Positions 1 to 64,000 of a stretch of 64,000 nucleotides of DNA are shown here, piece after piece. Where the stretch lies: positions 1,046 through 65,045 of the forward strand of contig JBDRGY010000002.1 of NCBI GenBank assembly GCA_043817315.1. The letters run 5' to 3'. This stretch comes from Patescibacteria group bacterium (GTDB lineage: Bacteria > Patescibacteriota > Patescibacteriia > JBDRGY01). Under the pieces are notes generated by a model, which worked only from the letters and a program-made list of their open reading frames with translations, did not search any database and was not told where the DNA came from. Positions within the stretch are counted from its first letter, which is position 1, and every line of letters begins with the position of its first letter. The translations under genes and the position numbers were made by a program.

Positions 1-3000
1 ACTGTTTCTGAGGCTGCTGAAGTAGCACCAGCGGTATCTTTGGCTTTTACCCGATAATAATAAGTTTTAGTGTTGTCTAGCCCGACATCCAGGTAACCAT
101 AGGTTTCTGTTTCAGCAATTTGAGTAAAGCTATCGTCATCATCTATTGATCTTTCGATAACATAAGCAATTTCCTCATCCGTGGCCTGAGCTCCGTATGA
201 GCTGGCTGAAGTCAAAGGGTCCCAGACAATAGTAATTGTATATGACTGTCTTTCTCGATTGGATGAATCAGTAATAATCATGCCCGTTGGCACAGGCGGG
301 GAAGCGGTATGTGCCTCAAAGTTGACCGAATCGTAATTGTCATAGTTAACATTACTGGCATCATCTACGGCTACTACGTAGAAAGTATTATCTCCTTGTT
401 GAGTGGCATAAGCCCCAGGACCTAAGGTGGTTTGAGTGGTGTAAGAAGTATTGGTTTCGGTGGGAGTCGAATTGACTGAGTAGAAATAACCCTCAATAGT
501 TACTCCTTCATCTACCGGAGCACCCCAGGTGAATTTGAATGAGTTGGTGGTGTTACTGGTTGGCGTAACCGCTAAGTTAGTAGGGGCTGATGGAGCATCT
601 TCTGTAGTAAAGGTGTAATCAGTGGAGTAGCCGGTATTGCTATCACTGTCTGTCCATTTGGTCCGGTAGTGGTAAACGGTATTGGGTTTTAAACCGACTA
701 GAGTTACTTCGTGAGAGGTGACTGAATCTGCTTGACCCTGTTCATTACCATAACTAGTGGTGGTCCCGTATTCCACGAAGGAGGATCCTTCTCTATCAGT
801 CAGCCATTCCACTACCGCTGATTGAATCCTAGTTGCTGCTCCAGGGTTTCCCACCAAATTAGGCGGTTCATAGTACCTGCCCCTGGCTTGTTCACACACT
901 TCTGTCGATAATGCTGAAGTGGCTTCGGCGTTGTCTACTGCGGTAATCCGATAACAATACCAAGCATTTTGGGTTAAACCGGTGTCTAGATAACCGGTTC
1001 CGGTTACTTGAGATATTTCGGCATAGGTATCACTGTCATCTTCTGACCGATTAACGTTGTAATGGTCTACCGTACCAAAAGAAGGAGTATTCCAGGTCAC
1101 AGTTAAAGAATAGGTCTCTAGTTCTTGACTAGAGGTGTCAGTCACAATCACTCCTTGAGGAATACCTGGGGCGGTAGTGGTGGCCGTAAAATCGACTGAG
1201 GAATAGGCTGTCCATTCAATATTATCCACTTCATCAATGGCTACTACGTAGAAAGTGTTTAACCCTTGTCTGGTGGCAAAAGCACCTGACACTTCTGTAC
1301 TGGTTGTGTAGGTGGAATTGTCAGCGGTTGGTTCCTGGTTGACTGAGTAGTAATAACCGGCAATATCATTTTCATGGGTGTCTGGTTCATTCCAGGAAAG
1401 GGTAAATGAGTTAGTGGTTGAAATTTCCGGATCAACGGCTAAATCAGTCGGTTCTGATGGAGCAGAAGCAGACCAGTAGTATTGGACAGAAGTGTAAGAT
1501 GAATTAACATTACCAGCTACGTCCTTTGATCTGACATAAAACTTATTAATACCTTCCTGGTAAGCTTCGATGGAAGATATTGTAGTCTCTGAAATACAAG
1601 TGTCAGTCGCTCCAGCTACTCCTGTTTTGTAGCAATACTGATCAATGCCGGAATGGGCGTCGGAGCCGGCTGACCAGAGAAAGGTAAAATTGTCTTGGTT
1701 ATTAGTATAGCCAGCCGGGTCAGCGGCTACCACTCCGGGGTTAGTGGGCTCTGTACCGTCGTATTTGTAAATAAAAGCAGCCCAAGCTGAATCAGTTACC
1801 TGGCCAGCCGCGTCTCTGGCTTTGATTCTTAAATAGTAAGTAGTGCCATCTACCAAGGAGGAAGCAGTATAGGTGGCTGTGGTTCTAAGAGTTCCTGAAG
1901 TCGGTTCACAATCTACTGCCCCAAAGCACACCCAATACCCGGCATAACCTCCTGACATACCAGAATCACTATCATCATCTCCTGACCAGGTGAAATACGG
2001 TCCGGTGTGGTTGTACCATGTGTCTGTGGTAATGGCATCACCCCCGTTTTCCGAATAGCCATTGACTGTATCTGGATTAGTGGGATCATCCATATCCTTC
2101 ATGTAGTCAAACTGGTAGTCAGCTACCGATGGATTGGAAACACCATCACTACTAGTCAAAGTAATTTTCACTTGAATATATCTATTGGTGATATCACCAA
2201 CTAGGGCCACCATTTCAGTCCTTGTTTTAGTTTTAGTTCCTGATGAAGTATAAGTATCAATAGTGGTCCAAGAAGACCAGCCCGTACTGCCATCTGCGCT
2301 ATGTCTCATTTCAAACTTAGCAGAAGTATTGACTGGAGTAGTCACATTGGTTGTAAAGGCAGTGGAACCTCCAGCACTACCGTCTCCCCAGGTGTAGATG
2401 TATTGGGCATCCAGATTTTGGGAAGTATAGGTGCCGGGGGATTGGAGGGAGGCCAACTCACTGCCCAAAGAAGTGGAAGGCTCTGTAGACATAATTTTAT
2501 GAGCTTGAAAATCATCGAATCTTGCTATACCGGGGTAATGAGAAAATCCAGGATAACCCGAGGCGAAATTAGAATTTGTATCAGTCACCGTAAGTTCCCA
2601 ACTGCCGGGTTCAGCCTGCCCCACTTCCCACACCTTCATTTTCAAATCGTAATTAATAAATTGAACCTTAAAATAGTATTGAGTTTCTACCACATTAACT
2701 GGTGCTGCTGTGCTAGTCATTAGTTGCCAGGCTGCACCTACTCTTCTGTATAAATACAAGTTACTACTCCATCTTCCAACCATATAAGAATTGTTGGCGT
2801 CTTGATATCTGCCGCTAGATGCTAAAAGTTTGTGGCTAGTATCAAACACTTCTCCGGTTACTTTAAATATCTGTTCGTAGTCTGCCAATGTACCGACAGA
2901 GGTGTTCCAGAACGCGTACCAGTTGCTATTAACATCAACCCTATACTCACCGCCAACAACTGTAGCTGATGCCAAGGTTCCTGCCATCGATGCACTTGTC

Positions 3001-3677
3001 CAACCATCTGCATTTCCATCTTCAAAATCATCCCAAAAAGCAAAAACTCCGGTTCTGTCCACTGGAGGACTGACTGCAGAATCATTACCATAATACATAT
3101 AATAATCCGTATCAGTAGACGAGGCCGGAATAGCCGCTTGGGTTTTTAACTGAATTGTTGTATCTGATTGATTCCATGATTCTCCGTCAGCTAATACTCG
3201 ATCAAGTTCGTTGTTGGCACCGCCATCCCAGTAGACAATTCTAATATCATCTCCGGAGACCAATGATTTACTGTTGGTAACTAAGTCATCATGATCTAAT
3301 TCCAGGGAAACAGTATAGTCTGTCGCCATTTCCGATCCAATATTATTGGTAACGGTGATTTGTTTGCGAAAACTATAGGAACCGTTCCACCAATTTGATC
3401 CTCCGTCACCATTGATTTCGATGGCATCACCGGTAACCGTAATATCATCCAATGTGCCTAAGTTCCAATCAGCATCTGATGTAATGGTGACTGAACCGGC
3501 TTGAGGAGCGGCCAGGATAATCGGCCATTGAACTATGGAAACTACAAGGGCTAATAACAAAAATACCGAAATCACCAGCTGAATTCGGTATCTTATTTGG
3601 TAAACTCGAAGTCTATGCAAGGCTTGCTGCAACCTTGTTTTTAACTCGCTAATTTGCGATGTCGGATTTCTCCGCAT
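1..3677 (-). CDS. Giant membrane-anchored surface protein, paralog 3. Only the N-terminal >=1225 aa are present; the C-terminus lies beyond the left window edge.
   Basis: Absent from the ORF track because it has no stop inside the window. My translation of the minus strand from the ATG at 3677 (MRRNPTSQISELKTRLQQALHRLRVYQIRYRIQLVISVFLLLALVVSIVQW...) stays open to position 1. The N-terminus, the FN3-like modules (NTTNSFKFTWGAPVDEGVTIEGYFYSVN...) and the DNA (541-600 vs 5581-5640) are paralogous to the 1688-aa neighbour. The N-terminal part looks DUF2341/LamG-like (YSFRKQITVTNN...DYTVSLELDHDDL...GDDIRIVYWDG). Confidence 0.85.
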   Translation of the reverse strand, partial: MRRNPTSQISELKTRLQQALHRLRVYQIRYRIQLVISVFLLLALVVSIVQWPIILAAPQAGSVTITSDADWNLGTLDDITVTGDAIEINGDGGSNWWNGSYSFRKQITVTNNIGSEMATDYTVSLELDHDDLVTNSKSLVSGDDIRIVYWDGGANNELDRVLADGESWNQSDTTIQLKTQAAIPASSTDTDYYMYYGNDSAVSPPVDRTGVFAFWDDFEDGNADGWTSASMAGTLASATVVGGEYRVDVNSNWYAFWNTSVGTLADYEQIFKVTGEVFDTSHKLLASSGRYQDANNSYMVGRWSSNLYLYRRVGAAWQLMTSTAAPVNVVETQYYFKVQFINYDLKMKVWEVGQAEPGSWELTVTDTNSNFASGYPGFSHYPGIARFDDFQAHKIMSTEPSTSLGSELASLQSPGTYTSQNLDAQYIYTWGDGSAGGSTAFTTNVTTPVNTSAKFEMRHSADGSTGWSSWTTIDTYTSSGTKTKTRTEMVALVGDITNRYIQVKITLTSSDGVSNPSVADYQFDYMKDMDDPTNPDTVNGYSENGGDAITTDTWYNHTGPYFTWSGDDDSDSGMSGGYAGYWVCFGAVDCEPTSGTLRTTATYTASSLVDGTTYYLRIKARDAAGQVTDSAWAAFIYKYDGTEPTNPGVVAADPAGYTNNQDNFTFLWSAGSDAHSGIDQYCYKTGVAGATDTCISETTISSIEAYQEGINKFYVRSKDVAGNVNSSYTSVQYYWSASAPSEPTDLAVDPEISTTNSFTLSWNEPDTHENDIAGYYYSVNQEPTADNSTYTTSTEVSGAFATRQGLNTFYVVAIDEVDNIEWTAYSSVDFTATTTAPGIPQGVIVTDTSSQELETYSLTVTWNTPSFGTVDHYNVNRSEDDSDTYAEISQVTGTGYLDTGLTQNAWYCYRITAVDNAEATSALSTEVCEQARGRYYEPPNLVGNPGAATRIQSAVVEWLTDREGSSFVEYGTTTSYGNEQGQADSVTSHEVTLVGLKPNTVYHYRTKWTDSDSNTGYSTDYTFTTEDAPSAPTNLAVTPTSNTTNSFKFTWGAPVDEGVTIEGYFYSVNSTPTETNTSYTTQTTLGPGAYATQQGDNTFYVVAVDDASNVNYDNYDSVNFEAHTASPPVPTGMIITDSSNRERQSYTITIVWDPLTSASSYGAQATDEEIAYVIERSIDDDDSFTQIAETETYGYLDVGLDNTKTYYYRVKAKDTAGATSAASET

Positions 3678-3773
3678 GGTTGAATCTATTTTTGTTTTCT
3701 TTGGATTAAATACCAAAATACAACGCTCTCGCTATTTAAAGCGAGTCGTCATTGGCGTTCTATATTATATCAC

Positions 3774-3805
3774 AAAAAGGGGCTTAAGTCAAAGTCCCCT
3801 TTTTA
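3774..3805 (-). terminator. Hairpin terminator between giant paralogs 2 and 3
   Basis: AAAAGGGG...CCCCTTTT hairpin directly after the stop at 3825. On the minus strand it is followed by a TATAAT-like box ahead of the 3677 start. Confidence 0.5.
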
Positions 3806-3824
3806 TCTTTTTCCCTATACTTAG

Positions 3825-6800
3825 CTAAAACAAATTTCCCATATTACTCATCCAAGAGAAAGTATCAGACAGATTATCTATTACGATTTGTAAAAATGAT
3901 TCTCTCTTTCTGGAGGTTAGGACAGAGTAGCTATCAGATAGGGTTTCATTGTCTGCTTTATCAGTTGCCACAACGCGGAAATGGTAGGTTCTGGCTGGTT
4001 CCAGGTCTTTGATTACCATGATGTGGTCAATCACTAGTTCTGGATTTACATCGGTTGATCCGGTGTAAGTGGAAGAAGAAAGTCCTTCTCCGTATTCCAA
4101 TTGGGAAGAAGTTGGTTCATTGGTCATCCAGGAGACAATAATCTGGACTGAAGCGGTATCACCAGACCCCACAGTATTAGCCTCATATCTAACATCAGAA
4201 ATAATAGGCGGCGTAGTATCTTCTAAAGTGGTAAAGGATTCTTCGGGGGAAACTGCTTCGTAACCGAATTGATCCCTGCCCCTGACTGTAAACTGGTAGG
4301 TGGTGGCATCTTCCAGTCCAAAGACCAGGACACTGTGATCAGTTACCAGGGCGGTATTGCCTTGAGTTTTGGAAGGTGTGTCTTCATTACCGTATTCCAC
4401 CTCTGAAGTAGTGGGTACGTTGGTGGTCCATTTGACTTCGGTCTGGCCTTCAGCCTTGTTTTCTGATGACACACTTAAAACTCTGGGGAAAGTAAGGGTG
4501 GTAAAAGCATAATCCCCTGATTCCGGTGCATTGTCGGTAGCATCTAAACCAGTAGGCCGAAAATGATAAGTGGTTCCGTCACTTAAGCCTGACAATTTCA
4601 AGGTGTGAGATAGGGTTGAAGAACCGGTAGTGTCGTAAACTACGGAGCCATAATCTGTAGTGGTGCCATAATCAATCAGTGAAGTTGTTTCTTTATTGGT
4701 TTTCCAGGAGATAGTGGCTTCATATAGTTTAATATCACTAACCACAACTTCAGAAACCCGGGGCGCTTCCAGGGTGGTTAAGCTACTGATCGAGGACAGG
4801 GCAATGTTTCCGTCAATATCCCGAGAACGAATACGGTAATAATATTTGGTCTCAGCATTTAGACCCTCCAAAACTACAGTGTGGTCGTCACTCTCTTCAA
4901 TGGTTCCCTGCTCTTCGCCCAAATCTTCAGTCAAGCCATATTCAGCGTGAGAATCCGCCTCTCGGTCTGTTTCCCAAGTAATAGTGGCTGTAAAGGAATC
5001 AGGAGTGACTGTGGGGCCAGCTGAAATCGTAGGCGGCGTCCGGTATCTGCCCTCTGGAATCTCGGAAACTACAGTGGAGGCAGCAGATTGAGCTCCGGCA
5101 TTGTCTTTGGCCGTTACTTTATAGTAATAAGTGGTTTCATTAGATAAACTGGTATCGATGTAGGCAATCGATTGAGTTTCGCTGATATCTTCAAAGGTCT
5201 TATTGTCAGTCGAGCGTTTGATTATATAAGCTACCTCTTCACCTTCACCAGAACTTATAGTAGTCGGTGGGTCCCAAGTTAGGGTCAGCATATACTTTTC
5301 AGTGTATCTGTCAGACGAATCAATGATTAACATATTGGTGGGAGCACCCGGCGCCGCCGTATTAGCCTCGAACTCTATGCTGGCATGATTGTCGTAGTTG
5401 ATGTTACCGGCATCATCGATAGCTACTATGTAAAAAGTGTTAGTACCTTGTTGGGTGGCATAAGGTCCCGGGCCTAAAGTGGTCTGGGCAGTGTAGGAAG
5501 AGTTGGTTACACTTGGCTCCTGATTAATTGAATAGTAGTAGCCCTCTATGGTTACCCCTTCATCAACCGGTTCCCCCCAGGTGAATTTGAAAGAGTTGGT
5601 GGTGTTACTGGTAGGGGCAACTGCCAGGCTAGTTGGAGCTGATGGGGCATCCGCTGTTTCAAAGGTGTAATCACCAGAATAGCCGGTATTGTCGTCCTCA
5701 TCAGTAAACTTTACTCTGTAATGATATGTGGTATCCGGTTCCAAACCGATCAGGTTAACACTGTGAGAGGATAGATGATCATCCTGGCCGGCTTCGCTAC
5801 CATAGGCTGTGGTTTCCCCATATTCCACGAATGAAGAACATTCTCTGTCTGTTAACCATTCAATAGTGGCTGATTGGATCCTGGTTTCTGCCCCTGGGTT
5901 ACCGACCAGGCTGGGAGCTTCATAATATCTGCCTCTAGCTTGTTCACAGACTTCGCTGGAAGCTGCTGAGGCTGCCTCGGCGTTGTCGGTGGCTTTAATC
6001 TGGTAGCAATACCAGGCATTCTGGGTTAAACCGGTATCCAGATAACCGGTTCCTGTTACTTGGGATATTTCGGTGTAAGTATCCCCGCCATCATCTGATC
6101 TTTCTACTTTGTAGTGATCAATTCCTCCGCCTACTTGATCCGGTTCTTCCCAGGTAACGGTTAGTCTAAAGGTGCCTTGTTCTCTGTTAGAAGAATCAGT
6201 GACGATAATTCCGGTAGGAATACCGGGGGCTGAGGTTGAGGCTGTAAATTCTATGGAAGAATAGGAACTCCAGTTCTTATTGCCGGCAGTATCTACTGCC
6301 ACCACGTAGAAAACATTAGCCCCTTGCTGGGTGGCAAAAGCATCTGGGCCAATGGTGGTTTGGGTGGTGTAAGTAACATTGTTAGCGTTAGGAATAGCGT
6401 TAATAGCGTAGTAATAACCAGCTATAGTAGTATCATGGCTGGCTGGTTCCAGCCAGGAGAAAGTAAAGGAATTAGTGGTATTAGAGGCTGGATCTACTTG
6501 TAGATTCTGAGGTTCTGATGGAGCGTTGGCTGAATAATAATAGTTTACTGAAGTGTAGTAATCAAGCAGATTTCCAGCCACATCTTTGGACCTGACGTAA
6601 AAAACATTAGTGCCTTCCTGGTAAGAGGTGATTCCAGAGACAGTGGTTTCCGCAATACAGGTATCGGTGGCAGCCGGTGCCCCTGTTTTGTAGCAGTATT
6701 CACCAATGCCGGAATGGGCATCGGAGCCGGCATTCCAAGTAAAAGAATAACTATCTTCACTGGAAAAACCAGCTGGGTTGGGTAGGATCCCAGAGGGGTT

Positions 6801-8891
6801 GCCGGGGTCAGTGGCGTCGTATTTGAAAGTGAAGGCGGTCCAGGTTGCTACGGCTTTATTTCCGGCAACATCCTGAGTTTTAATCCTTAAATAGTAGGTG
6901 CCTGATGACGAAGGAGCAGCAGTATAATTGGCATCAGTAGAATAACTACCAGCAGTGGGATCACAACTAACTGCCCCAAAACACACCCAATAACCGTGGA
7001 CTCCAGATGGATTACCCTCTGGTCCGGCTGCATCAGCTGCTCCTGCCCATGTAAAATACGGTCCGGTGTGGTTGTACCAAGTGGCCGTAGTAATGGCATC
7101 GCCTCCGTTTTCGGAATAACCATTGATGGTGTCTGGATTGGTTGGCGGGGTAACATCAGAAGGGGTAAAAGCAATGGAATTATCTTCAAAGATTGGAGTG
7201 TTTCCTCCAGAGGGCGTTAAGGTCAACTGATACTGGACATACTGCTCTGTGTCAGTCACGCAGCTGTTGGCGCTCATATCTGAACCGCTTCCTATTGCCG
7301 TGCAAGTTGAAAAATCTGGAGCACCGAACATCACCGCGCTGTCAGAAGTGCGCACTTTGACTGCCACGGTACCTGAGCCCGAAGAATTATAAGCAAGATT
7401 GCCCCAGTCAGCTGAGAATTCAGTGTTAAAAATATTAGAGGTGAGTGTCCCTGTTGATTCATAATCTGATAGACTAAAATCATCGACGTAAACTGTTTTA
7501 CTAGCCTTCACCTGCACTCCATAAGTACGACTAGAAGCAGCCCCGGTTACAGTACCGGTTAGTTTGTACCAACCACCAGCATCGGCAGTGAAGGCTGTGG
7601 TCACAGTTGAGCCGTTGGCATAAAGCTCCACGTCAGCATCAGTTACTTCCGAGCCGTCAGTATAGGCGTAGGCTACTAAAGTATAAGAATTTGTATCTCC
7701 TACATTAACATTCTGTAAAAGTTCCACGGTATTTGTTCCAGAAACTACCTTGGCTGATCCTGCTCCATTTCTTTTGGTGTCGGTATCCAAAGTAAGGGTA
7801 CTGCCCAAGTTAAACTTGTTAGCCAAGAAGTTTTCCACCCCGTGGCGGTCTGCGGCTGAGATCACTTCGTCATAAATCATAAATTCAGCTATACGTCCGT
7901 TAAGATTCCAGGTACCATCGGCCCATTTGCCGATGGCTAGCCGCGGACTGGAAAAAGTGGCCTGGGAACCAATGGCGCTGACGGACTGCGATACACCATT
8001 AAACCAAAGAAAATGGCGGTTTCCAGTATTAGAAACTTGCTGGGAAAAAATCTGGAACCCCGAATCTATATTGGGACCATTGGCCACACCACCGTTGTAA
8101 TAGTTATAGTAGTCATCAGCGGTTCCTCCAGGAGCGTAGCGGGAGATAGACGATCCATTACTTGGACTGGCTGGATTGTAAATGAAGTATAGGTAATCGT
8201 AATTACTAGACGGCTGATTGGTGTAGTCAAACGAGGCCACTGAGATAACAGTGATATCAGTGATCGAAGCAATAGAAGTTAAGTCCACATAAAGCACTTC
8301 TCCGTTGCCAGCTGTATCAACGTCTGGCGAAAATTGGAGAACCGCTCGGCTATTCAACTCATCTGTTTCATAAGTCGGTCGGCGGCTGGCTGACGTTTGG
8401 GAAGCGTCGTTATTGCTGCTCGATTGGTCTCCCCAAACCTGGACGGTCTGTCCGTCTGTGGCCAGGGTTGAACCATTGTCATTATAGGCTTCAGCGTCTG
8501 CTCGCCCATAAAACTCTAAACCGCTGATAGTGGTCGGATCTATGCCCAGCCAGCTGTCTAGATCACTAGAATCATCAACGCCTGTATCAGAAAATTCCTC
8601 AGTGGCTGATACTGATACCTGCCCGGCCGTGGTAGTAGCATCAATATTTGATCCTGAAGCGTATTCGTCTACGGTCGAAGAGCCTACGCCACCACTCCAA
8701 TCAGTCTGCGTCCAGGGTGAATCGGCTGCTCGGGTAAACGGCCATTGGGTAACCAGTACAACTATAACCAATACTAAAAATACCGAGATTATCATTTGGA
8801 TTCGGTACTTAACCCGGTAAATTCTAAGCCTAGCTAAAGCCTCTTTTAGCTGCTTCCTTAAATCAGAGGTTTTACTCTGTCTGGATTTCAT
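3825..8891 (-). CDS. Giant surface protein, paralog 2 (1688 aa). It has a basic N-terminal tail, a single TM anchor, a LamG-like lectin domain, many FN3-like / purple-acid-phosphatase-N-like beta-sandwich modules, and a conserved C-terminal motif.
   Basis: Single 5-kb ORF with TM segment RIQMIISVFLVLVIVVLVTQW. LamG-like signature ...LNGRIAEFMIYDEVISAADRHGVENFLANKF. Internally duplicated ~100-aa modules (NTTNSFTFSWLEP...GYYYAINA...TQQGANVFYVVAVDTAGN and NTTNSFKFTWGEP...GYYYSINQ...TQQGTNTFYIVAIDDAGN). Repeated T.EW.T......VEYG.T..YG....H.V.L.GL...T.Y.FR units. Confidence 0.9.
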   Translation of the reverse strand: MKSRQSKTSDLRKQLKEALARLRIYRVKYRIQMIISVFLVLVIVVLVTQWPFTRAADSPWTQTDWSGGVGSSTVDEYASGSNIDATTTAGQVSVSATEEFSDTGVDDSSDLDSWLGIDPTTISGLEFYGRADAEAYNDNGSTLATDGQTVQVWGDQSSSNNDASQTSASRRPTYETDELNSRAVLQFSPDVDTAGNGEVLYVDLTSIASITDITVISVASFDYTNQPSSNYDYLYFIYNPASPSNGSSISRYAPGGTADDYYNYYNGGVANGPNIDSGFQIFSQQVSNTGNRHFLWFNGVSQSVSAIGSQATFSSPRLAIGKWADGTWNLNGRIAEFMIYDEVISAADRHGVENFLANKFNLGSTLTLDTDTKRNGAGSAKVVSGTNTVELLQNVNVGDTNSYTLVAYAYTDGSEVTDADVELYANGSTVTTAFTADAGGWYKLTGTVTGAASSRTYGVQVKASKTVYVDDFSLSDYESTGTLTSNIFNTEFSADWGNLAYNSSGSGTVAVKVRTSDSAVMFGAPDFSTCTAIGSGSDMSANSCVTDTEQYVQYQLTLTPSGGNTPIFEDNSIAFTPSDVTPPTNPDTINGYSENGGDAITTATWYNHTGPYFTWAGAADAAGPEGNPSGVHGYWVCFGAVSCDPTAGSYSTDANYTAAPSSSGTYYLRIKTQDVAGNKAVATWTAFTFKYDATDPGNPSGILPNPAGFSSEDSYSFTWNAGSDAHSGIGEYCYKTGAPAATDTCIAETTVSGITSYQEGTNVFYVRSKDVAGNLLDYYTSVNYYYSANAPSEPQNLQVDPASNTTNSFTFSWLEPASHDTTIAGYYYAINAIPNANNVTYTTQTTIGPDAFATQQGANVFYVVAVDTAGNKNWSSYSSIEFTASTSAPGIPTGIIVTDSSNREQGTFRLTVTWEEPDQVGGGIDHYKVERSDDGGDTYTEISQVTGTGYLDTGLTQNAWYCYQIKATDNAEAASAASSEVCEQARGRYYEAPSLVGNPGAETRIQSATIEWLTDRECSSFVEYGETTAYGSEAGQDDHLSSHSVNLIGLEPDTTYHYRVKFTDEDDNTGYSGDYTFETADAPSAPTSLAVAPTSNTTNSFKFTWGEPVDEGVTIEGYYYSINQEPSVTNSSYTAQTTLGPGPYATQQGTNTFYIVAIDDAGNINYDNHASIEFEANTAAPGAPTNMLIIDSSDRYTEKYMLTLTWDPPTTISSGEGEEVAYIIKRSTDNKTFEDISETQSIAYIDTSLSNETTYYYKVTAKDNAGAQSAASTVVSEIPEGRYRTPPTISAGPTVTPDSFTATITWETDREADSHAEYGLTEDLGEEQGTIEESDDHTVVLEGLNAETKYYYRIRSRDIDGNIALSSISSLTTLEAPRVSEVVVSDIKLYEATISWKTNKETTSLIDYGTTTDYGSVVYDTTGSSTLSHTLKLSGLSDGTTYHFRPTGLDATDNAPESGDYAFTTLTFPRVLSVSSENKAEGQTEVKWTTNVPTTSEVEYGNEDTPSKTQGNTALVTDHSVLVFGLEDATTYQFTVRGRDQFGYEAVSPEESFTTLEDTTPPIISDVRYEANTVGSGDTASVQIIVSWMTNEPTSSQLEYGEGLSSSTYTGSTDVNPELVIDHIMVIKDLEPARTYHFRVVATDKADNETLSDSYSVLTSRKRESFLQIVIDNLSDTFSWMSNMGNLF

Positions 8892-8894
8892 TTA

Positions 8895-11800
8895 TTAAAA
8901 CAAATTGCCGATGTTTCCTAACCAGGAGAAAGTCTGTTCTAGGTTGGAGATAACTATCTGCAAGAAAGATTCTCTGGCCCTGGAAGTTAACACTGAATAA
9001 TCGTCCGATTTAGTTTCGTTTCCAGCTTTATCTACAGCTATTGTTCTAAAATGGTAAGTTCGGGCCGGCTCCAGGTCGGGTATAATCATCAAGTGATCCT
9101 GCACCAGTTCCGGATTAATATCGGTCGAAGCTGAATATGAAGTTGACCCCAGCCCCTCCCCAAAATCAGCCGCGGTAGTGGTTGGCTCATCAGTTCTAAA
9201 GGAGACAATAATCTGAATTCTGGCTGCATCACCCGATCCCACTGTATTGGACTCATACTTGACGTGAGAAATGGTAGGCGGCGTAGTATCCTCTAAGGTT
9301 CTAAAGTTGTTTTCTACTGAAACGGCCTCGTAGCCGAATTGGTCGCGGCCCCGAACCACAAAATTGTAAATAGTTGCATCATTTAAGCCAAAAAGCAAGA
9401 CGGAGTGATCGGTTACCAGGGCAGTATTACCTTGAGTTTTGGACGGTTCATTTTCATTGTAGTATTCCACTTCCGAAGTAGTGGGCACATTGGTGGTCCA
9501 CCTAATCTCTGTTTGACCTTCGGCTTTGTTTTCCGAGGTAACATCAGACACTCGCGGAAAGGTTAGGGTAGTAAAGACATAATTATCCGAATTAAATTTA
9601 TTGCCGGAAGCATCTTCTGCATAAACTCTCAAATTATAGGTGGTTCCGTCTGCTAATCCTGTCAGTTTAATAGTGTGAGTAAAGCTAGTAGAGCCAGAGG
9701 TGTCAGTGTAGGTTAAACCATAATCCGTAGTAGTCCCATATTGAATCTGGGTAGTCGTTTCTTTATTAGTTTTCCAGGAAATTGTCGCTTCATACAACCT
9801 AATATCAGTAATCTCCATTTCCGATACCCGCGGCGCTTCTAGAGTAATAAATGAGGTTACGTCGGAATAGGCTTCATTTTCATCTCGGTCAATGGATTTT
9901 ACCTGGTAGTAATAAGTAGTTTCTGGATCTAAACCGGTAATCGTCACCGAATGATCATCAATTAAGTCAGAAGTTCCCTGTTCTCGATCATAATCTGTAG
10001 CCGAAGTTCCAAACAGGACAAAGGAGGAGGCCGGTCTTTCTGTTTTCCAGGTGACGGTGGCCGCAAAGGAATCAGGTACTATGGCCGGTCCAGCTGTAAT
10101 TTCCGGCGGAGTGGTATAACGACCGTCAGCTATTTCTTCAACTGGATCAGTGGCCGCTGAAGCGGATCCGGCTTTGTCAGCTGCTTTTACCTTGTAAAAA
10201 TATAATGTCTCAAATTCTAAATCAGTATCGATATAGGCAGTAGATTTGGTGGTGGCAATAACCTCATAGTCATTGTCCTCTTCAACCGCTCTATATATTG
10301 TATAGGTAATTTCTTCTTCCAGATCTTCTTCGACTGCATCTTTTACGATTCCAGAGGCACTGGGAGGATCAACCGAATTCCAACTGACCATTATTCGATA
10401 TTCTTTATCGGCCCGGTTGGAGACATCAAAGACTTCAGGATTAAGAGGAGCATCCGGCGGGATGGTATGAGCTTCAAAATCCACTACCGCATAATTGGCA
10501 TAATTTACATTACCGGCATCATCAGTGGCCACTACGTAGAAATTATTTATTCCCTGTTGAGTGGCTGCCGCAATCGGGCCTACTTCCGTATGAGTAGTAT
10601 AATAGACATTATCTTCGTTGGGCGGGGCATTAATACTGTAGTAATAACCTCCGACCGTAATTCCCTCGTCTACCGGCTCGGCCCAAGAGAAAGTGAAGCG
10701 ATTAACCATGTTTGATTCCGGATCAACTGCCAGATTGACCGGAGCGGAAGGGGCACCCAAGGTGGTTACTTCGTATATGGCTGATTCCCCGGTATTTCCA
10801 TCTTGGTCCACCCAGACTAATTTATAGTAATAAAGGGTGTCCGGTGATAGTCCAGTGACTAAAACCTCATGCTCGTCAACCAACTCTGAGGTGCCGGTTT
10901 CTTCTCCCAAACCTTCAGTCGTTCCGTATTGGACAAAAGAGGTAGCCGGATGAGGAATAACATTACCCAAACGATCTTGATCTGGCAAAGTCAGCCACTC
11001 GACCAAAACGGACCTGATGTAAGGAGTTACCGTCGGCTGACCGGACATAGTTGGGGCAAATTTAAATTTACCTTCCGGCTTAATACTTTCTACTGCCGAA
11101 TTACCGGAAGCGGCATTCCCACTGCCAACCGCTCTGATGAAATAACTATAGGTAATGGTGTTGTCCAAACTGGTATCTAAATAACCCAAAGTGGTAGTTG
11201 TAGCAATGTTGGTGTAATTATCTGGGGGATCAGCTACTGTGGATGGATTCTCACAATCTTCCTCACAACGATAAACTTTAAAGTTCTCGGCATTGGCCGT
11301 TTCATCCCAAGTCAGAGTGACTGAATATTTTTGAGTGGAACGATCAGAGGAGTCAGTCGCCTGCAAACTGGCTGGCGGATCTGGAGCAGTAGAAGTGAAG
11401 TCATAAGTTGTAGAGGTATAATTATCGTAATCAATGTTATTAATCACATCAGCTGCCACCAGATATAAAGTATTAGTCCCTTGTTGGGTAGCCGCTGAAA
11501 AACCAGGTAATAATCTGTTGTCAGTCTGATAGGCCGAGGTCCAACCACCGTCCGGACTGGGGGTAGTATTGCCGGCCGTATTGGTACCACAATTTTCGGC
11601 GCTAGGTAATTCATTGATTGTGAAACAATAACGTAAAATTTCATTAACATCACAAGGAGTCTGACCCAAACAGGTAGCCGGTAAGCTCCAGGAAAAGGAA
11701 AAAGTGTTATTGTTTGTGGCTGAAGTAGGCGTCGCCACTAAATTTTGCGGGGCTGTTGGCGGACTACCGGCATAGTAATAAGTAGTAGTGGCATAAGAAG

Positions 11801-14800
11801 AATAGTTGCCCGCCTCATCCAGGGCTCTAACATAGAAAATATTACCTCTGGTTCGATAAGCGGTAATTTCGGTTATGTGATTGTCATCAATGCAGGTATC
11901 AACAGCGCCGGGGGCCCCGGTTTTATAACAATAATACTCAACCCCGGAACCACCGCCATCAGTTGACACGTCCCAAGAAAAATCAAAGTCATTAGTTGAG
12001 GTGTAACCCGAGGGTGTGGCCGATACGTCAGATGGGTTAGAGGGATCAATAATATCTAATTTATAGGTAAAAGTATTAGTCGGATTAGTAGTGATATTAC
12101 CGTTATTATCGACAGTTTTTATTATCAAATAATAAGTATCGGAGGTGAGGGCAGAGGCCGCCTGGGTAGCTGCATTCCAGGAACCGTCATTGCCGGAGGC
12201 TGAATATAAATTAGTGCCGGAAACATAAGCCAGGTTAGTGGGATCGCTGGCATCATCAACCGGATCTTTGCCGCTGTCATTCCCAAAATAGACATAAAAT
12301 CCTGACAATCCAATTCCGCCGGCATTATCTGCGCCGGTCCATTCAAAGTAAGGTGTAGCGTCATTAACCCAAGTATCAGTCGCAATCTCTGTTCCCCCAT
12401 CTTCGGTATAGCCGGTTGCTGAAGTCGGGTTGGTTGGGGCCGTTCCGTCAGTATAATAACTCCAAGTTAGATCATCGACCGTCGGTGAATAAAGTTGGTC
12501 AGTCACAAAATAAATTCTAACTTGTCCATACTGAGCCACGGTAGAATCAATGCTGTAATAATTAGTGCTACTAATTTCCCGATTATTGGAAACCGCTGTC
12601 CAGTCCCCCCAATTGACGTCATCTTCATCATCAGCGCAGCCGGCATTAGAACAAGTTCTAGTTTCTATACTAATAGAAGTATTAGCCGGTTCGGTTACAT
12701 TGACCGTTAGTCCTCCGTAGCCATAAACCCCAGCCTCAAAATCCAGAATTTCTGAAGTCCAATAACCGTTACCCTCAAAACCGGTGCTGGAAGTGGCCAC
12801 CACGTAACGTTCCATTGAAGTGGTATATTCTCCGCGGAAACCCAAGACCACATTATTGCCGGTCATTACCAGGTCACCGTATTCGAAGAAAGAAGTTGTG
12901 TCTCGTGTACTCCAACTATCTTCCGAGATGTCATAAACGTACATTTCATTGCCATTGGGCTCATCACCGCGCGGGATTAAAATATTTCCCTGACCGTCCG
13001 GCACGCAGGCATCGCCGTAGCGCATATTACCCGGAGCCAATGACAGAGTACCGGCCACGTCCCAAGTTTGTGAACCGATATTAAATCGATAGATATCGTC
13101 TTGATTGTTACCACGCACCATATAAATATAACCATCTCCGCCGTTAGCAGCACAACCACCAGTATAAACAGTTCCGGGGATAGCCGAGGCAACTGTCTCC
13201 CAGATATCTGTATCAATTGTGTACTTATAAAATTCTGTGGTGTTGGCGCCTCGGGCCGTATAGATAGTATTGGTTCCATCAAACACCAAATCCGATCCGT
13301 AATTAGTTTCGTTAGCCGCCGTATTGGTGTTATCCAATCTAGTCCACTTATCATCATTTATATCGTAGCGCCAAAAGGTTCCTTCATTTTCCGTTAAGCC
13401 GCTTTCTCCCGGTAATAGATAGACTCCATCATATTGGTCACTGCTATGATTTATATATTGGGCTGACGCTCCCGGTCTAACCCGCATAGGTGCATTGGCT
13501 CTGCGCTTCCAAACATCATTGGCGATATCATAAGACCACCACTCATTGGAATTACCGCCCCTGGCCACATACAGCATATCGTTATCATTATCATAAGCCA
13601 CGGCTCCGTAGTAAAAACCATAGTTGGTATATGTATGAGGCAAGGTCGGAGTTTTCCAGCGATTTTCAGAAACGTCATAGGCCAGCAGGGCATAATCAAC
13701 CTGATAGCCCCGAATGGTGTACATGGTGTCATTAGAAGGAACGTAAACCAGGTTGCCAGCCCCTCCCTGGTATTGAGTAGTCGGCAAATCATCCAACCAT
13801 TCCCAGTTTTCATTGGCAATGTCATAACGCAGAAAACCGTTAGCTGCATAACCCCGCACTAGGTAAAAATAACCATCCAAATAATAGGCGGAGGCACCAT
13901 AATGGGTCCAGATGGGCACGCTTTTTTCATAAGACCAGGTGTTGGCCGAGACCCTATAGGAATAAAAATCGGTATCGCCATAACCTCTGGTGGCATACAG
14001 ACAGCCACCTTCGTCACTGCAATAATCACCATTGGGCACATATACTAAAGTACCGCCATAATAAACCAATTGGTCAAAACCGGTCAGCTGAGTCCAATCA
14101 TCAGCCGTTTCTCCTTCTCCGACATCGGTAATAATGTTGTATTTCCAGAACTCATTGGTGGCATCTCCCCTGGTGGCATAAATAGCATTGGCGCCATCAT
14201 AGGCCAGTTGACTACCATAATAGATTTGGGACCCTTCGAAATCACTCAGGTCTGTCCAGGTGCCGGCATTAACGTTGTAGCGGCGGAAAGTGGCGGTGTT
14301 GTTACCGCCGGTGGCAAAAACACAACCTGCCGAATCGGCACAATAGGTACCGGTTGGCACATAGACCATACTGGCGCCACCGTAAACCCCCGATCCGTAA
14401 TTGGCCAGTTGAGAATAAGTTTTATCGGCTACCGAGTAAGCGTAAAATTCCTGGCGGTTGTAACCGCGGAACATAAAAATGGTGTCATCGCCGTCATAGG
14501 ACAATCCCGATCCGTAGTAACCGCCGACATTATTGGCCACCCAGGGAATGGGTGCTTCGTTGGTCCAGATGCCGTTGCTGACTGAATCCAAAGTCAGGCT
14601 GGTCCCGGATTCAGCCGCCGTATTGATATTGGTCTCCAAAGTTCCGGTCGCTTGGAAATCGGCCTGGACCGTCCAGGTATTGGTACCGGCCGGAGAAATA
14701 CCGTTATAGGTATAAGTAAAGATAGTCTCTACATCATCCGTATTGCCGGCATCATCCTTGGCCGCCACCCGCAAATAATAAGTACTGCTGTTGGTCAGAT

Positions 14801-17800
14801 CGGTATTGACTTCGTAAGTGGTTCCGGTTTGAAAATAATCTTCGGAACTGGTCGGATCGTGAGAGGCGTTGGTAGTCCAGGACAAGTAATACCCGGCCAA
14901 GCCTGATTCGGCGTCCACAGCCCCGGTTAGTTCGAAGTAAGGATTAATATAATAGTAGGAATTGCCGGTGGTTAAAGCAGTTCCCTTGGTTGAATCAGCG
15001 TAACCGACCACAGTCGGGTTAGTCGGATTGACTGAATCCTTTTCGTAGTTAATCGTAAATTCAGAAACAGTTGGAGTATTATCGTCATCCGAATTTAAAA
15101 CCACTTTGACCTGAATATAACGATTAGCCGAAGAACCAATGGTGGTGCCGGAAACTTGAGTCCAGTCCTCCCAGGAAACTTGGTCATCAGAAGTCCTGGT
15201 GTAGTAGTCAATTGTACTACCCCCCGGCTCTAAATCAGTGGCCGTAAAACTGTTAAACGAGGTAGCGTAAGTCAGATCGTAAGTCGGAGAAATCCAACTG
15301 GCTGTGGGAATGTAATCATCAGAATCGGTAGTAAATTTATAAATGGAATTGGTATCAAACCCTCGGCGAATGTACATGGTATCAGTGGCATCATCATGAG
15401 CCATGCCAATGCCACGGACAAAATTATCAGGAGTATCACTGGCCCGGCTCCAACTATCTCCCGAGATGCTGTAGCGCCACATAGAGGTGCCGAAATTGCC
15501 GGTAATGGCGTAGATACTGTCATCTCCGTCATAGGCCAACACTGCGTTGTAATAGGAACCTTCCGGTAAGTCGGCCAATTCGGTGAAGTCATCGCCAACC
15601 GGATCGTATTCGTAAAATTGAGCCCGATAATAACCGGCTAGCATATACACTTTGTTGCCATCGTTGGTTATTCCTGCACCATAATAAGCGGTCACCGGTA
15701 GATCTTCTGTAGTCCAACTGCCATCATAATGATAAATATCGTCAGTATTGTTGCCTGCCTGAATATAGACGTCACCATCACCAAAACAGGTGATTCCCCC
15801 TCCTTCTTCCACCGCTCCCGGCATACTGCCAATACTGGACCAGCCTCCGGCATCATTGCTGATGTCATAACTGTAAAAATTAGTTGTGTTAATACCCCTG
15901 GTCAAATACAGTTCTCCATTGCCGTCATAACACAGCGAGCCGCCCCGGCTGATATTGGCTAAGCCGGTCGAGGTCATGGTGTTCCAGGCTCCATCGGCAA
16001 TATCATAACGATAGAAAATGGTGGTATTTCTACCCTGGGCCATAAACAAACACCCGGTGGCATCAGAACAACCGTCTTCACTGTTGGGCACAAAGGTGAT
16101 CAGATCGCTGTCGTAATCATTGCTGGCAATAGCCGGGGTGGCAATAGAGTCCCAAGCCCCGGCAGTAATGTCATAACGCAAGAATTCCGGCCGGTTGATT
16201 CCGGGCAGAGCATATATATAGCCGTCAAAGTAGAGGAGAGTACCGCCTTCATCAACCGTTAACCCCCCCGGCATATCCGGCGGATTATCAAGATCTTCCT
16301 GCCATTCCTGGTCAGCAATATCGTACATCATAAACTCGTCATTGTTGTAACCGGTCATGGCGTAGATATTTCCGTTGACAGCGTCAACCGCCATGGAACT
16401 GCCGTAGCTAATCCGGCCGCTGTTGCCCAGGGTGGTCGGTACATTGGCAAAATTGTAAGACCATTGAGCCAGGCTGATATCATAACGGAAAAACTCGCGA
16501 TTGTTGCTGCCCCGAAAAGCGTAGATACAACCGGTCTCACAATAAACCGGACTAGTGCCATAAGAAACCGCTGAATAGACCAAGGGGTGGCCGTTGCCGG
16601 TATAAATCTGATAAGGATAGGGAATTGAAGAAATGGTGTCGTTCCAAGTATCAGTGGCAATGTTGTATGACCAAAACCCGTCCCGGCTGTTACCTTGCGT
16701 GGCGTACAGTTTACCGTTATTGCCACTGACCAGATCCGAACCCAAACCCCAGATGTCCGGCGCATCGCTTAATTGGGTCCAAATATTATTGGCAATATCA
16801 TAGCGAAACAGAAAGGGCACGCCGTTGGTGTCGTCCGAACCGTCCTGCCCGTTGATGGCATAAATATAACCGTCATAATAAGCTAGCGAGCCTCCGTAAT
16901 AGAAACCGGTTGGCGCATCAATCAGTAATTTCCAGATATTTAACTCCGGATTATAACGAAAGAAGCCCGGTTGGTTGCCACCCACGATCATGTAGATGTA
17001 AGTACCATCAGTGGTTAAATCTGCTCCATAATTGGCGCCTTCGTAAGTATAGATGCCATAGCCACGCTGATTGGTGGGATAACCCGGAGTATCTGCACTC
17101 CAAGAACCAACTCCGCCACTGGCAATTTGCAGATCACCAGAGGTTGTGGTCATGTCTAGTTGGTTAGGATAATATTGCCCGGCTTGCCACTCGGTTTGGG
17201 AAGAGACTGTGTAGGTAGCTGCCGTAGCGTGTACCAACAGTTGCTGAATTGATCCGGCCACTAGGGTGCCAATAATCAAAATTACAAAAATCGAAATAGG
17301 AGAAAAGTGCCACCACTTCTTTTTTCTAAGAACAATTAAAGGTTTTATTTTACTTTTTTCTTTTTTACGACGTTGCTGGGCCGATTTGCTAATTGCCTTT
17401 TGCCAACTGGCATGTTTTTGGGAAATTCTACCCGGGATAGCTATTATTGTTTTTATAAATCCAGTAGTTAATCCAATAACCCGCCGCCATCTGGCCTGAT
17501 TTACCTTTTTGGTAGTTTGAATGTCTTTTTTAAGATATCTCTTGGCTTTCAACTGACGGGCTCTAACGACACTTTTAACTTGCTCTCGTTTTTTAACCGG
17601 TTTAACAAAAATACTGGCTGTCTTCTCAAAGCCAGAACGCATAAGCTGGGGAATTTCTAATTTATCTTTTAGATTGAAAGAGTATTTAAAACCCTTGGGA
17701 CGACTAAAAACTTTACCGGAGTAACTGTTTCCTCCAGTTTTTTTGGACGTTTTCCCCAGAAATCTACGTGTCCCCATAGATTTCAACTTGTTTTTTTGGT

Positions 17801-17813
17801 TTGTATTTTTCAC
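8895..17813 (-). CDS. Giant surface protein, paralog 1 (2972 aa). It has a ~165-aa Lys/Arg-rich cytoplasmic N-terminus, a single TM, about 24 Kelch-like propeller blades in two blocks, FN3-like modules, and the same C-terminal region as paralog 2.
   Basis: Single 8.9-kb ORF with TM WHFSPISIFVILIIGTLVAGSIQQLL. I counted ~24 recurrences of the blade motif (F/W/M)(F/Y/W)(R/S/K)Y(D/N)I....W (FFRYNPELNIWKLL, LFRYDIANNIWTQL, FWRYDINDDKWTRL and others). The C-terminal ~700 aa align with paralog 2. The stop lies 3 nt before the paralog 2 start, so the two look like an operon. Confidence 0.9.
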   Translation of the reverse strand: MKNTNQKNKLKSMGTRRFLGKTSKKTGGNSYSGKVFSRPKGFKYSFNLKDKLEIPQLMRSGFEKTASIFVKPVKKREQVKSVVRARQLKAKRYLKKDIQTTKKVNQARWRRVIGLTTGFIKTIIAIPGRISQKHASWQKAISKSAQQRRKKEKSKIKPLIVLRKKKWWHFSPISIFVILIIGTLVAGSIQQLLVHATAATYTVSSQTEWQAGQYYPNQLDMTTTSGDLQIASGGVGSWSADTPGYPTNQRGYGIYTYEGANYGADLTTDGTYIYMIVGGNQPGFFRYNPELNIWKLLIDAPTGFYYGGSLAYYDGYIYAINGQDGSDDTNGVPFLFRYDIANNIWTQLSDAPDIWGLGSDLVSGNNGKLYATQGNSRDGFWSYNIATDTWNDTISSIPYPYQIYTGNGHPLVYSAVSYGTSPVYCETGCIYAFRGSNNREFFRYDISLAQWSYNFANVPTTLGNSGRISYGSSMAVDAVNGNIYAMTGYNNDEFMMYDIADQEWQEDLDNPPDMPGGLTVDEGGTLLYFDGYIYALPGINRPEFLRYDITAGAWDSIATPAIASNDYDSDLITFVPNSEDGCSDATGCLFMAQGRNTTIFYRYDIADGAWNTMTSTGLANISRGGSLCYDGNGELYLTRGINTTNFYSYDISNDAGGWSSIGSMPGAVEEGGGITCFGDGDVYIQAGNNTDDIYHYDGSWTTEDLPVTAYYGAGITNDGNKVYMLAGYYRAQFYEYDPVGDDFTELADLPEGSYYNAVLAYDGDDSIYAITGNFGTSMWRYSISGDSWSRASDTPDNFVRGIGMAHDDATDTMYIRRGFDTNSIYKFTTDSDDYIPTASWISPTYDLTYATSFNSFTATDLEPGGSTIDYYTRTSDDQVSWEDWTQVSGTTIGSSANRYIQVKVVLNSDDDNTPTVSEFTINYEKDSVNPTNPTVVGYADSTKGTALTTGNSYYYINPYFELTGAVDAESGLAGYYLSWTTNASHDPTSSEDYFQTGTTYEVNTDLTNSSTYYLRVAAKDDAGNTDDVETIFTYTYNGISPAGTNTWTVQADFQATGTLETNINTAAESGTSLTLDSVSNGIWTNEAPIPWVANNVGGYYGSGLSYDGDDTIFMFRGYNRQEFYAYSVADKTYSQLANYGSGVYGGASMVYVPTGTYCADSAGCVFATGGNNTATFRRYNVNAGTWTDLSDFEGSQIYYGSQLAYDGANAIYATRGDATNEFWKYNIITDVGEGETADDWTQLTGFDQLVYYGGTLVYVPNGDYCSDEGGCLYATRGYGDTDFYSYRVSANTWSYEKSVPIWTHYGASAYYLDGYFYLVRGYAANGFLRYDIANENWEWLDDLPTTQYQGGAGNLVYVPSNDTMYTIRGYQVDYALLAYDVSENRWKTPTLPHTYTNYGFYYGAVAYDNDNDMLYVARGGNSNEWWSYDIANDVWKRRANAPMRVRPGASAQYINHSSDQYDGVYLLPGESGLTENEGTFWRYDINDDKWTRLDNTNTAANETNYGSDLVFDGTNTIYTARGANTTEFYKYTIDTDIWETVASAIPGTVYTGGCAANGGDGYIYMVRGNNQDDIYRFNIGSQTWDVAGTLSLAPGNMRYGDACVPDGQGNILIPRGDEPNGNEMYVYDISEDSWSTRDTTSFFEYGDLVMTGNNVVLGFRGEYTTSMERYVVATSSTGFEGNGYWTSEILDFEAGVYGYGGLTVNVTEPANTSISIETRTCSNAGCADDEDDVNWGDWTAVSNNREISSTNYYSIDSTVAQYGQVRIYFVTDQLYSPTVDDLTWSYYTDGTAPTNPTSATGYTEDGGTEIATDTWVNDATPYFEWTGADNAGGIGLSGFYVYFGNDSGKDPVDDASDPTNLAYVSGTNLYSASGNDGSWNAATQAASALTSDTYYLIIKTVDNNGNITTNPTNTFTYKLDIIDPSNPSDVSATPSGYTSTNDFDFSWDVSTDGGGSGVEYYCYKTGAPGAVDTCIDDNHITEITAYRTRGNIFYVRALDEAGNYSSYATTTYYYAGSPPTAPQNLVATPTSATNNNTFSFSWSLPATCLGQTPCDVNEILRYCFTINELPSAENCGTNTAGNTTPSPDGGWTSAYQTDNRLLPGFSAATQQGTNTLYLVAADVINNIDYDNYTSTTYDFTSTAPDPPASLQATDSSDRSTQKYSVTLTWDETANAENFKVYRCEEDCENPSTVADPPDNYTNIATTTTLGYLDTSLDNTITYSYFIRAVGSGNAASGNSAVESIKPEGKFKFAPTMSGQPTVTPYIRSVLVEWLTLPDQDRLGNVIPHPATSFVQYGTTEGLGEETGTSELVDEHEVLVTGLSPDTLYYYKLVWVDQDGNTGESAIYEVTTLGAPSAPVNLAVDPESNMVNRFTFSWAEPVDEGITVGGYYYSINAPPNEDNVYYTTHTEVGPIAAATQQGINNFYVVATDDAGNVNYANYAVVDFEAHTIPPDAPLNPEVFDVSNRADKEYRIMVSWNSVDPPSASGIVKDAVEEDLEEEITYTIYRAVEEDNDYEVIATTKSTAYIDTDLEFETLYFYKVKAADKAGSASAATDPVEEIADGRYTTPPEITAGPAIVPDSFAATVTWKTERPASSFVLFGTSATDYDREQGTSDLIDDHSVTITGLDPETTYYYQVKSIDRDENEAYSDVTSFITLEAPRVSEMEITDIRLYEATISWKTNKETTTQIQYGTTTDYGLTYTDTSGSTSFTHTIKLTGLADGTTYNLRVYAEDASGNKFNSDNYVFTTLTFPRVSDVTSENKAEGQTEIRWTTNVPTTSEVEYYNENEPSKTQGNTALVTDHSVLLFGLNDATIYNFVVRGRDQFGYEAVSVENNFRTLEDTTPPTISHVKYESNTVGSGDAARIQIIVSFRTDEPTTTAADFGEGLGSTSYSASTDINPELVQDHLMIIPDLEPARTYHFRTIAVDKAGNETKSDDYSVLTSRARESFLQIVISNLEQTFSWLGNIGNLF

Positions 17814-17995
17814 AAATACAACGTTAATTAACCAACTTCCACCTTTTTCAAAAAAGCTGGTTAATTCTTTATCATTATATCATTATTTCTGTATTTAGTC
17901 AACTAGGTAAAAATTGACCATTCCTGTTTAGACAGCCGATTTTTAGCAATCCCCCAGGTCTGCTATACTATAGGTATTAATCCTAAATATATCCT

Positions 17996-18148
17996 ATGAA
18001 TAACCAAAAAGAGAAAAAGAAAGTAAGCGTTAAAACCAGCAAAAAACTGGGCATTTCTACTAAAGTACTGCTCGGCTTAGGAGTTCTTTGTGCTTTTGCC
18101 ATCGTTACTGTCGGTATTATTAGCATGTTAGCGGAACGAGCCCGCTAG
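17996..18148 (+). CDS. Possible small membrane protein (50 aa)
   Basis: ATG-to-TAG ORF below the track cutoff: MNNQKEKKKVSVKTSKKLGISTKVLLGLGVLCAFAIVTVGIISMLAERAR. It has a basic N-terminus and one hydrophobic helix. No homology evidence. Confidence 0.3.
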   Translation: MNNQKEKKKVSVKTSKKLGISTKVLLGLGVLCAFAIVTVGIISMLAERAR

Positions 18149-18379
18149 GGTAAAAACATTGACTTTTGCCCGATTCTGTGCTAAAATAAAGGTAGGAATT
18201 AAGAAATAAAAATGAAAAACAAAAACGAAATCCAAAGCGAAAAGTTTGTTTTTGACAACTATTTGGTTGTTGAAAGGTATTCAGTAACCACACCGTGGTA
18301 TGAAAACGTTTGGCAATTAATGATTGAGACTCCCAAGCGTTTTTTTCTTAGTTTATTCTAGATCCCTTTTCCAAAAACC

Positions 18380-19420
18380 ATGCATATAGACGAATTATTT
18401 AAGATTGCCGTAAAAAAAGGAGCCTCTGACCTGCATTTAGTGGCCAATATGCCCCCTGTTTTAAGGATGGATGGAGAATTAACAGAAATCCCGGACAAGA
18501 GCCCTCTCTCTTCCGAGGAAACCAAGGCTTTGGTTTTTGATATTCTAACTGACAGGCAAAGGGAGAAATTCATCGCTGAAAGAGAACTGGATATGTCTTA
18601 TGAGATAAAAGGAGTATCTCGTTTCAGGGTCAATGTTCACTGGGAAAGAGATAATGTCGGGCTGGTAGCTCGCGTTATTTCCTCTAAAATCCCCAGCATG
18701 GAAGAGGTAATGATGCCCGAAATAGTTTACGAACTTTGCCGTTTGAAACAGGGTATGATCCTCTTAACCGGGCCTACTGGCTGCGGCAAGTCAACTTCTT
18801 TAGCAGCCATGGTCAACTTGATAAATAATGAGCGCCGTTGTCATATCGTTACTCTTGAAGATCCTATTGAATTTTTATTTACATCCAGTAAAAGTGTAGT
18901 GAAACAGCGTCAGATGGGCACTGACTTTCTCTCTTTTGCCCAAGCCTTAAAAAGAGTAGTCAGGCAGGACCCCAATGTTATTATGGTTGGCGAGATGCGA
19001 GACTTAGAGACAATTGCTGCCGCTATTACCTTGGCAGAAACCGGTCACCTGGTCTTGGCCACCCTACACACTTACAACGCTTCCCAAACTATTGACCGTA
19101 TCATTGACGTCTTCCCGCCCCATCAGCAAACCCAAGTCAGACTACAGTTATCTCTGTTTTTAAGAGGTATTATTTCCCAACAGCTCCTACCAAAATTGAG
19201 GGGCGGCAGAATCGCCTCTCGTGAAATTCTAATTAACTCCCCAGCTATTGCTAATCTAATTAGAGAAAACAAAATCGCTCAAATAAAAACGGTAATCCAG
19301 ACTTCGGTTGACAGGGGCATGTTTACCATGGACCAAGGCATCCGTGATTTGTTTGAAAAAGGCTTGATTAGAGAAGACGTGGCCACTGCTCACATGGTCA
19401 ATCCGGAAATGCTACGGTAA
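18380..19420 (+). CDS. pilT: Type IV pilus retraction ATPase PilT
   Basis: 346 aa. Walker A GPTGCGKST, VGEMRDLETI, TGHLVLATLHT, and an N-terminus MHIDELFKIAVKKGASDLHL typical of the PilT/PilU family. Confidence 0.9.
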   Translation: MHIDELFKIAVKKGASDLHLVANMPPVLRMDGELTEIPDKSPLSSEETKALVFDILTDRQREKFIAERELDMSYEIKGVSRFRVNVHWERDNVGLVARVISSKIPSMEEVMMPEIVYELCRLKQGMILLTGPTGCGKSTSLAAMVNLINNERRCHIVTLEDPIEFLFTSSKSVVKQRQMGTDFLSFAQALKRVVRQDPNVIMVGEMRDLETIAAAITLAETGHLVLATLHTYNASQTIDRIIDVFPPHQQTQVRLQLSLFLRGIISQQLLPKLRGGRIASREILINSPAIANLIRENKIAQIKTVIQTSVDRGMFTMDQGIRDLFEKGLIREDVATAHMVNPEMLR

Positions 19421-19509
19421 ATTATTATTAAAAGGTCCGGCCAATTTTGGCTGGATTTTTGTTTTGCCTTGATGCTAAAAAGATTATATGATATAGTCAT
19501 CTGACTTAA

Positions 19510-19586
19510 GCGCCCGTAGCTCAATTGGATAGAGCGCTTGGCTTCGGACCAAGAGGTTGGGGGTTCGACTCCCTCCGGGCGTACCA
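19510..19586 (+). tRNA. tRNA-Arg(TCG), CCA encoded
   Basis: Hand-folded cloverleaf: GCGCCCG/CGGGCGT acceptor (G1-U72), D arm GCTC..GAGC, anticodon stem CTTGG/CCAAG with loop CTTCGGA, T arm GGGGG TTCGACT CCCTC, then ACCA. Confidence 0.9.
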
Positions 19587-19599
19587 GCCAGAAAATTAG

Positions 19600-19675
19600 G
19601 CGCCCATAGCTCAATTGGTAGAGCGCCTGCCTCTTAAGCAGGGTGTTGCAGGTTCGAGTCCTGCTGGGCGTACCA
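19600..19675 (+). tRNA. tRNA-Lys(CTT), CCA encoded
   Basis: Acceptor GCGCCCA/TGGGCGT, anticodon stem CCTGC/GCAGG with loop CTCTTAA, T arm GCAGG TTCGAGT CCTGC, then ACCA. Confidence 0.9.
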
Positions 19676-19694
19676 CAATATTTAACGAAGAATA

Positions 19695-20156
19695 ATGAAC
19701 AGGGAAAGATCCATTGAATCATCCCATGGAGTTGAGGATGAGAAGGAGCCCTGTTTTTATCATGGAACGACCGAGCCAAATATTGACGAATTTGAACCAA
19801 GAAAGCGCTTAACGCCTGGCGGCGTAGATCATTAAGAACAGCCAGCTGCCATCTACGCCGGTGATAATCCGGCCTTTGCAGCTGGGCATTCTATTCCCTG
19901 GTCTAGTGAAGAGGGATTTAAATTGGGTTTTGAAAATGATCAAGTTGTTTTTTGTGTACCAAAAGAGCATAAGCATCGCCTTGACCACAAAGTATTCATA
20001 TATCAACTACCAAGAGAGGGGTTTTCTCTAACTCGGGGAGAGGGCACGGGGCATTCTTTTCAGACAGAGAAAAAAGTAAAACCACTTATGGTTCAAGAAT
20101 TTGGTACAGTCACCGAAGCCATTGAGTATTTTGGGGGTACCGTAATTATTGAATAA
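19695..20156 (+). pseudogene. 154-codon reading frame interrupted by one in-frame TAA (19833-19835). Possible minimal H-Y-E ADP-ribosyltransferase-like protein.
   Basis: ATG at 19695 opens MNRERSIESSHGVEDEKEPCFYHGTTEPNIDEFEPRKRLTPGGVDH, followed by TAA. The same frame continues EQPAAIYAGDNPAFAAGHS... into the track ORF 19923..20156, which ends ...TVTEAIEYFGGTVIIE. I checked that the frame is continuous: 19836 to 19923 is 87 nt. Confidence 0.5.
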
Positions 20157-20196
20157 GGTATTCTATTTTTAAAACACTTTGGCAGCAAAGAGTTTT

Positions 20197-21021
20197 TCAA
20201 TTTATTATTGAGTTTTTAGTGCCTCTACCAACATTTAATCTGGTAATCCAAAGCGATACTAAAAAAATCGGTACTAAGACAATCAAAAAAGGAAATGAGG
20301 TTGTCGAACCGGGAATATACTTCTGAATTAATAAAGCAATTGGCAGGGAAAGGCTAAGAATTAAAGCTGACCAAATTACAACTTTTTGGGAAAAACGTTT
20401 AGTCAGAATAAGAATGGCTAATAACAAAAAGACGACATCTCCAGCCCCCAGGCTGATATCCCCCACTTTAACCAGTAAGCTAAATATCAATGGTCGAACT
20501 TGAGCTTCTGCTTGAGGAACAACAGGGATAAGCCAAACGAAAATGGCGTCTAGGCCTGCCATAATTAGTAATAGGGAAATCCAAATCCAATCATTAATCT
20601 TCAATCTCTTATATACTAGGGCCGCAGCGGCCATCAAGGCCAGGATTAAAAGAAGATTGTTGAGATATTCTGATTGGGTCAAATATACAATTAGTAGAAT
20701 AACTTGGGATAGTAAGGTGGCCAGCAGAATCGCTCTGGAGGCGCCGTGATGTTTTATTAATACTAAGAAGAAGAAGATGATATTAAGCCACAGTAACAGA
20801 ACGGCTATCAATGATTCAACTGGCGAACTAGGGTTTAGCAAAAAAAGATTTATTACTGTTATAAGAAACGGGGCAAGTAAAAACCCATTAACTCGCCTGT
20901 CTTGCTCTGTCGCTTTTTGAACCTCTTTAATGTTCAATTTACTAAAATAAAAAGAGGCCACTATTAACATCGTTAGAATTAAAAGGGTAAAAACCAATAT
21001 AGCCATATACTCATTATCCAA
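20197..21021 (-). CDS. Polytopic intramembrane aspartyl protease, GxGD type (presenilin / signal-peptide-peptidase-like)
   Basis: 274 aa with about 8 hydrophobic helices. MAGLDAIFVW corresponds to the YD motif position, ISLGAGDVVFL is a GxGD motif, and SFPFLIVLVP sits at the PAL-motif position. Confidence 0.55.
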   Translation of the reverse strand: MDNEYMAILVFTLLILTMLIVASFYFSKLNIKEVQKATEQDRRVNGFLLAPFLITVINLFLLNPSSPVESLIAVLLLWLNIIFFFLVLIKHHGASRAILLATLLSQVILLIVYLTQSEYLNNLLLILALMAAAALVYKRLKINDWIWISLLLIMAGLDAIFVWLIPVVPQAEAQVRPLIFSLLVKVGDISLGAGDVVFLLLAILILTKRFSQKVVIWSALILSLSLPIALLIQKYIPGSTTSFPFLIVLVPIFLVSLWITRLNVGRGTKNSIIN

Positions 21022-21096
21022 TAGTTTTGCAGAGGATACAAGCCAAGAAAATTCAAAAATGTTATAATAAATAAACTTAATATTAACTAAAAAACC

Positions 21097-21855
21097 ATGG
21101 AATTCATATGGCCAATTATCGTCATCGTGGTCATCATCCTCTTTATCAGCATCCGGCAGATCAACCAGTACCAGCGAGGAGTGATGTTCACTTTCGGAAA
21201 ATACACCGGGACCAAGGAACCGGGGTGGAGACTGGTTATTCCCATTTTTCAGATGATGAAACGGGTGGATATTCGGGTTTCAGTTGTCGACGTACCGGAT
21301 CAGGACGCTATTACCAAAGACAACGTTACCATTAAGGTAAATGCCGTACTCTATTACAAAGTAAGTGACGTCAGGGCAGCTATTATTGAAGTGGAAAACT
21401 TTCACTATGCCGTTTCCCAGTTGGCTCAAACTACCATGAGAGATATCGTCGGTGAAACTGATTTGGATAGTTTACTGACCAATCGTGAGGAAATTTCCGG
21501 TAAGATTCAAAGTATTGTTGATAAGGCCACCGATCCCTGGGGCATTAAAGTGGTAGCAGTGGAACTAAAGCATATTGAGCTGCCCGAAGAAATGAGAAGA
21601 ACTATCGGTAAACAAGCTGAAGCCGAAAGAGAAAAAAGATCGGTCATTATTAAGGCCGAAGGTGAGGTAATCGCCGCCGACAACATGGCAAAGGCCGCAA
21701 AAATAATGGGGGAGGCACCAGGGTCCCTCCATTTGAGAACTCTGCAATCAATTAACGACCTGTCTTCTGATCAATCCAATACTGTAATTTTTGCCATTCC
21801 GCTAGAAGTGCTGCGCGCCTTGGAGGGTGTAGTCAAAAAATTCGGACCGAAATAA
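21097..21855 (+). CDS. SPFH/band-7 (stomatin/prohibitin-like) membrane protein
   Basis: N-terminal TM followed by the typical band-7 core (QYQRGVMFTFGKY...DNVTIKVNAVLYYKV...TMRDIVGETDLDSLL...AEAEREKRSVIIKAEGE). Confidence 0.85.
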   Translation: MEFIWPIIVIVVIILFISIRQINQYQRGVMFTFGKYTGTKEPGWRLVIPIFQMMKRVDIRVSVVDVPDQDAITKDNVTIKVNAVLYYKVSDVRAAIIEVENFHYAVSQLAQTTMRDIVGETDLDSLLTNREEISGKIQSIVDKATDPWGIKVVAVELKHIELPEEMRRTIGKQAEAEREKRSVIIKAEGEVIAADNMAKAAKIMGEAPGSLHLRTLQSINDLSSDQSNTVIFAIPLEVLRALEGVVKKFGPK

Positions 21856-21867
21856 AGTATAAAATTA

Positions 21868-21903
21868 CAAAATCCCCAATCGTCCTCGGCTGGGGATTTT
21901 TTT
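21868..21903. terminator. Bidirectional hairpin terminator between the SPFH gene and hup
   Basis: AAATCCCCA...TGGGGATTT followed by a T-run, with an A-run on the other side. Confidence 0.6.
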
Positions 21904-21920
21904 ATCTTGAAAAACCTAGA

Positions 21921-22196
21921 TTATTTTAAAGCTTCTTTTAAATTTTTACCTGCTTTGAATTTGGGTATGGTTACAGTGGGGATTTGGATTCTTTCAGATG
22001 GATTCTGGGGATTGACGCCCATCCTGGCCTCTCTTCTTTTCGCCATGAATGTGCCAAAACCGGTCAAGGTAACTTCACCTCCTGATTTTAGGGTGTCCAT
22101 GACAATTTGTTCAAAACTATCCAAGACATCCTCCACTTGCTTTTTAGATAATCCGGCCTTTTCGGCAATTCTATCGGCCAATTCCGCTTTATTCAT
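21921..22196 (-). CDS. hup: DNA-binding protein HU
   Basis: 91 aa. MNKAELADRIAEKAGLSKKQVEDVLDSF...GFGTF...R.ARMGVNPQNP...IP....PKFKAGK is the classic HU/IHF fold signature. Confidence 0.9.
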   Translation of the reverse strand: MNKAELADRIAEKAGLSKKQVEDVLDSFEQIVMDTLKSGGEVTLTGFGTFMAKRREARMGVNPQNPSERIQIPTVTIPKFKAGKNLKEALK

Positions 22197-22227
22197 GAAC
22201 CCTCACCTCCTTTCAAAATTAGTTATA

Positions 22228-23034
22228 TTAAACTGTCGTTTCTTTATCGGCTCGCTCGATTTTTGTGGTCTTCTTGGTTTTGGGATCAACCTCTAGATAA
22301 ACTGCATTAATAACGGCTTTGCCTTCTTCGGGAATTTCAAAAGTGTAATTTACAGAGTCTAGAAACATCTTGATAACGTTTTCTTTGTCTACTCCAATCA
22401 CCGAATCCAGGGCTCCTATCATGCCGATATCGGAAACATATCCGGTGCCTTCTTTTAAAATCTTCTGGTCAGCAGTTCCAATGTGGGTATGAGTACCCAT
22501 GACCGCTGAAGCTCTACCGTCTAAGTAATGCCCTAGGGCGTTTTTCTCCGAGGTGGCTTCAGCGTGAAAATCAACTATCACAGCGGCAAACTTGGGCCAA
22601 TCTTTTTCCAGTTGTTCAAATATTTCATCAAACTTGCGAAAGGGGCAATCGAAGCTTTCTGTGAAAAAAACTCTACCTATTAAGTTTATCACAAGTACTT
22701 TTTTCGTGCCAACGTCTATCACCTTGTGACCAAATCCGGGTACATTTGGCGGATAATTGGCCGGACGCAGCACCTTACTGCCCTCTTCCATGACAATATC
22801 TCCCACCTCTTTTTTTCTCCAGATATGATTGCCTGAAGTAAACAAATCAAAACCAAGTTCTTCCATTTCTGCTAATGTTTTTTTAGTCACCCCTTTGCCG
22901 TGTGCCAGATTCTCCACATTTAGCAACATCAAATCAGGATCATATTGTTCCCGGTATTCTGGCACTACTTTAGTTAGTGCCGCTCTGCCTATCTTGCCGA
23001 CCACGTCGCCAAAAAACAATATTTTTAGTTTCAT
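22228..23034 (-). CDS. ymdB: YmdB-family metallophosphoesterase (2',3'-cyclic-nucleotide phosphodiesterase-like)
   Basis: MKLKILFFGDVVGKIGR..., NVENLAHGKG, GNH. It lies immediately downstream of rny, as in Firmicutes. Confidence 0.8.
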   Translation of the reverse strand: MKLKILFFGDVVGKIGRAALTKVVPEYREQYDPDLMLLNVENLAHGKGVTKKTLAEMEELGFDLFTSGNHIWRKKEVGDIVMEEGSKVLRPANYPPNVPGFGHKVIDVGTKKVLVINLIGRVFFTESFDCPFRKFDEIFEQLEKDWPKFAAVIVDFHAEATSEKNALGHYLDGRASAVMGTHTHIGTADQKILKEGTGYVSDIGMIGALDSVIGVDKENVIKMFLDSVNYTFEIPEEGKAVINAVYLEVDPKTKKTTKIERADKETTV

Positions 23035-23067
23035 ATGTACCTTTCTAGGGCGAGTTATTTCGCCAGA

Positions 23068-24600
23068 TTATCTTGCGTAATCAATTACTCTGGTTTCTCT
23101 AATGACATTTACTTTAATTTCGCCAGGATATCTCAATTCCTCTTCGATTTTCTTAGCCACTTCTTTGGCCAATTTTATAGCTCCCAGATCATCAATCTCA
23201 TTGGGCATCACAAACACTCTGACTTCTCGTCCTGCCTGGATAGCATAAGACTTCTCAACTCCTGGGAAGGAGGTGGCTACTTTCTCCAGTTCATCTAAGC
23301 GCTGCAAATACTGTTCGTAGGTGTCTTTTCTGGCCCCTGGCCTGGATCCGGAAATAGCATCAGCTACTTTTACAATAATACCTTCCAGGGTAGTGGGGTG
23401 ATCCTCGTGATGTTCCACGATCGGTTTTATAATCTCTTCGGGTAGTCCAAATTTCTTGGCAATGTCCCGACCAATTTCAGGATGAGTGCCCTGTACTTCA
23501 TGGTCTACTGCCTTTCCTATATCATGTAACAGTCCGGCCTTTTTAGCGACTGCCGCATTGGCTCCTAGCTCCTCGGCCAATAAGGCAGAGAGGTTGGCCA
23601 CTTCAACGGAGTGACGCAGTACGTTTTGGCCATAGGAAGTACGATATTTGAGCCGACCCAAGATTCTGACTAGCTTAGGATCGATGCCGGTTACTCCCAC
23701 TTCGTACGTGGCATCTTCACCGGCTTTTCGAATATCCTGAGCCAATTCTTTTTTGGATATCTCGATGGCCTCTTCAATCTTGGAAGGATGAATGCGTCCA
23801 TCAGCTATTAGTTTGTCCAAGGCTCTTTTAGCCAAGTGGCGACGGATGGGACTAAACCCAGAGATAACGATAGCTTCAGGAGTATCGTCTACCACAATCT
23901 CTACTCCGGTTAGCTGTTCAATAGCCTTGATGTTTCTTCCTTCACGGCCGATAATCCTTCCCTTCATGTCATCAGAGGGCAGAGAAACTATGGTTGTAGT
24001 AGTCTCGGCTGCATGTGAGGTGACACAGCGCTGAATAGCAGTGGTTAATAAATCTCGGGCCTTGATGTCGAATACTTCTTGGTTTTCTCTCTCTAACTTG
24101 CGAATGCGTTCCACTAAATCCTCTTTCATTTCTTTCTCGGTCATTTCCATCAATTCATTTTTAGCGTCCTCCTTGGACATCGAAGCTACCGTTTCTAATT
24201 TTTTGATCTGGTCTTGTTGAATTTCTAATACTTTCTTCTTTATTGACTCTACTTGTCGGGCTTTGTCATATACTTTCTGCTGGCGGTTCTCCAGGTCTAA
24301 CAACTTCTGATCAAATAAACTTTCTCTTTTTTCTAAACGATTTTGCAGAGATTTTAATTCTCGGCGCCTGGCCGCTTCTTCCTTTTTGGCCTCCTCAATC
24401 ATGGTGATGGCTTTGTCTTTGGCTCGTAATAAAATCTCTCTTTCTTTTGACCGGGCGTCATCAACTATTTTTTTGGCTTTAGCGTCTGCTGAATCAATTT
24501 GCCGTGCCGCCATCGATTTTCTCACCCAGTAACCGATAATCATACCACCTGGCACAGCCAGTGCCAGAAAGATGATGTACAACAGATTTAGTTCATTCAT
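23068..24600 (-). CDS. rny: Ribonuclease Y
   Basis: 510 aa. N-terminal TM, long coiled coil, KH domain (GRIIGREGRNIKAIE) and HD domain (LLHDIGKA). Confidence 0.9.
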   Translation of the reverse strand: MNELNLLYIIFLALAVPGGMIIGYWVRKSMAARQIDSADAKAKKIVDDARSKEREILLRAKDKAITMIEEAKKEEAARRRELKSLQNRLEKRESLFDQKLLDLENRQQKVYDKARQVESIKKKVLEIQQDQIKKLETVASMSKEDAKNELMEMTEKEMKEDLVERIRKLERENQEVFDIKARDLLTTAIQRCVTSHAAETTTTIVSLPSDDMKGRIIGREGRNIKAIEQLTGVEIVVDDTPEAIVISGFSPIRRHLAKRALDKLIADGRIHPSKIEEAIEISKKELAQDIRKAGEDATYEVGVTGIDPKLVRILGRLKYRTSYGQNVLRHSVEVANLSALLAEELGANAAVAKKAGLLHDIGKAVDHEVQGTHPEIGRDIAKKFGLPEEIIKPIVEHHEDHPTTLEGIIVKVADAISGSRPGARKDTYEQYLQRLDELEKVATSFPGVEKSYAIQAGREVRVFVMPNEIDDLGAIKLAKEVAKKIEEELRYPGEIKVNVIRETRVIDYAR

Positions 24601-24695
24601 AGTTTTATTTCCTTATTTTGACCTTTATTTTTATAGTAATTGGCAAATAAATAAGACCGAGGAACTCGGTCATTTATTAAGTTTTATTAGCAAAT

Positions 24696-25271
24696 CTAGG
24701 AGATGATCTTGTCTATCAGCCCGTATTTCTTAGCCTCTTCCGCTGTCATAAAAAAATCTCTGTCAGTGTCTTCTTCAATTTTCTTTAAGGGTTGTCCTGT
24801 GTGGTGAGCTAATATCTTGTTTAAACGATCACGGATTTTCAAAATATGCTCTGCTCTAATTTTAATGTCTTGGGCTTGTCCTTCTGCTCCGCCCATAACC
24901 TGATGCAGGAGTACTTCTGAATTGGGCAAGGTAAATCTTTTACCCTTCTGGCCGGCTGATAAGAGCACTGCTCCCATTGAACCGGCTAGACCGACACAGA
25001 TAGTCACCACGTTTGGTTTAACATACTGCATGGTGTCATAGATAGCCATCCCGGCAGTGACCGAACCGCCAGGAGTGTTGACATAGAGTTTTATATCTTT
25101 ATTTTTGTCTTCCGATTCTAAAAAAAGAAGTTGAGCAATTACCGTATTGGCTACATTGTCATCTATCAAATCACCTAAAAAGATTATTCTCTCTTTTAAA
25201 AGTCGAGAATAAATATCATAGGCGCGCTCCCCTCTTGTAGATTTTTCTATTACTGTGGGTATTAATCTCAT
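24696..25271 (-). CDS. clpP: ATP-dependent Clp protease proteolytic subunit
   Basis: 191 aa. ERIIFLG..I....[20 protein letters not shown]-like [23 protein letters not shown]. Confidence 0.9.
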
Positions 25272-25277
25272 AGGGAT

Positions 25278-26249
25278 TTAGACAATTTGCCAACCGTTTG
25301 CTGTTTCTTTCAGCTTTCCTTTTACGGTAAATCCAGCTGCTTTTTTATGCCCTCCACCACCAAACATTGTAGCAATCTTTGAAACATCTATCAAGTCATC
25401 GGTGGATCGCAGACTACCTTTGATCTTACCGCCGGGTACTTCCCGCAAAACCAGCACTGCTTTGGTGTCAGACAGATTATTTAGGAAATTAGCTACTCCT
25501 TCGGTGCCCTCGTCGTCTGTTTGGCATTCCTCCAGGTCCTTTTGGGTGATGATAGTGGTGATAAAACCAGTTTCTTGATTCTTCTTCAATCGAGAGAGGG
25601 CCCTGCCCCACAGTTTGAGAGTACTTATTTGTTTATTTTTCAGAACATGAGTTACTATTTTTTTGAGGTCAGCTCCCTGAATCAAAAGTTTGGAAGCGCT
25701 ACGTAGCGAAGCAATGTTGGTGGCCGGATTAGTAAAGGCGCCAGTGTCCAGCAAGATGCCCGTTAGTAGGCAAGTAGCCATTTCTTTATCAACACTAATT
25801 CTCAGGTCGTCGAAATAATTGAAAAGGATTTCCGAAGTGGAAGAGGCTCCCGGATCAACCAAGTTTAGATCGCCAAACATCTGATTAGTATGGTGGTGAT
25901 CGATATTTACCAGCAAGGGCCGACGATAGGTAAATTCTTTAAAATACTCTTGCACTCCGGCATACATCAAATCACCAGAATCTAAGACCAGAATTGTATC
26001 GTAAATATCTTGAGAGAAAATCTGTGGATTGGTTTCTACCGACTCCACGAAAGGCAGAAAATCAAACTGGCCCGAGGGACAATCCAGGGCAAATAAGGTG
26101 TGTTTTCTCTTTTCCCTCTTTAAGTAGTTGGCTAATGATAAACCAGCTCCGATAGCATCACCATCCGGATTCTGATGAATAACCAAAAGGATGTTTTTTG
26201 ATCTATCAATATTATAGTTTATCTCTTTGTGAATACGGGAAAAATCCAT
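25278..26249 (-). CDS. DHH/DHHA1 phosphoesterase (NrnA-like oligoribonuclease / pAp phosphatase)
   Basis: 323 aa. HQNPDGDAIGA, DHHHTN and C-terminal GGGHKKAAG motifs. Confidence 0.8.
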   Translation of the reverse strand: MDFSRIHKEINYNIDRSKNILLVIHQNPDGDAIGAGLSLANYLKREKRKHTLFALDCPSGQFDFLPFVESVETNPQIFSQDIYDTILVLDSGDLMYAGVQEYFKEFTYRRPLLVNIDHHHTNQMFGDLNLVDPGASSTSEILFNYFDDLRISVDKEMATCLLTGILLDTGAFTNPATNIASLRSASKLLIQGADLKKIVTHVLKNKQISTLKLWGRALSRLKKNQETGFITTIITQKDLEECQTDDEGTEGVANFLNNLSDTKAVLVLREVPGGKIKGSLRSTDDLIDVSKIATMFGGGGHKKAAGFTVKGKLKETANGWQIV

Positions 26250-26280
26250 ATATTACCTGGTAAATTTTCAACAGACCAGT

Positions 26281-26622
26281 TTAACGGGATTTCTTTTGTT
26301 TGTCAAGGATGCGAAAAATGCGGTCGGCTTTTTCTTCTGAAGTATCGATTTTAAAAGCAATCTTAGGTACAAATTTTAAGTGCAGTTTTTTAAACAAGAG
26401 TGATTGAATATTGAAAATATCGGAGTTTACTAAATCGAGTGCCGCCTTGCGATAAGTTATGGGTAGGACCGAGAGCCAGATAGTACAGTTTTTTAGATCA
26501 GGAGCCGTGTCCACTTTTTCTACAGTTACCAAATACTCCCGGGGAAACTCAATCTCCTTTAGCACGATCACATTAAACTGTTGCCGGATCAGTTCGTTGA
26601 TCCGGTCGGTTCTTATGCTCAT
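26281..26622 (-). CDS. rbfA: Ribosome-binding factor A
   Basis: 113 aa. R..R...LI...........P......VT...V....DL..C.IW.S motif pattern. Overlaps the infB stop by 1 nt. Confidence 0.8.
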   Translation of the reverse strand: MSIRTDRINELIRQQFNVIVLKEIEFPREYLVTVEKVDTAPDLKNCTIWLSVLPITYRKAALDLVNSDIFNIQSLLFKKLHLKFVPKIAFKIDTSEEKADRIFRILDKQKKSR

Positions 26623-28607
26623 TAAAGTTCCAATTTTTTGGCTAACTTTTGTTCTTGGTAGACTGTTAGCTTATCTCCCTCGGTAATGTCAGTAAAGCCG
26701 GATAGCCGTAACCCAAACTCATTGCCCTCTTTGACTTCGTCAACATTCTTCTTTTGAATCTGCAGCTGAGTAATCTTACCTTCTCCCAGTGGTTCTTTTC
26801 TGCGGAAGGCCTCGAATTTGGTCTTAGATAAAATTTTACCCTTAATTACCCGGCCACCCACAATGGCACTGTTTTTGTCTTTACGAAATACCGCTAATAT
26901 TTCTAGCTTGCCTAAATCTTCGCGCACCACTTCGTGCTCTAATAGTTCTTCCAGCCTATCTTTGGCTTCATCAATTAATTTATAAATAACCGAGAAAGTT
27001 TTTAAGTTCTCGTATTTGCGGCCGCGAATGACCTCTTGAGCCTCATTGGTAAAGGCAACGTGAAAACCGTAGAGATGGGCATCAGTAGTATCTGCCTGAA
27101 TAATATCCTGGCCCGAGATATTGCCTAATCCTTTTTTAACCACGTTGACCGCTACCTGGTCTGTTTTCAATTTTCGCAAAGAATTTATTATTGCTTCTAG
27201 GGAACCCAAAGTATCTGCTTTGATAATCAGATTCAGGTATGTAATTTTCGATTTTTTATTGGTTGACTTCTGGGGCATTATCTTTACCTGTTCCTTGATC
27301 ACTCTTAGTTTCTCTTTCTGTTGCTCCTTCAGCCCTCTCTTTAGTAATTTCTGATCTTCGATCACATGAAGAATGTCTCCCACCTTGGGACATCCCTTCA
27401 GGCCTATTATCTTGACCGGTTGGGCCGGTTCTGCTTCTTTGATGGTTTTTCCATTATGGTCATTCAATGATTTTATTTTTCCGGCTATCTCTCCTACCGA
27501 GACCAGGTCACCCCGACGCAGGGTACCGGTGTTGATCACGACCGTGGCCACGGCCCCTTCGCCTTTATCGATATGTGACTCAATAACGATACCGACTGCT
27601 TCCCTTTTGGGATTGGCTAGCAACTTATCTTTTTCCATGTCGGCTACCAACAATATCATATCCAGGAGTTCGTCCAGACCTTTCTTTTCTTTGGCCGAAA
27701 CCTCCTGACAGACTATCTTGCCTCCCCACTCTTCGGGATTTAAATCCTTTTGAGTCAACTGTTGTTTAACTTTTTGACAGTCAGCCTCTGGTTTATCAAC
27801 TTTATTAATGGCAACTAGCAGGGGGATTTTTGCTTTATTGATGATATCGATTGCCTCATCGGTTTGGGGCTTAATCCCATCATCCGCCGCAATAACTAAA
27901 ACGGCAATATCGGCGACTTTGGCTCCTCGGGAACGCATTTTATTAAAAGCTTCATGCCCGGGTGTGTCTATAAATGTAATCTTTTTACCCTTATGTTCTA
28001 CCTGATAGGCACCAATATGCTGAGTAATTCCTCCACTCTCTTGGGCCACTACGTTAGTTTCCCTGATAGCATCCAGCAGAGCTGTTTTTCCGTGATCCAC
28101 GTGTCCCAGCACTACTACAGTTGGTGGTTTGGGCTTAAGTCTGGAGGAATCATCCTTTAAAAGCTTAGCCAGGCTATCGTCCTGCATTTCCTCGTCAATG
28201 GTAGATTCCTCTTTAGCCAAAACGGCATCATAGCCCAAGTCTTCGGTAATAATGGCTGCTGTCTCAAAATCAATTTCTTCATTTTGAGAAGAGGCAATTC
28301 CGTTTTTCATTAAAATTCCCAATAAATCAACTACAGTCATGTCCAGTTTTTCGGCAAAGTCTCGGATAATTATCCTGCTGGGTAGATTTATCTTTTCGCC
28401 CTGGCTCAATTCTACAGCTTCCTCTTCCTCTTCCTCGGCTTCTTTTTTTAGACTAACTTTACCCTCAAGAGCTTCGTAAATTTTTTGAGCTTGTCTGTCG
28501 TCAATTTTTATGGCTCGGCGGCCCACATCAAAACCTAGCTCTTCGATTTCGTCAAAAAGTTGTTTCTTGGTAATTTTTAATTTTCTGGCTAGTTCGGTTA
28601 CGTTCAT
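26622..28607 (-). CDS. infB: Translation initiation factor IF-2
   Basis: 661 aa. G domain [21 protein letters not shown]. The C-terminal domains are typical of IF-2. Confidence 0.95.
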
Positions 28608-28712
28608 AGGTAAGTTATTTTACTTGCTTGCTGGCTGCCAGTCAAGGCCCAAACTTTTCAAAAAATCGCCAGACATGCGGCGACTCTTTCAAATAATGAA
28701 AATAGTCGAAGT

Positions 28713-29474
28713 CTAAAACATCCTTTTCTTTCCAACAATAATTTTTAATTTTTTAGGTGCTACTTCGATAGAAACCGGGGTCTTGGTTATTTTCTGGCCA
28801 TCGGCCAATACGGTGACTGAGTCAGCTCGGCTGACTATTTTCAACCGGCGGGCCGGGAATACGCTTTTCTTGGAATCTGATTTCAACCAGCGGCCCAACA
28901 GCCCCCTGGGTTCATCTTTAGAGGTAATCACTGTTTCTAAAATTCCGTCTTGGGGATTGGAGGCGGCTCCTTTTTCTGATAAATAGTCGAAATTGCAAAT
29001 TTGTACGTAACTATTTTGGGAGGTTGGGGTCACCCAGTAACGACCGTCGCATTCTATAGAAACTGCTCCCGAGGGAACTTCAACCGATGACAGAAAGAAA
29101 TGTTTGTTGATCTTGCCAATATCTATCTGCTCACACAAACGAGCCGAGAGAACATCACAAGCCTTTTCATCGTGAGGAATGTCCAGGATCTGGGCAATCT
29201 TACTTTTGGTATCAACCGGTATATAACCTATGGTAGCGGGTTTGCCAGCCACGATTTTAATAACATCGAATAAGGTCTGATCATTTCCGACAGCCACTAT
29301 TGTCTCCGCTCCTTTTCTAAGTCCATCATCGATGGTCTCTTTCATGTTTTTGAGGAGCGTCATCTTTGCTGTCCGTCCGTTTAAACTCAAATCTGCCAAA
29401 CGAGCCTCTATCCGGTTTAAAACGGGCTCGTATTTCTTGTCGTTTAAATAGGAATCGTAAATGTAGAGATACAT
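28713..29474 (-). CDS. Diacylglycerol-kinase-catalytic-domain-like protein (YegS/LCB5 family) with a degenerate nucleotide motif
   Basis: 253 aa. The overall DAGK_cat layout is present, but AVGNDQT replaces the canonical GGDGT. Confidence 0.45.
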   Translation of the reverse strand: MYLYIYDSYLNDKKYEPVLNRIEARLADLSLNGRTAKMTLLKNMKETIDDGLRKGAETIVAVGNDQTLFDVIKIVAGKPATIGYIPVDTKSKIAQILDIPHDEKACDVLSARLCEQIDIGKINKHFFLSSVEVPSGAVSIECDGRYWVTPTSQNSYVQICNFDYLSEKGAASNPQDGILETVITSKDEPRGLLGRWLKSDSKKSVFPARRLKIVSRADSVTVLADGQKITKTPVSIEVAPKKLKIIVGKKRMF

Positions 29475-29492
29475 AAATCGCCAAAGCGCCCG

Positions 29493-29918
29493 CTATTTTT
29501 TATTGTTGTTACGTCCTTTTTGATTGTTGGTCCTGGGGTCAATCTCCATGTCCTCTTTAACATCTGCTTCAGAAACCATCATGCACTTACCGTTAAATTG
29601 AGCTCCAGCGGCAATAGAAATTACTTTTGTTTCCAGGTTACCGATCAGTTTGGCGGTCTCAGCCAATTCGATTTTTTCCCTGGCTTTCACATTGCCTCTA
29701 ATTTGACCCGACAGGTGGATATTTTCTGCTGCCACGTCGGCCTTTATCTTGGCACCGGATCCTACTCTTAAGTTCTTGGCAGTTCGTAGGGTGCCCTGGA
29801 CTTCGCCCTCCACTACCACATCACCCTTACCATAAAAATTTCCTTCTACCTTAACCGAGGGTCCGATTAAGGTTTCTGTTTCTTTTAATTCGCGGTCATC
29901 TTTGGGAAAAATTGCCAT
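29493..29918 (-). CDS. Bactofilin (polymer-forming cytoskeletal protein)
   Basis: 141 aa. Beta-helical repeat core LIGPSVKVEGNFYGKGDVVVEGEVQGTL....L.V...AKIKADV.AENI.L.G.I.GNV.A...IEL...AKL.GN. Confidence 0.8.
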   Translation of the reverse strand: MAIFPKDDRELKETETLIGPSVKVEGNFYGKGDVVVEGEVQGTLRTAKNLRVGSGAKIKADVAAENIHLSGQIRGNVKAREKIELAETAKLIGNLETKVISIAAGAQFNGKCMMVSEADVKEDMEIDPRTNNQKGRNNNKK

Positions 29919-30051
29919 AATTTTGGTCCTTTTTTGAAAAAAATGCTAATTGGTAATCTAATCTTAGGCAAAATATGGGAAAATGTAAAGGAAATCTTGT
30001 TGTATGAGGCTTATTATTATAAACTAAAGACAAGATTATTAGATTATTCTC

Positions 30052-30216
30052 ATGTCTGAAGAAGAAATTAACCCAACCTACCTAAAAAGGGATTTGATCT
30101 TTACTCTGATTTTGTCTCTGGTTGTGGTCATGATTTTCGCCGGCCTGGTATTGATGGAGAGCAGTACCGGCCAAATCAGCCAAGTTGCCCACAAATTGAT
30201 GAATTACTTGATATAG
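30052..30216 (+). CDS. Possible small membrane protein (54 aa)
   Basis: ORF below the track cutoff: MSEEEINPTYLKRDLIFTLILSLVVVMIFAGLVLMESSTGQISQVAHKLMNYLI. One TM helix. No homology evidence. Confidence 0.3.
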   Translation: MSEEEINPTYLKRDLIFTLILSLVVVMIFAGLVLMESSTGQISQVAHKLMNYLI

Positions 30217-30297
30217 CTCTATTTTACGAAGCTTATTTTTGGCTATTATTAGGTAAAAGTCTGCATATTTTTTCTAATATTGACGTTTTGCTGACAA

Positions 30298-30317
30298 GAT
30301 GTTCCACGTGGAACATC
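30298..30317. promoter_or_regulatory. Perfect 20-bp palindrome GATGTTCCACGTGGAACATC upstream of tRNA-Arg(CCT)
   Basis: Read directly. It has a CACGTG core. A related palindrome GTTTCACGTGAAAC lies at 37225-37238. Confidence 0.4.
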
Positions 30318-30349
30318 ATCTGTATTTTTAGCTAAGGTTAGGCAAATTT

Positions 30350-30421
30350 GCCCTTGTAGCTCAATGGATAGAGCAGATCCGTCCTAAGGATAAGATGGGG
30401 GTTCGATTCCCTCCAAGGGCA
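30350..30421 (+). tRNA. tRNA-Arg(CCT), no encoded CCA
   Basis: Acceptor GCCCTTG/CAAGGGC, D arm GCTC AATGGATA GAGC, anticodon loop GTCCTAA, T arm GGGGG TTCGATT CCCTC. Confidence 0.8.
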
Positions 30422-30501
30422 TATTACAGCGAATTCTTAAGGTCTTGAGCCGTATGAAAGGCCGAAATCCCGCCGATTGGCGGGGCCTCTCGGGAGACCA
30501 T

Positions 30502-30539
30502 GGGCCGTTAGCTCAGTTGGCTAGAGCGTCACTTTCGCA
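30502..30539 (+). other. 5' fragment of a tRNA-Ala(CGC)-like gene (positions 1-37: acceptor 5' strand, D arm, anticodon stem 5' strand and CGC loop) with no matching T arm downstream
   Basis: GGGCCGT TA GCTC AGTTGGCTA GAGC G TCACT TTCGCA. It is followed at once by the GC-rich bracket motif CCCGCCTATCGGAGTGCGG. Confidence 0.6.
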
Positions 30540-30556
30540 CCCGCCTATCGGAGTGC

Positions 30557-30628
30557 GGGCCAGTAGCTCAGTGGTAGAGCACTGCATTCGCATTGCAGGG
30601 GTCAGGGGTTCGACTCCCCTCTGGTCCA
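30557..30628 (+). tRNA. tRNA-Ala(CGC), no encoded CCA
   Basis: GGGCCAG/CTGGTCC acceptor with G3-U70, anticodon stem CTGCA/TGCAG with loop TTCGCAT, T arm AGGGG TTCGACT CCCCT. Confidence 0.9.
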
Positions 30629-30802
30629 TTTCCGCACGGCGGGCAGGTGGCGAAAGTCGCCCCGCTTTTTGGCGGAGCACGGCACCAAATCAAAAAAATG
30701 CCTAAAATCAGCCAAATTTTGGCTTGATTGTTTTTACAAAATGTGTTAGAATTAAGTTGTCCTTAATTTAGAAAAAATCCAAATTGAAAGGGGGTGAACT
30801 AA

Positions 30803-31492
30803 ATGGATACTTTTACATCATGGGGAGACGCCCTAAATAACTCATTAGATAATATCTGGACAGGTTTCCTTGATTTTCTGCCCAAATTCGTAGGGGCAGT
30901 TTTAATCTTCGTAATTGGCTGGATCGTTTCAGTTCTGATCGGAAATTTGGTATCAAGAGTAGTCAAATACCTTTGGGTAGATCGCCTATTACAAAGAATT
31001 AAGGTTAAGGAGGCAGTAGAAAAAGCCGGTATAAAGGTTGATATTGCCAAAAGTATGGGGTTGATAGTTAAGTGGTTTTTGATCTTTGTTTTTCTAACTG
31101 CCGCTACTGATGTTGTGGGTTGGACTGAAGTTACTCTGTTTTTGCGTAAATTCGTCGGTTATCTGCCAAATGTGATTATTGCCGTCATCATCTTCACCTT
31201 GGGCTTAATGTTTGCTAATTGGGTCCAAAGTGTGGTCAAAAAGTCAATTTCCGCCTATAAATTGCTCTCTCCTGAATTAGTATCAGCCATAGCTAAGTGG
31301 TCCATCGTTGTTTTCAGTCTGCTGGCCGCCTTAATCCAGTTAAGGGTCGCTCCTTCACTATTACAAACCTTATTCACAGGTATTGTTGCCATGATCGCTA
31401 TTGCCGGAGGCCTGGCTTTTGGCTTGGGTGGCAAGGAATATGCCCGGAACCTTTTAGAAAAAGTCCAAAAAGACGTCCATCCTAAAGAATAA
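30803..31492 (+). CDS. Multi-pass membrane protein with repeated conserved TM-helix units (MscS-N-terminal-like)
   Basis: 229 aa. Repeats of the ...LPKFVGAVLIFVIGWIVS... / ...LPNVIIAVIIFTLGLMFANWV... type. RBS GGGGGTG lies upstream. Confidence 0.45.
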   Translation: MDTFTSWGDALNNSLDNIWTGFLDFLPKFVGAVLIFVIGWIVSVLIGNLVSRVVKYLWVDRLLQRIKVKEAVEKAGIKVDIAKSMGLIVKWFLIFVFLTAATDVVGWTEVTLFLRKFVGYLPNVIIAVIIFTLGLMFANWVQSVVKKSISAYKLLSPELVSAIAKWSIVVFSLLAALIQLRVAPSLLQTLFTGIVAMIAIAGGLAFGLGGKEYARNLLEKVQKDVHPKE

Positions 31493-31560
31493 AGACTAAA
31501 AACGCTTGCTAGTATTTCTCTTTTTAAGCTATAATCTTTCTAGTAAGCGTTTTTGTTTAT

Positions 31561-31690
31561 GGGCCGGTCCCTAGGTCCCGCACTGCGGGACCGGGATCCC
31601 GATCACCAAAAGTGACTTAGGGATAGTTCAGTTTCCGCCAAAGGCGGACCAGCCTCTGGCTGGGGCTATCATCTCTTTGCGATAAAAAGT
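31561..31690 (+). other. Structured GC-rich segment that contains a split copy of the first 17 nt of the downstream tRNA-Ala(GGC)
   Basis: GGGCCGG plus a 56-nt stem-closed insert (TCCCTA...TAGGGA, with inner hairpins GGTCCCGC ACT GCGGGACC and TCAC CAAAA GTGA) plus TAGTTCAGTT. Further hairpins follow: CCGCC AAA GGCGG and CCAGCC TCT GGCTGG. Confidence 0.4.
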
Positions 31691-31707
31691 ATTATATTAA
31701 TCAATTT

Positions 31708-31891
31708 GGGCCGGTAGTTCAGTTAGCTAGAATGCCTCCATGGCATGCCTGCCCGCCAGGACCCATGGGCCGTTGGCTCAGTTGGTAGAGCGTCTCCATG
31801 GCATGGAGAAGGTCACCGGTTCGAATCCGGTCCGGTCCATAGGCTCTGGCAGGCGGGGAGGAGGTCAGGGGTTCGAGTCCCCTCCGGTCTA
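31708..31891 (+). tRNA. Interrupted outer tRNA-Ala(GGC). 5' part 31708-31746, 3' part about 31857-31891, with a ~110-nt intervening sequence at the 3' side of the anticodon loop.
   Basis: The two parts have complementary acceptor strands (GGGCCGG/CCGGTCT, with G1-U72 and G3-U70) and anticodon-stem strands (CCTCC/GGAGG), plus a canonical T arm AGGGG TTCGAGT CCCCT. Joined in silico they give a 74-nt cloverleaf. The D loop AGTTAGCTA lacks the usual GG. Confidence 0.5.
31767..31839 (+). tRNA. tRNA-Ala(GGC), complete, located inside the interruption of the outer tRNA-Ala(GGC)
   Basis: GGGCCGT TG GCTC AGTTGGTA GAGC G TCTCC ATGGCAT GGAGA AGGTC ACCGG TTCGAAT CCGGT CCGGTCC A. G3-U70 is present. There is one 7-66 mismatch. 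Confidence 0.85.
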
Positions 31892-31899
31892 TTTTTTAT

Positions 31900-31928
31900 T
31901 TGACCAACCGTTAAGCATTTGTTAAGTT
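31900..31928 (+). promoter_or_regulatory. Sigma70-like promoter (TTGACC-17-TAAGTT) within a recurring TTTTTATTTGAC module
   Basis: The same module lies at 36279-36307 (TTGACT-17-TAAGCT) and 37030-37058 (TTGACG-17-TAGCAT). Confidence 0.5.
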
Positions 31929-31967
31929 TATATACTTTAAGAGTTGCTCTTTCCCCAGGGAGGGCGT

Positions 31968-32462
31968 ATGCGCGAGATGATCGTGGAGACAGTTCCGGTT
32001 GTTCCGGACCTAGGCAATATGGGTTGCCCTGATTGGTTTCACCACCACGGCCGTAAGATGCGGTTAACTGTGGCCGATACGACCAAGCAAGTAGTGGTCA
32101 TATCTGCTTCAGCGGCCACCTTGACCATCTCTGTCAAGGAAGTAGGTAGGGGCGACGAGTGGTTTGTGGCCTGGGAAGTTGTCCAGTCGCAGCTGGCGAA
32201 GACCAACGGACGCGTTGTCATGTCCTGCGATGAATTGAGTGCTGCCTTCGGCATTGCCGATCATTCTTACCGATACGGTGGTTGGGTCATCGAAAGATTC
32301 GGCGGCGACTCTGCCAATCAAGGCCAGTACCTTCGCTACCAGGATTTTCTCAACATCCCTTGTCCCGGCACCGGGCATGATGGTGATCCCAACATCTCTG
32401 TGGAGCTGGATGACGAGATTAAGGATGCCATTCGTCAACTAGTCAGAGCCCGCATGGGCTAA
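31968..32462 (+). CDS. Hypothetical protein (164 aa from the ATG), G+C-rich relative to its neighbours
   Basis: Track ORF 31944..32462. I prefer the ATG at 31968 (MREMIVETVPVV...). It has its own promoter and a hairpin terminator near 32470-32500. I recognise no motifs. Confidence 0.6.
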   Translation: MREMIVETVPVVPDLGNMGCPDWFHHHGRKMRLTVADTTKQVVVISASAATLTISVKEVGRGDEWFVAWEVVQSQLAKTNGRVVMSCDELSAAFGIADHSYRYGGWVIERFGGDSANQGQYLRYQDFLNIPCPGTGHDGDPNISVELDDEIKDAIRQLVRARMG

Positions 32463-32568
32463 GAGAACAGAGCCGATTCCATTAATGGATTGGCTCTTTT
32501 AAATTGCCCGGCCCTGCACCGAATTTGGTGCGGGTTGACATTATTTCTAGCTGTGTTATTATATCAAT

Positions 32569-32585
32569 ATACCCCCTGGGGGTAT
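32569..32585. promoter_or_regulatory. CsoR-type operator palindrome ATACCCCC-T-GGGGGTAT overlapping a TTGACA-N16-TATTAT promoter
   Basis: Read directly. The -35 box is at 32535-32540 and the -10 near 32557-32562. The palindrome is of the GC-core TACCC...GGGTA type known for CsoR-family repressors. Confidence 0.6.
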
Positions 32586-32602
32586 GTGGATAACTATATT
32601 AT

Positions 32603-33145
32603 ATGGCTGTCTTAAGAAATTTCAGTATCAAATTTGTCGATATAATGATTGGTGTTGTTTTGGGTGTTGGTTTTCAGTGGTGGCCCGACCTCAAAGAGGT
32701 CTGGCAGTATCTAGCATTCCTGTTTGTTTACTTAAATTTAATCGATTATTGGATTGACTATTCCCCTACTATCAAGAAATTCCCCTTAAAGAGAGAGTTA
32801 GACGTCATCCTTCATACTTTTATAATTTTCTCCATGTTTTTCCTGATATTTAACACCAGTAATTCTTTGTCTGCCTTTTTATTAGCGTTCGTTCTTTACC
32901 GCATTCTAGATATTGTGTGGATCTGGAGAATGAAAACCGTTTACAGGGCAAGCGCTTATGATAAAAAATTTCTCAATTCCTGGGGTTTACAAGATATTTA
33001 CGAAGTAGCCTTCACCTTGCTCCTGCTATTGGCTTTCTGGATGTGGAAAGGACAGCCGTTGTATTATTTACTTATTTTTATCGCCTTGAGAGTGCTTACT
33101 AGAATTATGGCTAGCTTGCGTTATAAAAAAATATATTATTCTTAG
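32603..33145 (+). CDS. Hypothetical polytopic membrane protein (180 aa), putatively CsoR-regulated
   Basis: About 5 hydrophobic helices. It is preceded by the operator at 32569-32585 and followed by the csoR operator and gene. Confidence 0.6.
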   Translation: MAVLRNFSIKFVDIMIGVVLGVGFQWWPDLKEVWQYLAFLFVYLNLIDYWIDYSPTIKKFPLKRELDVILHTFIIFSMFFLIFNTSNSLSAFLLAFVLYRILDIVWIWRMKTVYRASAYDKKFLNSWGLQDIYEVAFTLLLLLAFWMWKGQPLYYLLIFIALRVLTRIMASLRYKKIYYS

Positions 33146-33150
33146 TGTAA

Positions 33151-33167
33151 ATACCCCTCCGGGGTAT
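33151..33167. promoter_or_regulatory. Second CsoR-type operator ATACCCC-TCC-GGGGTAT, directly upstream of csoR
   Basis: Read directly, 14 nt before the csoR start. Confidence 0.6.
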
Positions 33168-33180
33168 ATCCATAGCTAAT

Positions 33181-33420
33181 ATGTCCAAACAATCTCCTCT
33201 GATTAGTCAAATCAATCGCACTTGTGGCCAGCTGGAAGGCCTGGCCCGGTTAACTAAGGACAAAAGAGCTTGTCCTGAAGTGATAAACCAGTTTTTGGCG
33301 ATCAAGGCTGGTCTTAACCGCATCGGCATGTTAATTTTAAGTGACGAATATAAAAACTGTTCACTGAAAGACCGTAAAAGAATGGAAGTATTAATAAAAA
33401 ACATATTCAAAATTAAATAG
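33181..33420 (+). CDS. csoR: CsoR/RcnR/FrmR-family metal-sensing transcriptional repressor (DUF156)
   Basis: 79 aa. INRTCGQLEGLARLTKDKRACPEVINQFLAIKAGLNRIGMLILSDEYKNC matches the family pattern (R..G.L.G......D..C.....Q..A...AL........L..H...C). Candidate ligand residues are Cys31 and Cys59. Confidence 0.8.
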   Translation: MSKQSPLISQINRTCGQLEGLARLTKDKRACPEVINQFLAIKAGLNRIGMLILSDEYKNCSLKDRKRMEVLIKNIFKIK

Positions 33421-33434
33421 AAAGGTGATAAAAA

Positions 33435-33764
33435 ATGGCAGAAATGCAATTTACCGATGACAACTTCGAACAAGAAGTATTAAAGGAGGAAACCATGCCG
33501 GTCTTGGTAGATTTCTTCGCTACTTGGTGCCCGCCTTGCAAAATACTGGGCCCCATCATTGAAGAATTGGCCAAAGACTTTGAAGGCAAAGTAAAGATTG
33601 GCAAGATAGACGTGGATCAAAATAAAAAGTACGCGGCCCAATACGGTGTCCAGAGTATTCCAACAACTATCCTTTTTCAGAACGGGGAGGTCCTGGAAAC
33701 ATTGATGGGCTTACAGCAAAAGGACAAATTAGAAGAACTATTGAACAAACAGCTAAAAGCTTAA
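33435..33764 (+). CDS. trxA: Thioredoxin
   Basis: 109 aa. WCPPCK active site and VDFFATWC context. Confidence 0.95.
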   Translation: MAEMQFTDDNFEQEVLKEETMPVLVDFFATWCPPCKILGPIIEELAKDFEGKVKIGKIDVDQNKKYAAQYGVQSIPTTILFQNGEVLETLMGLQQKDKLEELLNKQLKA

Positions 33765-33774
33765 TTCTAAAACA

Positions 33775-33969
33775 ATGCCAATATTCGAATACCAATGTCG
33801 TGACTGCGATCTTAGCTTTGAAAAATTAGTTAAGGATTCGGACACCAAGGTCATCTGTCCCAATTGTAAAAAGACCAACAACCAGAAGCTGGTCTCCTCT
33901 TTCAGTTCCAAGCAACCCGGCTGTTCCGGCTGTGGCCATGATTGTTCGGCCTGCTCTAAAGATTTATAA
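33775..33969 (+). CDS. FmdB-family zinc-ribbon protein
   Basis: MPIFEYQCRDCDLSFE......CPNCK. A Cys-rich tail follows. Confidence 0.8.
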   Translation: MPIFEYQCRDCDLSFEKLVKDSDTKVICPNCKKTNNQKLVSSFSSKQPGCSGCGHDCSACSKDL

Positions 33970-33987
33970 GCAATAACAATAAATAAT

Positions 33988-34938
33988 ATGTATGATGTCA
34001 TAATAGTCGGTGCCGGGGCATCCGGTCTTACGGCTGCTATCTATGCCAGTCGCCGCAATTTAAAAACTTTAGTGATCTCCCAAGATATCGGTGGCCAGGC
34101 GGCCACTACTCCTGAAGTAGAAAATTATCCCGGGTTTGAGGAAATGACTGACGGTTTTGAATTGATGCAAAAATTTAAATCCCAAGCCGAGAAATTCGGT
34201 GCCGAAATAAAAACAGGCGAAGTAACCGGAATCGAGAGGCAAGAGCATAAGTTCATTGTAAAAACTCCGGTGGAAAATTTGGCGACGGAGTCAGTTGTTT
34301 TAGCTTTTGGTCTAACTCATCGTCATCTGGGCGTCCCAGGAGAAGAGAATTTAATTGGCAGAGGGGTAACTTACTGCGCCACTTGTGACGGTCCCCTTTT
34401 CCGAGACAAAACTATCGCAGTTGTCGGAGGTGGAGCTTCCGCCATGGAAACTGCCTTGTATATGTCAGAAATGGCTAAGCAGGTTTATCTGGTCCACCGA
34501 CGTGATCAATACCGTGGCGAAGAAGTGATGCTCAAACGATTAAATGAAGCCAAAAATATTGAGCAAGTATTAAATTCCCAAATTGAAGAAATTAAAGGCC
34601 AAGATAAAGTTGAGGCTATTACAGTCAAAAACAATGAAGGGATAGCTAGAGAAATAAAAGTTGACGGAGTTTTTGTGGAAATCGGCTTGGAAGTAAAATC
34701 AGAGTTTATCAAGGGGTTAGTGGACTTAGATGAGAAAAATCAGATCATAATTGACGCCATCAATCAAACCAATTGTCCTGGAATTTACGCTGCTGGGGAC
34801 GTCACCAATATAGTATATAAACAAATAGTCACTTCGGCCGGTGAGGGCGCTAAAGCTGCTTTGTCAGCCTATCAATACCTGCAAAAGAAGAAGGGGTTGC
34901 CCCCGCAAGTCGATTGGGGTAAAAAGAAAGAAAAATAA
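33988..34938 (+). CDS. trxB: Thioredoxin-disulfide reductase
   Basis: 316 aa. GAGASG FAD site, redox CATCDG, second GGGASA dinucleotide fold, GDV. Confidence 0.9.
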   Translation: MYDVIIVGAGASGLTAAIYASRRNLKTLVISQDIGGQAATTPEVENYPGFEEMTDGFELMQKFKSQAEKFGAEIKTGEVTGIERQEHKFIVKTPVENLATESVVLAFGLTHRHLGVPGEENLIGRGVTYCATCDGPLFRDKTIAVVGGGASAMETALYMSEMAKQVYLVHRRDQYRGEEVMLKRLNEAKNIEQVLNSQIEEIKGQDKVEAITVKNNEGIAREIKVDGVFVEIGLEVKSEFIKGLVDLDEKNQIIIDAINQTNCPGIYAAGDVTNIVYKQIVTSAGEGAKAALSAYQYLQKKKGLPPQVDWGKKKEK

Positions 34939-34940
34939 TA

Positions 34941-36218
34941 ATGAATTCTTTTAGTTCCACTAAAAATTCCATAAAAGAAGCAGCCCGAGTAATTGATTTG
35001 GATAACAATGTCCTGGAGCAGATCCTTTATCCTGACCGCATTATCCAGGTCAAAGTGCCTATTAAAAAAGACGATGGATCAATCAAGATTTATCAGGGCT
35101 ATCGAATTCAATACAATAACGCCCGTGGACCTTACAAGGGCGGTATTCGTTATCACCAGGATGTTAATTTGAACGAAGTGCAGGCCTTGGCCGCTTTAAT
35201 GAGTTTAAAAACTGCAGTAACCGGTATCCCCATGGGAGGTGGCAAGGGGGGCATCAAGGTTAATCCCAAAGAACTAAGTAAACCTGAATTGGAACAGCTG
35301 TCTCGTAATTTTATGCGGGCGCTCTTTGAACACGTTGGCCCCAAAAAGGATGTCTTAGCACCAGACGTTAATACCAACTCCACCATCATGAGTTGGATGA
35401 TGGATGAATATTCCCAAATGGTCGGACACAGTGAGCCAGCCGTCGTCACCGGAAAACCTTTATCGATTGGCGGTAGCGAGGGGAGAGAAGAGGCAACTGC
35501 CCTGGGCGGCTATTACATTATTAAACAACTGGTTAAGAAATATAAACTACAGCCTCAAAAAACCCGGGTGATTATCCAGGGGTTTGGCAATGTAGGTTAT
35601 AACTTGGCGGAAATTTTATTTAAGAAAAAATTCAGGCTGGTTGGTTTTTCTGATTCTCAAAGCGCTCTCTATTCCCAAGAAGGACTAAATCCCGACTCCA
35701 CCATGAGAAGTAAAAAGCATAAAGGCTATATTGATGACTGTTACCTGGCCGGTTCGGTCAAGGATTGCCGCCCCGAATCTGATCACCTAAAACATCATCT
35801 GCATATTACCAACAAGCAGTTACTAACTCAGCCTTGTGATCTTCTAATACCGGCGGCCTTGGGTGGGGTGATTGATTCCAGCAACGTGGGCCGGGTTAAA
35901 GCCAAATACATCGTGGAAATGGCCAACGGTCCCATCACCTTTGAGGCTGACCAAAGGTTGGCCAAGAAAAAAGTAGTGGTAATTCCTGACATCCTTTCCA
36001 ATGCCGGTGGCGTAACGGGATCATATTTCGAATGGCTGCAAAACATCCAGGGGCAATCTTGGACTAAAGCTCAGTTTAACAATAGACTAGAGCAAATTAT
36101 GAAAACTGCTTTTGATCAGGTTGATAAAATTGCTGCTCAATACCAAATCAGTATGCGAACCGCTGCTAACGTTCTGGCTCTGCAAAGAATCGGTCAAGCC
36201 ATCCAAGACAGGCAATAA
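34941..36218 (+). CDS. gdhA: Glutamate dehydrogenase (Glu/Leu/Phe/Val dehydrogenase family)
   Basis: 425 aa. GPYKGGIRYH, GGGKGG, GFGNVG motifs. Confidence 0.9.
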   Translation: MNSFSSTKNSIKEAARVIDLDNNVLEQILYPDRIIQVKVPIKKDDGSIKIYQGYRIQYNNARGPYKGGIRYHQDVNLNEVQALAALMSLKTAVTGIPMGGGKGGIKVNPKELSKPELEQLSRNFMRALFEHVGPKKDVLAPDVNTNSTIMSWMMDEYSQMVGHSEPAVVTGKPLSIGGSEGREEATALGGYYIIKQLVKKYKLQPQKTRVIIQGFGNVGYNLAEILFKKKFRLVGFSDSQSALYSQEGLNPDSTMRSKKHKGYIDDCYLAGSVKDCRPESDHLKHHLHITNKQLLTQPCDLLIPAALGGVIDSSNVGRVKAKYIVEMANGPITFEADQRLAKKKVVVIPDILSNAGGVTGSYFEWLQNIQGQSWTKAQFNNRLEQIMKTAFDQVDKIAAQYQISMRTAANVLALQRIGQAIQDRQ

Positions 36219-36231
36219 TATTAATAAAATG

Positions 36232-36276
36232 AGGTCCGTTGCTTGAGTAGTTCAGGCTCAACCGGGCCTATTTTTT
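36232..36276 (+). terminator. Hairpin terminator after gdh
   Basis: AGGTCCG..TTGAG ... CTCAA CCGGGCCT followed by TATTTTTT. Confidence 0.55.
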
Positions 36277-36278
36277 AT

Positions 36279-36307
36279 TTGACTAAATCGCTCATATAAA
36301 ATAAGCT
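36279..36307 (+). promoter_or_regulatory. Promoter TTGACT-17-TAAGCT (TTTTTATTTGAC module) for adk
   Basis: See 31900-31928. Confidence 0.5.
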
Positions 36308-36356
36308 ATCTTAAAGCTCATTAATAGTCACCCCACCCGCTCCAAGGAGGCAAACA

Positions 36357-36995
36357 GTGAATGTTGTGCTGTTGGGCAAACCGGGCTGTGGTAAGGGCAC
36401 CCAGGCTGAGATGATAATCGAGCCCCTGGGCCTCACCCATCTTTCTACGGGGAATATCTTCCGGGAACACCTGGCACAAGGAACGGAACTGGGCAACCGG
36501 ATAAGATCCATCATGGACGACGGGGAACTGGTAGACGATACTACTACCTGCCAAGTCGTTGCTGACTTCTTGGGACAGCATCAAGGTCAGTATATTCTCT
36601 TTGATGGTTTCCCCCGCACCGTGCCTCAGGCTGACTGGCTTGATAGTGAAGATGGAATTCCTCTTGACCTGATCATATTGATGGATCTACCTGATGAGGA
36701 AGTGATCAGGAGACTAACCTCCAGAAGACAGTGTCGCCAGTGCGGCAAGATCTACAACGTGCTGTTCTTTCCTCCCCAGAAAGAGGGAGTCTGTGACGTC
36801 TGCGGCGGAGAAGTCTATCAGCGTGATGATGACTCTGAGGAAGTGGCCCGCGAGCGGCTAGAGGAATTCTACGAGGAGACAGCCCCTCTAATCGACTACT
36901 ACCGTAATCAGGGCCGCTTGACTCCTGTTGATGCTTCTGGAAGCCGCGAGGAGACTAACGCCAAGATAGTCAGTTTACTGGAGGAAATCAAATAG
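36357..36995 (+). CDS. adk: Adenylate kinase with a zinc lid; stand-alone and G+C-rich
   Basis: GTG start with RBS AAGGAGG. GKPGCGKGTQ P-loop, lid CRQCG...CDVCGG, GFPRT. Confidence 0.9.
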   Translation: MNVVLLGKPGCGKGTQAEMIIEPLGLTHLSTGNIFREHLAQGTELGNRIRSIMDDGELVDDTTTCQVVADFLGQHQGQYILFDGFPRTVPQADWLDSEDGIPLDLIILMDLPDEEVIRRLTSRRQCRQCGKIYNVLFFPPQKEGVCDVCGGEVYQRDDDSEEVARERLEEFYEETAPLIDYYRNQGRLTPVDASGSREETNAKIVSLLEEIK

Positions 36996-37002
36996 CTCTC
37001 AT

Positions 37003-37028
37003 AGTCCCGATTCCATCGGGACTTTTTA
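37003..37028 (+). terminator. Hairpin terminator after adk
   Basis: AGTCCCGA TTCCA TCGGGACT followed by TTTTT. Confidence 0.7.
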
Positions 37029-37029
37029 T

Positions 37030-37058
37030 TTGACGAATCGCCTCAAATCAAATAGCAT
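37030..37058 (+). promoter_or_regulatory. Promoter TTGACG-17-TAGCAT (TTTTTATTTGAC module) for the small peptide gene
   Basis: See 31900-31928. Confidence 0.5.
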
Positions 37059-37130
37059 AGAAGATAGTTTCGCACAAGTTCTTTCCCAGCAGAAGTCACC
37101 TAAAGAAACCTCCACCAAAGGAGGTGTCTG

Positions 37131-37211
37131 ATGAAGAATTGGAGGATTTTTATTATCTTACTTCTGCTGCTATCATCAGGTGGCATTGCCACCGCAGGCC
37201 TGTTCATCTAG
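37131..37211 (+). CDS. 26-aa hydrophobic peptide (MKNWRIFIILLLLLSSGGIATAGLFI) with its own promoter, SD-sequestering hairpin and terminator
   Basis: Strong RBS AAAGGAGG 7 nt upstream. CCTCC (37109-13) can pair with the GGAGG of the SD (37120-24). A 10-bp terminator stem AGGCCTGTTC/GAACAGGCCT plus a T-run (37196-37225) overlaps the stop codon. Confidence 0.5.
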   Translation: MKNWRIFIILLLLLSSGGIATAGLFI

Positions 37212-37334
37212 AACAGGCCTTTTTGTTTCACGTGAAACGGTTTTTGGCCAAAAACATATATTCGTTATATAATCAAAAAACGCTCTTTTAAACAATTAGG
37301 GCAAAACAAGTTTCTTCAGCCACAAGGAGGAGAG

Positions 37335-38087
37335 ATGGATCTGGGCGACAGAGGCATTGATAGGGTCGAATTTCGGCTGCTGGAAGTAAGCAACGGTCAC
37401 AGCTCTGACTGGATGACTTTCTGTGACATCAGATCCTTGTCTGATTTCCTGGACCTGATGGAAGGCTGGCAGGAGTGGCTGGTTCCAGACATTCCCGATC
37501 TTGACCGCTTCCTGGTTTGGGTCTATTTCGAGGATGGAACCAAGCGCACTTTTGAAGTAACTGAGGCCTACGCCGCAGATTACACTAACGCTCCAGAAGA
37601 GGTCACCTACCCCATTTCCTCTGAGGCCTTCTACTTCTTGGCTCGGGCCGTTCAGACTCATAGTTTCAGCTCGCTGGCCAAGCTGTCTCTTGTTCGCTGT
37701 CTGAGCGCTACAACCAAGATAGAGGTCAATAACACTTGGACTTGCGATGACCCGCATGGCTGGAAACAACGCCGAGGCAGCATCGAAGGCGATCTCTTGG
37801 GCCCTATCATCGAAGCCCTTAGGCCAGGCGACCCGGTCGGCTTTTTTATGGCCAGCCCCCAAGTTCCACATTACTGGATCAGCCTGTATGATGCCGACAA
37901 CCATCTCCTGGTTGACTTTCTGGTGTTGGATCGCCTCATCCATCTCGGCGGTCAAGCATCCGACTGGTTCTTCTTCGGCGCTGCTAACCTGCACACCTTA
38001 CTCGATGAAGTCATGCAAGGCTTCCCGGTAACATCAACCGATCTCGACGAAGTTATTGAAGCGCTGGCCCAATCAAGAAGTTACTAG
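37335..38087 (+). CDS. Hypothetical protein (250 aa), G+C-rich
   Basis: RBS AAGGAGGAGAG, TATAAT at 37268-73, strong terminator 38102-38152. The antisense ORF 37296..37994 is judged a shadow ORF. Confidence 0.65.
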   Translation: MDLGDRGIDRVEFRLLEVSNGHSSDWMTFCDIRSLSDFLDLMEGWQEWLVPDIPDLDRFLVWVYFEDGTKRTFEVTEAYAADYTNAPEEVTYPISSEAFYFLARAVQTHSFSSLAKLSLVRCLSATTKIEVNNTWTCDDPHGWKQRRGSIEGDLLGPIIEALRPGDPVGFFMASPQVPHYWISLYDADNHLLVDFLVLDRLIHLGGQASDWFFFGAANLHTLLDEVMQGFPVTSTDLDEVIEALAQSRSY

Positions 38088-38101
38088 ACTGTTCCTTTAG
38101 C

Positions 38102-38152
38102 TCCATCGAGCCTGCCTATCGGCAGACAGGCTGGTCTCGATGGAGTTTTTTA
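38102..38152 (+). terminator. Long hairpin terminator (CTCCATCGAG...CTCGATGGAG plus T6) whose loop carries a CCTGCCTATCGGCAG motif
   Basis: Read directly. The inner motif resembles the tRNA bracket motif CCCGCCTATCGG at 30540. Confidence 0.7.
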
Positions 38153-38171
38153 ATTTGCTATAATAAAGATA

Positions 38172-38774
38172 ATGACTTATCCTAATCGTCAACTAGAAAA
38201 CAAATTGGCTAAAAAGTATCAGCGAATCGCCGGAGTGGATGAAGCCGGTCGAGGTGCTCTGGCCGGACCAATTGTAGCTGGAGCCGTGATTATGCCCCGG
38301 AAAAGAATTTTAGGTATCAAAGACTCAAAGCTGCTTTCGCCCCAAAAACGCCAGATCCTTTTTAAAGAAATTAAAAAAGAAGCGATTGCCTGGGCCATTG
38401 GTTCTGTCTCCAATAAACAAATCGATAAGATCGGTATCGGCCGGGCCAATAAGCTGGCTATTCAAAAAGCAATTGGTAAATTGAATCCTAGACCAGATTA
38501 TGTTTTAATCGACGGTAATTTAAAAATCGATTCTAAGCTTCCCTACCGCTCAATTATTGATGGTGACTATAAAATCTATGTAATTGCCGCTGCTTCTATA
38601 TTGGCCAAAGTCTATCGGGACAATCTTCTCGTCAGCTATCATCGGAAATATCCTAAATATCAACTGTCCAGTCACAAGGGGTATGGCACCAAAACCCATC
38701 TGGTCCAGCTTAAAAAGCTGGGACCGAGTCAGCTGCACCGCCTCAGTTTCCTGTCAGGCCTTTTAAAAAGGTAA
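38172..38774 (+). CDS. rnhB: Ribonuclease HII
   Basis: 200 aa. GVDEAGRGALAGP, DSK.L, SAASILAK-like AAASILAKV. Confidence 0.9.
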   Translation: MTYPNRQLENKLAKKYQRIAGVDEAGRGALAGPIVAGAVIMPRKRILGIKDSKLLSPQKRQILFKEIKKEAIAWAIGSVSNKQIDKIGIGRANKLAIQKAIGKLNPRPDYVLIDGNLKIDSKLPYRSIIDGDYKIYVIAAASILAKVYRDNLLVSYHRKYPKYQLSSHKGYGTKTHLVQLKKLGPSQLHRLSFLSGLLKR

Positions 38775-38807
38775 AAAGTGTGCTATAATGTAAGTGAAAA
38801 TAAGCTT

Positions 38808-39362
38808 ATGACAGTCCAAGTATCCGGGGGAAACGAATTAATAAACCCCGAGAAAATTCTTAAGAAAATCAAAATAGGCTTCGGCGATAAAGTGGCTGAT
38901 TTCGGCTGTGGCGGAGCTGGTTTTTTTACTTTAGCTACAGCCAAAATGGTAGGACAAGACGGGATAGTCTATGCGGTTGATGTCCTTAAACCCGTCCTGG
39001 CCGCCATCGAAAGCAAGGCTTTCTTAAACGGTGTTAAAAATATCAAAACGATTTGGTCTAACTTGGAAGTTTACCAGGCCACTCACATTCCCGACCAAGC
39101 GGTTGACCTGGGGATGTTGATCAATGTTTTATTCCAAGGAACCAAGAAACTGGATATGCTCAAGGAGTGCGCTCGCATTGTTAAAAAGGGTGGACGGTTC
39201 GTAATCATCGATTGGAAGTCAATCGGAGCCCCCTTCGGACCCCCTGCCAAGATGCGGATACCCGAAGAGAAGATTAGGGAGATGACCAAGATGCTAAATC
39301 TCAAAGAAGAAGAATTCTTTGACGCGGGCACTTACCATTATTGCTTCATCTTCAGAAAATAA
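38808..39362 (+). CDS. Class I SAM-dependent methyltransferase
   Basis: Motif I VADFGCGGAGF. I prefer the ATG at 38808 (MTVQVSGG...) to the upstream GTG of the track ORF. Confidence 0.7.
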   Translation: MTVQVSGGNELINPEKILKKIKIGFGDKVADFGCGGAGFFTLATAKMVGQDGIVYAVDVLKPVLAAIESKAFLNGVKNIKTIWSNLEVYQATHIPDQAVDLGMLINVLFQGTKKLDMLKECARIVKKGGRFVIIDWKSIGAPFGPPAKMRIPEEKIREMTKMLNLKEEEFFDAGTYHYCFIFRK

Positions 39363-39410
39363 ATTTGTAATTTAGAAAGTTCAGCGACCAGCAATGGTCA
39401 TTTTTTTATT

Positions 39411-39788
39411 ATGAAGAACTATCGGCAAAATTTAGGCGACTGGGGTGAACAGCTAGCTGTAAAATATTTAGCGAAGCTCGGTTATCGGATATTGAATAGA
39501 AAGTGGCGCGTCCGGGAGGGCGAAATTGATTTGATCGCCCTGGAAGGGAATACTTTGGTTTTTATCGAAGTTAAAACCAGGCGTTCTCATCTTTTTGGCC
39601 TGGCTGTGGAATCTATCACCCCCGGGAAGCAGATGAAAATGATAAAAAGCATTCAGAAATACTTGGCTCAGCATATTAATGCCAAAAAGAGGCAAATTAG
39701 AATTGATGTTATCCTCATTGACCTTGATAAGAATTCAAAAATATATCTGACTCACATGAAAAATCCTGTCATTGACTGTCAGGAATGA
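39411..39788 (+). CDS. YraN-family endonuclease (UPF0102)
   Basis: 125 aa. GE..A..YL...GY.IL..N.R...GEIDLIA......VFIEVKTR. Confidence 0.8.
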   Translation: MKNYRQNLGDWGEQLAVKYLAKLGYRILNRKWRVREGEIDLIALEGNTLVFIEVKTRRSHLFGLAVESITPGKQMKMIKSIQKYLAQHINAKKRQIRIDVILIDLDKNSKIYLTHMKNPVIDCQE

Positions 39789-39876
39789 TACTTGCCAAAT
39801 ATTGACCTTTAATTTATACTAATAATGGACTAGTTTTTAAACTAGTCTTTTTTATTAAGTAATCAATTTAAATCTC

Positions 39877-41169
39877 ATGAAATCAGAAATATCAGCCGCC
39901 ATAAAACAAATATGTCAGGAAAAAAATATATCCTACGAATCGGTAATTGAGACTATCGAGGCAGCTTTGGCTGTGGCCTACCGCAAGGATTTTGGCGAAA
40001 AAGATCAGAATATTATTGTCAATTTTGACCCGGACACCAGTAAGTCTGATGTTTTTGACGTAAAAAAGGTGGTAGCTGACGAGGCTGAAGACTTAGAGAG
40101 CTTTGATCCCAAAGCAGAGATTATTTTAACCGAAGCTCAAAAAATCAAGAAAGGTGCCAAAATTGATGACGAGCTAAAAGAAAAGTTGGTACCACCGACT
40201 GATTACGGACGAATGGCCGCCCAGACCGCTAAGCAGGTTATCATCCAAAAGTTACGAGAGGCCGAAAGAGAAACACTTTACAATGAATATAAGTCCAAAG
40301 AGGGCGAGATCGTTACCGGAATAATCCAGGGCATTGAGGGCCGGGTGGTCTTGGTAGAGTTAGGGCATGCCACCGGTATTATGCCTCCTCAAGAACAGAT
40401 CCGCGATGAAAATTACCGATCAGGCCAAAGGATGAAAATATTTATCGTGTCGGTTAACGCTACTTCCAAGGGTCCGGAGATTATAGTCTCCCGCGCTCAT
40501 CCTGATATGGTAAAACGACTATTTACTCAGGAAGTGCCCGAAATCCAAAATGGGGCTATCGAAATCAAGGCCATTGGTCGAGAAGCTGGTTCTAGAACTA
40601 AAATAGCTGTGCGCTCCAACCAAGCCAACATAGATCCTATCGGATCCTGTGTTGGGCAAAGGGGTAGTCGTGTCCAAACTATTATTGGTGAACTGGGCGG
40701 AGAAAAGGTTGACATTGTCCAGTATGATGATGATCCGATTAAATTTATCGTTAATGCACTTTCTCCGGCAAAAATAATTTCGGTTAAGCTTGATCGCAAA
40801 GAAAAATCGGCAATAGCCGAAGTAAAAGAGGATCAACTCTCTTTAGCTATTGGCAAGGGGGGACAGAACGTTCGTTTATCCGCAAGAATATCCGGATGGA
40901 AAATTGATATTGTACCTGAAGGGGAGAAGAAACCGGCTAGAGCTGACAAAGATGATAAAAAAGATGAGGACAAAGAAGAAAAGGACAAAAAAGAAGATGA
41001 GTCGGAAAAGAAGACCGACAAGAAGGAAAAGAAAGAGACTAAGGAAGATGATGAACCGAAAAAAAAGAAGAAAGAGAAGGCGGAAAAGGAAGAAGAGGAA
41101 AAACCTAATCCCAAGAAAGAGGACAAAGAAGAAAAGGACAAAAAAGAAGAAGGCAAGAAAGGTAACTAA
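39877..41169 (+). CDS. nusA: Transcription termination/antitermination factor NusA with a Lys/Glu-rich C-terminal tail
   Basis: 430 aa. An S1 domain and two KH domains (IGSCVGQRGSRVQ, AIGKGGQNVRL), then about 90 aa of KE low complexity. Confidence 0.9.
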   Translation: MKSEISAAIKQICQEKNISYESVIETIEAALAVAYRKDFGEKDQNIIVNFDPDTSKSDVFDVKKVVADEAEDLESFDPKAEIILTEAQKIKKGAKIDDELKEKLVPPTDYGRMAAQTAKQVIIQKLREAERETLYNEYKSKEGEIVTGIIQGIEGRVVLVELGHATGIMPPQEQIRDENYRSGQRMKIFIVSVNATSKGPEIIVSRAHPDMVKRLFTQEVPEIQNGAIEIKAIGREAGSRTKIAVRSNQANIDPIGSCVGQRGSRVQTIIGELGGEKVDIVQYDDDPIKFIVNALSPAKIISVKLDRKEKSAIAEVKEDQLSLAIGKGGQNVRLSARISGWKIDIVPEGEKKPARADKDDKKDEDKEEKDKKEDESEKKTDKKEKKETKEDDEPKKKKKEKAEKEEEEKPNPKKEDKEEKDKKEEGKKGN

Positions 41170-41209
41170 TAAGTCTGATAAAACATAAATTTAAAAAGGA
41201 GAAACTAAG

Positions 41210-43183
41210 ATGCACCTAGGAATTATCGCCATCATTTTCGGACTAGCTGGTTTATTGGTCGCCTTGATCCTATTCTTTTTGGTCAAGAGGCAGCCGGCTG
41301 GGAATGAAACAATGAAAGACATTTCAGATCAAATCCATCAAGGAGCTATGGTTTTTCTGAAAAAAGAGTATTCAATCCTTTCAATTTTTATTATTGCAAT
41401 ATTTGTTTTGCTTTTCTGGAAAATCGGTCAGTGGACAGCTGTGGCTTATCTAACTGGATCGGTCTGTTCCATGATTGCCGGTTATTTCGGCATGCAGGCA
41501 GCCACCAAGGCCAATGTCAGAACCGCCCAAGCTGCTTCAACTGGCGATCAGGGCAGGGCCTTAACCACTGCCTTTACTGGCGGAGCGGTAATGGGTCTAT
41601 CAGTAGCTGCTTTGGGCATGTTAGGTTTGGGAATATATTATTATTTTTTTCGAGACAGCAATCCAGCCGTTTTATCCGGCTTTTCCATGGGAGCCTCATC
41701 AATCGCCTTATTCGCCAGGGTAGGTGGAGGAATTTTCACCAAATCAGCTGATGTCGGAGCTGATCTGGTCGGTAAGATAGAGGCCGGCATTCCCGAAGAT
41801 GATCCCAGAAATCCAGCTGTTATTGCCGACAACGTCGGTGATAATGTCGGTGATGTTGCCGGAATGGGAGCTGATATTTTTGAATCTTACGTCGGTTCCA
41901 TTGTAGCCACCATCGCTATCGCCGCCACTGCAGCTACTTATGCTGCTTTGAAGCTGGAATATATGGCCCTGCCACTCTGGGTAGTAATTACAGGGCTAGT
42001 GGCCTCTGTTCTGGGGATTCTTTCAGTCCGAGTGTTTAGTAAAATGAATCCTCAGACTGTTTTGCGGCTAGTAACTTATGTGGCAGCTTTGATCCTATTA
42101 ATCGTTTCTTATTTTATTGTGGATAAACTGGGTTTACCGGTGGGTGTTTTTTGGGCCATTCTATCCGGCACCATTGCTGGCATTGTGATCGGCTTATTAA
42201 CTGAGTTTTACACTTCAGGTAGTCCGGTTCGGAAAATCGCTAAAGCTTCGGAAACAGGTGCGGCCACCAATATCATCACCGGCCTAGCTGTCGGCATGGA
42301 AAGCGTAGTGGCGCCGGTCATTATTATCAGCGCTGCGGTTTTTATCTCTTTTCAGATGGCCGGTTTATACGGAATCGGTATTGCTGCCGTAGGAATGCTG
42401 GCCACAATCGGTGTCACCATGTCAGTGGATGCTTACGGCCCGATAGCTGATAATGCTGGCGGCATTTCAGAAATGGCACATCTGCCTCCGGAAACCAGAA
42501 AGGTAACTGATAAACTTGATTCTCTCGGCAATACCACAGCAGCTATTGGTAAGGGCTTTGCCATCGGTTCGGCTGCCCTGACTGCCTTGGCCTTGTTTTC
42601 TGCTTACACAACGGCTGTTGGCTTAGATAGTATTAATCTGACTGAAGCCACAGTGGTAGTCGGTTTATTTATTGGCGGCCTACTTCCCTTCTTTATTGCC
42701 TCTAGTACCATGACGGCCGTGGGCCGAGCCGCCTTTAAAATGGTTAATGAAGTCCGAAGACAGTTTAAAGAAATCTCCGGCTTAATGGAGGGAACGGCCA
42801 AACCAGACTCGGCTCGTTGTGTCTCTATTGCTGCCACGGGGGCTCTTAAAGAAATGATTATACCGGGCTTAGTTGCCATTATTGCGCCTGTACTAGTCGG
42901 CCTATTCTTGGGTAAAGCGGCCTTGGGCGGACTTCTGGCTGGCGCCACCCTGACCGGTGTATTACTGGCTTTGATGATGGCCAACGGAGGCGGTGCCTGG
43001 GACAATGCCAAGAAGTATATCGAGGCTGGTCACCATGGAGGTAAGGGGTCTGCTCCCCATAAAGCTGCAGTGGTTGGTGACACGGTTGGTGATCCCTTTA
43101 AAGACACCTCTGGCCCCTCAATGAATATTCTAATAAAGTTGATGGCAGTAGTGGCACTGGTTCTGGCCCCCCTCTTTATCTAA
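41210..43183 (+). CDS. hppA: Membrane-bound proton/sodium-translocating pyrophosphatase
   Basis: 657 aa. GGG(I)[41 protein letters not shown]. Confidence 0.95.
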
Positions 43184-43195
43184 AATAGTTTTCAT

Positions 43196-43852
43196 ATGGA
43201 AAAAACTTATCCTATCTTTAGACGCACTCTTGGTGCTGCCTTTATGTGGCGACCCGATGAGGTTGTTGGTTATGACAATATTCCAGCTAAAGGCCCCTTC
43301 ATTGTGGCTGTTAACCACATCAGTCATCTAGAGCCGTTTATGGTAGGTGCTCAGGTGGTCAAAAAAACTGACCAAAAAGTTCACTACATAGCTAAGCCAG
43401 AATACTGGAAATGGCCCGGTGCCAAACTGGCTGCTCAATATTCCGGGGCGGTAGTCTACGACAAAAAAGACAAGAAGGGTTGTCTGGACCCAGCCCTCAA
43501 TGTATTGAAGACTGGAGGAATAATGGCAATTTTTCCAGAGGGCACCAGAAATTTTGACTACGCCCTGCTGCGCGGCCATACCGGTGTTGCCAGGATGGTT
43601 TTGGGAGCTAAAGTTCCGGTACTGCCTGTTGGTTTTTTCGGACCCCACACCTACGGCTGGGACACTTTTATTCATCTGTTTTTTAAAGGAACCAAAATAA
43701 AGATTATTTTCGGTCAACTGATGCATTTTGATCAGCATTACGAAAAAAAGGTTACTAAAAAACTGCTTCAGGAAATTACCGATGAAGTTATGAGAGCCAT
43801 TGGCAAGTTGTGCCAAAAATCTTATCCTTATAAAGTAGACGTTTATAAATAA
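43196..43852 (+). CDS. plsC: 1-acyl-sn-glycerol-3-phosphate acyltransferase family protein
   Basis: 218 aa. NHISHLEP (an HX4D-type variant) and FPEGTR motifs. Confidence 0.75.
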   Translation: MEKTYPIFRRTLGAAFMWRPDEVVGYDNIPAKGPFIVAVNHISHLEPFMVGAQVVKKTDQKVHYIAKPEYWKWPGAKLAAQYSGAVVYDKKDKKGCLDPALNVLKTGGIMAIFPEGTRNFDYALLRGHTGVARMVLGAKVPVLPVGFFGPHTYGWDTFIHLFFKGTKIKIIFGQLMHFDQHYEKKVTKKLLQEITDEVMRAIGKLCQKSYPYKVDVYK

Positions 43853-43863
43853 CCAATAAAATT

Positions 43864-45315
43864 ATGGAAAAGTGGGCCAACTTACAAAAAATGCCCCTGG
43901 AAAAAATCCAGGCATTGCAAAACAAAAAACTAAAACGGTTTGTCCGGCATTTTGTCCCATATTCCCCCTACTACCGAGAATTGTTTATAAAAAATAACTT
44001 ATCCTTTTCTGACATCCAAACCACCGATGATTTGGTCAAGCTGCCCTTTACCACTAAAGAGGATTTAGCTCCTTCTGATGATGACCCTGGCCGTCCACGC
44101 AAGTTTATGCTACAGCCTGACGAAGAGCTAATTAAGAAATACGCTTCTAAGGGTGCTTTGCTAAAAATCCTGTGGCAAAAAATCACTAAACAGGATTACA
44201 AAAAAGCGCTGGAGTGGCAGTTTAAACCAATCCATTTACACTTTACGACTGGTCGTACGGCTAAGCCGACTGCTTTCGGTTATTCCGCTTATGACCTGGA
44301 GAATATCAAACAAGCCGGTGAAAGAATGTTTAACGTAGCTGGAGCAACCAGGGATATGACAAGCATTAACGGTTTTCCCTACTCTCCTCATTTAGCTTTC
44401 TGGCAAGCCTTTTTTGGCTTTACTCAAATCGGTTTAACTTCCTTGCAAACCGGCGGCGGCAAAGTGATGGGCACTCAAAAAATTATTGACGCGATCGAAA
44501 GTCTGAAGGCCAAATTGGTTGTCTTTATTCCTGGCTATGCTTATCACCTGATGCGGGAAGCAGCTTCTCAGCAAAAAGACTATTCTAATATTGAACTAGT
44601 TATTACTGGTGGTGAGAAATTAAGTCCTGGCTTCCGCGACAAAATTAGAGAATTCCTTCAGTCAATGGGATCGGCTAATCCTAAAATCTTAGCCACCTAT
44701 GCCATGACTGAAGGGAAAGTGGGCTGGATTCAGTGCCACGAGAAATCCGGCTATCATCTATATCCGGATATTGAATATTTTGAACTGGTTAACGAAGAGG
44801 GGCAGCGCGTTAAAGAAGGAGAAAAGGGCCAGATCGTTTACACCGCCCTTGATTGGCAAAGTTCCATGGTCTTGCGCTACAAAACTGGCGACTTAACCGA
44901 CAATATTGAAACTAACCCCTGCCCGCACTGCCAAAGAACCGTCCCCCGCATTAATCCAAATATTCAAAGATCATCTGAGTTCAAAGAATTCAAATTGGCC
45001 AAGGTTAAGGGCGAGCTGGTTAATTTGAATTTATTCATGCCTTTGATTTCCGGCTTGGCCGAAGTGGAAGAGTGGCAGGTAGAAATTAAAAAGAAAAATA
45101 ATGACCCCTTGGAGTTAGACGAAATTTACCTTTATGTCTCTCCCCGGCCTGGTGTTAATTGGGAATCATTTAAAACCAAGCTGGAGAAATTGGTTTATGC
45201 TGATATTGGGGTGGGCGTTATTATTGAACAGATGGATACCCAGGAAATTCTGGGGCGTCTAGGCATGGAAACCGAACTCAAAGAAAAGAGATTGCTGGAT
45301 TCCAGGCCACAATAA
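43864..45315 (+). CDS. Adenylate-forming enzyme, phenylacetate-CoA ligase / coenzyme F390 synthetase-like
   Basis: 483 aa. Family-typical FTTGRT(A)KP, ..GGEKLS, YKTGD motifs. Confidence 0.6.
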   Translation: MEKWANLQKMPLEKIQALQNKKLKRFVRHFVPYSPYYRELFIKNNLSFSDIQTTDDLVKLPFTTKEDLAPSDDDPGRPRKFMLQPDEELIKKYASKGALLKILWQKITKQDYKKALEWQFKPIHLHFTTGRTAKPTAFGYSAYDLENIKQAGERMFNVAGATRDMTSINGFPYSPHLAFWQAFFGFTQIGLTSLQTGGGKVMGTQKIIDAIESLKAKLVVFIPGYAYHLMREAASQQKDYSNIELVITGGEKLSPGFRDKIREFLQSMGSANPKILATYAMTEGKVGWIQCHEKSGYHLYPDIEYFELVNEEGQRVKEGEKGQIVYTALDWQSSMVLRYKTGDLTDNIETNPCPHCQRTVPRINPNIQRSSEFKEFKLAKVKGELVNLNLFMPLISGLAEVEEWQVEIKKKNNDPLELDEIYLYVSPRPGVNWESFKTKLEKLVYADIGVGVIIEQMDTQEILGRLGMETELKEKRLLDSRPQ

Positions 45316-45329
45316 ATAATATCTAAGAT

Positions 45330-45367
45330 AAAAAAATAGGACATCGATTGAACTCGATGTCCTTTTG
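45330..45367. terminator. Bidirectional terminator between convergent genes
   Basis: A-run, then GGACATCGA TTGAAC TCGATGTCC, then T-run. Confidence 0.7.
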
Positions 45368-45382
45368 TACCTCCTGGATTCG

Positions 45383-45880
45383 CTATCCAGCCATGGCCAG
45401 CTGGCCAGTAGATGCCTCTTTGAGGGCAAGCTCAGGACGGACTAGAACCTGACCCTCCGGGCAGATCTTGATATCCACCTTGCCTTCATTTGGCAAAGGG
45501 GTGATAGTACCGATCTGAGTACTGACATCTCCAGCCCCTTGGAAGACCCAAAGCAGATGGCCACCCGGGCCAACCTCCAGGCCCATGCCCAGGGACTCTA
45601 GTCTTTCCCGAAAGCTTTCAGGGATATCACCAATCAGCTGGAAAGAGTCTCCGGATATGACCAGCTCTCCCCTGGGATGGAAGTGCCACTCCACCTTGCC
45701 GTCATCCGATCGGGGGGTAACATTGCCGATCTGAGTGGTTATGTCCTGACCAACCGTCCGGATCGATATATGCTGACCTTTGTAGCCACGGGCGAACTCG
45801 ATTCCCCGTACCGTCAAGGAATCAGCCAGATCCGACATGCTGCCAACAAAGATGAAGTCCTGATCGCTGGACCAGCTCAT
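45383..45880 (-). CDS. Hypothetical protein (165 aa from the ATG) with an internal two-fold repeat; G+C-rich
   Basis: I prefer the ATG at 45880 (MSWSSDQDFIF...), which has a purine-rich RBS. The repeat is DITTQIGNVTPRSDDGKVEWHFHPRGELV / DVSTQIGTITPLPNEGKVDIKICPEGQVLV. Confidence 0.6.
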   Translation of the reverse strand: MSWSSDQDFIFVGSMSDLADSLTVRGIEFARGYKGQHISIRTVGQDITTQIGNVTPRSDDGKVEWHFHPRGELVISGDSFQLIGDIPESFRERLESLGMGLEVGPGGHLLWVFQGAGDVSTQIGTITPLPNEGKVDIKICPEGQVLVRPELALKEASTGQLAMAG

Positions 45881-45998
45881 TCTTTGCCCCCCTTTCCTTA
45901 GCCTGGACAATACTCCTTTTGGGACTTACCCATCTTAGCAGAAAATTTCAATTTGTCAAGTATACTTTGGTTCCAAAAAATGATAAAATTAAGCCAGC

Positions 45999-46538
45999 AT
46001 GACATTCATTTTCCAATGTATTTGGTATATGCTGCCGGCTGGTTTTGCCAACATGTCACCGGTACTGATGAAATTCGGGTTTAAGAAAATCGCCAAGCCA
46101 GTCGATGGCGGCCACACTTGGCACGGCAAGCCCATTTTGGGTAAAAGCAAAACTTGGCGCGGTTATCTTTTTGCTCCTATTTTCGGCCTGATCATGTTTG
46201 GTTTCCAGCAGTATCTGTATCAATTTGAAGCTATTCAAAGGCTTAGTTTTTTCAACTACCATGAGCAAACCATCTGGTTGGGTGCTTTGCTGGGCGCCGG
46301 AGCTATTTTGGGTGATTCTCTAAAAAGCTTCTTTAAAAGACGGGTCAATCTGCGCCCCGGGCAGAGCTGGATCCCCTTTGATCAGATAGATTACACCCTT
46401 GGGGGCCTGACTCTCGGAGCTATACTTTTCTGGCCTGGCTGGAATGTCTTTGGTACCGTTATCGGGGTTGGACTTTTTCTCCATATGATAGTAAATTTAA
46501 TTGGATATTCTATTAAACTACAAAAAACTAAACTATGA
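45999..46538 (+). CDS. CDP-archaeol synthase-like (DUF46/CarS family) integral membrane protein
   Basis: 179 aa. MLPAGFANMSPVL, GKSKTWRG, and GDSLKSFFKRR (a CDP-alcohol/cytidylyltransferase-type signature). The size fits CarS. Confidence 0.55.
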   Translation: MTFIFQCIWYMLPAGFANMSPVLMKFGFKKIAKPVDGGHTWHGKPILGKSKTWRGYLFAPIFGLIMFGFQQYLYQFEAIQRLSFFNYHEQTIWLGALLGAGAILGDSLKSFFKRRVNLRPGQSWIPFDQIDYTLGGLTLGAILFWPGWNVFGTVIGVGLFLHMIVNLIGYSIKLQKTKL

Positions 46539-47821
46539 AGTACGAAATCAAGAAATTGCCCAAAAACCAAGTTCAGATCGTTGTCGAAATTCCGGTCGAT
46601 GCTCATAAGCCGCATTTGGAAAAGGCGGCTCAGCTTTTAGTTAAAGATTCGAAAATATCAGGCTTCAGACCGGGCAAGGTGCCTTATGATATACTCAAGG
46701 AAAAATTGGGAGAGTCGGCAATATATCAAGAAGCGGCTCACCTGATAGTGGAAAAAACCTATCCTGATATCTGCCAAAAGGAAAAATTACTGACCGTGGC
46801 TTCTCCTAAAGTCGAGGTCATAAAAGTGGCTCCGGGCAATCCATTTATTTACAAAGTAATTGTCCCCTTGTTGCCCAGAGTGACACTGGGTGACTATAAG
46901 AAGTTTAAGTCCCAGAAGAATAAAGTTGAGGTAAAGCCTGAACAAGTGGAAAAGGTGTTGCAGGATTTACGTCAGATGCGCGCCACTGAAGTGGCTGCCG
47001 ACAAAGCCATCGCCAAGGGTGATAAAGCTGAAATTGATTTTCAAATTTTTATGGACAAAGTGGCTATTGAGGGTGGCCAAGGCAATAAGTTTGCCATGAT
47101 TGTTGGCGAGGGGTATTTTATCCCTGGATTCGAAGACCAATTGATTGGCATGACTAAGGGCCAAGAAAAAAAATTCCAGCTAACTTTTCCCAAGAATTAC
47201 TTCCAGAAGAATCTGGCCAACCGAGAAGGTGATTTTCAGGTAAAAGTGGTGGCCGTTTATGAAAGAAAGTTACCCGAGTTAAATGATAATTTTGCCAAGA
47301 CTGTCGGCAACAAATTTTTGTCATTTAATCACCTTAAGCAGGAGCTGACCAAGAATCTGGAGCAAGAGGAACAAAGAAAAGAAGATCAGCGTTTTGAATT
47401 GGCACTTTTGGAAGAAATTATCGGGCGCTCTCAGTTCGAAGAAATTCCGGAGATCCTGATTGAAGCAGAGTTGGATAAAATGATCGCTGAGTTGCGGGCC
47501 GAAATCGAAAGTCGTCAGTTAAAATTCGATGACTACCTCAAAAGCATTAAGCAATCCGTGGAAAACTTAAGGGGAGAATTCAACGACAAAGCCATAAAAA
47601 GAGTAAAAACTGCCCTGGTCAGTCGGGAAATTGCCGAAACAGAGGATATCGATGCCAACGACGAAGAAGTGGCAGCCGAGATCAATAAAACCATGCAACT
47701 CTACGCCGGTGATGAAGATATCAAAAAGCGCCTGGCCACTCCTCAGTATTTTACATATCTCAAGAACGTCATGATCAGTAAAAAAGTCTTTCAGTTCCTC
47801 GATAAATTGGCTTCAAAATAA
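46535..47821 (+). CDS. tig: Trigger factor
   Basis: 428 aa. N-terminal ribosome-binding GFRPGKVP, a central FKBP-like domain, and a helical C-terminal arm. Confidence 0.9.
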   Translation: MKYEIKKLPKNQVQIVVEIPVDAHKPHLEKAAQLLVKDSKISGFRPGKVPYDILKEKLGESAIYQEAAHLIVEKTYPDICQKEKLLTVASPKVEVIKVAPGNPFIYKVIVPLLPRVTLGDYKKFKSQKNKVEVKPEQVEKVLQDLRQMRATEVAADKAIAKGDKAEIDFQIFMDKVAIEGGQGNKFAMIVGEGYFIPGFEDQLIGMTKGQEKKFQLTFPKNYFQKNLANREGDFQVKVVAVYERKLPELNDNFAKTVGNKFLSFNHLKQELTKNLEQEEQRKEDQRFELALLEEIIGRSQFEEIPEILIEAELDKMIAELRAEIESRQLKFDDYLKSIKQSVENLRGEFNDKAIKRVKTALVSREIAETEDIDANDEEVAAEINKTMQLYAGDEDIKKRLATPQYFTYLKNVMISKKVFQFLDKLASK

Positions 47822-47826
47822 TAATT

Positions 47827-48669
47827 ATGAAGTTCGGCGCTCACGTTTCCATTGCGCACGGTATCCAATACGCTCCGCTAAATGCCAACCAGCTAGGCTG
47901 TGAGGTTTTTCAGATGTTCACTCGCCCTCCTCAGGGGGGTCCTGCGTCTAACTTAAACGAACAAGCCATTGAAGATTTTCTTACTAATTGCAGTAAGTTC
48001 CAGTTTACCGACTATTACGTTCATGCCCCTTACTATATAAACCTGGCATCTATAAAAAAGAATATCTATTTTGGTTCGATAGCTGCCATTCGCAAAGAAC
48101 TTGAAGTCGGCGCTAAAATTAAAGCTGAATACGTGATGTTCCATCCGGGCAGCGCCAAGGACGTTACCGAAAAAAAGGGCATCAAGATGGTGATAGAGGG
48201 CCTCAAGAAGATATTAGACGGTTACGACGGAGCTACAGAACTGTTAATCGAAAACTCGGCCGGGGCTGGTTCTGTGGTCGGTGACAAATTTGAGGAAATT
48301 GCCGAGATTATCCAGGAAGTCAATCATCCTAAATTAACCGGTGTTTGCCTGGATACTGCTCATTCTTTTGAATCCGGTTATGATTGGCAAGACAAAAAGG
48401 CAGTTGATAATACCTTGAAGAAGTTCGATAAAACCCTAGGGCTCTCTAAGTTAAAAATGATGCACGGTAATGATTCCAAAACAGTTATCGGCTCTCATTC
48501 GGACAGACATGAACATATCGGCCAGGGAGAAATCGGACTTGGGGGGTTTAAGGCTATTATCAAGCACTCTAAACTACAAAAGATCAATTTAGTTTTAGAA
48601 ACCCCGGCTGATCAAGGTGGTTACAAAACCGATTTAAAAATATTGAAAGACTTAAGGGCGGGCCAATGA
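47827..48669 (+). CDS. nfo: Deoxyribonuclease IV (endonuclease IV)
   Basis: 280 aa. MKFGAHVS, HAPY.INL, HPGS, ENSAG, D.H.F, H.NDS, LETP. Confidence 0.9.
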   Translation: MKFGAHVSIAHGIQYAPLNANQLGCEVFQMFTRPPQGGPASNLNEQAIEDFLTNCSKFQFTDYYVHAPYYINLASIKKNIYFGSIAAIRKELEVGAKIKAEYVMFHPGSAKDVTEKKGIKMVIEGLKKILDGYDGATELLIENSAGAGSVVGDKFEEIAEIIQEVNHPKLTGVCLDTAHSFESGYDWQDKKAVDNTLKKFDKTLGLSKLKMMHGNDSKTVIGSHSDRHEHIGQGEIGLGGFKAIIKHSKLQKINLVLETPADQGGYKTDLKILKDLRAGQ

Positions 48670-49196
48670 AAATACCCTTTTTCGTCACCTTGGGTTTTCC
48701 TGGCTCTGGAAAATCCACTTTAACCAAGGCGTTTATTAAGAAGCATCCTCAGTTTCAACCAATTTTTGTTTCCGATTTTTTCTTTAAAACTAATCTGATT
48801 AACAAAAAAGGGGTGGCTCAAGATAAAGATTATGTCAAAAAGGGCCACCGTTTTCTTTATCAGAGTATCCAGAAAATCACCCAACCAACTATTTTGGAAC
48901 TGGGAACCTCTTTGCCCTCATTTAACACCCAACAAATAAAGAAACTTAAAGATAAGCACCCCATAAAATTGAAAGTGCTTTTTTGTGTCTGCGATCCGGA
49001 AATTGCCCTCAAGCGACACCTTAAAAGACATCGCCCGGTCCCCTATAAACTAAAATATCTGAGAATTCGTTACCAGCGAGACTATCCTGGCGAATATCTG
49101 CGATATTGCAAGAAGCATAAACTTCCTTATCACATGATCGATACCACCAAGCCGGTGGCTGCTAACGTCAAAATCTGGGAAAGCTTGTTAAAATAA
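48666..49196 (+). CDS. P-loop NTPase / small-molecule-kinase-like protein
   Basis: 176 aa. Walker A GFPGSGKST. No further specific motifs. Confidence 0.5.
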   Translation: MKIPFFVTLGFPGSGKSTLTKAFIKKHPQFQPIFVSDFFFKTNLINKKGVAQDKDYVKKGHRFLYQSIQKITQPTILELGTSLPSFNTQQIKKLKDKHPIKLKVLFCVCDPEIALKRHLKRHRPVPYKLKYLRIRYQRDYPGEYLRYCKKHKLPYHMIDTTKPVAANVKIWESLLK

Positions 49197-49867
49197 TGTC
49201 CAATCAAATCCTCTTCATCATAATGTCCTTAATATCCCTGGGCTTTGTCCTTTTGGCTTTTCGTTTGGGCAAGGTCTATCTGATTGGCATGATTGTGGCT
49301 TGTGCTGTTTTAATGAACATTTTCGTGACCAAGGGAATGTATCTGTTCGGCTTGGCTGCTACCGGTGGCAATGTGTTATACGCTTCTATTTTTTTGGGCA
49401 CAGACTTGCTTTCAGAGCACTACGGCAAAAGAGCCGCTTACCAGGCAGTACTAACCGGCTTTTTAGCCTCGCTTTTCTTTTTAGTGACTTCGCAACTGAT
49501 TCTTAAATTCTCTCCGGCTGATTTCGACATAGCCCATAGCGCCTTAAAAACCATATTTACCTTAACTCCCCGGATCGTGACCGGTTCTATGGCGGCTTAT
49601 TTAATCTCCCAGAATCTTGATGTCTGGTTATTCCTAAAAATCAAGAAGAAAACCGGAGACAGGCATCTTTGGCTGCGCAATAACGGGTCCACTTTCGGCT
49701 CTCAGCTGATTGATTCCATTATTTTTACAGTAATCGCTTTCGCCGGAGTCTATCCCGACCTCTTACAACTAATCCTATTTACCTATATAATAAAGGTGGC
49801 GGTGGCTGTTTTGGACACGCCGTTTATTTATCTTTCTAAAAAGCTAAAACCAAAAGAGTTAAGATGA
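49196..49867 (+). CDS. Queuosine-precursor transporter family protein (YhhQ/DUF165)
   Basis: 223 aa, 6 TM. ...R..GST..SQLIDS.IF..IAF motif. Confidence 0.75.
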   Translation: MSNQILFIIMSLISLGFVLLAFRLGKVYLIGMIVACAVLMNIFVTKGMYLFGLAATGGNVLYASIFLGTDLLSEHYGKRAAYQAVLTGFLASLFFLVTSQLILKFSPADFDIAHSALKTIFTLTPRIVTGSMAAYLISQNLDVWLFLKIKKKTGDRHLWLRNNGSTFGSQLIDSIIFTVIAFAGVYPDLLQLILFTYIIKVAVAVLDTPFIYLSKKLKPKELR

Positions 49868-50337
49868 AACCAACCAGATCTCCCTACGCCGTGGCTAGGA
49901 AATCTAAAGTCCACGGCAAGGGCCTTTTTGCCAAAAAAGACATTTGGCCAGGTACCAAGATAATCGAATATGTCGGTAATAAAAATAAAAGCAGTCGCTG
50001 GGAAGATGATGACCATAGTGAAACTATTTATGTTTTCCAATTGAACCGGAAATACGATATCGACGGTGATGTCAACTGGAACACCGCCAAGTATATTAAC
50101 CATTCCTGTGATCCTAATAGTGAGGTCGATATAATAGATGATAGAATCTGGATTATTGCCATTAAAAAGATAAAAAAAGGCCAGGAAATTACCTACAACT
50201 ACGGATTTGACCTCAAAGACTGGCAGGAACATCCTTGTAGGTGTGGGGCTAAAAACTGCGTCGGTTACATCATCGATGATTACTACTGGCCCAAATTGCA
50301 CCGAAAAATTAAAAGGCATAATAAGAAGAAAAAATGA
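49864..50337 (+). CDS. SET-domain protein-lysine methyltransferase
   Basis: 157 aa. GKGLFA, NHSCDPN, EITYNYGF, and a post-SET C.CG...C.G. Confidence 0.85.
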   Translation: MKPTRSPYAVARKSKVHGKGLFAKKDIWPGTKIIEYVGNKNKSSRWEDDDHSETIYVFQLNRKYDIDGDVNWNTAKYINHSCDPNSEVDIIDDRIWIIAIKKIKKGQEITYNYGFDLKDWQEHPCRCGAKNCVGYIIDDYYWPKLHRKIKRHNKKKK

Positions 50338-51104
50338 AGTTAACTATTTTAGGCACTGGTACCTCTACCCCAACTAAAAAACGCAATTCCTCCGGATATT
50401 TCCTAAAGATTAAAAAGAAGAGTGTTTTGCTTGATTGTGGTAGTGGAATAACTAAACAAATGATGTTGGCCGGAAAAAAATACTGGGATATTGATTATAT
50501 CTTCATCACTCATTTACATGCTGACCATATTGCTGATTTGGGCTATCTGCTTCATGGTATTTACATCCGAAGTGACCACAGGGGCCATAAGCGGAATAAA
50601 AAACTAGAAATATATGGACCGCCTGGTTTTGCCAAATCGTATCAATACCAAAGAAAAGCTATTAGCTTCCCGGCGGGTAAAGAATCTTACGAAGTAAAGA
50701 TCTATGAAATCAAAAATAAGAAACTCAATTTTTCTAGTTTCTGCATCGAATCAAGGGAGGTTAAGCATGCACCGAATTTAACTTGTTTGGGCTATCGTTT
50801 TAAAGAAAGAGGTGGTAAAACTCTTGTTTATGGCGGTGATACTGGTTTTTGTAAGGGAATCGTTAAATTAGCAAAAAATGCAGACGCCCTTATTCTGCCT
50901 GTTTCTCTTCCTGAACACATTAAAACCTCCTACCACTTGATTCCCTCTGAAGTAGGGCAAGTTACCCAAGGAGCTAAAGCCAAAAAACTATATTTGACCC
51001 ACTTTTACCCTATTACTGAAAAATATGACGTAAAGAAAATTATCAAGAAATATTATAAAGGTCCAACTACAATAGCTAAAGATCTAATGGAGATTAGAAT
51101 CTAA
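50334..51104 (+). CDS. MBL-fold metallohydrolase (RNase Z/BN-like)
   Basis: 256 aa. LGTG....P...R..S......LLDCG.G, HLHADH. Confidence 0.6.
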   Translation: MKLTILGTGTSTPTKKRNSSGYFLKIKKKSVLLDCGSGITKQMMLAGKKYWDIDYIFITHLHADHIADLGYLLHGIYIRSDHRGHKRNKKLEIYGPPGFAKSYQYQRKAISFPAGKESYEVKIYEIKNKKLNFSSFCIESREVKHAPNLTCLGYRFKERGGKTLVYGGDTGFCKGIVKLAKNADALILPVSLPEHIKTSYHLIPSEVGQVTQGAKAKKLYLTHFYPITEKYDVKKIIKKYYKGPTTIAKDLMEIRI

Positions 51105-51872
51105 ATGCTCAACTTCACCAAAAATTTAGCCAAGGAGGCGGGCAAAATCCCCCGGAAGCACTGGGGCAAACTTAAATCCTATAAATACAAAAGGTCTAGA
51201 GATCTATTGACTATAGCTGACGTCGAGACCAATAAATTTATCGTCAATAAAGTACGCAAGCAGTATCCCGGTCATTCCATTATGGCTGAGGAGTCGGGTA
51301 AAATAATTAATCCGGGCGGTCAATATCTGTGGGTAATTGATCCCATTGACGGCACGGCCGCTTATTCCCGGGGCCTGCCTTATTTTGGCACCTCCATTGC
51401 CTTATTTAAAGACGGTCAGCCGTTTATCGGTGTTATTTATGACCCGCTGCTGGATGAACTTTTCTGGGCTCAGGACAAAAAGGGTGCGTATTTTAATGGT
51501 AAGAAAATCAAGCCGAGCAAAATAAGCATATTAAGCAGAGCAGTAATTGATACTGGTTTTCCTCACCAAAGAAAAAGTATACAGGGTCAGAAGCAACTGA
51601 AAAATACCGGTATTCTCTACAATAAAATTGAAAATTTTATCGTTAACACCTGTGCTGTTTCCGGATTATGTTATGTGGCTTGCGGCAGGTTGGAAGTATA
51701 CTACGAATACATTTTGAATCCTTGGGATTTCGCGGCCGGCGCTATCATCGTAGAACAAGCTGGTGGTAAAGTAACCACTCCAGAGGGTCGACCTTGGACT
51801 TTAAAAGACAAAAGAATCGTAGCCAGTAACGGTTTGATTCATAATAAATTTTTAAAACAATTAACCAAATAA
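51105..51872 (+). CDS. Inositol monophosphatase family protein (copy 1)
   Basis: 255 aa. EE, WVIDPIDGT, W D.AAG motifs. Confidence 0.8.
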   Translation: MLNFTKNLAKEAGKIPRKHWGKLKSYKYKRSRDLLTIADVETNKFIVNKVRKQYPGHSIMAEESGKIINPGGQYLWVIDPIDGTAAYSRGLPYFGTSIALFKDGQPFIGVIYDPLLDELFWAQDKKGAYFNGKKIKPSKISILSRAVIDTGFPHQRKSIQGQKQLKNTGILYNKIENFIVNTCAVSGLCYVACGRLEVYYEYILNPWDFAAGAIIVEQAGGKVTTPEGRPWTLKDKRIVASNGLIHNKFLKQLTK

Positions 51873-51873
51873 T

Positions 51874-52368
51874 ATGCAAGTAGCCATTTTATCCGATCTG
51901 CATGACAATTACACCGCCTGGCAGATTATCCTCAAACAAATACAACAACAAAAAATAGAAACTATACTTTATTGCGGCGATTTGGCCGCTCCCTCCATGC
52001 TTAAAAAAATGATTGAGGAATATGAGGGGCAAGTTCATCTGGTTTTTGGCAACGTGGCCGATCGGGAGACAGAAACTAAGATAGCCGGAACCTCGGATAA
52101 AGTCACTCATTACGGTGACCAAGCAGAGTTAGAAATCGATGGCAAAAAGATTGCTCTCAATCATTTTCCAGATAAAGGTAAAGAGTTGGCGGAGTCTGGT
52201 CAATATGATTATGTTTTTCACGGCCACAATCATCAACAGGCCCAAGCCGAGATTGGGAATACAACCCTTATTAATCCAGGAACTGCTGGCGGAATGTTTC
52301 AGTATCCCAGCTATGCTGTAGTTGATTTTTCTAACGATACGGTTGAGTTTAAGAATATTACTTTATAA
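51874..52368 (+). CDS. YfcE/MJ0936-family metallophosphoesterase
   Basis: 164 aa. SDLHDN, CGD, GN.D, GH.H motifs. Confidence 0.75.
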   Translation: MQVAILSDLHDNYTAWQIILKQIQQQKIETILYCGDLAAPSMLKKMIEEYEGQVHLVFGNVADRETETKIAGTSDKVTHYGDQAELEIDGKKIALNHFPDKGKELAESGQYDYVFHGHNHQQAQAEIGNTTLINPGTAGGMFQYPSYAVVDFSNDTVEFKNITL

Positions 52369-52380
52369 ACCTTGCGTGAG

Positions 52381-53148
52381 ATGAAAAAAACAGCGATCCA
52401 GGCAGCCAAACTAGCCGGAGACTATCTGGCCCAGAACTTCGCTAAAATCAGGCGATCACAGATTTCTGTTAAATCAGCCAGTCAAGTGGTTAGTCGGGCC
52501 GACACCGATGCAGAAAAGATAATTCTTAAGACAATCAGACGGAAGTTTCCCGATCATTCAATATATTCTGAAGAAATCGGCCATATTAAGAAAAAATCGG
52601 ATTATCAGTGGGTTATCGATCCCCTAGACGGTTCCACCAACTTCCTGATGCAAAATCCTTTTTTTGCCACCTCTATCGCCCTGCTTCACAAAGGAAGGGT
52701 TATTTTGGGCGTTGCCAATGCTCCTCTAATGAATCATTTTTATCTGGCGGAAAAAAACAAAGGTGCGTACCGCAACGGAAAAAAGATTAGAGTCTCCAAC
52801 AAGAAAAAGTTGTCGGAATCATTTTTAACCTTCTGTCACGGTAACTCGGTTAAAGACATTAAGCGCTCCATAAAAGTCTACCAAACTTTTAAACTGCTTT
52901 GTGCTGATATGCGGCAACTGGGTTCTGGTATTCTGGAATGTGGCATGGTCGCTTTCGGCTCAACCGAAGATATAATGACTCCTGGCGCTAATTTATACGA
53001 CGTGGCTGCTGGTGCTTTGATGGTAGAAGAGGCTGGAGGCCGGGTTACCGACTTTCAGGGTGATAAATGGAGCGTCAAATCAAAAGACATAGTCTGTTCC
53101 AATAGCCATATTCACAACCAACTGATAAAACACCTGAAGAAAATATGA
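52381..53148 (+). CDS. Inositol monophosphatase family protein (copy 2)
   Basis: SEE, WVIDPLDGSTNF, YD.AAG. I prefer the ATG at 52381 to the TTG at 52372. Confidence 0.8.
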   Translation: MKKTAIQAAKLAGDYLAQNFAKIRRSQISVKSASQVVSRADTDAEKIILKTIRRKFPDHSIYSEEIGHIKKKSDYQWVIDPLDGSTNFLMQNPFFATSIALLHKGRVILGVANAPLMNHFYLAEKNKGAYRNGKKIRVSNKKKLSESFLTFCHGNSVKDIKRSIKVYQTFKLLCADMRQLGSGILECGMVAFGSTEDIMTPGANLYDVAAGALMVEEAGGRVTDFQGDKWSVKSKDIVCSNSHIHNQLIKHLKKI

Positions 53149-53507
53149 TAATCTCCGGCAAGGTAGTTAAAGGATCCGGTCTTTCTACAAAAAAAGGTTT
53201 TCCTACGGCCAATATAAATATTCGTAGAAAATTTCCTAAATGGGTTTCTGTGGCCCAGGCTAAAGTTGGCGAAAAGACTTATCCAGGAATATTAATTGTG
53301 GGAGCCCCGACCCGACATATCAGAAAATTTCCCAAAATCGAATTTTTCTGCTTTTCCCAGAAATGCAAATTTTATGGCCAGTCAATTGAAATTAAAATAT
53401 TAAAGAAAATAAGGGGTACTAAGAAATTCGGTACTCCCAAGGAACTTCTTAAACAAATCAACCAAGACATTCATTTAGCTAAGAAGTATTTCAAAACCCA
53501 TGGATAA
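53145..53507 (+). CDS. Riboflavin kinase domain protein (monofunctional; no FAD synthetase domain)
   Basis: 120 aa. G.VV.G.G...K.GFPTANI.....G.Y.......E......YG..I.......IR....F....L..QI..D pattern of the RibF C-terminal domain. Confidence 0.65.
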   Translation: MIISGKVVKGSGLSTKKGFPTANINIRRKFPKWVSVAQAKVGEKTYPGILIVGAPTRHIRKFPKIEFFCFSQKCKFYGQSIEIKILKKIRGTKKFGTPKELLKQINQDIHLAKKYFKTHG

Positions 53508-54051
53508 TCTGACTAAAATCGCTGAAGAAGTAAATAAATGTCAAAAGTGTCCTCTGGCTAAAGACCGGACTAGGGCAGTGCCTGGTGACGGGTCTAAGAA
53601 ATCCGGCTTGATGTTTATTGGTGAGGGTCCAGGTCGCGAAGAGGACAAGCAGGGATTGCCTTTTGTGGGTACAGCTGGCAAATTTTTGGATGAGCTGCTT
53701 TCTGTGATAAAATTAGAAAGGAAAGAAGTTTTTATTGGTAATGTGGTAAAATGCCGTCCTCCGGGGAATAGAGACCCTTTGCCGGAAGAAATTGCCACCT
53801 GTTTACCTTATCTAGAAAGACAAGTTGAGGCCTTAAAGCCAAAATTGATCGTCCTGCTGGGTCGACATGCTATGTATCGTTTTTTGCCTGAGCAGCTAAA
53901 AATTTCTAAAGTTCACGGTAAGCCCTTCCGTCGCCACAATCAAGTCTATCTTCCCCTTTATCATCCTGCCGCCGCCTTGTATCACGGAAGTCTACGGGAA
54001 ACTATAATTAAAGATTTTAAAAAAATTCCTTTACTATTAAAAAAGATATAA
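53500..54051 (+). CDS. Uracil-DNA glycosylase, family 4
   Basis: 183 aa. C.KCPL, GEGPG..ED..G.PFVG.AG, HPAA. Confidence 0.85.
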   Translation: MDNLTKIAEEVNKCQKCPLAKDRTRAVPGDGSKKSGLMFIGEGPGREEDKQGLPFVGTAGKFLDELLSVIKLERKEVFIGNVVKCRPPGNRDPLPEEIATCLPYLERQVEALKPKLIVLLGRHAMYRFLPEQLKISKVHGKPFRRHNQVYLPLYHPAAALYHGSLRETIIKDFKKIPLLLKKI

Positions 54052-54052
54052 A

Positions 54053-54310
54053 ATGCCGCACAAAGCTCCGCCACCACATAAGCTGCCGGGCGAACCGCCC
54101 AAATTGCCTCATGAGCATCCCAAATTGCCTCCGCCTCATCACAAAAAAGGTAAGATTTTCTGGGCCTTTCTGACCGGTACCATTGCCACGGTCTTTGTAG
54201 GTTTTCTGCTCAGTCTGTTTGATATTTCTATAAATGTTATCCTGCCGGTCTTGGCTCCCATTTGGGTCGGTAGTATTACTCTGATATATACTATCACCAA
54301 AGAACACTAG
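54053..54310 (+). CDS. Small membrane protein with a Pro/His-rich N-terminus
   Basis: 85 aa. PPKLPHEHPKLPPPHH followed by two TM helices. Translationally coupled to udg. Confidence 0.5.
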   Translation: MPHKAPPPHKLPGEPPKLPHEHPKLPPPHHKKGKIFWAFLTGTIATVFVGFLLSLFDISINVILPVLAPIWVGSITLIYTITKEH

Positions 54311-54351
54311 GGCTTGATTTTTAAAAAATTTCTGCTAGAATAGCCTATACT

Positions 54352-54426
54352 GGCCACGTAGCCAAGTGGTAAGGCGGAGGTTTGCAAAACCTTTATTCGG
54401 CGGTTCGATCCCGCCCGTGGCCTCCA
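54352..54426 (+). tRNA. tRNA-Cys(GCA), CCA encoded
   Basis: GGCCACG/CGTGGCC acceptor, loop TTGCAAA, T arm GGCGG TTCGATC CCGCC, discriminator U73. Confidence 0.9.
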
Positions 54427-54427
54427 T

Positions 54428-54482
54428 CCTTCGACAAGCTCAGGATGAGCATTGGAGAAGGATGCCCTGAATTTATTGAAGG
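54428..54482 (+). repeat. 17-bp-arm hairpin between tRNA-Cys and the GIY-YIG start
   Basis: CCTTCGACAAGCTCAGG (54428-44) pairs with CCTGAATTTATTGAAGG (54466-82) at 15 of 17 positions, including two G-U pairs that work only in plus-strand RNA. The 3' arm ends 4 nt before the ATG and covers the only SD-like GAAGG. Confidence 0.6.
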
Positions 54483-54486
54483 GCAA

Positions 54487-54744
54487 ATGAAATATTACGT
54501 CTATATTTTAAAATGTGACGAGGAAAATTTATATACGGGATCGACTTGTGATTTGAAAAATCGGATTGAAAAGCATAAAAAAGGAGAAGGTGCTATATTT
54601 ACCAGAAACAGAAAATCGATTAAACTTGTATATAAAGAACTTTATAAAATAAGGGAGTTGGCTGAAAAAAGAGAAAAGCAGATAAAAGGGTGGTGCAGAA
54701 AAAAGAAGATAAATTTAATCAAATTTGGCCATCCTCTAGGGTAA
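54487..54744 (+). CDS. Small GIY-YIG nuclease-family protein (85 aa)
   Basis: MKYYVYILKCDEENLYTGSTCDLKNRIEKHKKG (GIY-YIG motifs YVYIL / LYTGST, R, E). The longer track ORF overlaps tRNA-Cys and is rejected. Confidence 0.85.
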   Translation: MKYYVYILKCDEENLYTGSTCDLKNRIEKHKKGEGAIFTRNRKSIKLVYKELYKIRELAEKREKQIKGWCRKKKINLIKFGHPLG

Positions 54745-54753
54745 ATAGAATCT

Positions 54754-54827
54754 GCGGATGTCGTATAATGGTTATTATTCATCCTTGCCAAGGATGAGAT
54801 GGCGGTTCGATTCCGCTCATCCGCTCC
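54754..54827 (+). tRNA. tRNA-Gly(GCC), CCA encoded
   Basis: GCGGATG/CATCCGC acceptor, stem CATCC/GGATG with loop TTGCCAA, T arm GGCGG TTCGATT CCGCT. Confidence 0.9.
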
Positions 54828-54854
54828 ATTTTTTAAAAGCCACTTAAGATAAAT

Positions 54855-54941
54855 GCCGCGGTGGCGGAATCGGTATACGCGCTGGACTTAAAATCCAGTG
54901 GTGGCAACACCTTGAGAGTTCGAGTCTCTCCCGCGGCACCA
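54855..54941 (+). tRNA. tRNA-Leu(TAA), long variable arm, CCA encoded
   Basis: GCCGCGG/CCGCGGC acceptor, stem CTGGA/TCCAG with loop CTTAAAA, variable arm TGGTGGCAACACC, T arm GAGAG TTCGAGT CTCTC. Confidence 0.9.
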
Positions 54942-54988
54942 AAATTAAAAACAACCCTGAAATTAGCGGGCTGTTTTTTTATCTATTG

Positions 54989-55516
54989 TTATTTTAGTAT
55001 TTCTACCTTTAAAATCTTAGCACCCCAGGCCTTGGCTTCGGCCTTGCTATGAACCCACATATCAAATAGATACTGGGAGGTATGTCTTTCATGCAATCTA
55101 TCTTGAATCACAAATATCTTATCGCCGAATTGGTCCGGGAATCGGACCTTAGTGCCAAATGGCAAATACTGATGCGCCATTATCCCGTTGGCCGTTCGTT
55201 CGCCAGAGGCAGTGACAAAGGGATCGCCTGAAGTTTCGTCCGGGGAAGATGAATAGGCAGTTACTGTGGTCCAAAAGGTTTTCTTGACCTCATATTCTTT
55301 GGCGGGGATGTCGGGCAAGGCTTCAATTGGAGACATGTTGATTTCTCTGCAGATCAGCTGGGCGTCGTCATAAACCAGGCTCAATTCGGGCTGAGTAGCA
55401 ATAGAATATTGGGGCAGCCAAACAGAAACAAAAGAAACCAACGAAATAATAACAACATAGGTTGCTAATCCGTTGGTTTTGCTTCCCCCTTGAGAAATAT
55501 GCCTCTGAAATCTCAT
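54989..55516 (-). CDS. 3D-domain (MltA/RlpA-like double-psi beta-barrel) cell-wall protein with an N-terminal signal anchor
   Basis: 175 aa. VTAYSSSPDETSGDPFVTASGER...G..A......FGTKV.. is typical of the 3D domain. Confidence 0.75.
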   Translation of the reverse strand: MRFQRHISQGGSKTNGLATYVVIISLVSFVSVWLPQYSIATQPELSLVYDDAQLICREINMSPIEALPDIPAKEYEVKKTFWTTVTAYSSSPDETSGDPFVTASGERTANGIMAHQYLPFGTKVRFPDQFGDKIFVIQDRLHERHTSQYLFDMWVHSKAEAKAWGAKILKVEILK

Positions 55517-55829
55517 AGGTTAACCAATTTAAAATCCCCTTTATTTTGGGGAGTAATTTACATAATAACACGGCTATTTTGCCCTGTCAAGGGATAAAAA
55601 AGGCCTGGAAATCCGCTTCTTCTTTGGTCGTTTTTAAGACTTGTTCTTGATTCCTTTTCCCACCAACCAGATAACTACTATTAAGACAATTGCTGCTGTT
55701 ACCCAAGCCCACCAGTAGTCGATAATTATTTCTTCCATCTTTTTTTGTCGATTACTTTTTTATTTATTAGAGCGAGTGACCCCGCTGTTGGCGGGGCGTC
55801 TTCGGCTCGCTTGTATAACCTGTTCAGTA

Positions 55830-55901
55830 AGCGGGTGAGCGGAATCGAACCGCCGTCTTCAGGTTGGAAACCTGACATAATAGCCACTATACTACACCCG
55901 C
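55830..55901 (-). tRNA. tRNA-Gly(TCC), no encoded CCA
   Basis: Minus strand: GCGGGTG TA GTAT AGTGGCT ATTAT G TCAGG TTTCCAA CCTGA AGAC GGCGG TTCGATT CCGCT CACCCGC T. Confidence 0.9.
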
Positions 55902-55955
55902 CCGCCCAATTCCTGGAACCTACATCTTTCTAGATAAGTTACAAGAATTGGGCGG
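55902..55955 (-). repeat. Perfect 12-bp inverted repeat (CCCGCCCAATTC / GAATTGGGCGGG, 30-nt loop) between the GIY-YIG stop and tRNA-Gly(TCC); its last base is tRNA position +1
   Basis: Read directly on the minus strand: CGCGCCCGCCCAATTC ttgtaacttatctagaaagatgtaggttccag GAATTGGGCGGG CGGGTGTAG. Confidence 0.7.
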
Positions 55956-55962
55956 GCGCGCC

Positions 55963-56220
55963 TTAACGAGACGCTAGATAATTTTTTAAGTTTTTCTTAA
56001 TAAATCTTCTCCCCCAGCCACTTTTATAGTATCTTTCTCTCTGGAGGGCATCTTGCTTGCTCAGGAAAGCTTCGCAATAAATTAACTTCAGTGGTAAGTG
56101 GGGCTGGGTTGAATAAGTTGACCCTTTATTGTGTTCTTTGACTCTCTTCTTTAGATTCTTGGTGAATCCTATATATAACCTGCCATTTTTCTCACTTTGT
56201 AGAATGTACACGTAATACAT
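55963..56220 (-). CDS. Small GIY-YIG nuclease-family protein (85 aa)
   Basis: MYYVYILQSEKNGRLYIGFTKNLKKRVKEHNKG...E. Confidence 0.85.
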   Translation of the reverse strand: MYYVYILQSEKNGRLYIGFTKNLKKRVKEHNKGSTYSTQPHLPLKLIYCEAFLSKQDALQRERYYKSGWGRRFIKKNLKNYLASR

Positions 56221-56247
56221 CTGGGTTTAACGAATAATTAAACCCCG

Positions 56248-56586
56248 TCATTTCTTCTTTTTAGGTTGCCAAAGATACTTATCTAAATCTACATAATAGT
56301 TACCTTCTTTTTCTTTTACCTTCACCCCTTCCTTGATTAGAAGATAGGCCTGTTCCTGGGCCGGGTGAGCTAAATTGACAATACTGATTCGACCCTCCCG
56401 ATTAATCACTCTTTGCCAAGGAACAACCTTGGACTTGGCACCCACCACTTCGTGTAAAGCCCAGCCCACCATCCGGGCGGATCGTGGTGAACCGATAAGG
56501 GCGGCAATTTGTCCGTAGGTGGCTACTTTGCCCTTGGGTACTTTTTTGACCATCTGATAAACATGTTGGTAGAAATTCTGGGCCAT
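56248..56586 (-). CDS. MGMT-family DNA-binding protein lacking the acceptor cysteine (alkyltransferase-like, ATL)
   Basis: 112 aa. VP.GKV.TYGQIA...G.P...R.VG.AL....VPWQRV. The PWQRV replaces the PCHRV active site. Confidence 0.7.
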   Translation of the reverse strand: MAQNFYQHVYQMVKKVPKGKVATYGQIAALIGSPRSARMVGWALHEVVGAKSKVVPWQRVINREGRISIVNLAHPAQEQAYLLIKEGVKVKEKEGNYYVDLDKYLWQPKKKK

Positions 56587-56630
56587 CTTTGTTTAATAAT
56601 ACTACCCGAAAAAAATATATTTTTCAACCC

Positions 56631-58307
56631 CTACTCAATCAAGCGATAGAGATTAACCGCTTGATTGTCTTCCTCAATACCTAAAAGTGGCCAGGACTGG
56701 ATCAGTTCGAAGTTGTCAAAAATTGGATCACCATTTTTTTCCGATTCAGCAATCTCGGCCAGATGCTTACCCCAGATAGCCGGGCCCTGGTCTCCAGTTT
56801 TGGTAATCAGGTAATCAGCTTCAGTGATTACCTCTTGCCAGTCAGTACTTCTTATTCGACTGCTCAAGGCATAATCAACTTGATAATCATGATTAAAAGA
56901 TTCTAACTCCAACAAACGTCCCCAGTATTGAACGGGCTGACCCGACAAAAAGATACTGTTGGGCACTACAGCTATTTTAATCAGATTATGTTCAGATTTA
57001 TTTTGCTGCAAATCAGTTTTTAGGGCTGATGCTACCACCTCAAGGTTGTTGTGATATTGAGTGGGATAAGTAAAACCGTAGCGGACGTCAGAATAGGTTA
57101 CATTTTTATAACCATATTCTTCAGATAACGCCAATTTCTCATAAATGTTGTCTGAAAAGGATTTCACCCCCCAAGAAGTTTCTGTCCAGACAAATACACC
57201 CATTGTCAAGATCAAACCAATGCCTACATGGCGCCAGATTCGATTAACTTTCCAGAAAGAAGTAGCGGCTAAAATAGCTAAAGCCGGAAAAACCGGCAAA
57301 AAGTATCGAGACTCTTTAGAATAAAACAAAAAAGTCATAATTAGATAAGGTACAACGATCCAAGCTAACAAGAACCAGCCGTTTTTGACTCGGTTCTTGA
57401 TAAAGAAAAACAAACCGACCAGAGACCAAGCCGCCAAGGGCCAAGTCAGACTGTTTACAGTCTTGCGAACGTAATAACCGATATTATCTAAGCTAAATAA
57501 ATCTTCGGTGGGCACTGAAAAAATATTCTGCCTTGTTGCTTGGGCTGATTTCCAGATATCCTTAGCGTGAGTCAAATACCAAGGAGCAATCAGGGTTAAG
57601 ATTATAGCAATAAGAATAACTAAATTAATTTTTTTTGTTTTTCTACTTTCTTTATCTTTAAACGATTTTATTAAAATATATATCAAGGGGCCCAAAATGA
57701 AAACGACAGCTGTCCATTTAGTTAATATGGCCAAGGCAGTGGCCAGTCCGAATAAAATTGACCATTTTCTACTTTTAAAACCGTTTGATTTTATCAAGGC
57801 GGCCAACGAAGCCATTGTCATAGCTGTTAAAGGAAAATCCAAATCGTAAATCCGACTGAAATGGGCCAGCAACGGATAAAACAAAGAAATGGCTAGGGCC
57901 AAAATAGCTAGCCAGCGGTTTTTTAATAAGTAATGGGCGATGCCATAAACTGAAAGAATGTAGATTAATAACCAAAATAATAGAGAAATCTGGGGAATAT
58001 CAAAATGTCTACCGCCTATCAAGAAAAAAGTGCCGGTTACTATATAGCTAAATGGGGGATAAATAGTATCCAAATTTAATATAGTTCTGGGCTTGAAATT
58101 GGCCATCAATTCTGAAATCTGTAGGCTGCGTTGGGAGTGGCCCGCAATATCCCACAGGGGTGGACTTTGATCTTGAACCACCCAGACTATATTGACCAGC
58201 ACCGCTGCCAAAGCCACCAGCCCTAAAATTAAAAAAGAAAACCATTTTTCGCGGTACCAAATACTGATGGTTTCCTTTTTGGGTTCAGCTCTATTGTCGA
58301 TATCCAT
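56631..58307 (-). CDS. GT39/ArnT-like (PMT_2) polytopic glycosyltransferase
   Basis: 558 aa. About 11 TM helices in the N-terminal two thirds and a soluble C-terminal domain. The early loop motif (PPLWDIAGHS) fits GT-C enzymes. Confidence 0.65.
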   Translation of the reverse strand: MDIDNRAEPKKETISIWYREKWFSFLILGLVALAAVLVNIVWVVQDQSPPLWDIAGHSQRSLQISELMANFKPRTILNLDTIYPPFSYIVTGTFFLIGGRHFDIPQISLLFWLLIYILSVYGIAHYLLKNRWLAILALAISLFYPLLAHFSRIYDLDFPLTAMTMASLAALIKSNGFKSRKWSILFGLATALAILTKWTAVVFILGPLIYILIKSFKDKESRKTKKINLVILIAIILTLIAPWYLTHAKDIWKSAQATRQNIFSVPTEDLFSLDNIGYYVRKTVNSLTWPLAAWSLVGLFFFIKNRVKNGWFLLAWIVVPYLIMTFLFYSKESRYFLPVFPALAILAATSFWKVNRIWRHVGIGLILTMGVFVWTETSWGVKSFSDNIYEKLALSEEYGYKNVTYSDVRYGFTYPTQYHNNLEVVASALKTDLQQNKSEHNLIKIAVVPNSIFLSGQPVQYWGRLLELESFNHDYQVDYALSSRIRSTDWQEVITEADYLITKTGDQGPAIWGKHLAEIAESEKNGDPIFDNFELIQSWPLLGIEEDNQAVNLYRLIE

Positions 58308-58326
58308 TCTTGATTTATCAATCCAA

Positions 58327-58403
58327 CTGGTCGGGGATGCCGGACTTGAACCGGCGGCCTCCTGCTCCCAAAGCAGGCGCGCTAGCCAACTGCGCCAATC
58401 CCC
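58327..58403 (-). tRNA. tRNA-Pro(TGG), CCA encoded
   Basis: Minus strand: CGGGGAT TG GCGC AGTTGGCTA GCGC G CCTGC TTTGGGA GCAGG AGGCC GCCGG TTCAAGT CCGGC ATCCCCG A CCA. Confidence 0.9.
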
Positions 58404-58404
58404 G

Positions 58405-58770
58405 CTATTTTTTATACCGTTTCTCGTTGGTCCTATATCCTGTATCGGAAGTCCAGTTTAGAAATATTCTTTTTTTAAAACCGCCTTTCTTGGTCATATT
58501 TTTCCGGCGGGCAGTCTTAATCTGTTTGTCGGTGATCTTCTTAACCTTTTTAATCTCCTCGATAACTTCTATTACATCAGCTAATTCGTCAGTTAATTCT
58601 TGTTTGGATTTTGCGGCAGTTAGCCCACTGGCCTCTTCTTCCACTTTCTGGATCAATTTTGCTTCATACTCTTTTTTCTTCAATATCCGATAGAAACCAG
58701 TGCCTCCGGATTTTTCAATCTTTTCCGGAATTTTATCGCGAATCAACTTGTTATAGTAAATTTTTTTCAT
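58405..58770 (-). CDS. MazG-like / phosphoribosyl-ATP pyrophosphohydrolase-like NTP pyrophosphatase
   Basis: 121 aa. YNKLIRDKIPE...E...KL.EE..E......EL.DELADV.EV. pattern. Confidence 0.5.
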   Translation of the reverse strand: MKKIYYNKLIRDKIPEKIEKSGGTGFYRILKKKEYEAKLIQKVEEEASGLTAAKSKQELTDELADVIEVIEEIKKVKKITDKQIKTARRKNMTKKGGFKKRIFLNWTSDTGYRTNEKRYKK

Positions 58771-58781
58771 TCACTTGTCTG

Positions 58782-60008
58782 CTATTTCATAGTATCAGCC
58801 TCGGCTCTTTCAGTCACTGGAATCTCCATTAAAACAACGGCTCTATGTCTACCATTTTCTTCTTGAGTTCCTACTTGTGTAACACTTGCAGAAGAAATGT
58901 TGGTATCATAAAGCAAGTTGCCGTCTGGGGTCTTTACTCCCCCTTGATATTTAGCAATTTCTCCTCTAGCCTGCATCGTTGCTCTATCAACAGCAATCTG
59001 AAAATCACCTGAAGTCATACTTTTTACCACTAATAATTTTCCATCTTTTTCAAAAACCTTATCAATATTATCCCATAGCCAGTCCTCATCAATATCTACA
59101 CCACTCTCTAGTCTCTCAACGTCAATAGTGATCGGTTCATAAACTCTTTCTGCTTCTTTTGCTGCCGCTTCTGATTCAAGCACTGGTGGTTTTAATCCTT
59201 CTTCTCCTATTTCAGTTTGAGCTGCTGATCTGAAGGTGACTTCATTAACCATTTGTTCAAGACCATACTGTAAACTCTTAACTCTAAGGTCTGGGTTGTC
59301 CTCATTTTCCATCATGTACTTAGCGTATTCTATCATCTGGTCACAACTTGCTCTAAATCTGGTTTCTTGGCCGTGCGTTTCAGCTGAAGCAATACCTGCC
59401 TTTATCATGTTGTCCAATAACACTTTTCCTTCTTCCTGAGTTAATCCGTCAATCTCTCCCATTTGAGGTATATATTCTCCGATTACTGACTTCACCGCCT
59501 CGACATCTAAATCAGTTGGCTCTGCCTCTGCTTGTTCTCCTGGAGCGATCTCTTCACCTGCCTCTGAGATTTCTTCTTCGCCTTCACCCTCTTCTGGTTG
59601 ATCTTCATCTCCTGCCTCATATCCACTTCCTGTTTCAGCAGCTGTGGCTACACCAGCAGCTACTCCCAACACCATTGCCGCTAAAACAACAGTTTTAACA
59701 GTCTTACCAAATTTACCCTTCGCTGCTCCACGCAGTTTGCTCAATGCTGATGAAACCTTTTCTTCCACTTCATCTCCAACTTCTTCAGGCGTTCTGCCTT
59801 CAGCATCGATGTCTAATTCATCTAATAACCCTTTAACTGCTTCTTGTTGGGGGCCTAATTGCTCGGCCATCCTTGCTTTGGCATATTGTTCCATGACCAC
59901 CTGTCCTTCAACTGCTTCAGCTAAGGCAGCTGGGTCTATCTCAGGAGTTCCTTCTGTTTCATTGGCTATTTGTTCTTTAACCTCCGATGGGACTTCTCCT
60001 CTTCTCAT
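58782..60008 (-). CDS. Hypothetical highly acidic protein with one internal TM helix
   Basis: 408 aa. TVKTVVLAAMVLGVAAGVATAA is followed by a Glu/Gly-rich stretch. No recognisable domain. Confidence 0.6.
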   Translation of the reverse strand: MRRGEVPSEVKEQIANETEGTPEIDPAALAEAVEGQVVMEQYAKARMAEQLGPQQEAVKGLLDELDIDAEGRTPEEVGDEVEEKVSSALSKLRGAAKGKFGKTVKTVVLAAMVLGVAAGVATAAETGSGYEAGDEDQPEEGEGEEEISEAGEEIAPGEQAEAEPTDLDVEAVKSVIGEYIPQMGEIDGLTQEEGKVLLDNMIKAGIASAETHGQETRFRASCDQMIEYAKYMMENEDNPDLRVKSLQYGLEQMVNEVTFRSAAQTEIGEEGLKPPVLESEAAAKEAERVYEPITIDVERLESGVDIDEDWLWDNIDKVFEKDGKLLVVKSMTSGDFQIAVDRATMQARGEIAKYQGGVKTPDGNLLYDTNISSASVTQVGTQEENGRHRAVVLMEIPVTERAEADTMK

Positions 60009-60030
60009 AATATTTTAGGTTAATAATAGA

Positions 60031-60284
60031 TGGTGCCGAGGGGCAGAATCGAACTGCCGACGCAAGGATTTTCAGTCCTTCGCCCCGCCCGCCGAACAAC
60101 GGCGAACTTGGAAGTAATCTACCTTTGGTGCCTGGGGCCAGAATCGGACTGGCGACGCAAGGATTTTCAGTCCTTCGCTCTACCACTGAGCTACCCAGGC
60201 TTCAAAGACAGACTACAAATTTCTTTTTCAATCAACTATATTCGCTCGGCGTTGCGGACAGGTCTACCACTGAGCTACCTCGGC
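60031..60284 (-). tRNA. Interrupted outer tRNA-Phe(GAA). 5' part 60284-60263 (positions 1-23), 179-nt insert 60262-60084, 3' part 60083-60031 (positions 24-76 including CCA).
   Basis: The 5' part is GCCGAGG TA GCTC AGTGGTA GA. The 3' part is GC G AAGGA CTGAAAA TCCTT GCGTC GGCAG TTCGATT CTGCC CCTCGGC A CCA. The acceptor pairing GCCGAGG/CCTCGGC is perfect and all loops are canonical. The insert ends form a 9-bp helix (CCTGTCCGC / GCGGGCGGG, with 2 G-U pairs). Confidence 0.55.
60126..60200 (-). tRNA. tRNA-Phe(GAA), complete, nested inside the outer tRNA-Phe insert; its T loop is non-canonical
   Basis: GCCTGGG TA GCTC AGTGGTA GAGC G AAGGA CTGAAAA TCCTT GCGTC GCCAG TCCGATT CTGGC CCCAGGC A CCA. 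The T loop reads TCCGATT, so the near-invariant U55 is C. Confidence 0.75.
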
Positions 60285-60356
60285 TAATTTTAAAAAAAAA
60301 CCTATTTGCTATATCAGTTTAGCCGACCAAGGGCAAAAAGTCAACTAGAAAAACTC

Positions 60357-61979
60357 CTATTTTGGGGAATATTTATAGATTCTAACGTAATCACCCTTAA
60401 GCAAATCTACCCGGCAAGTTCTTAAAACCGAAAAGTCGTTACTGTATAAAAGCTGTTCGGGAGTGTATTCCGGGTTAGGTTCTACGGCGTAGATTAATTC
60501 GTTTTGGGAGGTTAGTTGCTGGTACTGTTCCGCCGCCCAGACAAAGTTGGGTTCGGGATCGGGGAAACCAGCCTCCTGAAGAATGCGACCGTGTACCCCT
60601 CCGGAAATGATGAAGTGGGTCGCTCCTTGCTTTTCATATTCTTCTCGGTCTCGCACAGTTAAATTGGGAACCTTTTCGGTAATATATTTATCAGCAGGCA
60701 AATCCGGGGTATACGGTTCTACTACAAATTCAGTACCTTCCGGCATTTCCCGTAATATATATTGGCGTGCTTTCTCAATAGTGTAGTCATCCGCCCAACC
60801 GTACATGGTCCGAGCTAAGCGCCAGGCAGGGGCAGCAAATATGATTATACAGATTAAAACCGCTAACCAGCGGCGGCGACTACAATACTTAAAAATATAA
60901 TCAAGACCGGCTGCTCCCATGATAAATAAGATAGTAACCGCCGGGATCAACCATCTGGCCCAGTGCAGATTAAGAACGGACAGCAATAAAATGTAGCTGA
61001 TGACGCTGATTAACAGAAAGAAAAACTTAAATTCACGCTGGCTATATTTCTTTTTGATTATCTTGTAGCAAATAAAAAATATAATTGCTAGGGTTATCAA
61101 AAATAGAAAGGTGCCCAGTTGCCAGTGTAGAGTATCTATGGTATACCATTTTAAATTGCCCCAAAAACCAAGATCATCATGACCTCCGTGCTCCGTCCGG
61201 TTTTCAATTACCAGATGATAAAGCACACGGTGGAAATTCAAAAATAAAAACGGCCCGGTGACAAAGCTAGCCACAATAGCTGCAAAACCACTGGCCAGCC
61301 AGTTCTTGATAAACAGTTTCTTCTGACGCCACAACCAAACAAATATCATGATTAGTGGCACTACAAAAAATAGAGAAGGATATTTAGTAGCCGCGGCCAC
61401 TCCCAGGCTGGCTCCGACCCCCAGATACCAACCAATTTTGGCCGGCTGATCGATCAAGCGGAAGACAAAAAACAACATCAGCATCAAGAAAAAAGTTTGG
61501 ATAATGTCTGGTCGGATTATATGTGAGTGGTCCACCAGAAAAAATGAGGTGGCCACCAGAATTGCAGCTATAATTCCTGTTCTTTTATTCCAGTGCTTAC
61601 CGACAAAGTAGGCCAACAAAACAGTAGCCGCTCCCAAGAGAGCAGGTAACATCCGGCCGGCTGTCTGAAAAATGGTGGTAAATAACTGGTAGTTTTGGGA
61701 AGCGGCTAAGGCAGTCTCGTGAGCTTGGTTAACAAAAAAGTTAATAATTCTAAAAATAAAACCCATGCCATAGATCAGGGACTGGGCAGGAGCACCAAAC
61801 CAGCCGGGGTTTAAAGCACCGTTGGCAATATTGAGGGCCGGTTCTACGAAAAATTCTTCATCCACCAAATAAAGCCGGGGTAATCCAAAACTGATAAAGA
61901 CCAAACGCAAAATCAGGCCAATTAAAAAAATCGCCATTAGTATGATGAATATCTTGCTGGGCTTGCGAATATGTTTCAT
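60357..61979 (-). CDS. GT39/ArnT-like polytopic glycosyltransferase (second copy)
   Basis: The track ORF starts at a GTG (62003) inside a tRNA fragment. I prefer the ATG at 61979 (MKHIRKPSKIFIILM...). About 12 TM helices plus a C-terminal soluble domain. Confidence 0.65.
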   Translation of the reverse strand: MKHIRKPSKIFIILMAIFLIGLILRLVFISFGLPRLYLVDEEFFVEPALNIANGALNPGWFGAPAQSLIYGMGFIFRIINFFVNQAHETALAASQNYQLFTTIFQTAGRMLPALLGAATVLLAYFVGKHWNKRTGIIAAILVATSFFLVDHSHIIRPDIIQTFFLMLMLFFVFRLIDQPAKIGWYLGVGASLGVAAATKYPSLFFVVPLIMIFVWLWRQKKLFIKNWLASGFAAIVASFVTGPFLFLNFHRVLYHLVIENRTEHGGHDDLGFWGNLKWYTIDTLHWQLGTFLFLITLAIIFFICYKIIKKKYSQREFKFFFLLISVISYILLLSVLNLHWARWLIPAVTILFIMGAAGLDYIFKYCSRRRWLAVLICIIIFAAPAWRLARTMYGWADDYTIEKARQYILREMPEGTEFVVEPYTPDLPADKYITEKVPNLTVRDREEYEKQGATHFIISGGVHGRILQEAGFPDPEPNFVWAAEQYQQLTSQNELIYAVEPNPEYTPEQLLYSNDFSVLRTCRVDLLKGDYVRIYKYSPK

Positions 61980-61993
61980 TCCTTTGGCGATTA

Positions 61994-62034
61994 TGGTGGG
62001 CACGGATGGATTCGAACCATCGACCTCGTCATTA
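61994..62034 (-). other. 3' fragment of tRNA-Ile(GAT), positions 36-76 including CCA
   Basis: Minus strand: T AA TGACG AGGTC GATGG TTCGAAT CCATC CGTGCCC A CCA, directly after the bracket motif ...CCGTACGGCGGGCAGG. Confidence 0.65.
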
Positions 62035-62074
62035 CCTGCCCGCCGTACGGATACACGTATTAATCATCTACTGC

Positions 62075-62151
62075 TGGTGGGCACGGATGGAGTTGAACCA
62101 TCGACCTCGTCATTATCAGTGACGCGCTCTAACCAACTGAGCTACGTGCCC
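62075..62151 (-). tRNA. tRNA-Ile(GAT), complete, CCA encoded
   Basis: GGGCACG TA GCTC AGTTGGTTA GAGC G CGTCA CTGATAA TGACG AGGTC GATGG TTCAACT CCATC CGTGCCC A CCA. The leader CTACTGCTGG pairs with the trailer CCAGCAGTAG, extending the acceptor helix by 10 bp. Confidence 0.9.
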
Positions 62152-62232
62152 CCCAGCAGTAGACAAAAATAAACTTCCTATTGGTTGGGTTAATGTAAAA
62201 GTTCTTTGAGGCACCGTACTCCGGCAGGCGGG

Positions 62233-62379
62233 TCAGTGACCCCGCAACTAGGTTCGTTACACTCGCCAGTGCGGGGCAGGCGCGCTTTCCTATTTGGTGC
62301 TTACAGTAAGTTGGTGCGCTCCCCGTCCGACTGTCTGGCGTCAGTCAAGCTGACGGGTAGCTAACTGAGCTACGTGCCC
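62233..62379 (-). other. tRNA-Ile-derived 5' fragments (positions 1-21 at 62379-62358; positions about 24-35 at 62245-62233) separated by a 112-nt GC-rich structured segment
   Basis: GGGCACG TA GCTC AGTTAGCTA, then nested helices (GTCAG/CTGAC; GCCAG..CGGGG.GCGC...GCGC..CCCCG..CTGGC), then GCGGGGTCACTGA (compare the inner tRNA GCGCGTCACTGA). Confidence 0.45.
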
Positions 62380-62448
62380 AAACTAAAAAGGATTTTCAAT
62401 ATCCAAGTATATACCAATTTATCAGAAAAACTTAGTTTTGACAAGTGT

Positions 62449-63096
62449 TTATAGTCCGGACTTTTCTTCCGGTCTTTCCTGTAAACTGGCGTCAAAAATA
62501 AAGCGATTGAGAATTATGTGCCACTTATCCTTTACTTGCGGCCACTCTGTTTTTATGCCGGAAAAGCGCTTAACTACCACCACCAGTAACAAGCCGATAA
62601 AGACCCAGCCCTGCCAATAAGGAAGCCTAAAGATAACCACAGCTACTGGTAGGCAGGAGAAAAACAAAATCATGGGAATGGGTGTATGTTTGGTTATTAT
62701 CCAAAAAATGATAAAAATTATGAAGCAGTAGAGAAAGGCTTTGGGCGCTAACACGGCAGCCAGGCCAAGGCCAGCTCCACCTCCTCGTCCTTCTCCCCGT
62801 TTTAAGAAAATTGACCAGTTGTGCCCGACCACCCCCAGTACACCACCAATTGCTCCTATCATCGGCCAGCCCAGATAATTGCCGATGAGCACCGGCAAGA
62901 CTCCTTTGGAAATATCCAGAGCCCCGGAAATGATCGCCGGCCCTACTCCGGCTGTCCGGGCTACATTGGACCCGCCCATTTTTCGCCAACCATGTTCGGT
63001 GACATCGATACCTTTGAATATTTTGCCGGCGAAAAAACCAAAAGACATAGCTCCCCAAAGGTAACAAGTGATCAAAAATATTATCTGCCAAATCAT
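62449..63096 (-). CDS. plsY: Glycerol-3-phosphate acyltransferase PlsY
   Basis: 215 aa. ...GSGN.GATN..R-like GGSNVARTAG, D..KG..PV, GH..S.FL.F.GG.G. Confidence 0.85.
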   Translation of the reverse strand: MIWQIIFLITCYLWGAMSFGFFAGKIFKGIDVTEHGWRKMGGSNVARTAGVGPAIISGALDISKGVLPVLIGNYLGWPMIGAIGGVLGVVGHNWSIFLKRGEGRGGGAGLGLAAVLAPKAFLYCFIIFIIFWIITKHTPIPMILFFSCLPVAVVIFRLPYWQGWVFIGLLLVVVVKRFSGIKTEWPQVKDKWHIILNRFIFDASLQERPEEKSGL

Positions 63097-63284
63097 GCAT
63101 TAACTATATCACAAGATAAGAAACTATCCAGGCTCCTGGCCCAATATGGACACCCCTAGCAGGGGTCATGCCACTTTCGCCGATTTCTCCAACCGGTAAG
63201 TCTTTCTTGAGAGAGAAACAGTTGGCTCTAAGGTCAATCAGATTTTAGTCTCTGTGTAGCCATTGGCCATGGGGAAATTGTATC

Positions 63285-63313
63285 AAAAAAAGCCGATTTA
63301 AATAAATCGACTA
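63285..63313 (-). terminator. Hairpin terminator downstream of the 16S rRNA 3' end
   Basis: Minus strand: GTCGATTT ATTT AAATCGGC followed by T7. Confidence 0.55.
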
Positions 63314-63451
63314 ATTTTCTGCCTTTAGCAGCTAAATGGTAACAGAAAGGAAACGTTTTCCCTCCGCCTAAGGCGGGGGGCCGACCTATCTCTAGGTAAA
63401 GAGATTGGATAAAGTGCCGAATTCGGGCACTCTATCAATTATTCTCCCTAG

Positions 63452-64000
63452 AAAGGAGGTGATCCATCCACAGCTTCCGCTACGGATGCCTTGTTACGAC
63501 TTCGTCCCTATTATCGATCCTACCTTCGGCCCAGTAAACTGGGACTTCGGGTATTACCGACTCTCTTGACGTGACGGGCGGTGTGTACAAAACCCGAGAA
63601 CGTATTCAACGCGCCGTGGCTGATGCGCGTTTACTAGTGATTCCAGCTTCATGAGGTCGAGTTTCAGACCTCAATCCGAACTGAGACTAGGTTTGATGGG
63701 ATTAGCTCCACGTTACCGTTTCGCAAGACCCATTGTTACTAGCCATTGTAGCACGTGTGTCGCCCAGGGCGTCAGAGGACCATGCTGATCTGACGTCATC
63801 CCTTCCTTCCTCCCCCTTAAAGGGGGCAGTCTGACATGAACAATTTAACATATCACAGGGGTTGCGCTCGTTTCCGGACTTAACCGTACATCTCACGACA
63901 CGAGCTGACGACGACCATGCAGCACCTGTCACTAGGCTCCTTTGCAGGCACATTCTCCTTTCGGTGAATTTCCTAGGATGTCAAGCCCTGGTAAGGTTTC
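63452..64000 (-). rRNA. 16S rRNA, 3' terminal ~550 nt; the gene continues beyond the right window edge
   Basis: The minus strand ends ...GGATCACCTCCTTTC (anti-SD). Universal blocks are present: AAGTCGTAACAAGGCATCCGTAGC, TTGTACACACCGCCCGTCA, CAACGAGCGCAACCCC. Confidence 0.95.

Follow-up and report, generated by a model that had tools for sequence, protein, structure and literature searches.

Insertions and palindromic repeats at tRNA genes

Integrative elements that target tRNA genes (tyrosine-integrase islands and prophages) insert within the gene, often in the anticodon loop or the T-loop, and supply a copy of the tRNA sequence that they displace; a fragment of the displaced tRNA remains. 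The tRNA loci described here, from a 64 kb stretch of DNA of an uncultivated Patescibacteria bacterium (hereafter the window, i.e., the whole stretch analysed), share these features, but here the whole tRNA gene resides on a cassette of 108-198 nt, there is no integrase gene and no att-type direct repeat, and the outcome is a nest, with a 5' half and a 3' half around the insert, instead of a single fragment beside a reconstituted gene. Group I introns are also found in the anticodon loops of bacterial tRNAs, with the 35/36 site (between positions 35 and 36) enriched in Patescibacteria (PMC13011429). The inserts described here similarly occupy anticodon loops, including the 35/36 site, make no target-site duplication and are patchily distributed in Patescibacteria; unlike group I introns, they lack a ribozyme core and are preceded by A rather than U at the 5' junction, and function would come from a replacement gene instead of splicing.

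Two archaeal systems offer further parallels. The tRNA introns with the bulge-helix-bulge (BHB) motif are short, are found at many tRNA positions, with several per gene in Thermoproteales, and are removed exactly, as the inserts in the window can be on paper; in the split tRNAs of Nanoarchaeum, GC-rich complementary leaders form a helix that unites the tRNA halves. The present case differs in that the host is a bacterium, there is no BHB motif and no splicing endonuclease is seen in the window, the outer genes decay, and the insert contains a full tRNA.

REP/REPIN sequences with their RAYT proteins, and elements derived from IS200/IS605, are imperfect palindromes, short and rich in GC, in which the end motifs are conserved and the stems covary; they are non-autonomous, occur in both orientations and make no target-site duplication, all of which holds for the present inserts. 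However, the GTAG foot of REPs is absent here, many copies showing CAGG (or CCTG) as a tail; one end pairs with the other, and neither forms a hairpin by itself; the conserved target tetranucleotide of IS200/IS605 is missing; and the inserts are restricted to tRNA loci, carry tRNA cargo and have no linked RayT gene. Rickettsia palindromic elements and bacterial MITEs are, likewise, small palindromic repeats able to sit in genes. MITEs, however, make target-site duplications, which are absent here, and the Rickettsia elements remain in the gene product, whereas here the interrupted gene is abandoned and the element supplies a substitute for it. A literature search found no description of nested tRNA genes, and an insertion that persists in an essential gene by means of a replacement-tRNA cassette seems not to have been described before.

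A sequence-only reading of the window had drawn attention to a family of GC-rich inverted repeats that bracket tRNAs, and had interpreted them either as the ends of a small mobile element with terminal-repeat-like or att-like ends, or as a conserved RNA helix used in precursor processing. In our estimate, the probability that these repeats form both termini of small DNA cassettes inserted in tRNA genes is about 0.7. The inserts are best described as small, probably non-autonomous palindromic DNA elements that land in tRNA genes in a Patescibacteria (Parcubacteria-type) lineage, and the outer halves are likely to be redundant relics of the resident gene.

Architecture of the nested tRNA loci

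Each pair of arms bounds an insert in an outer tRNA gene, which is thereby interrupted; within the insert lies an entire inner tRNA for the same isoacceptor. The tabulation of what lies between paired arms, which the sequence-only reading had proposed, thus yields a complete tRNA matching the interrupted gene; what that reading had missed is that the cargo and the interrupted outer tRNA gene have one and the same identity. The nested identities in the window are Ile, Phe and Ala(GGC), together with Ala(CGC), where the outer gene is truncated. The larger cassettes share the plan arm, spacer, complete tRNA gene, spacer, arm; they span 108-198 nt, contain no ORF and have a non-tRNA part of 36-120 nt per insert, and the arms enclose 70-165 nt. 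The ends conform to (T)CCCGCC...GGCGGG(A), often with a CAGG, CAAG or CAAA tail. The smaller members are hairpins of 15-56 nt that are piled up in the outer halves, mainly at the D-loop site 21/22 and the T-loop site 55/56.

The most elaborate nest is that of tRNA-Ile, on the minus strand, with a promoter-like site at 62444-62416 (-) upstream of the outer gene. Exon 1 (62358-62379), which carries a G18 to A change, is followed by a small hairpin insert A (62322-62357, CCCGTC...GACGGG) at the D-loop site 21/22, where other lineages possess different hairpins. After exon 2 (62321-16), insert B (62241-62315) occupies position 26/27 and includes the hairpin GCCTGCCCCGCA...TGCGGGG; a homologous insert is found at the identical site in a related locus, L136. 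Exon 3 (62240-33) precedes cassette C, 198 nt at anticodon position 35/36 (62035-62232), in which the 5' arm (62232-14), the inner tRNA-Ile (62151-62075) and the 3' arm (62050-35) follow each other, with the leader/trailer helix CTACTGCTGG/CCAGCAGTAG on both sides of the inner tRNA. Exon 4 (61994-62034) runs from position 36 to the CCA end. Rejoined in silico, the outer exons read ...AGTTAGCTA/GAGCGC/GTCACTGA/TAATGACG...TTCGAAT... (slashes mark exon junctions), with AGTTAGCTA as the D-loop and TTCGAAT as the T-loop. In an independent ENA assembly, the Ile nest is identical base for base.

The Phe nest, also on the minus strand, has a promoter-like site at 60344-60316 (-). Outer exon 1 (60263-60284, positions 1-23), with the acceptor stem GCCGAGG that is also the acceptor stem of the un-nested tRNA-Phe in L103, is separated from exon 2 (60031-60083, through the CCA end) by a 179-nt cassette at the D-stem site 23/24 (60084-60262). 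The cassette, the end of which had been listed as a related version of the repeat and was found as described, has the ends CCTGTCCGC...GCGGGCGGG and contains the inner tRNA-Phe at 60200-60126. The second 'tRNA-Phe' called by ARAGORN (60031-60103; 29 bits with Rfam) consists of outer exon 2 and the cassette tail. Generally, tRNA finders call the inner gene alone or produce false partials such as this one, so that the outer halves, arms and hairpin inserts go unannotated, and could pass for introns or assembly errors.

At the Ala(GGC) locus (plus strand), downstream of a promoter-like site at 31506-35, there is a promoter-proximal tRNA-Ala(GGC) fragment (positions 1-21; 31561-67, 31624-33 and 31664-68) that is split by hairpin inserts at 31568-31623, 31634-48 and 31649-63. 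Joined together, the three pieces give GGGCCGGTAGTTCAGTTGGCTA, the same sequence with which the un-nested gene of L156 and L158 begins; a homologous fragment with hairpins of its own is present in L157. The nest proper starts with the outer 5' exon (31708-31746, positions 1-38) and ends with the outer 3' exon (31857-31891), where C72 is changed to T and a T-run replaces the CCA end. The two exons joined (5' exon plus 31857-91) are recognised by ARAGORN as tRNA-Ala(ggc); this outer gene, which carries G18 to A, is the ortholog of the un-nested genes of the close syntenic relatives L156 and L158 and matches their allele. The 110-nt cassette (31747-31856) has the arms (G)CCTGCCCGCC (31748-57) and GGCAGGCGGG (31848-57), found where they had been reported, which are the Ile arms in reverse-complement orientation. 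The intact inner tRNA-Ala(GGC) (31766-31840; ARAGORN and Rfam) is 75/76 identical to its inner counterpart in L157, whereas its identity to the resident allele is only 62/75.

The Ala(CGC) locus, on the same strand, lies next to a tRNA-Arg relic. Downstream of an intact tRNA-Arg (30349-30422), the decayed 3' part of an outer tRNA-Arg(CCT), from the anticodon loop to CCA, extends from 30435 to 30500 (+) and contains the hairpin CCCGCC-GATT-GGCGGG (30469-30484). This hairpin had been described as cargo-free; it is indeed present, as one of the small hairpin inserts, and lies in the T-loop of the decayed tRNA-Arg, a position occupied by similar hairpins in relatives. Without the hairpin, the relic aligns with the 3' part of tRNA-Arg in L158, with the terminus CCTCTCGGGAG-ACCA. 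There follows the outer tRNA-Ala(CGC) 5' half (30503-30539, positions 1-37). This remnant of the resident gene is 35/38 identical to the un-nested tRNA-Ala(CGC) of the close syntenic relative L157, with two differences in the anticodon stem. The cassette comprises the 5' arm CCCGCCTATCGGAGTGCGG (30540-30558), the intact inner tRNA-Ala(CGC) (30557-30628; ARAGORN, 70.1 bits with the Rfam tRNA model), which is 72/72 identical to that of L156, and the 3' arm CCGCACGGCGGGCAGG (30632-30647). Next come a terminator-like hairpin and T-run (30646-30671) and ACGGCACCA (30679-87; compare ACGGTCCACCA in L157), the final remnant of the outer 3' end (the whole region being 30646-30687); nothing else is left of the outer 3' half, so that the outer gene is truncated.

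One further repeat had been assigned to the family, namely the 12-bp inverted repeat CCCGCCCAATTC...GAATTGGGCGGG (55956-45 / 55912-01, minus strand), located between a GIY-YIG ORF and the 5' end of tRNA-Gly(TCC). The inverted repeat is there, but in the absence of any outer tRNA pieces at 55901-55956 its membership is uncertain. The GIY-YIG gene (85 aa), considered as a nearby mobilising enzyme, has no demonstrated link to the arms; it adjoins tRNA-Gly, and this position is kept in L129.

Occurrence, tRNA association and covariation of the arms

The 5' arm pattern CCCGCCTNNCGGAGTRCGG and the 3' arm pattern CCGYACGGCGGGCAGGT each occur exactly twice in the window, at the places claimed for them: 30540-58 (+) and 62232-14 (-) for the former, 30632-48 (+) and 62050-34 (-) for the latter. 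These exact motifs are far more frequent than expected from shuffled sequence, where CCGYACGGCGGGCAGGT has a mean of 0.09 matches and none of 100 shuffles reaches two. The association with tRNA genes is borne out as well. All five CCCGCC...GGCGGG pairs that are at most 260 nt apart in the 64 kb window are at tRNA loci, and in 157 kb of related sequence hairpins of the CCCGCC/GGCGGG type are enriched about 9-fold at distances of up to 300 nt from tRNAs (31 in the 12.5% of the sequence near tRNAs, compared to 23 in the remaining 87.5%).

These observations bear on the simplest alternative, a generic GC-rich terminator or REP-type hairpin that adjoins tRNA genes by chance. Apart from the tRNA enrichment and the excess over shuffled sequence, this explanation is at odds with the lack of a T-run after the arms and with the same architecture in many genomes, so that it is already contradicted and retains only a negligible probability, even though the Ala(CGC) cassette is followed by a terminator-like hairpin and one member listed by the sequence-only reading has to be removed. 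The 'terminator loop' at 38112-26 is the tip of an ordinary hairpin with a T-run and has no tRNA link; the hairpin (38101-38150) is GC-rich and has the T-run directly after it, the features of an intrinsic terminator; like the terminator-like hairpin at 30646-30671, it is distinct from the arms.

The compensated difference between GTGCGG/CCGCAC at the Ala locus and GTACGG/CCGTAC at the Ile locus is present in the sequence, and covariation holds well beyond this single pair: across 12 copies, six of the eight inner-helix pairs change on both sides, and the score is matched by none of 500 shuffles. G-U pairs show a weak strand bias (44 in the sense strand versus 27, with the sense strand favoured in 10 of 17 elements). 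The 3' arm is invariant in the Ile set, in part through ascertainment bias, because the search pattern included the 3' arm. The predicted folds of the nests are nested cloverleafs (z-scores -2.8 to -4.6), leader/trailer helices abut every inner tRNA, and, in a consensus scan, promoter-like sites were detected only upstream of the outer 5' ends, with no internal promoter for the inner tRNAs.

Covariation of the arm helix and the weak sense-strand G-U excess are equally expected from selection for a helix at the RNA level, and the arms could be mainly host-selected processing or insulating stems, similar to the stems that flank rRNAs, with nests produced by local tRNA duplication and recombination. 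The leader/trailer helices and the apparent single transcription unit would fit this scenario, as would the D-loop and T-arm variants common to inner and outer copies within a genome and the decay of an arm that has lost its partner. However, the fit of the outer halves is exact to the nucleotide, a result that duplication followed by deletion would not produce; the cargo alleles are unlike the resident allele and are common to several lineages; the same terminal 10-mers occur in both orientations, i.e., would yield two different RNAs; and the un-nested tRNAs of close relatives apparently function without arms. We therefore consider this account of the nests improbable. The RNA helix of the sequence-only reading may nonetheless be a second role of the arms, given the covariation and the apparent single transcript; gain and loss of the inserts and their two orientations are left unexplained by it.

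Insert junctions and the outer copies

At 13 junctions, no target-site duplication was detected, the insert ends sharing 0-1 nt; a match of 3 nt, seen once, involves an adjoining insert rather than the exon. No att-type core direct repeat was found at the junctions, nor a shared target sequence, the 5' flanks of the inserts being as different as CTGA, CGCA, TAGA, GCTA and GCAT. The 4-bp central helix of the BHB motif has 0-3 possible pairs at the 12 scorable of the 13 junctions and never all four. An Rfam scan of the window at gathering thresholds detected only tRNA and SSU rRNA, and no group I or group II intron. The base that precedes the 5' junction is A, not U, in Ile-C, Ala-CGC and Phe, and the last base of the insert is G.

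The junctions are the natural place to consider true introns of a new bacterial kind, in which the arm helix would align the exon ends, a protein endonuclease and a ligase would excise the insert, and both the outer and the inner tRNAs would be functional; if correct, these would be the first bacterial tRNA introns that belong to neither group I nor group II. In-silico excision yields complete cloverleafs in 12/12 cases, each an ARAGORN-valid outer tRNA with the correct anticodon; several inserts per gene, mostly in loops, are reminiscent of the multi-intron tRNAs of Thermoproteales; flawless stems are seen in several outer copies despite compensated differences from the inner ones (for example, L123 and L139); and outer promoters and CCA ends are retained. 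Apart from the incomplete BHB helix, the lack of a group I or group II signal and the A before the 5' junction, the intron interpretation conflicts with outer lesions at invariant positions, the loss of CCA, mismatches, the loss of whole outer halves at many loci while inner copies never decay, and the occurrence of both orientations. In addition, the Ala(CGC) arms stay intact although no outer 3' half remains to splice, and no EndA-like or RtcB-like gene is found among the approximately 50 ORFs of the 64 kb window. Splicing of the outer-gene RNA is thus unlikely, and a new class of introns highly improbable.

The state of the outer copies is best compatible with the interpretation of the inserts as DNA cassettes that leave relics of the resident gene. 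The inner Ile genes have 231/231 Watson-Crick stem pairs, compared to three G-U pairs and two mismatches in the seven outer Ile genes that can be rebuilt, and gross damage in a further four of 11. In the window, the outer lesions include G18 to A (Ile and Ala-GGC), C72 to T, loss of CCA and loss of the Ala(CGC) 3' half. In L156 and L158, a single arm remains and is itself decaying.

Distribution in related genomes

The Ile cassette at 35/36 is also present in L103 and in 9 metagenome lineages, i.e., in at least 10 Patescibacteria lineages, with 16S identities of 64-84% among them; nests of other identities (Phe, Cys, Gly, Arg and Val) were detected as well. In addition to the un-nested Ala(GGC) of L156 and L158 and the un-nested Ala(CGC) of L157, un-nested genes were identified for Ile, Val, Phe and Pro in L150 and L151 and for Phe in L103. 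Judging from this presence or absence among close relatives, the inserts are gained and lost, and the mobile-element reading is essentially right, with the arms as insert termini in both orientations; what fails is the suggestion of att-like ends, given that there is no direct repeat or target-site duplication and no recombinase is encoded nearby.

The alleles carried as cargo are distinct from the resident allele and recur in several lineages. The mean identity of inner and outer copies is 92% within a genome and 87% between genomes, and L103 has four outer exons (14-22 nt) that each show 100% identity with its inner copy. Such likeness within a genome requires that the insertion be recent, that gene conversion have taken place or that the outer copy be under selection. 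A search of viral contigs with a 19-mer gave no matches. A scan of 596 Gb of genome contigs with the 16-mer CCGYACGGCGGGCAGG identified L103 as the sole true relative, the pattern being too short and nearly all of its matches being chance matches in high-GC genomes.

A possible route of insertion and the search for an enzyme

The interrupted tRNA genes are essential and probably single-copy, and because the cargo has the identity of the interrupted gene, insertion would be harmless all the same; a full gene substitute on board is how an insertion can occupy such a gene in a very small genome. The whole nest would be transcribed as one RNA from the promoter of the outer gene. The arms, together with the leader/trailer helix, may form a long stem that holds the outer half-tRNAs paired together and apart from the inner tRNA, which the ordinary 5' and 3' tRNA-processing enzymes would then free as the functional copy. 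The arm pair might be conserved through the requirement for this stem and/or through recognition of the ends by a putative trans-acting enzyme. Transfer between genomes would most likely proceed via the conserved tRNA halves as homology, or via a hairpin-specific enzyme, and serial invasions would leave the Russian-doll remnants. By implication, tRNA genes of Patescibacteria undergo horizontal replacement, and the remnants accumulate in layers.

Given that there is no shared target motif, the perfect match between cargo and target, for at least 8 tRNA identities, would have to be ascribed to selection or to homology-driven insertion. It is conceivable, and we propose it tentatively, that the inserts are a new class of self-targeting 'bring-your-own-copy' cassettes, in which the carried tRNA, or tRNA halves that move along with it, direct insertion into the cognate tRNA gene, by homology or as an RNA or single-stranded DNA guide for a hairpin-specific enzyme. 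Throughout the Patescibacteria, essential single-copy tRNA genes would then undergo one horizontal replacement after another.

Among the approximately 50 ORFs of the window, which are ordinary housekeeping genes, none was identified as a transposase, recombinase or homing nuclease, and no such enzyme could be tied to the motif elsewhere. The RayT-like Y1 family is widespread in Patescibacteria and has no copy in the window. Four other RayT genes, at three loci (L153-L155), have different flanks without a family-type hairpin, and one RayT-like gene (L149) lies 75 nt from such a hairpin, TCCCGCCtctgGGCGGGA; RayT as the mobilising enzyme is therefore a weak lead only. The terminal 10-mers of the inserts, which are found in both orientations inside one genome, are invariant and asymmetric, which points to a specific nucleic-acid-recognising enzyme.

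Nested tRNA genes in the window

When the predicted tRNAs were each compared with the whole window and the matching regions were read through, partial tRNA copies appeared on either side of the arm-flanked tRNAs. Each arm pair (GC-rich inverted-repeat ends of the CCCGCC...GGCGGG type) marks the boundary of an insert that splits an outer tRNA gene, and the inner tRNA is the same isoacceptor as the outer one. The tRNA-Phe nest (minus strand) consists of an exon at 60284-60263, a 179-nt insert that contains the inner tRNA-Phe (60200-60126), and an exon at 60083-60031; the tRNA-Ala(GGC) nest has exons at 31708-46 and 31857-91, separated by a 110-nt insert with the inner tRNA at 31766-31840. The outer tRNA-Ile gene, also on the minus strand, comprises four exons and three inserts, namely, a 36-nt hairpin in the D-loop (between tRNA positions 21 and 22), a 75-nt insert (between 26 and 27), and a 198-nt arm-bounded cassette inside the anticodon (between 35 and 36), the cargo of which is the inner tRNA-Ile. 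At tRNA-Ala(CGC), the locus on which the sequence-only reading was centered, the outer 5' half is kept at 30503-39, and a terminator-like hairpin with a short remnant, ACGGCACCA, takes the place of the 3' side. When the inserts are deleted in silico, ARAGORN predicts tRNA-Ala(ggc), tRNA-Phe(gaa) and tRNA-Ile(gat). RNA folding of the whole loci predicts a cloverleaf within a cloverleaf (z-scores -2.8 to -4.6), the connecting stem being formed by the arms together with the leader/trailer helix. Promoter-like sites are present ~30 nt upstream of the outer tRNA 5' ends, and the same scan found none in front of the inner tRNA genes. The Ile locus is identical in an independent ENA assembly; therefore, the nest is not an assembly artefact. 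The 75-nt Ile insert (insert B) also contains (62286-62320, minus strand) a 29-nt stretch, ACCAACTTACTGTAAGCACCAAATAGGAA, between copies of a 5-nt direct repeat, AGCGC; this stretch is absent from the homologous insert in L136, a locus from another lineage, and may have arisen by secondary insertion or as a duplication by slippage.

The arm motifs are located where the sequence-only reading had placed them, CCCGCCTNNCGGAGTRCGG at 30540-58 (plus strand) and 62232-14 (minus strand), and CCGYACGGCGGGCAGGT at 30632-48 (plus) and 62050-34 (minus); each occurs twice in the window vs ~0.1 occurrences expected from shuffles. The related copies proposed at Ala(GGC) and Phe are found in the window, as are the 30469 hairpin and the tRNA-Gly repeat; the sequence at 38112, described as a terminator loop of the same family, caps an ordinary terminator hairpin and falls outside the family. 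In the whole window, all five CCCGCC...GGCGGG pairs no more than 260 nt apart are at tRNA loci.

The Ile cassette in other lineages

A scan of genome contigs identified a relative of the Ile cassette in Parcubacteria bacterium Gr01-1014_31 (L103), and a metagenome scan with a 19-mer across the arm-exon junction detected the cassette in 9 more independent lineages. In all these relatives, the outer Ile 5' part extends to ...CACTGA and is followed by CCCGCCTGCC and a 3-nt purine bulge. Next come a helix and an AT-rich spacer, then the inner tRNA-Ile between its leader and trailer helices, and finally the second helix strand and GGCGGGCAGG, directly after which the outer 3' part continues with TAATGACG... 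In this set, the 3' 10-mer is constant partly because the search pattern included it; the constancy of the 5' 10-mer is independent of the pattern. The 16S identity among the hosts is only 64-84%. The 16S genes of L121 (3335-4956) and L132 (4368-5984) contain lineage-specific insertions, AT-rich and ~179 nt long in the former, GC-rich, palindromic and ~110 nt long in the latter, both outside the tRNA-locus hairpin family.

In the inner helix, both partners vary in 6 of the 8 pairs, and none of 500 shuffles reaches the observed covariation score. Given this strong covariation, the single compensated pair reported earlier belongs to a real pattern. The relatives' loci also carry Phe, Cys, Gly, Val, Pro and Arg genes that are nested or flanked by remnants, and the outer pieces contain many small hairpin inserts, (T)CCCGNC...GNCGGG(A), that recur in the D-loop (between 21 and 22) and the T-loop (between 55 and 56).

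DNA insertion versus RNA intron

Several results favor insertion into DNA, which would have left the outer copy as a relic. In close relatives with the same flanking gene order (the neighboring MscS-like protein is 77-80% identical), the uninterrupted tRNA genes correspond to the window's outer alleles. The Ala(GGC) genes of L156 and L158 are un-nested, and so is the Ala(CGC) gene of L157, which agrees with the window's outer 5' half at 35 of 38 positions. The remaining combinations are nests, which makes a patchwork over four close genomes. Ile, Val, Phe and Pro are all un-nested in L150 and L151, as is tRNA-Phe in L103, with the acceptor stem of the window's outer Phe. The window's inner Ala(CGC) is identical to Ala(CGC) of L156 (72/72), and the inner Ala(GGC) matches the inner copy of L157 at 75 of 76 positions but the resident allele at only 62 of 75. 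The cargo tRNA is thus an allele that differs from the resident one and occurs in more than one lineage.

The insert junctions show no target-site duplication and no BHB central helix, and there is no group I or II intron signal. Relative to the sense strand of the tRNA, the same 10-mers can point either way, even inside one genome: those of Ile and Phe are opposite in L141, and in the window, those of Ile and Ala(CGC) are opposite to those of Ala(GGC). Both orientations are also seen among the small hairpins that have a bulged base. Such indifference to orientation is what one expects of a DNA element, and it sits uneasily with an RNA motif recognised by a protein.

In L150 (13137-13400) and L151 (5677-5940), a displaced copy of the last ~16 nt of tRNA-Gly(TCC), ATTCCCGTTACCCGC, lies ~165 nt downstream of the gene; because the GC-rich arms are missing, this remnant suggests an older or different kind of replacement.

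Decay of the outer copies

Decay is confined to the outer copies. All 231 stem pairs of the 11 inner Ile genes are Watson-Crick pairs; the stems of the 7 outer Ile genes that can be rebuilt contain 3 G-U pairs and 2 mismatches, and 4 further outer copies have large parts lost or scrambled. In the window, both outer Ile and outer Ala(GGC) carry G18->A, which alters an invariant position of the D-loop, and the latter also shows C72->T and has lost CCA; the outer Ala(GGC) of L157 is much more decayed. One arm is gone and the other is degenerating in L156 and L158; the remaining 3' arm of L125 was seen only within the search pattern and is uninformative on arm decay in either direction. The window further contains a promoter-proximal Ala(GGC) fragment interrupted by three hairpins (31561-31668) and a decayed tRNA-Arg 3' part (30435-30500) with the 30469 hairpin in its T-loop; these layered remnants fit repeated invasion followed by decay.

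The T-loop of the inner tRNA-Phe copies in the window (60126-60200, minus strand), L121 (5830-5902) and L136 (3290-3361) reads TCCGATT, with C replacing the near-universal U55. The observation extends to L129 (5740-5811); the inner tRNA-Cys of that locus has the T-loop TGCAATT. Outer, resident copies keep the canonical TTCGATT. The tRNA-Arg(CCT) of L157 (5606-5679), with two G-U pairs in the acceptor stem (GCCCTTG / CGGGGGC), looks like a chimera produced by recombination of inner and outer copies.

Cargo-target match and the connecting stem

Cargo and target match for at least eight tRNA identities, which needs a lethality filter or homology-guided insertion, both candidate explanations. Inner and outer copies are somewhat more alike within a genome than copies across genomes, and four short outer exons of L103 have the same sequence as the inner gene; to account for this likeness, one needs a recent insertion, gene conversion or a degree of selection acting on the outer copy. 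The arms are conserved at Ala(CGC), where nothing is left to splice. A predicted transcript stem that would hold the half-tRNAs off the inner tRNA fits this conservation and the arm covariation, recognition of a folded DNA end fits both equally well, and the G-U strand asymmetry favors neither role.

Known systems and candidate enzymes

The cassettes resemble tRNA-targeting integrative elements in function, as both bring a copy of the displaced sequence, REP/REPIN and IS200/IS605-derived palindromic elements in form, and archaeal multi-intron or split tRNAs on paper, but fail defining tests of all these families. Full-text literature searches, with incomplete coverage, returned no account of one tRNA gene nested inside another; an earlier description is possible. 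We rate the cassettes as a palindromic, non-autonomous insertion element with unusual cargo and target.

No enzyme for cassette movement was identified; some 50 ORFs of the window are ordinary housekeeping genes. Y1 transposases of a RayT-like family are common in Patescibacteria; one copy (L149 307-858, minus strand) adjoins a family-type hairpin, and four other genes at three loci (L153 10001-10555; L154 10001-10552; L155 6064-6594 and 10001-10564) do not. All these Y1_Tnp genes contain GC-rich hairpin-forming stretches in the ORF, past the HUH motif, and a TTCCC...GGGAA hairpin followed by T's just upstream of the start codon.

An 85-aa GIY-YIG-only ORF (55963-56220, minus strand), flanked by GC-rich hairpins, is located directly upstream of tRNA-Gly(TCC) in the window; in L129 such an ORF has the same position, between tRNA-Pro and tRNA-Gly(TCC), again with flanking GC-rich hairpins. 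The analysis showed no tie between this ORF and the cassettes. A GIY-YIG homing nuclease, SegB of phage T4, is active in a tRNA gene cluster. Elsewhere in the window, two adjacent giant ORFs (3825-8891 and 8895-17813, both minus strand) encode 1688 aa and 2972 aa, and the ORF at 45999-46538 (plus strand) matches a family of CDP-archaeol synthase-like proteins (CarS-like, PF01864), here in a bacterial genome.

What the first reader, a model, noticed from the sequence alone, without database searches (positions are those of the whole stretch)
31708..31891. tRNA-in-tRNA: a complete tRNA-Ala(GGC) inside the anticodon-loop interruption of a second tRNA-Ala(GGC)
Seen:
- 31708-31746 reads GGGCCGG TA GTTC AGTTAGCTA GAAT G CCTCC ATGGCAT. 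This is the acceptor 5' strand, the D arm, the anticodon-stem 5' strand and a full GGC loop.
- 31857-31891 reads GGAGG AGGTC AGGGG TTCGAGT CCCCT CCGGTCT A. This is the matching anticodon-stem 3' strand, variable loop, canonical T arm and an acceptor 3' strand that pairs with 31708-14, including the alanine G3-U70 pair.
- Joined in silico the two parts give a 74-nt cloverleaf.
- The ~110-nt intervening sequence is closed by a perfect 7-bp helix (GCCTGCC 31747-53 / GGCAGGC 31848-54).
- The intervening sequence contains an independent complete tRNA-Ala(GGC) (31767-31839). Its leader and trailer pair, so its acceptor stem stacks on that closing helix.

Established knowledge: bacterial tRNA introns described so far are group I ribozymes. 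This insert is too short for one and shows no such core, and I could not draw an archaeal bulge-helix-bulge motif.

Inference, with three possibilities:
(a) A new kind of intervening sequence whose removal starts with RNase P / RNase Z cuts at the embedded tRNA.
(b) A small tRNA-carrying insertion that disrupted a resident isoacceptor gene.
(c) A scar of site-specific integration at the anticodon loop.

The outer D loop lacks the usual GG, which favours (b) or (c) here.
Basis: partly seen in the sequence, partly recalled or inferred. Interest (0 to 1): 0.85.

Follow-up and report, generated by a model that had tools for sequence, protein, structure and literature searches.

The report
Mobile tRNA cassette replacing resident tRNA
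The tRNA-inside-a-tRNA is real: a 110-base hairpin-ended cassette carrying its own alanine tRNA has landed in the anticodon loop of the resident alanine tRNA gene, and it belongs to a previously undescribed, widespread family of cassettes that replace same-anticodon tRNA genes in ultra-small (Patescibacteria) bacteria.

Summary
The window comes from a Patescibacteria genome.

- **Empty sites:** three relatives carry the outer tRNA-Ala(GGC) uninterrupted at the same locus.
- **The insert:** 31748-31857, with exact ends 5'-CCTGCCCGCC...GGCAGGCGGG-3'. Removing it restores the outer gene.
- **More copies in the window:** the same ends bound a tRNA-Ala(CGC) cassette (30540-30647) and a tRNA-Ile(GAT) cassette (62035-62232, minus strand). 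Each sits in a gene of the same anticodon.
- **Wider family:** I found about 26 such elements, mostly in Patescibacteria genomes from about ten named candidate groups. Cargoes include Thr, Arg, Ala, Cys, Pro, Lys, Val and Ile tRNAs. Nearly all lie inside recognisable remains of a same-anticodon gene.
- **Ends act as DNA:** the 10-base ends are near-invariant and asymmetric, and they occur in either orientation relative to the cargo.
- **Inner versus outer:** inner tRNAs keep 20-21 of 21 stem pairs. Outer genes range from intact to wrecked, which argues against splicing.
- **Horizontal spread:** cargo tRNAs resemble each other across host groups more than they resemble the genes they interrupt.

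Best reading: a non-autonomous mobile cassette that replaces the resident tRNA. The outer halves are a decaying relic. The mobilising enzyme was not found. I found no description of it in the literature I could search.

The parts
31506..31535 (+). Promoter-like site (TTGCTA-18-TATAAT), shared with the relatives' tRNA-Ala(GGC) locus. It presumably drives the whole nested unit.
   Evidence: The same motif lies upstream of the uninterrupted genes in L001, L002, L003 and L224.
31561..31668 (+). Relic of a further tRNA-Ala-like 5' part. It reads GGGCCGGT, a 52-nt hairpin insert, TAGTTCAGTT, the hairpin TCCGCCAAAGGCGGA, then AGCCTCTGGCTGGGGCTA. It is homologous to the 5' frame of L003 and to L061.
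   Evidence: (z = -3.5). Its history is unresolved.
31708..31747 (+). Outer tRNA-Ala(GGC) 5' part: acceptor strand, D arm, anticodon-stem 5' strand and anticodon loop.
31748..31757 (+). Element end E1, CCTGCCCGCC.
   Evidence: Near-invariant in 26 elements.
31758..31766 (+). Leader (AGGACCCAT). It pairs with the trailer, and this part of the rod covaries across the family.
31767..31839 (+). Inner (cargo) tRNA-Ala(GGC), with no encoded CCA. It is the functional gene.
   Evidence: (59 bits).
31840..31847 (+). Trailer (TAGGCTCT), paired with the leader.
31848..31857 (+). Element end E2, GGCAGGCGGG.
31858..31891 (+). Outer tRNA-Ala(GGC) 3' part: anticodon-stem 3' strand, variable loop, T arm and acceptor 3' strand. 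C72 has become T and the CCA is lost.
30502..30539 (+). Second case: outer tRNA-Ala(CGC) 5' part, ending TTCGCA in the anticodon loop.
   Evidence: It matches the uninterrupted gene in L003.
30540..30647 (+). Second element, with flipped ends (5' CCCGCCTATC...GGCGGGCAGG 3'). It carries tRNA-Ala(CGC) at 30557-30628.
30648..30687 (+). Decayed outer tRNA-Ala(CGC) 3' part. The T arm is replaced by the hairpin CCCCGCTTTTTGGCGG, and the end reads ACGGCACCA.
62233..62379 (-). Third case: outer tRNA-Ile(GAT) 5' part. It reads GGGCACGTAGCTCAGTTAGCTA...AGCGC...GTCACTGA and is broken by two further inserts of 37 and 76 nt.
62035..62232 (-). Third element, with flipped ends (5' CCCGCCTGCC...GGCGGGCAGG 3' on the minus strand). 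It carries tRNA-Ile(GAT) at 62075-62151.
   Evidence: z = -5.45.
61994..62034 (-). Outer tRNA-Ile(GAT) 3' half, TAATGACG...CGTGCCCACCA, intact. The join falls between anticodon positions 35 and 36.

Best explanation
**What it is.** The 110 bases at 31748-31857 are a non-autonomous mobile DNA cassette. Its two ends are a conserved, slightly asymmetric inverted pair: E1 is CCTGCCCGCC and E2 is GGCAGGCGGG. Together with a covarying leader and trailer they form a rod-like hairpin with a complete tRNA-Ala(GGC) at its tip.

**What happened (shown).** The cassette inserted, without a target-site duplication, into the anticodon-loop-coding part of the resident single tRNA-Ala(GGC) gene.

**How the cargo is expressed (inferred).**
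- The cargo is transcribed from the resident promoter as part of one long precursor.
- The leader-trailer rod keeps the cargo's fold separate from the outer halves.
- The cargo is released by the ordinary tRNA maturation enzymes: RNase P at the 5' end, RNase Z or exonucleases at the 3' end, possibly after a double-strand cut in the rod. CCA is then added, because none is encoded.

**Fate of the outer gene (shown).** The two outer halves are not rejoined. They are a dead gene that decays.

**Why the cassette persists (inferred).** It kills the only resident copy and supplies the replacement, so it becomes indispensable.

**Why only same-anticodon insertions are seen (inferred).** The cassette probably targets loop-coding parts of tRNA genes in general. 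In genomes with single-copy tRNA genes, only insertions into a gene of the same anticodon would survive.

**Spread.** Family members move between lineages carrying their own tRNA lineage (shown). The enzyme that moves them is unknown.
For: **Empty and filled sites at one locus.**
- L001, L002 and L224 have the uninterrupted outer-type gene. The window and L003 have the cassette.
- At the neighbouring Ala(CGC) locus the pattern is different: filled in the window, L001 and L002, empty in L003 and L224.

**Exact boundaries.**
- Removing CCTGCCCGCC...GGCAGGCGGG with zero shift restores an ARAGORN tRNA of the same anticodon in 14 of 28 rows; a fifteenth, L123, restored a tRNA called Ile(GAT) around a Val(GAC) cargo. 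One row is a GC-rich chance hit and L147 is counted twice.
- No target duplication is seen.

**Family.**
- About 26 elements, including three in this window. Nearly all lie within recognisable remains of a gene of the same anticodon and in the same orientation.

**Ends.**
- The outer 10 positions are near-invariant.
- Position 3 is T·G in 24 of 26 elements. Position 7 is never a standard pair (C·A in 26 of 26).
- The inner rod covaries: 38 double-change cells against 18.6 ± 3.5 expected, with 0 of 500 shuffles as high.
- Six elements have the reverse-complement arrangement of the ends while the cargo still runs with the host gene. The ends therefore act as DNA and are not an RNA signal tied to the transcript.

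**Inner versus outer integrity.**
- Inner tRNAs have 20-21 of 21 stem pairs.
- In the 27 real rows: 6 outers score 21, 3 score 20, 2 score 19, 1 scores 17, and 15 rows (14 distinct elements, L147 counted twice) score 16 or lower, or have no same-anticodon fit.

**Cargo travels with the element.**
- Thr(CGT) cargoes in elements from different candidate groups are 0.82-0.89 identical to each other.
- Each is only 0.64-0.76 identical to the host gene it interrupts.

**Other.**
- Cargo-less copies of the rod exist.
- The window's outer copy differs from the L002 gene only at G18, C72 and the CCA.
Against: - **No enzyme found.** No transposase, recombinase or other mobilising enzyme appeared in the window (about 50 ORFs scanned), in the flanks of 32 loci, or next to cargo-less rods in two viral contigs.
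- **No shared target sequence.** None is visible at the insertion points. The restriction to same-anticodon genes is explained only by inferred selection. How cassettes acquired different cargo tRNAs is unexplained.
- **Ascertainment bias.** My search patterns required near-perfect ends, so the apparent invariance of the ends is partly a sampling effect. Elements found by synteny instead (L003 GGC; L001 and L002 CGC) have decayed ends.
- **Intact outers do not exclude splicing.** About ten outer genes are still essentially intact. That fits recent insertion, but it does not rule out splicing in those cases.
- **This locus is more complex than a single insertion.** There is an extra upstream relic at 31561-31668, and L003 and L224 carry a different 3' relic.
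- **No expression data.**
Confidence: 0.78

Rival explanations
1. **Endonuclease-driven homing instead of transposition.** In this reading the cassette does not move by itself. A nuclease cuts naive tRNA genes. The break is repaired from an incoming allele that already carries the cassette in the homologous tRNA gene. The interrupted outer gene is immune to cutting and the diverged cargo restores function. This would account for the same-anticodon restriction and for one fixed insertion site per tRNA species. Candidates for the nuclease are the small free-standing GIY-YIG proteins that sit among tRNA genes in these genomes.
For: - Each tRNA species has its own fixed site across host groups. 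Thr(CGT) elements with E1 upstream sit at GGTAGA|GC in six genomes. Arg elements sit at GGATA|GA. Ala(CGC) is hit at TTCGCA| in both the window and Kuenenbacteria L139.
- Two GIY-YIG ORFs in the window lie between tRNA genes: 54382-54744 and 55963-56220.
- GIY-YIG ORFs lie about 90-400 nt from nested elements in L123 and L187.
- Precedent: the T4 GIY-YIG protein SegB lies in a tRNA gene cluster and drives preferred inheritance of that region (PMC2330249).
Against: - It does not explain the near-invariant, asymmetric 10-bp ends shared by cassettes with eight different cargo amino-acid identities, nor the cargo-less copies of the rod.
- GIY-YIG ORFs are not adjacent to any of the three elements in the window, and they also sit beside un-nested tRNAs such as L072.
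- Repair using 20-50-nt diverged homology arms would be inefficient across host groups whose outer genes are only 65-75% identical.
Confidence: 0.2
2. **A true intervening sequence.** The precursor is cut at the base of the conserved rod, or by RNase P and RNase Z at the embedded tRNA. The two outer exons are then ligated, so one gene yields two functional tRNA-Ala(GGC) molecules.
For: - Removing the element exactly restores a 21-of-21-pair cloverleaf here and in about ten other cases.
- The boundaries are exact and the ends are conserved, as expected for a splicing signal.
- Patescibacteria are known to tolerate tRNA introns, though those described are group I introns (PMC13011429).
Against: - Outer genes are wrecked in about half of the elements, including two of the three in this window, while cargoes are always intact.
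- The window's outer copy has lost G18, C72 and the CCA.
- The conserved ends occur in both orientations relative to the transcript, giving different RNA helices.
- There is no bulge-helix-bulge motif, no ribozyme or group I match, and no RtcB or EndA gene in the window.
Confidence: 0.06
3. **Scar of site-specific integration at the anticodon loop, or a local duplication or assembly artefact.**
For: - tRNA genes are classic integration sites (general knowledge).
- Gene content downstream of the locus varies among relatives.
- The window has an extra copy of the outer 5' start at 31561.
Against: - The insert is bounded by inverted ends, not direct repeats, and no partial tRNA duplication brackets an island.
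- No integrase gene is in the window.
- Cargo and outer differ by compensatory stem changes, so the cargo is not a local duplicate.
- The same architecture is seen in more than 20 independent assemblies.
Confidence: 0.02

Closest known systems
Miniature inverted-repeat elements (MITEs) and REP doublets (REPINs), or the hairpin-ended derivatives of IS200/IS605
   Same: - Small (20-200 nt), with no ORF, and present in many copies.
- Inverted ends that fold into a hairpin.
- Presence or absence varies between relatives.
- As in the IS200/IS605 and REP world, there is no target-site duplication, and exact removal restores the site.
   Different: - It carries a complete functional tRNA gene.
- Cargo-bearing copies are found almost only inside a tRNA gene of the same anticodon.
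- There is no conserved target tetranucleotide next to the insertion.
- No Y1 transposase or other partner enzyme has been identified.
- The two ends differ at two fixed positions.
Integrative elements that insert in tRNA genes and carry a replacement for the displaced tRNA segment (own knowledge: Reiter 1989; Williams 2002)
   Same: It targets a tRNA gene and keeps the tRNA function intact by bringing tRNA sequence with it.
   Different: - Those elements are kilobases long and encode an integrase.
- They restore only the displaced part of the gene and leave a direct repeat.
- Here 110 nt bring a whole independent tRNA nested inside the old gene, and the old gene is abandoned.
Group I introns in Patescibacteria tRNA genes (Nakagawa et al. 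2026, PMC13011429)
   Same: Same phylum, same kind of host gene and the same region (the anticodon loop). Both lead standard tRNA finders to miss or mis-call genes.
   Different: - Group I introns are self-splicing ribozymes of more than about 200 nt, and the host tRNA stays functional.
- This insert has no ribozyme, contains a tRNA, and the host gene decays.
Archaeal bulge-helix-bulge introns, including the mobile ones at non-canonical positions, and split tRNA genes (own knowledge: Fujishima 2010; Randau and Söll 2008)
   Same: Short, helix-closed insertions at several positions of tRNA genes (D arm and anticodon loop), gained and lost between relatives.
   Different: - The organism is bacterial.
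- The two junctions lie directly opposite each other at the end of an unbroken helix, not in two 3-nt bulges 4 bp apart.
- There is no evidence of splicing.
Phage T4 SegB, a free-standing GIY-YIG homing endonuclease in a tRNA gene cluster (PMC2330249)
   Same: A selfish system that promotes inheritance of its own tRNA genes at the expense of the resident ones. GIY-YIG ORFs lie among tRNA genes in this window.
   Different: - SegB is a protein-coding gene between tRNA genes.
- No link between the GIY-YIG ORFs and the cassettes is shown here.
Engineered tRNA scaffolds (own knowledge: Ponchon and Dardel 2007)
   Same: The architecture is similar: a foreign structured RNA is presented on a helix that replaces or extends the anticodon arm of a tRNA.
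   Different: That system is artificial. Here the inserted RNA is itself a tRNA that is cut out.

Membership tests
tRNA (Rfam RF00005): inner sequence 31767-31839 | Cloverleaf scoring above the curated gathering score | tested here: met
   59 bits against a gathering score of 29. ARAGORN calls it Ala(GGC). It has 20 of 21 stem pairs, with a U7·C66 mismatch.
Functional tRNA: joined outer halves | Cloverleaf plus the conserved G18 G19, a standard 1-72 pair, and a 3' end that can be matured | tested here: inconclusive
   ARAGORN accepts the join and it has 21 of 21 pairs. However, G18 has become A, C72 has become T (giving G1·U72), and the CCA encoded in relatives is lost. It could only function if spliced.
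Group I intron | Ribozyme core (P3-P9), usually more than 200 nt; a match to the Rfam group I model | tested here: not met
   The insert is 110 nt, of which 73 are a tRNA. There is no group I or other ribozyme match even at E up to 10.
Archaeal-type bulge-helix-bulge intron | Two 3-nt bulges on opposite strands, 4 bp apart, each holding a splice site | tested here: not met
   The first and last bases of the insert pair with each other, so both junctions lie at the blunt end of one continuous rod.
Archaeal-type bulge-helix-bulge intron | Splicing endonuclease (EndA) and RNA ligase (RtcB) genes in the genome | not testable with these tools
   None was found among about 50 window ORFs. The rest of the genome is not available.
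Integrase attachment-site scar in a tRNA gene | A direct repeat of a tRNA segment bracketing the inserted DNA, with an integrase gene nearby | tested here: not met
   The ends are inverted, not direct. No duplicated 3' segment is present. No integrase gene is in the window.
MITE | Terminal inverted repeats, no ORF, many copies | tested here: met
   The ends match at 8 of 10 positions as inverted repeats. The elements are 100-200 nt long. There are three copies in the window and about 26 overall.
MITE | Target-site duplication flanking the element | tested here: not met
   Exact removal with zero shift restores the host tRNA. No flanking direct repeat is present.
IS200/IS605-derived hairpin elements and REPINs | No target duplication; hairpin-forming ends | tested here: met
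IS200/IS605-derived hairpin elements and REPINs | A fixed short target sequence immediately 5' of the insertion | tested here: not met
   The left flanks differ: TAGA, GATA, TGGA, CGCA, TCTG, TCGG, CCTA, GTCT, CATG.
IS200/IS605-derived hairpin elements and REPINs | A partner Y1 (HUH) transposase in the genome | not testable with these tools
   None was found in the window or in the flanks of 32 loci. Whole genomes were not searchable.
Homing-endonuclease-driven cassette (SegB-like) | An endonuclease gene linked to the cassette that cuts the empty allele | tested here: inconclusive
   GIY-YIG ORFs (Pfam PF01541) lie next to other tRNA genes in the window and next to nested elements in L123 and L187. 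They are not adjacent to the three window elements. Cleavage cannot be tested here.

The most novel reading that the evidence does not exclude
A new class of selfish genetic element. These are hairpin-ended cassettes that carry a whole tRNA gene and insert into the loop-coding part of the host's single-copy tRNA gene of the same anticodon. They destroy that gene and so make their own tRNA indispensable, which amounts to an addictive gene replacement. They spread horizontally across much of the Patescibacteria through an unidentified enzyme that recognises two asymmetric 10-bp ends, probably as DNA. If this is right, the enzyme itself is likely to be a new or unrecognised recombinase or nuclease activity.
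Probability: 0.6. Interest if true: 0.9.

Novelty: categorically new. Interest (0 to 1): 0.86.

Why it matters
- **tRNA gene turnover.** It shows a previously unrecognised route of tRNA gene turnover and horizontal transfer in bacteria with highly reduced genomes. Whole tRNA genes are swapped by small cassettes, and dead copies are left around them.
- **Annotation puzzles.** It explains stray half-tRNAs, degenerate tRNA-like hairpins and tRNA genes without an encoded CCA. It also warns that tRNA finders report only the inner gene.
- **A clean selfish strategy.** The element survives because it replaces the essential gene it destroys. This parallels introns, inteins and addiction modules but needs no splicing.
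- **An unknown enzyme.** The near-invariant asymmetric ends point to an enzyme with a short, well-defined DNA (or hairpin) recognition site. That could be of practical interest.
- **Origin of disrupted tRNA genes.** Nested and later decayed copies give a concrete, observable model for how disrupted and split tRNA genes could arise.

Tried and rejected
**Tests that argued against an interpretation**
- *Ribozyme, group I intron or known RNA family in the insert:* an Rfam search at E up to 10 on 31450-31960 found only the inner tRNA. Rfam on 12 related loci found only tRNAs and rRNAs.
- *Bulge-helix-bulge motif:* none can be drawn.
- *ARAGORN in intron mode* on the region reports only the inner tRNA.
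- *Integrase scar:* there are no direct repeats and no downstream partial tRNA copy.
- *Local duplication as the source of the cargo:* rejected, because cargoes cluster with cargoes of other host groups and not with their own host gene.

**Searches that found nothing**
- *Mobilising enzyme:* a Pfam scan of about 50 window ORFs found no transposase, integrase, RtcB or EndA. Clustering the ORFs from 32 element-bearing loci gave no shared candidate apart from small GIY-YIG proteins in 3 loci. ORFs beside cargo-less rods in viral contigs L217 and L219 gave nothing relevant.
- *Phage carriage:* the IMG/VR scan for the two ends gave 17 contigs. Most are chance matches in GC-rich phages, none holds a tRNA-bearing element, and a few hold cargo-less rods. 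One search covered the reverse complement of the same pattern and was redundant. The inner tRNA's 5' 26-mer is absent from IMG/VR.
- *Exact-protein look-ups* of the window's own neighbouring protein failed.
- *Literature:* five searches found no description of tRNA genes nested in tRNA genes or of the end motif.

**Limits and unresolved points**
The true number and taxonomic range of the elements are therefore underestimated.
- I tried to reconstruct the exact history of the GGC locus from the window, L003 and L224, including the upstream relic 31561-31668 and the 3' relics in L003 and L224. I could not resolve it.
Full report
**1.
- ARAGORN and Rfam find a tRNA-Ala(GGC) at 31767-31839 (59 bits).
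- Joining 31708-31746 to 31857-31891 gives a 74-nt sequence that ARAGORN calls tRNA-Ala(GGC). It has 21 of 21 stem pairs in my cloverleaf count.
- The minimum-energy fold of 31708-31891 is a cloverleaf within a cloverleaf. The leader and trailer of the inner tRNA pair over their whole length (z = -2.7).

**2. Source and context.**
- The window ends in a bacterial 16S rRNA gene and carries 13 tRNA genes.
- The neighbouring membrane protein (30803-31492) is 100% identical to a protein of a 'Patescibacteria group bacterium' genome assembled from a metagenome.
- Four relatives were recovered whose copy of that protein is 77-80% identical (L001, L002, L003, L224). They share the gene order and the promoter-like sequence upstream of the tRNA.

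**3. Empty and filled sites.**
- At the same position, L001, L002 and L224 have one uninterrupted tRNA-Ala(GGC) of the outer type, with GG in the D loop and an encoded CCA.
- The window's joined outer sequence differs from the L002 gene only at G18 (now A), C72 (now T) and the CCA.
- L003 has the same inner tRNA with the same leader and trailer. Its frame has lost the anticodon stem and T arm, and the element's ends have decayed to CCTGCCTGCC and GGCAGGCAAA.
- The outer gene is therefore the resident gene and the 110 bases are an insertion. After insertion the outer gene decays.

**4. There are three such elements in the window.**
- *tRNA-Ala(CGC) locus.* The outer 5' part is 30502-30539 and matches the uninterrupted gene of L003 and ends in the anticodon loop at TTCGCA. 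The element is 30540-30647 and contains tRNA-Ala(CGC) at 30557-30628. The outer 3' part at 30648-30687 has had its T arm replaced by an unrelated hairpin.
- *tRNA-Ile(GAT) locus, minus strand.* The element is 62232-62035 and contains tRNA-Ile(GAT) at 62151-62075. It lies between anticodon positions 35 and 36 of an outer tRNA-Ile. That outer gene's 3' half (62034-61994) is intact. Its 5' part (62379-62233) carries two further inserts (z = -5.45).
- *Relatives.* L001 holds an Arg(CCT) element in the D loop of an older tRNA-Arg(CCT). L001 and L002 hold decayed remains of the CGC element.
- *State table for the five relatives.* GGC is filled in the window and L003, and empty in L001, L002 and L224. 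CGC is filled in the window, L001 and L002, and empty in L003 and L224. The two patterns cannot both follow one tree with single gains, which points to repeated gain or transfer.

**5. A family with exact, conserved ends.**
It still returned about 25 low-GC loci with the same architecture.
- Together with the window and its relatives, I compiled 27 rows of real elements (26 distinct, because L147 is counted twice), plus the Ile element found later.
- Cargoes: Thr(CGT), Thr(GGT), Arg(TCT, TCG, CCG, CCT), Ala(CGC, GGC), Cys(GCA), Pro(CGG), Lys(CTT), Val(GAC) and Ile(GAT).
- Nearly all lie in recognisable remains of a gene with the same anticodon and in the same orientation. In L168 and L181 no frame was evident.
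- Removing the stretch from CCTGCCCGCC to GGCAGGCGGG with zero shift restores an ARAGORN tRNA of the same anticodon in 14 of the 28 rows; in a fifteenth, L123, the restored tRNA was called Ile(GAT) although the cargo is Val(GAC). There is no target-site duplication.
- Insertion points differ between tRNA species but are fixed within one. Examples: GGTAGA|GC in the D arm for Thr(CGT) in six genomes and for Lys(CTT); GGATA|GA for Arg; several anticodon-loop positions for the others.
- Host labels: Saccharibacteria, Paceibacterota, Moraniibacteriota, Kerfeldbacteria, Uhrbacteria, Parcubacteria, Amesbacteria, Kuenenbacteria, Berkelbacteria and Woykebacteria. Eight low-GC assemblies are labelled 'Gammaproteobacteria' and one 'Ignavibacteriales'. 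I did not verify those labels.

**6. The ends act as DNA.**
- Oriented by the ends, the outer ten positions are near-invariant in 26 elements. Position 3 is T·G in 24 of 26. Position 7 is C·A, never a standard pair, in 26 of 26.
- Positions 11-17 covary: 38 double-change cells against 18.6 ± 3.5 expected, 0 of 500 shuffles as high, and slid controls of 8-16.
- Six elements have the reverse-complement arrangement (5' CCCGCCTGCC...GGCGGGCAGG 3') while the cargo still runs with the host gene. These are window CGC, window Ile, L112, L123, L149 and L164.
- As double-stranded DNA these are the same two ends with the cargo inverted. As RNA they would form a different helix.
- This favours recognition of the ends as DNA, either as a duplex or as a hairpin extruded from one strand. 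It argues against a splicing signal in the transcript.
- Cargo-less copies of the rod (20-41 nt) also exist: in L028, inside the dead outer gene of L135, and in viral contigs L211, L217 and L219.
- Caveat: my patterns required near-perfect ends. Elements found by synteny have decayed ends.

**7. There is no sign of splicing.**
- Inner tRNAs have 20-21 of 21 stem pairs.
- Outer genes form a continuum in the 27 real rows: 6 score 21, 3 score 20, 2 score 19, 1 scores 17, and 15 rows (14 distinct elements) score 16 or lower or have no same-anticodon fit. Several carry extra hairpin insertions.
- Two of the three outer genes in this window are dead. The third has lost G18, C72 and the CCA.
- There is no ribozyme or group I match and no bulge-helix-bulge motif.
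- No RtcB or EndA gene was found among about 50 window ORFs.

**8. The cargo travels with the element.**
- Identity between an inner tRNA and its own outer gene ranges from 0.64 to 0.94. The differences are largely compensatory stem changes.
- Among Thr(CGT) elements at the D-arm site, cargoes in Saccharibacteria (L089), Paceibacterota (L102) and Moraniibacteriota (L110) are 0.82-0.85 identical to each other. L107 and L130 are 0.89 identical.
- Each cargo is only 0.64-0.76 identical to the gene it interrupts. Two Saccharibacteria cargoes (L089 and L090) are only 0.61 identical.
- This is the signature of horizontal spread, not of local duplication.

**9. Mechanism.**
- *Shown:* a discrete cassette with exact ends; presence or absence varying between relatives; no target duplication; decay of the outer gene; intact cargo; cargo lineages shared across host groups.
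- *Inferred, expression:* the cargo is transcribed from the resident promoter. It is released by RNase P and RNase Z, possibly after a cut in the long leader-trailer rod. CCA is then added.
- *Inferred, same-anticodon restriction:* these genomes have single-copy tRNA genes, so an insertion into a gene of a different anticodon would be lethal.
- *Unknown:* the enzyme, how targets are chosen, and how cargoes were acquired.
- *A lead:* small GIY-YIG nuclease ORFs lie between tRNA genes in the window (54382-54744 on the plus strand; 55963-56220 on the minus strand). They also lie next to nested elements in L123 and L187. This recalls T4 SegB (PMC2330249), but the link is not established.

**10. 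Comparison with what is known.**
- The only tRNA-gene insertions I found described for this phylum are group I introns (PMC13011429).
- The element resembles MITEs and REP-type hairpin elements in size, inverted ends and copy number. It fails the target-duplication test for MITEs and the fixed-target test for IS200/IS605 elements.
- It resembles tRNA-targeting integrative elements in preserving tRNA function. Unlike them it has no integrase and no direct repeats, and it brings a whole tRNA.
- Literature searches for nested tRNAs, for the end motif and for related terms found nothing. The searchable library is incomplete, so this is not proof of absence.

**11. Verdict.**
- The finding is real.
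- It is one of three copies in this window of a widespread, apparently undescribed family of mobile cassettes that replace tRNA genes of the same anticodon.
- Confidence that the insert is such a cassette and the outer halves are a relic: about 0.8.
- Confidence in any particular mobilisation mechanism: low.

Noticed in passing
window 30502-30687 (+): Second nested case. A cassette with flipped ends carrying tRNA-Ala(CGC) sits in the anticodon loop of an older tRNA-Ala(CGC). The T arm of the older gene has been replaced by an unrelated GC hairpin.
   Followed up: yes
window 61994-62379 (-): Third nested case. A 198-nt cassette with flipped ends carrying tRNA-Ile(GAT) lies between anticodon positions 35 and 36 of an older tRNA-Ile, downstream of the 16S rRNA gene. 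The older gene's 5' part holds two further inserts of 37 and 76 nt, one of which contains the E1-like sequence CCTGCCCCGC.
   Followed up: yes
window 31561-31668 (+): An extra relic of a tRNA-Ala-like 5' part lies directly after the promoter. It holds a 52-nt hairpin insert and the hairpin TCCGCCAAAGGCGGA, and it folds strongly (z = -3.5). It is homologous to the 5' frame in L003 and to sequence upstream of a tRNA-Ala(TGC) in L061. Its relation to the nested gene downstream is unresolved.
   Followed up: partly
window 54382-54744 (+) and 55963-56220 (-): Two small GIY-YIG nuclease ORFs (Pfam PF01541). One lies between tRNA-Cys and tRNA-Gly(GCC), the other just upstream of tRNA-Gly(TCC). Similar ORFs lie beside nested elements in L123 and L187 and beside a stand-alone tRNA-Ala in L072. 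They are possible homing nucleases for tRNA loci.
   Followed up: partly
window 60031-60200 (-): Tandem tRNA-Phe(GAA) genes. The upstream copy is good (68 bits). The downstream copy is degenerate (29 bits): its D arm is replaced by the GC-rich sequence CGGCGGGCGGGGCG, and it has two acceptor-stem mismatches, but the anticodon arm is identical. This looks like another old-copy/new-copy pair.
   Followed up: no
window 30469-30485, 31633-31647, 30660-30678, 63364-63385: Short GC hairpins of the type CCCGCC-N3-5-GGCGGG lie in and around dead tRNA frames and in the 16S to tRNA-Ile spacer. They may be minimal or decayed cargo-less forms of the same rod.
   Followed up: partly
L075 1575-1760; L057 about 1150-1310: Other nested tRNA-Ala arrangements that use a different, AT-rich rod with ends CCCCGT(T)AA...TTAACGGGG. 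In both, the outer T loop, and in L075 also the inner one, reads TCCGATT; the L057 inner T loop reads TCCGAAT. Removing the insert does not restore a 7-nt anticodon loop.
   Followed up: partly
L033, L081, L014, L037, L024, L008, L015, L007 (metagenome loci): tRNA-Ala(TGC) genes upstream of 23S rRNA are embedded in a conserved alanine-tRNA-like frame. The 5' side reads GGGCCYGAAGTTT followed by hairpins. A closing helix AAATTTTG/CAAAATTT follows. The 3' side is a stem-loop followed by CCAGGTCCACC. Decay varies between loci. This is possibly an older nesting event of the same general kind.
   Followed up: partly
L147 (labelled Ignavibacteriales), element region: The 36-nt unit consisting of the E1 end plus the first 23 nt of tRNA-Lys(CTT) is tandemly duplicated. 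This is probably unequal recombination between the repeated 5' parts of the outer and inner genes.
   Followed up: no
window 31944-32462 (+): A 172-aa ORF with no Pfam match lies directly downstream of the nested tRNA. It is absent from this position in L002, L003 and L224. Gene content downstream of this tRNA varies among the relatives.
   Followed up: no
L117, L123, L135, L136, L140, L181, L188, L194: Eight low-GC assemblies that carry the elements are labelled 'uncultured Gammaproteobacteria' in their records. The label was not verified and may not reflect their real affiliation.
   Followed up: no
window 1-17813 (-): Three very large ORFs (1238, 1688 and 2972 aa) with fibronectin-III and Kelch repeats, probably surface proteins. 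They are unrelated to the finding.
   Followed up: no

Follow-up and report, generated by a model that had tools for sequence, protein, structure and literature searches.

The question raised by this locus is whether a 26-codon open reading frame (ORF) lying just downstream of adk is a gene and, if so, what kind of product it encodes. The ORF is contained in a 64,000-nt stretch of DNA (the window), which corresponds to positions 1,046 to 65,045 of the forward strand of contig JBDRGY010000002.1 in the MAG of a Patescibacteria group bacterium (GCA_043817315.1). A sequence-only reading of the window had proposed a stand-alone gene for a hydrophobic peptide, with a sequestered Shine-Dalgarno (SD) sequence and an architecture reminiscent of type I toxins. 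The explanation that best fits our comparative sequence analysis, and that we rate as somewhat better than even, is that the ORF is a genuine gene with a transcript of its own, that its product is a single-pass membrane peptide of 26 residues and the founder of a new family in a narrow clade of Patescibacteria, and that its translation is restrained. Nothing shows the peptide to be a toxin, and its identity as a type I toxin is not established.

All features described here lie on the forward strand unless otherwise noted. The peptide unit is flanked in the window by adk and a 250-aa ORFan, with rnhB beyond; in relatives, its neighbors are adk and rnhB. The adk terminator (37003 to 37028) comprises a stem of 9 bp (37003-37023) and a T-run, and homologous terminators precede the same promoter in the relatives L163, L169, and L172. 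Since adk has its own terminator marking the 5' boundary, the peptide unit is separate and is not the 3' untranslated region of adk. A sigma70-type promoter, TTGACG-17-TAGCAT, was found at 37030 to 37058 (TTGACG at 37030-35, a 17-nt spacer, and TAGCAT at 37053-58) and matches the consensus at 9 of 12 positions. Eight promoter-like sites were found in 4 kb against 5.6 expected by chance, so the hexamers are weak evidence when taken from the window alone. The position and spacing of the promoter are kept in four relatives: L163 (TTGACT-17-TAACAT), L162 (TTGACT-17-TAAAAT), L169 (TTGACT-17-TAAGAT), and L172 (TTGACG-17-TAAGAT). These are the relatives whose contigs extend far enough upstream for the promoter to be checked, the first three carrying the ORF and L172 carrying RNA only.

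An ATAGTT block at 37064 to 37069, 6 to 11 nt past the -10 hexamer, is the predicted site of transcription initiation. Within it, the bases TAGTT do not vary among the six aligned sequences (alignment columns T12 to T16). Transcription probably starts at about 37065. The resulting 5' leader of approximately 66 nt (37065 to 37130) contains a 3' part (about 37073-37100, ending in AAGTTCTTTCCCAGCAGAAGTCAC) that is homologous to the linker following a large RNA in the relatives. An SD sequence, GGAGG (37120-24), lies 6 nt before the ATG at 37131. The ORF spans 37131 to 37211 (26 codons plus a TAG stop at 37209-11) and encodes MKNWRIFIILLLLLSSGGIATAGLFI. It runs into an intrinsic terminator at 37196 to 37225, which consists of a 10-bp stem (37196-37205/37211-37220) with six G-C pairs, an ATCTA loop, and a T-run; the TAG spans the loop and the 3' arm. 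A stop codon within the terminator hairpin is a feature of all five intact ORFs, and compensatory changes preserve the stem in every relative, even in L172, in which the ORF has been deleted. The promoter, the complementary CCTCC (37109-13) and GGAGG (37120-24) segments, the ATG, and the stop within the terminator were all located where the sequence-only reading had placed them, as judged by inspection of the sequence and a consensus scan. Conservation from promoter to terminator supports independent transcription of the unit, which would yield an RNA of about 160 nt.

Relatives were located by searches with NusA and RnhB, and the contigs fetched via these matches share the gene order trxB-gdh-(adk)-[slot]-rnhB-methyltransferase-yraN-nusA, where the slot is the site of the peptide unit. 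Scans of genome and metagenome collections with Adk returned only matches of 53% identity or less; the orthologous Adk proteins of true relatives are about 53 to 56% identical. The gene tables of related contigs list nothing between adk and the ORFan or rnhB. Inspection of the DNA nevertheless revealed a small ORF of 26 to 29 codons directly upstream of rnhB in five other distinct relatives, whose NusA proteins are 84 to 86% identical to that of the window where known and whose RnhB proteins are 63 to 68% identical. The sequence-only reading had named a lack of conservation in relatives as a point against its proposal; the ORF was found in L163, L162, L171, L174, and L169. The encoded peptides are MNKLTVFSLYLVLLTSGGIATALTGLLVF (L163, 29 aa), MRIFRILVIRFFILVGSGFVTAGPSFF (L171, 27 aa), MRISRVLTARFFILVAGGFISAGLSFF (L174, 27 aa), MRPSRRLIIILIFVGGGFLTIGPSCF (L169, identical in L170, 26 aa), and MRISRILITRFLVLIGGGFVTAGPSFF (L162). 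The last of these has 27 aa in the conserved frame, and a 1-nt insertion in the T-run before the stop extends the ORF to 40 aa. The comparison thus comprises six ORF sequences, all from one narrow clade, of which L162, L171, and L174 are close to each other. An ATG with a preceding purine-rich SD is present in each ORF-bearing sequence except L174, in which the SD is degenerate. L172 and L173 have lost the ORF and keep the upstream RNA together with its promoter and terminator; at least one lineage can dispense with the ORF.

The window peptide has a basic N terminus (K2/R5), a hydrophobic stretch of about 20 residues that corresponds to one helix, and a small-residue motif, SSGGIATAG. Its GRAVY score is 1.54, the top of the range over the six peptides (1.17 to 1.54). 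All six carry K or R within the first 10 positions and end in an uncharged hydrophobic C terminus (LFI, LVF, SFF, or SCF). The proposal of a gene for a hydrophobic 26-aa membrane peptide is strengthened by this score and by the five homologues at the same slot. Similar peptides were sought by tblastn and by scanning 13,484 small ORFs of the DNA examined with a peptide HMM; the homologues returned were syntenic copies only, with no paralogues. The family was not found in the more distant relatives L166 and L168 (NusA, 68% identity) and L189 (RnhB, 57%). The peptide gene is single copy and vertically inherited at one syntenic slot. In Pfam, the only match to the window peptide at an E value of 0.1 or less scored 14.5 bits against a threshold of 27, and the five homologues had no match at E values up to 10. 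NCBIfam likewise gave no match at E values up to 10, and PADLOC gave none at E values up to 1 for the three peptides scanned. The family is new and corresponds by sequence to no described family, although peptides of this kind are themselves known. We also considered that the ORF might be the remnant of a longer protein's signal peptide, i.e., a pseudogene; this was rejected, as the short frame and the stop position recur in relatives.

Folding of the 166-nt predicted transcript gave a free energy of -58.3 kcal/mol (z = -5.4), and none of 200 shuffled sequences was equally stable. The sequestered SD proposed by the sequence-only reading was borne out when the leader was folded: in an anti-SD/SD hairpin at 37104 to 37129, ACCUCC (37108-13) pairs with GGAGGU (37120-25) over 6 bp, and three outer pairs bring the total to nine at -12.6 kcal/mol. 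The equivalent hairpin is formed by UCUCC/GGAGG in L169 and by CCCU/AGGG in L162 and L171; it is weaker in L163 (CUGG/CCAG) and missing from L174. It is thus present in most sequences and is strongest in the window. A second hairpin, at 37131 to 37153, pairs the start codon region AUGAAGA (37131-37) with UUUUUAU (37147-53) over 7 bp. Its register, in which position i pairs with position 24-i (with 1 being the A of ATG), is the same in all six sequences, and of eight possible pairs, 7 form in the window, 5 in L163, 8 in L162, 8 in L171, 7 in L174, and 7 in L169. Compensatory changes were observed at 5:19 (G-C/A-U), 6:18 (A-U/C-G/G-U), and 7:17 (A-U/C-G). By these comparisons, the predicted start codon hairpin is the best-supported RNA element of the unit.

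In both the minimum free energy and the centroid folds, a long-range 10-bp helix within 37087 to 37169, which the sequence-only reading had not mentioned, joins CAGCAGAAGU (37087-96) to ACUUCUGCUG (37160-69). It connects the leader with codons 10 to 13 and encloses both the SD and the AUG hairpins. A reading of the alignment indicates that this helix is not conserved in relatives, and it is therefore specific to the window. Folding of the initiation region gave a z score of -3.2 for the window and marginal values of about -1.9 for L162 and L169; in L163 and L174, occlusion of the initiation region was not significant relative to shuffled sequences. The ribosome-binding site and start codon are thus predicted to be most tightly occluded in the window, where the long-range helix adds to the two hairpins. 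The folds also place a GGUGGC-AUU-GCCACC hairpin within the ORF (37179 to 37193), over the codons for G-G-I-A-T. It was rejected as a selected RNA element because, on a reading of the codon alignment, relatives retain four to six of its six pairs without any double compensatory change; the conserved GG..(A/V)T codons probably give rise to it incidentally.

The upstream part of the unit is very different in the relatives. Between the promoter/ATAGTT block and the ORF linker they carry a GC-rich structured RNA of 290 to 560 nt, and a promoter-to-terminator unit combining this RNA with the small ORF is present in L162, L163, L169, and L174. The RNA folds more stably than shuffled sequences (z = -4.1 for L162 and -3.6 for L174). 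Its helices show compensatory changes and include a CCUGGYG/CRCCAGG hairpin, and a 9-bp helix that closes the 3' domain is retained in 5/5 sequences, with three double changes in L163. A second conserved SD-like and AUG element, GGAGGU..AUG.AA.CUC, lies within the RNA; it opens a frame of 9 aa in L163 and of tens of codons in L162, and it is clearly structural and not a conserved ORF. Rfam searches of the window at the gathering threshold, and of 36900-37400 and the relatives' RNA (L162 and L169) at E values up to 10, identified no family and only subthreshold noise, namely, suhB/mmgR on the terminator region (18.7 and 26 bits) and models of snoRNAs. RNase P RNA was considered on the basis of motifs that look alike by eye (AGUUCGGG, CUAGGG, GAGCAAAC, and UGAAUGA). 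The idea was dropped because there was no covariance model match and because some genomes have a truncated copy of the RNA or none. Viral contigs were scanned with two RNA motifs, one of which gave no matches and the other 14 (12 in tRNA-Arg(ACG) and 2 in unrelated GC-rich DNA), none of them relevant to the locus. ARAGORN found no tRNA or tmRNA at the locus.

Neither blastn nor a covariance model detected a copy of the relatives' RNA in the 64-kb window, which keeps only the first 10 nt or so and the last 55 nt or so of their leader. The promoter, SD, ORF, and terminator are retained in the window, which is without the large RNA. In an RnhB tree, the window falls inside a clade whose other branches carry the RNA, and since it is nested among RNA carriers, deletion of the RNA in the window lineage is the parsimonious reading, although the tree is star-like. 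The window probably represents a reduced form of an RNA-plus-peptide locus. The ORF occurs without the RNA in the window and the RNA without the ORF in L172, and the two are thus separable modules. The stand-alone arrangement described by the sequence-only reading is probably a derived one, as the promoter of the relatives first transcribes 290 to 560 nt of RNA and then the ORF.

The coding capacity of the ORF was assessed from the six sequences. The frame is open in 6/6 sequences, which would occur with a probability of 0.28 to 0.43 in each by composition. All six show an excess of T at codon position 2, with frequencies of 0.50 to 0.59 (0.54 in the window) versus 0.17 to 0.34 at positions 1 and 3. 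The shuffle P values for this enrichment are 0.005 to 0.057 for each sequence, and combining four roughly independent lineages by Fisher's method gives, by our own arithmetic, about 7e-4. In the codon alignment, the internal indels are all multiples of 3. Pairwise differences summed over codon positions 1, 2, and 3 are 167, 117, and 176. The pN/pS ratio is 0.44 to 0.89 across pairs and near 1 in some, and purifying selection on the ORF, as estimated here, is weak. In the SGGIATA block, the window and L163 differ by three synonymous and no nonsynonymous changes. The ATG is invariant in all six sequences while its pairing partners vary. The hydrophobic core (codons 9 to 16) lies within no conserved helix, and its hydrophobicity is kept despite diverging nucleotides. 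Part of the conservation must be attributed to the RNA, because conserved hairpins overlap the first 8 and the last 5 codons. Overall, the coding signals are moderate, and we put the likelihood that the ORF is translated at about two in three.

These data bear directly on the possibility that the ORF is untranslated and is instead the 3' structural module of a noncoding RNA, consisting of hairpins and a terminator, in which the frame is incidental. Such a module would account for the strong structure of the region (z = -5.4), for hairpins with compensatory changes that overlap the ORF, for its position at the tail of a long structured RNA in relatives, and for L172, which keeps the RNA and terminator without the ORF. 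The near-neutral pN/pS of some pairs would also be expected, and the second SD-like and AUG element in the relatives' RNA is a precedent for a noncoding element of this kind. It would not predict the periodicity of T at position 2 in 6/6 sequences, in-frame internal indels, an AUG that stays invariant as its partners change, or codons 9 to 16 that remain hydrophobic outside the conserved helices as their nucleotides diverge. Nor would it explain why the window retained the promoter, SD, ORF, and terminator after loss of the large RNA. We consider it unlikely that the frame is incidental.

Under the favored explanation of a restrained membrane peptide gene, transcription would run from TTGACG-17-TAGCAT to the hairpin at 37196-37225. 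Three structures would restrain translation of this RNA: the anti-SD hairpin holding the SD, the pairing of the AUG with codons 6 to 8, and, in this genome only, the 10-bp helix that would clamp the leader to codons 10 to 13. As the SD, AUG, and long-range structures would occlude initiation, translation would be restrained in cis, and melting, processing, or another trigger would be needed. Once made, the peptide would insert with its basic N terminus (K2 and R5) inside. The small-residue face SSGGIATAG, its best-conserved motif, would pack against other helices, so that the peptide would self-associate or bind a membrane protein.

An alternative is a type I toxin-antitoxin system, in which a membrane-depolarizing toxin is silenced by the structure of its own mRNA and by an as yet unrecognized antisense RNA. 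In such systems, RBS-sequestering elements in the mRNA are described as required for repression, and the toxin mRNA is the pairing target of an antisense antitoxin RNA encoded in cis or in trans (PMC8309996); the primary transcript of dinQ is translationally inert (PMC5066626). The small hydrophobic peptide with a predicted transmembrane helix and the double cis lock over SD and AUG fit this scheme, as does the loss or decay of the ORF in some lineages (L172 and L162), a fate to be expected for an accessory toxin. Read on the minus strand, the SD hairpin and the TTTCTTT that follows it score as a terminator-like site, and four relatives share a weak minus-strand promoter candidate, TTGGGA-18-TAAAAT, directed toward the ORF. 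However, this candidate sits within the conserved YPN codons of rnhB and the AT-rich rnhB promoter, and its conservation therefore needs no antisense function. No sigma70-like promoter was found on the minus strand near the ORF in L169 or in the window, in agreement with the sequence-only reading, which had seen no obvious antisense promoter there. There is no match to a toxin family in Pfam, NCBIfam, or PADLOC, and the gene is single copy and syntenic. The cationic residues of type I toxins are generally C-terminal, with exceptions (PMC8309996), whereas those of the present peptide are N-terminal. None of the papers searched connects the candidate phyla radiation to type I toxins. The size, hydrophobicity, and cis occlusion of the RBS fit the suggested resemblance to type I toxins, whereas the charge distribution is atypical and no sigma70-like antisense promoter lies near the ORF in the window. 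A true type I system at this locus is, in our estimate, unlikely.

A further possibility, to which we also give only a small share of the likelihood, is an undescribed RNA-peptide system of Patescibacteria in which the large RNA and the transmembrane peptide encoded at its 3' end cooperate. The window would then be a reduced form in which strengthened hairpins restrain the peptide. By analogy, the peptide may tether the RNA to the membrane, as with OLE and OapA, or the long RNA may act as a built-in cis antitoxin. OLE is a large, ornate noncoding RNA with a membrane protein partner, OapA (PMC12265935). The large RNA of the relatives is likewise encoded beside a membrane peptide, which suggests a possible membrane-tethered ribonucleoprotein. 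The two cases differ in that there is no OLE match in Rfam at E values up to 10, the window lacks the RNA, and the peptide partner is on the same transcript. In addition, OapA is far larger than a single helix of 26 to 29 aa.

Far less probable is a precursor of a secreted, short hydrophobic signaling peptide, with signal-like n- and h-regions, a small-x-small site (ATA, VTA, or ISA), and a hydrophobic tail of 3 to 7 residues. The peptides do have a basic N terminus, a hydrophobic core, and A/V/I-x-A followed by GLFI, GPSFF, GLSFF, or LTGLLVF, and their size is similar to that of SHP-type pheromone precursors. Yet L169 has T-I-G in place of the small-x-small site, and the terminator stem encodes the C-terminal residues and alone explains G-P-S (GGC CCG TCG). 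Whereas the genes of Rgg/SHP pheromones adjoin the gene of their cytoplasmic receptor or regulator, no such gene adjoins the peptide gene; its neighbors are adk, the ORFan, and rnhB, and no processing or export genes are linked to it. A regulatory leader peptide, whereby a ribosome at the stop codon blocks the terminator hairpin and permits read-through into the downstream gene, is suggested by the stop inside the hairpin of 5/5 intact ORFs and by the 30 to 45 nt that separate the end of the unit from rnhB in relatives, but it is very improbable given that there is no antiterminator in the folds and no run of regulatory codons, that the downstream gene of the window is a different one (the ORFan), and that downstream genes have promoter-like elements of their own, namely, TTGGCC-18-TATAAT before the ORFan (10 of 12 consensus matches) and, in relatives, a -10 box 7 nt before the SD-less ATG of rnhB.

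The restrained membrane peptide that we favor can be compared with several known systems. Like the membrane type I toxins TisB, DinQ, ShoB, Ibs, Hok, and Fst, it has fewer than 60 aa, is hydrophobic, and has one predicted transmembrane helix; its gene has its own promoter and terminator, the SD and start codon are buried, and the relatives have long structured 5' regions. It differs from them in that no antitoxin RNA was found here, there is no sequence relation, the charges are N-terminal only, and the gene is single copy and syntenic. Small regulatory membrane proteins of enterobacteria, such as MgtS, AcrZ, KdpF, and YohP, offer a second parallel. The resemblance lies in a length of 26 to 31 aa, a single transmembrane helix, and a small-xxx-small packing motif, and the difference lies in the unrelated phylum, the lack of sequence similarity, and the lack of a linked partner gene or operon. 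Dual-function RNAs that encode small proteins include Staphylococcus aureus RNAIII (delta-hemolysin, 26 aa), SgrS/SgrT, SR1/SR1P, and AzuCR/AzuC. The locus resembles them in the relatives only, where a structured RNA and a short ORF form one transcription unit and are evolutionarily separable. In contrast to these RNAs, the window has a leader of about 66 nt without a large RNA, and the ORF is at the 3' end by the terminator; the RNA of the relatives, at 290 to 560 nt, is much larger than most dual-function sRNAs and has no Rfam match.

Gene callers overlook ORFs this small, which leaves the small membrane peptides of uncultivated Patescibacteria, with their reduced genomes, essentially uncharted. 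Comparative support together with a conserved translational lock makes this peptide a concrete object for testing toxicity or seeking a partner in a surrogate host. If the peptide proved to be a toxin, this would be new for the phylum, and if the long RNA were indeed its cis antitoxin, no type I-like toxin system would have been reported from the candidate phyla radiation before. The unclassified large RNA of the relatives, which lies outside the window, is the more novel lead.

Other occupants of the region were also noted. The ORFan that follows the peptide unit in the window has no domain or family match; an exact look-up gave no record of it, and its sole match among 5.8 billion proteins was itself. 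A 184-aa protein in the corresponding slot of L168 was considered as a counterpart and proved to be unrelated to it. The gdh/adk-rnhB slot repeatedly houses independently transcribed structured RNAs and is thus a starting point for noncoding RNA discovery in the phylum.

Besides serving the peptide ORF, its conserved promoter is predicted to transcribe a large structured RNA in five relatives, at the slot between gdh/adk and rnhB, the site of the peptide unit. This GC-rich, unclassified RNA is 290-560 nt long and was located at 7622-8175 in L162, 8-503 in L174, 1220-1759 in L169, 4443-4930 in L172 and 2748-3047 in L163. Its fold z score was -4.1 in L162 and -3.6 in L174, and the 9-bp helix closing its 3' domain was present in all five sequences, with three double compensatory changes. 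The relatives' RNA had no match in Rfam, no tRNA or tmRNA was found in it, and the 64-kb window contains no copy of it.

The peptide locus is adjoined by an adk copy, which lies at 36357-36995 in the window, 2026-2661 in L163, 3724-4350 in L172 and 253-1137 in L169, where it has a long N-terminal extension. This copy evolves unusually fast: its identity is ~53-56% between genomes in which NusA, where known, matches that of the window at ~85%. adk is missing from L162, and its place is taken by ~790 bp of GC-rich sequence in which no domain was called. In the window, the adk promoter (TTGACT-17-TAAGCT, 36271-36299) and the peptide promoter (37030-37058) are alike beyond their hexamers, sharing TTTTTATTTGAC.AA.TCGC.CA.AT.AAATA. 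Three copies of the 12-mer TTTTTATTTGAC are present in the window. One belongs to each of these two promoters, and both of these lie directly 3' of a terminator.

The gdh-rnhB slot of L166, a more distant relative, holds a rod-like hairpin RNA of ~105 nt (7966-8086), with a fold energy of -56.5 kcal/mol (z = -7.75). This hairpin RNA has a T-run terminator and a promoter-like site of its own (TTGACA...TATTAT), and it includes no peptide ORF. Elsewhere, between gdh and the adk slot, a 134-nt block is 78% identical in L162 (~6870-7000) and L172 (2946-3075); the only ORFs called there are on the minus strand and lack domains. This block may be a further noncoding element.

Between the peptide unit and rnhB, the plus strand of the window encodes an acidic ORFan of 250 aa (37335-38087). 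A search of 5.8 billion proteins returned the ORFan itself as the sole match, searches of Pfam, PHROG and PADLOC gave none, and it was found in none of the relatives. Local G+C at the gene is 0.49, compared with ~0.43 nearby. Two perfect palindromes, GTTTCACGTGAAAC (37225-38) and GTTTTTGGCCAAAAAC (37240-55), separate the peptide terminator from the ORFan, and the second overlaps the -35 element of the ORFan promoter (TTGGCC-18-TATAAT). Together with a symmetric variant, GTTCCACGTGGAAC, located upstream of a tRNA-Arg gene (30301-14), these palindromes look like operator sites.

In the window and in relatives, a -10-like box (TATAAT or TATACT) ends 7 nt 5' of the rnhB ATG (38158-38174 in the window, 8285-8305 in L162 and 3165-3185 in L163), and rnhB has no Shine-Dalgarno sequence. 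Taken together, these features suggest that the rnhB mRNA is leaderless. The start of rnhB also carries a minus-strand promoter-like sequence, TTGGGA-18-TAAAAT (9/12), which is oriented toward the peptide ORF and conserved in L162 (8287-8316), L163 (3164-3193), L171 (152-181) and L174 (614-643); it was not found in the window or in L169. An antisense RNA could arise from this candidate, the conservation of which is also accounted for by the rnhB codons and the rnhB promoter.

Farther along the window, the minus strand carries two adjacent tRNA-Phe(GAA) genes (60031-60200), one of which scored only 29 bits in Rfam, exactly the threshold. Also on the minus strand, within 62075-64000, an unusually long spacer of ~1.3 kb separates the 16S rRNA gene, whose 3' end is at 63452, from the next tRNA-Ile gene (62075-62151).
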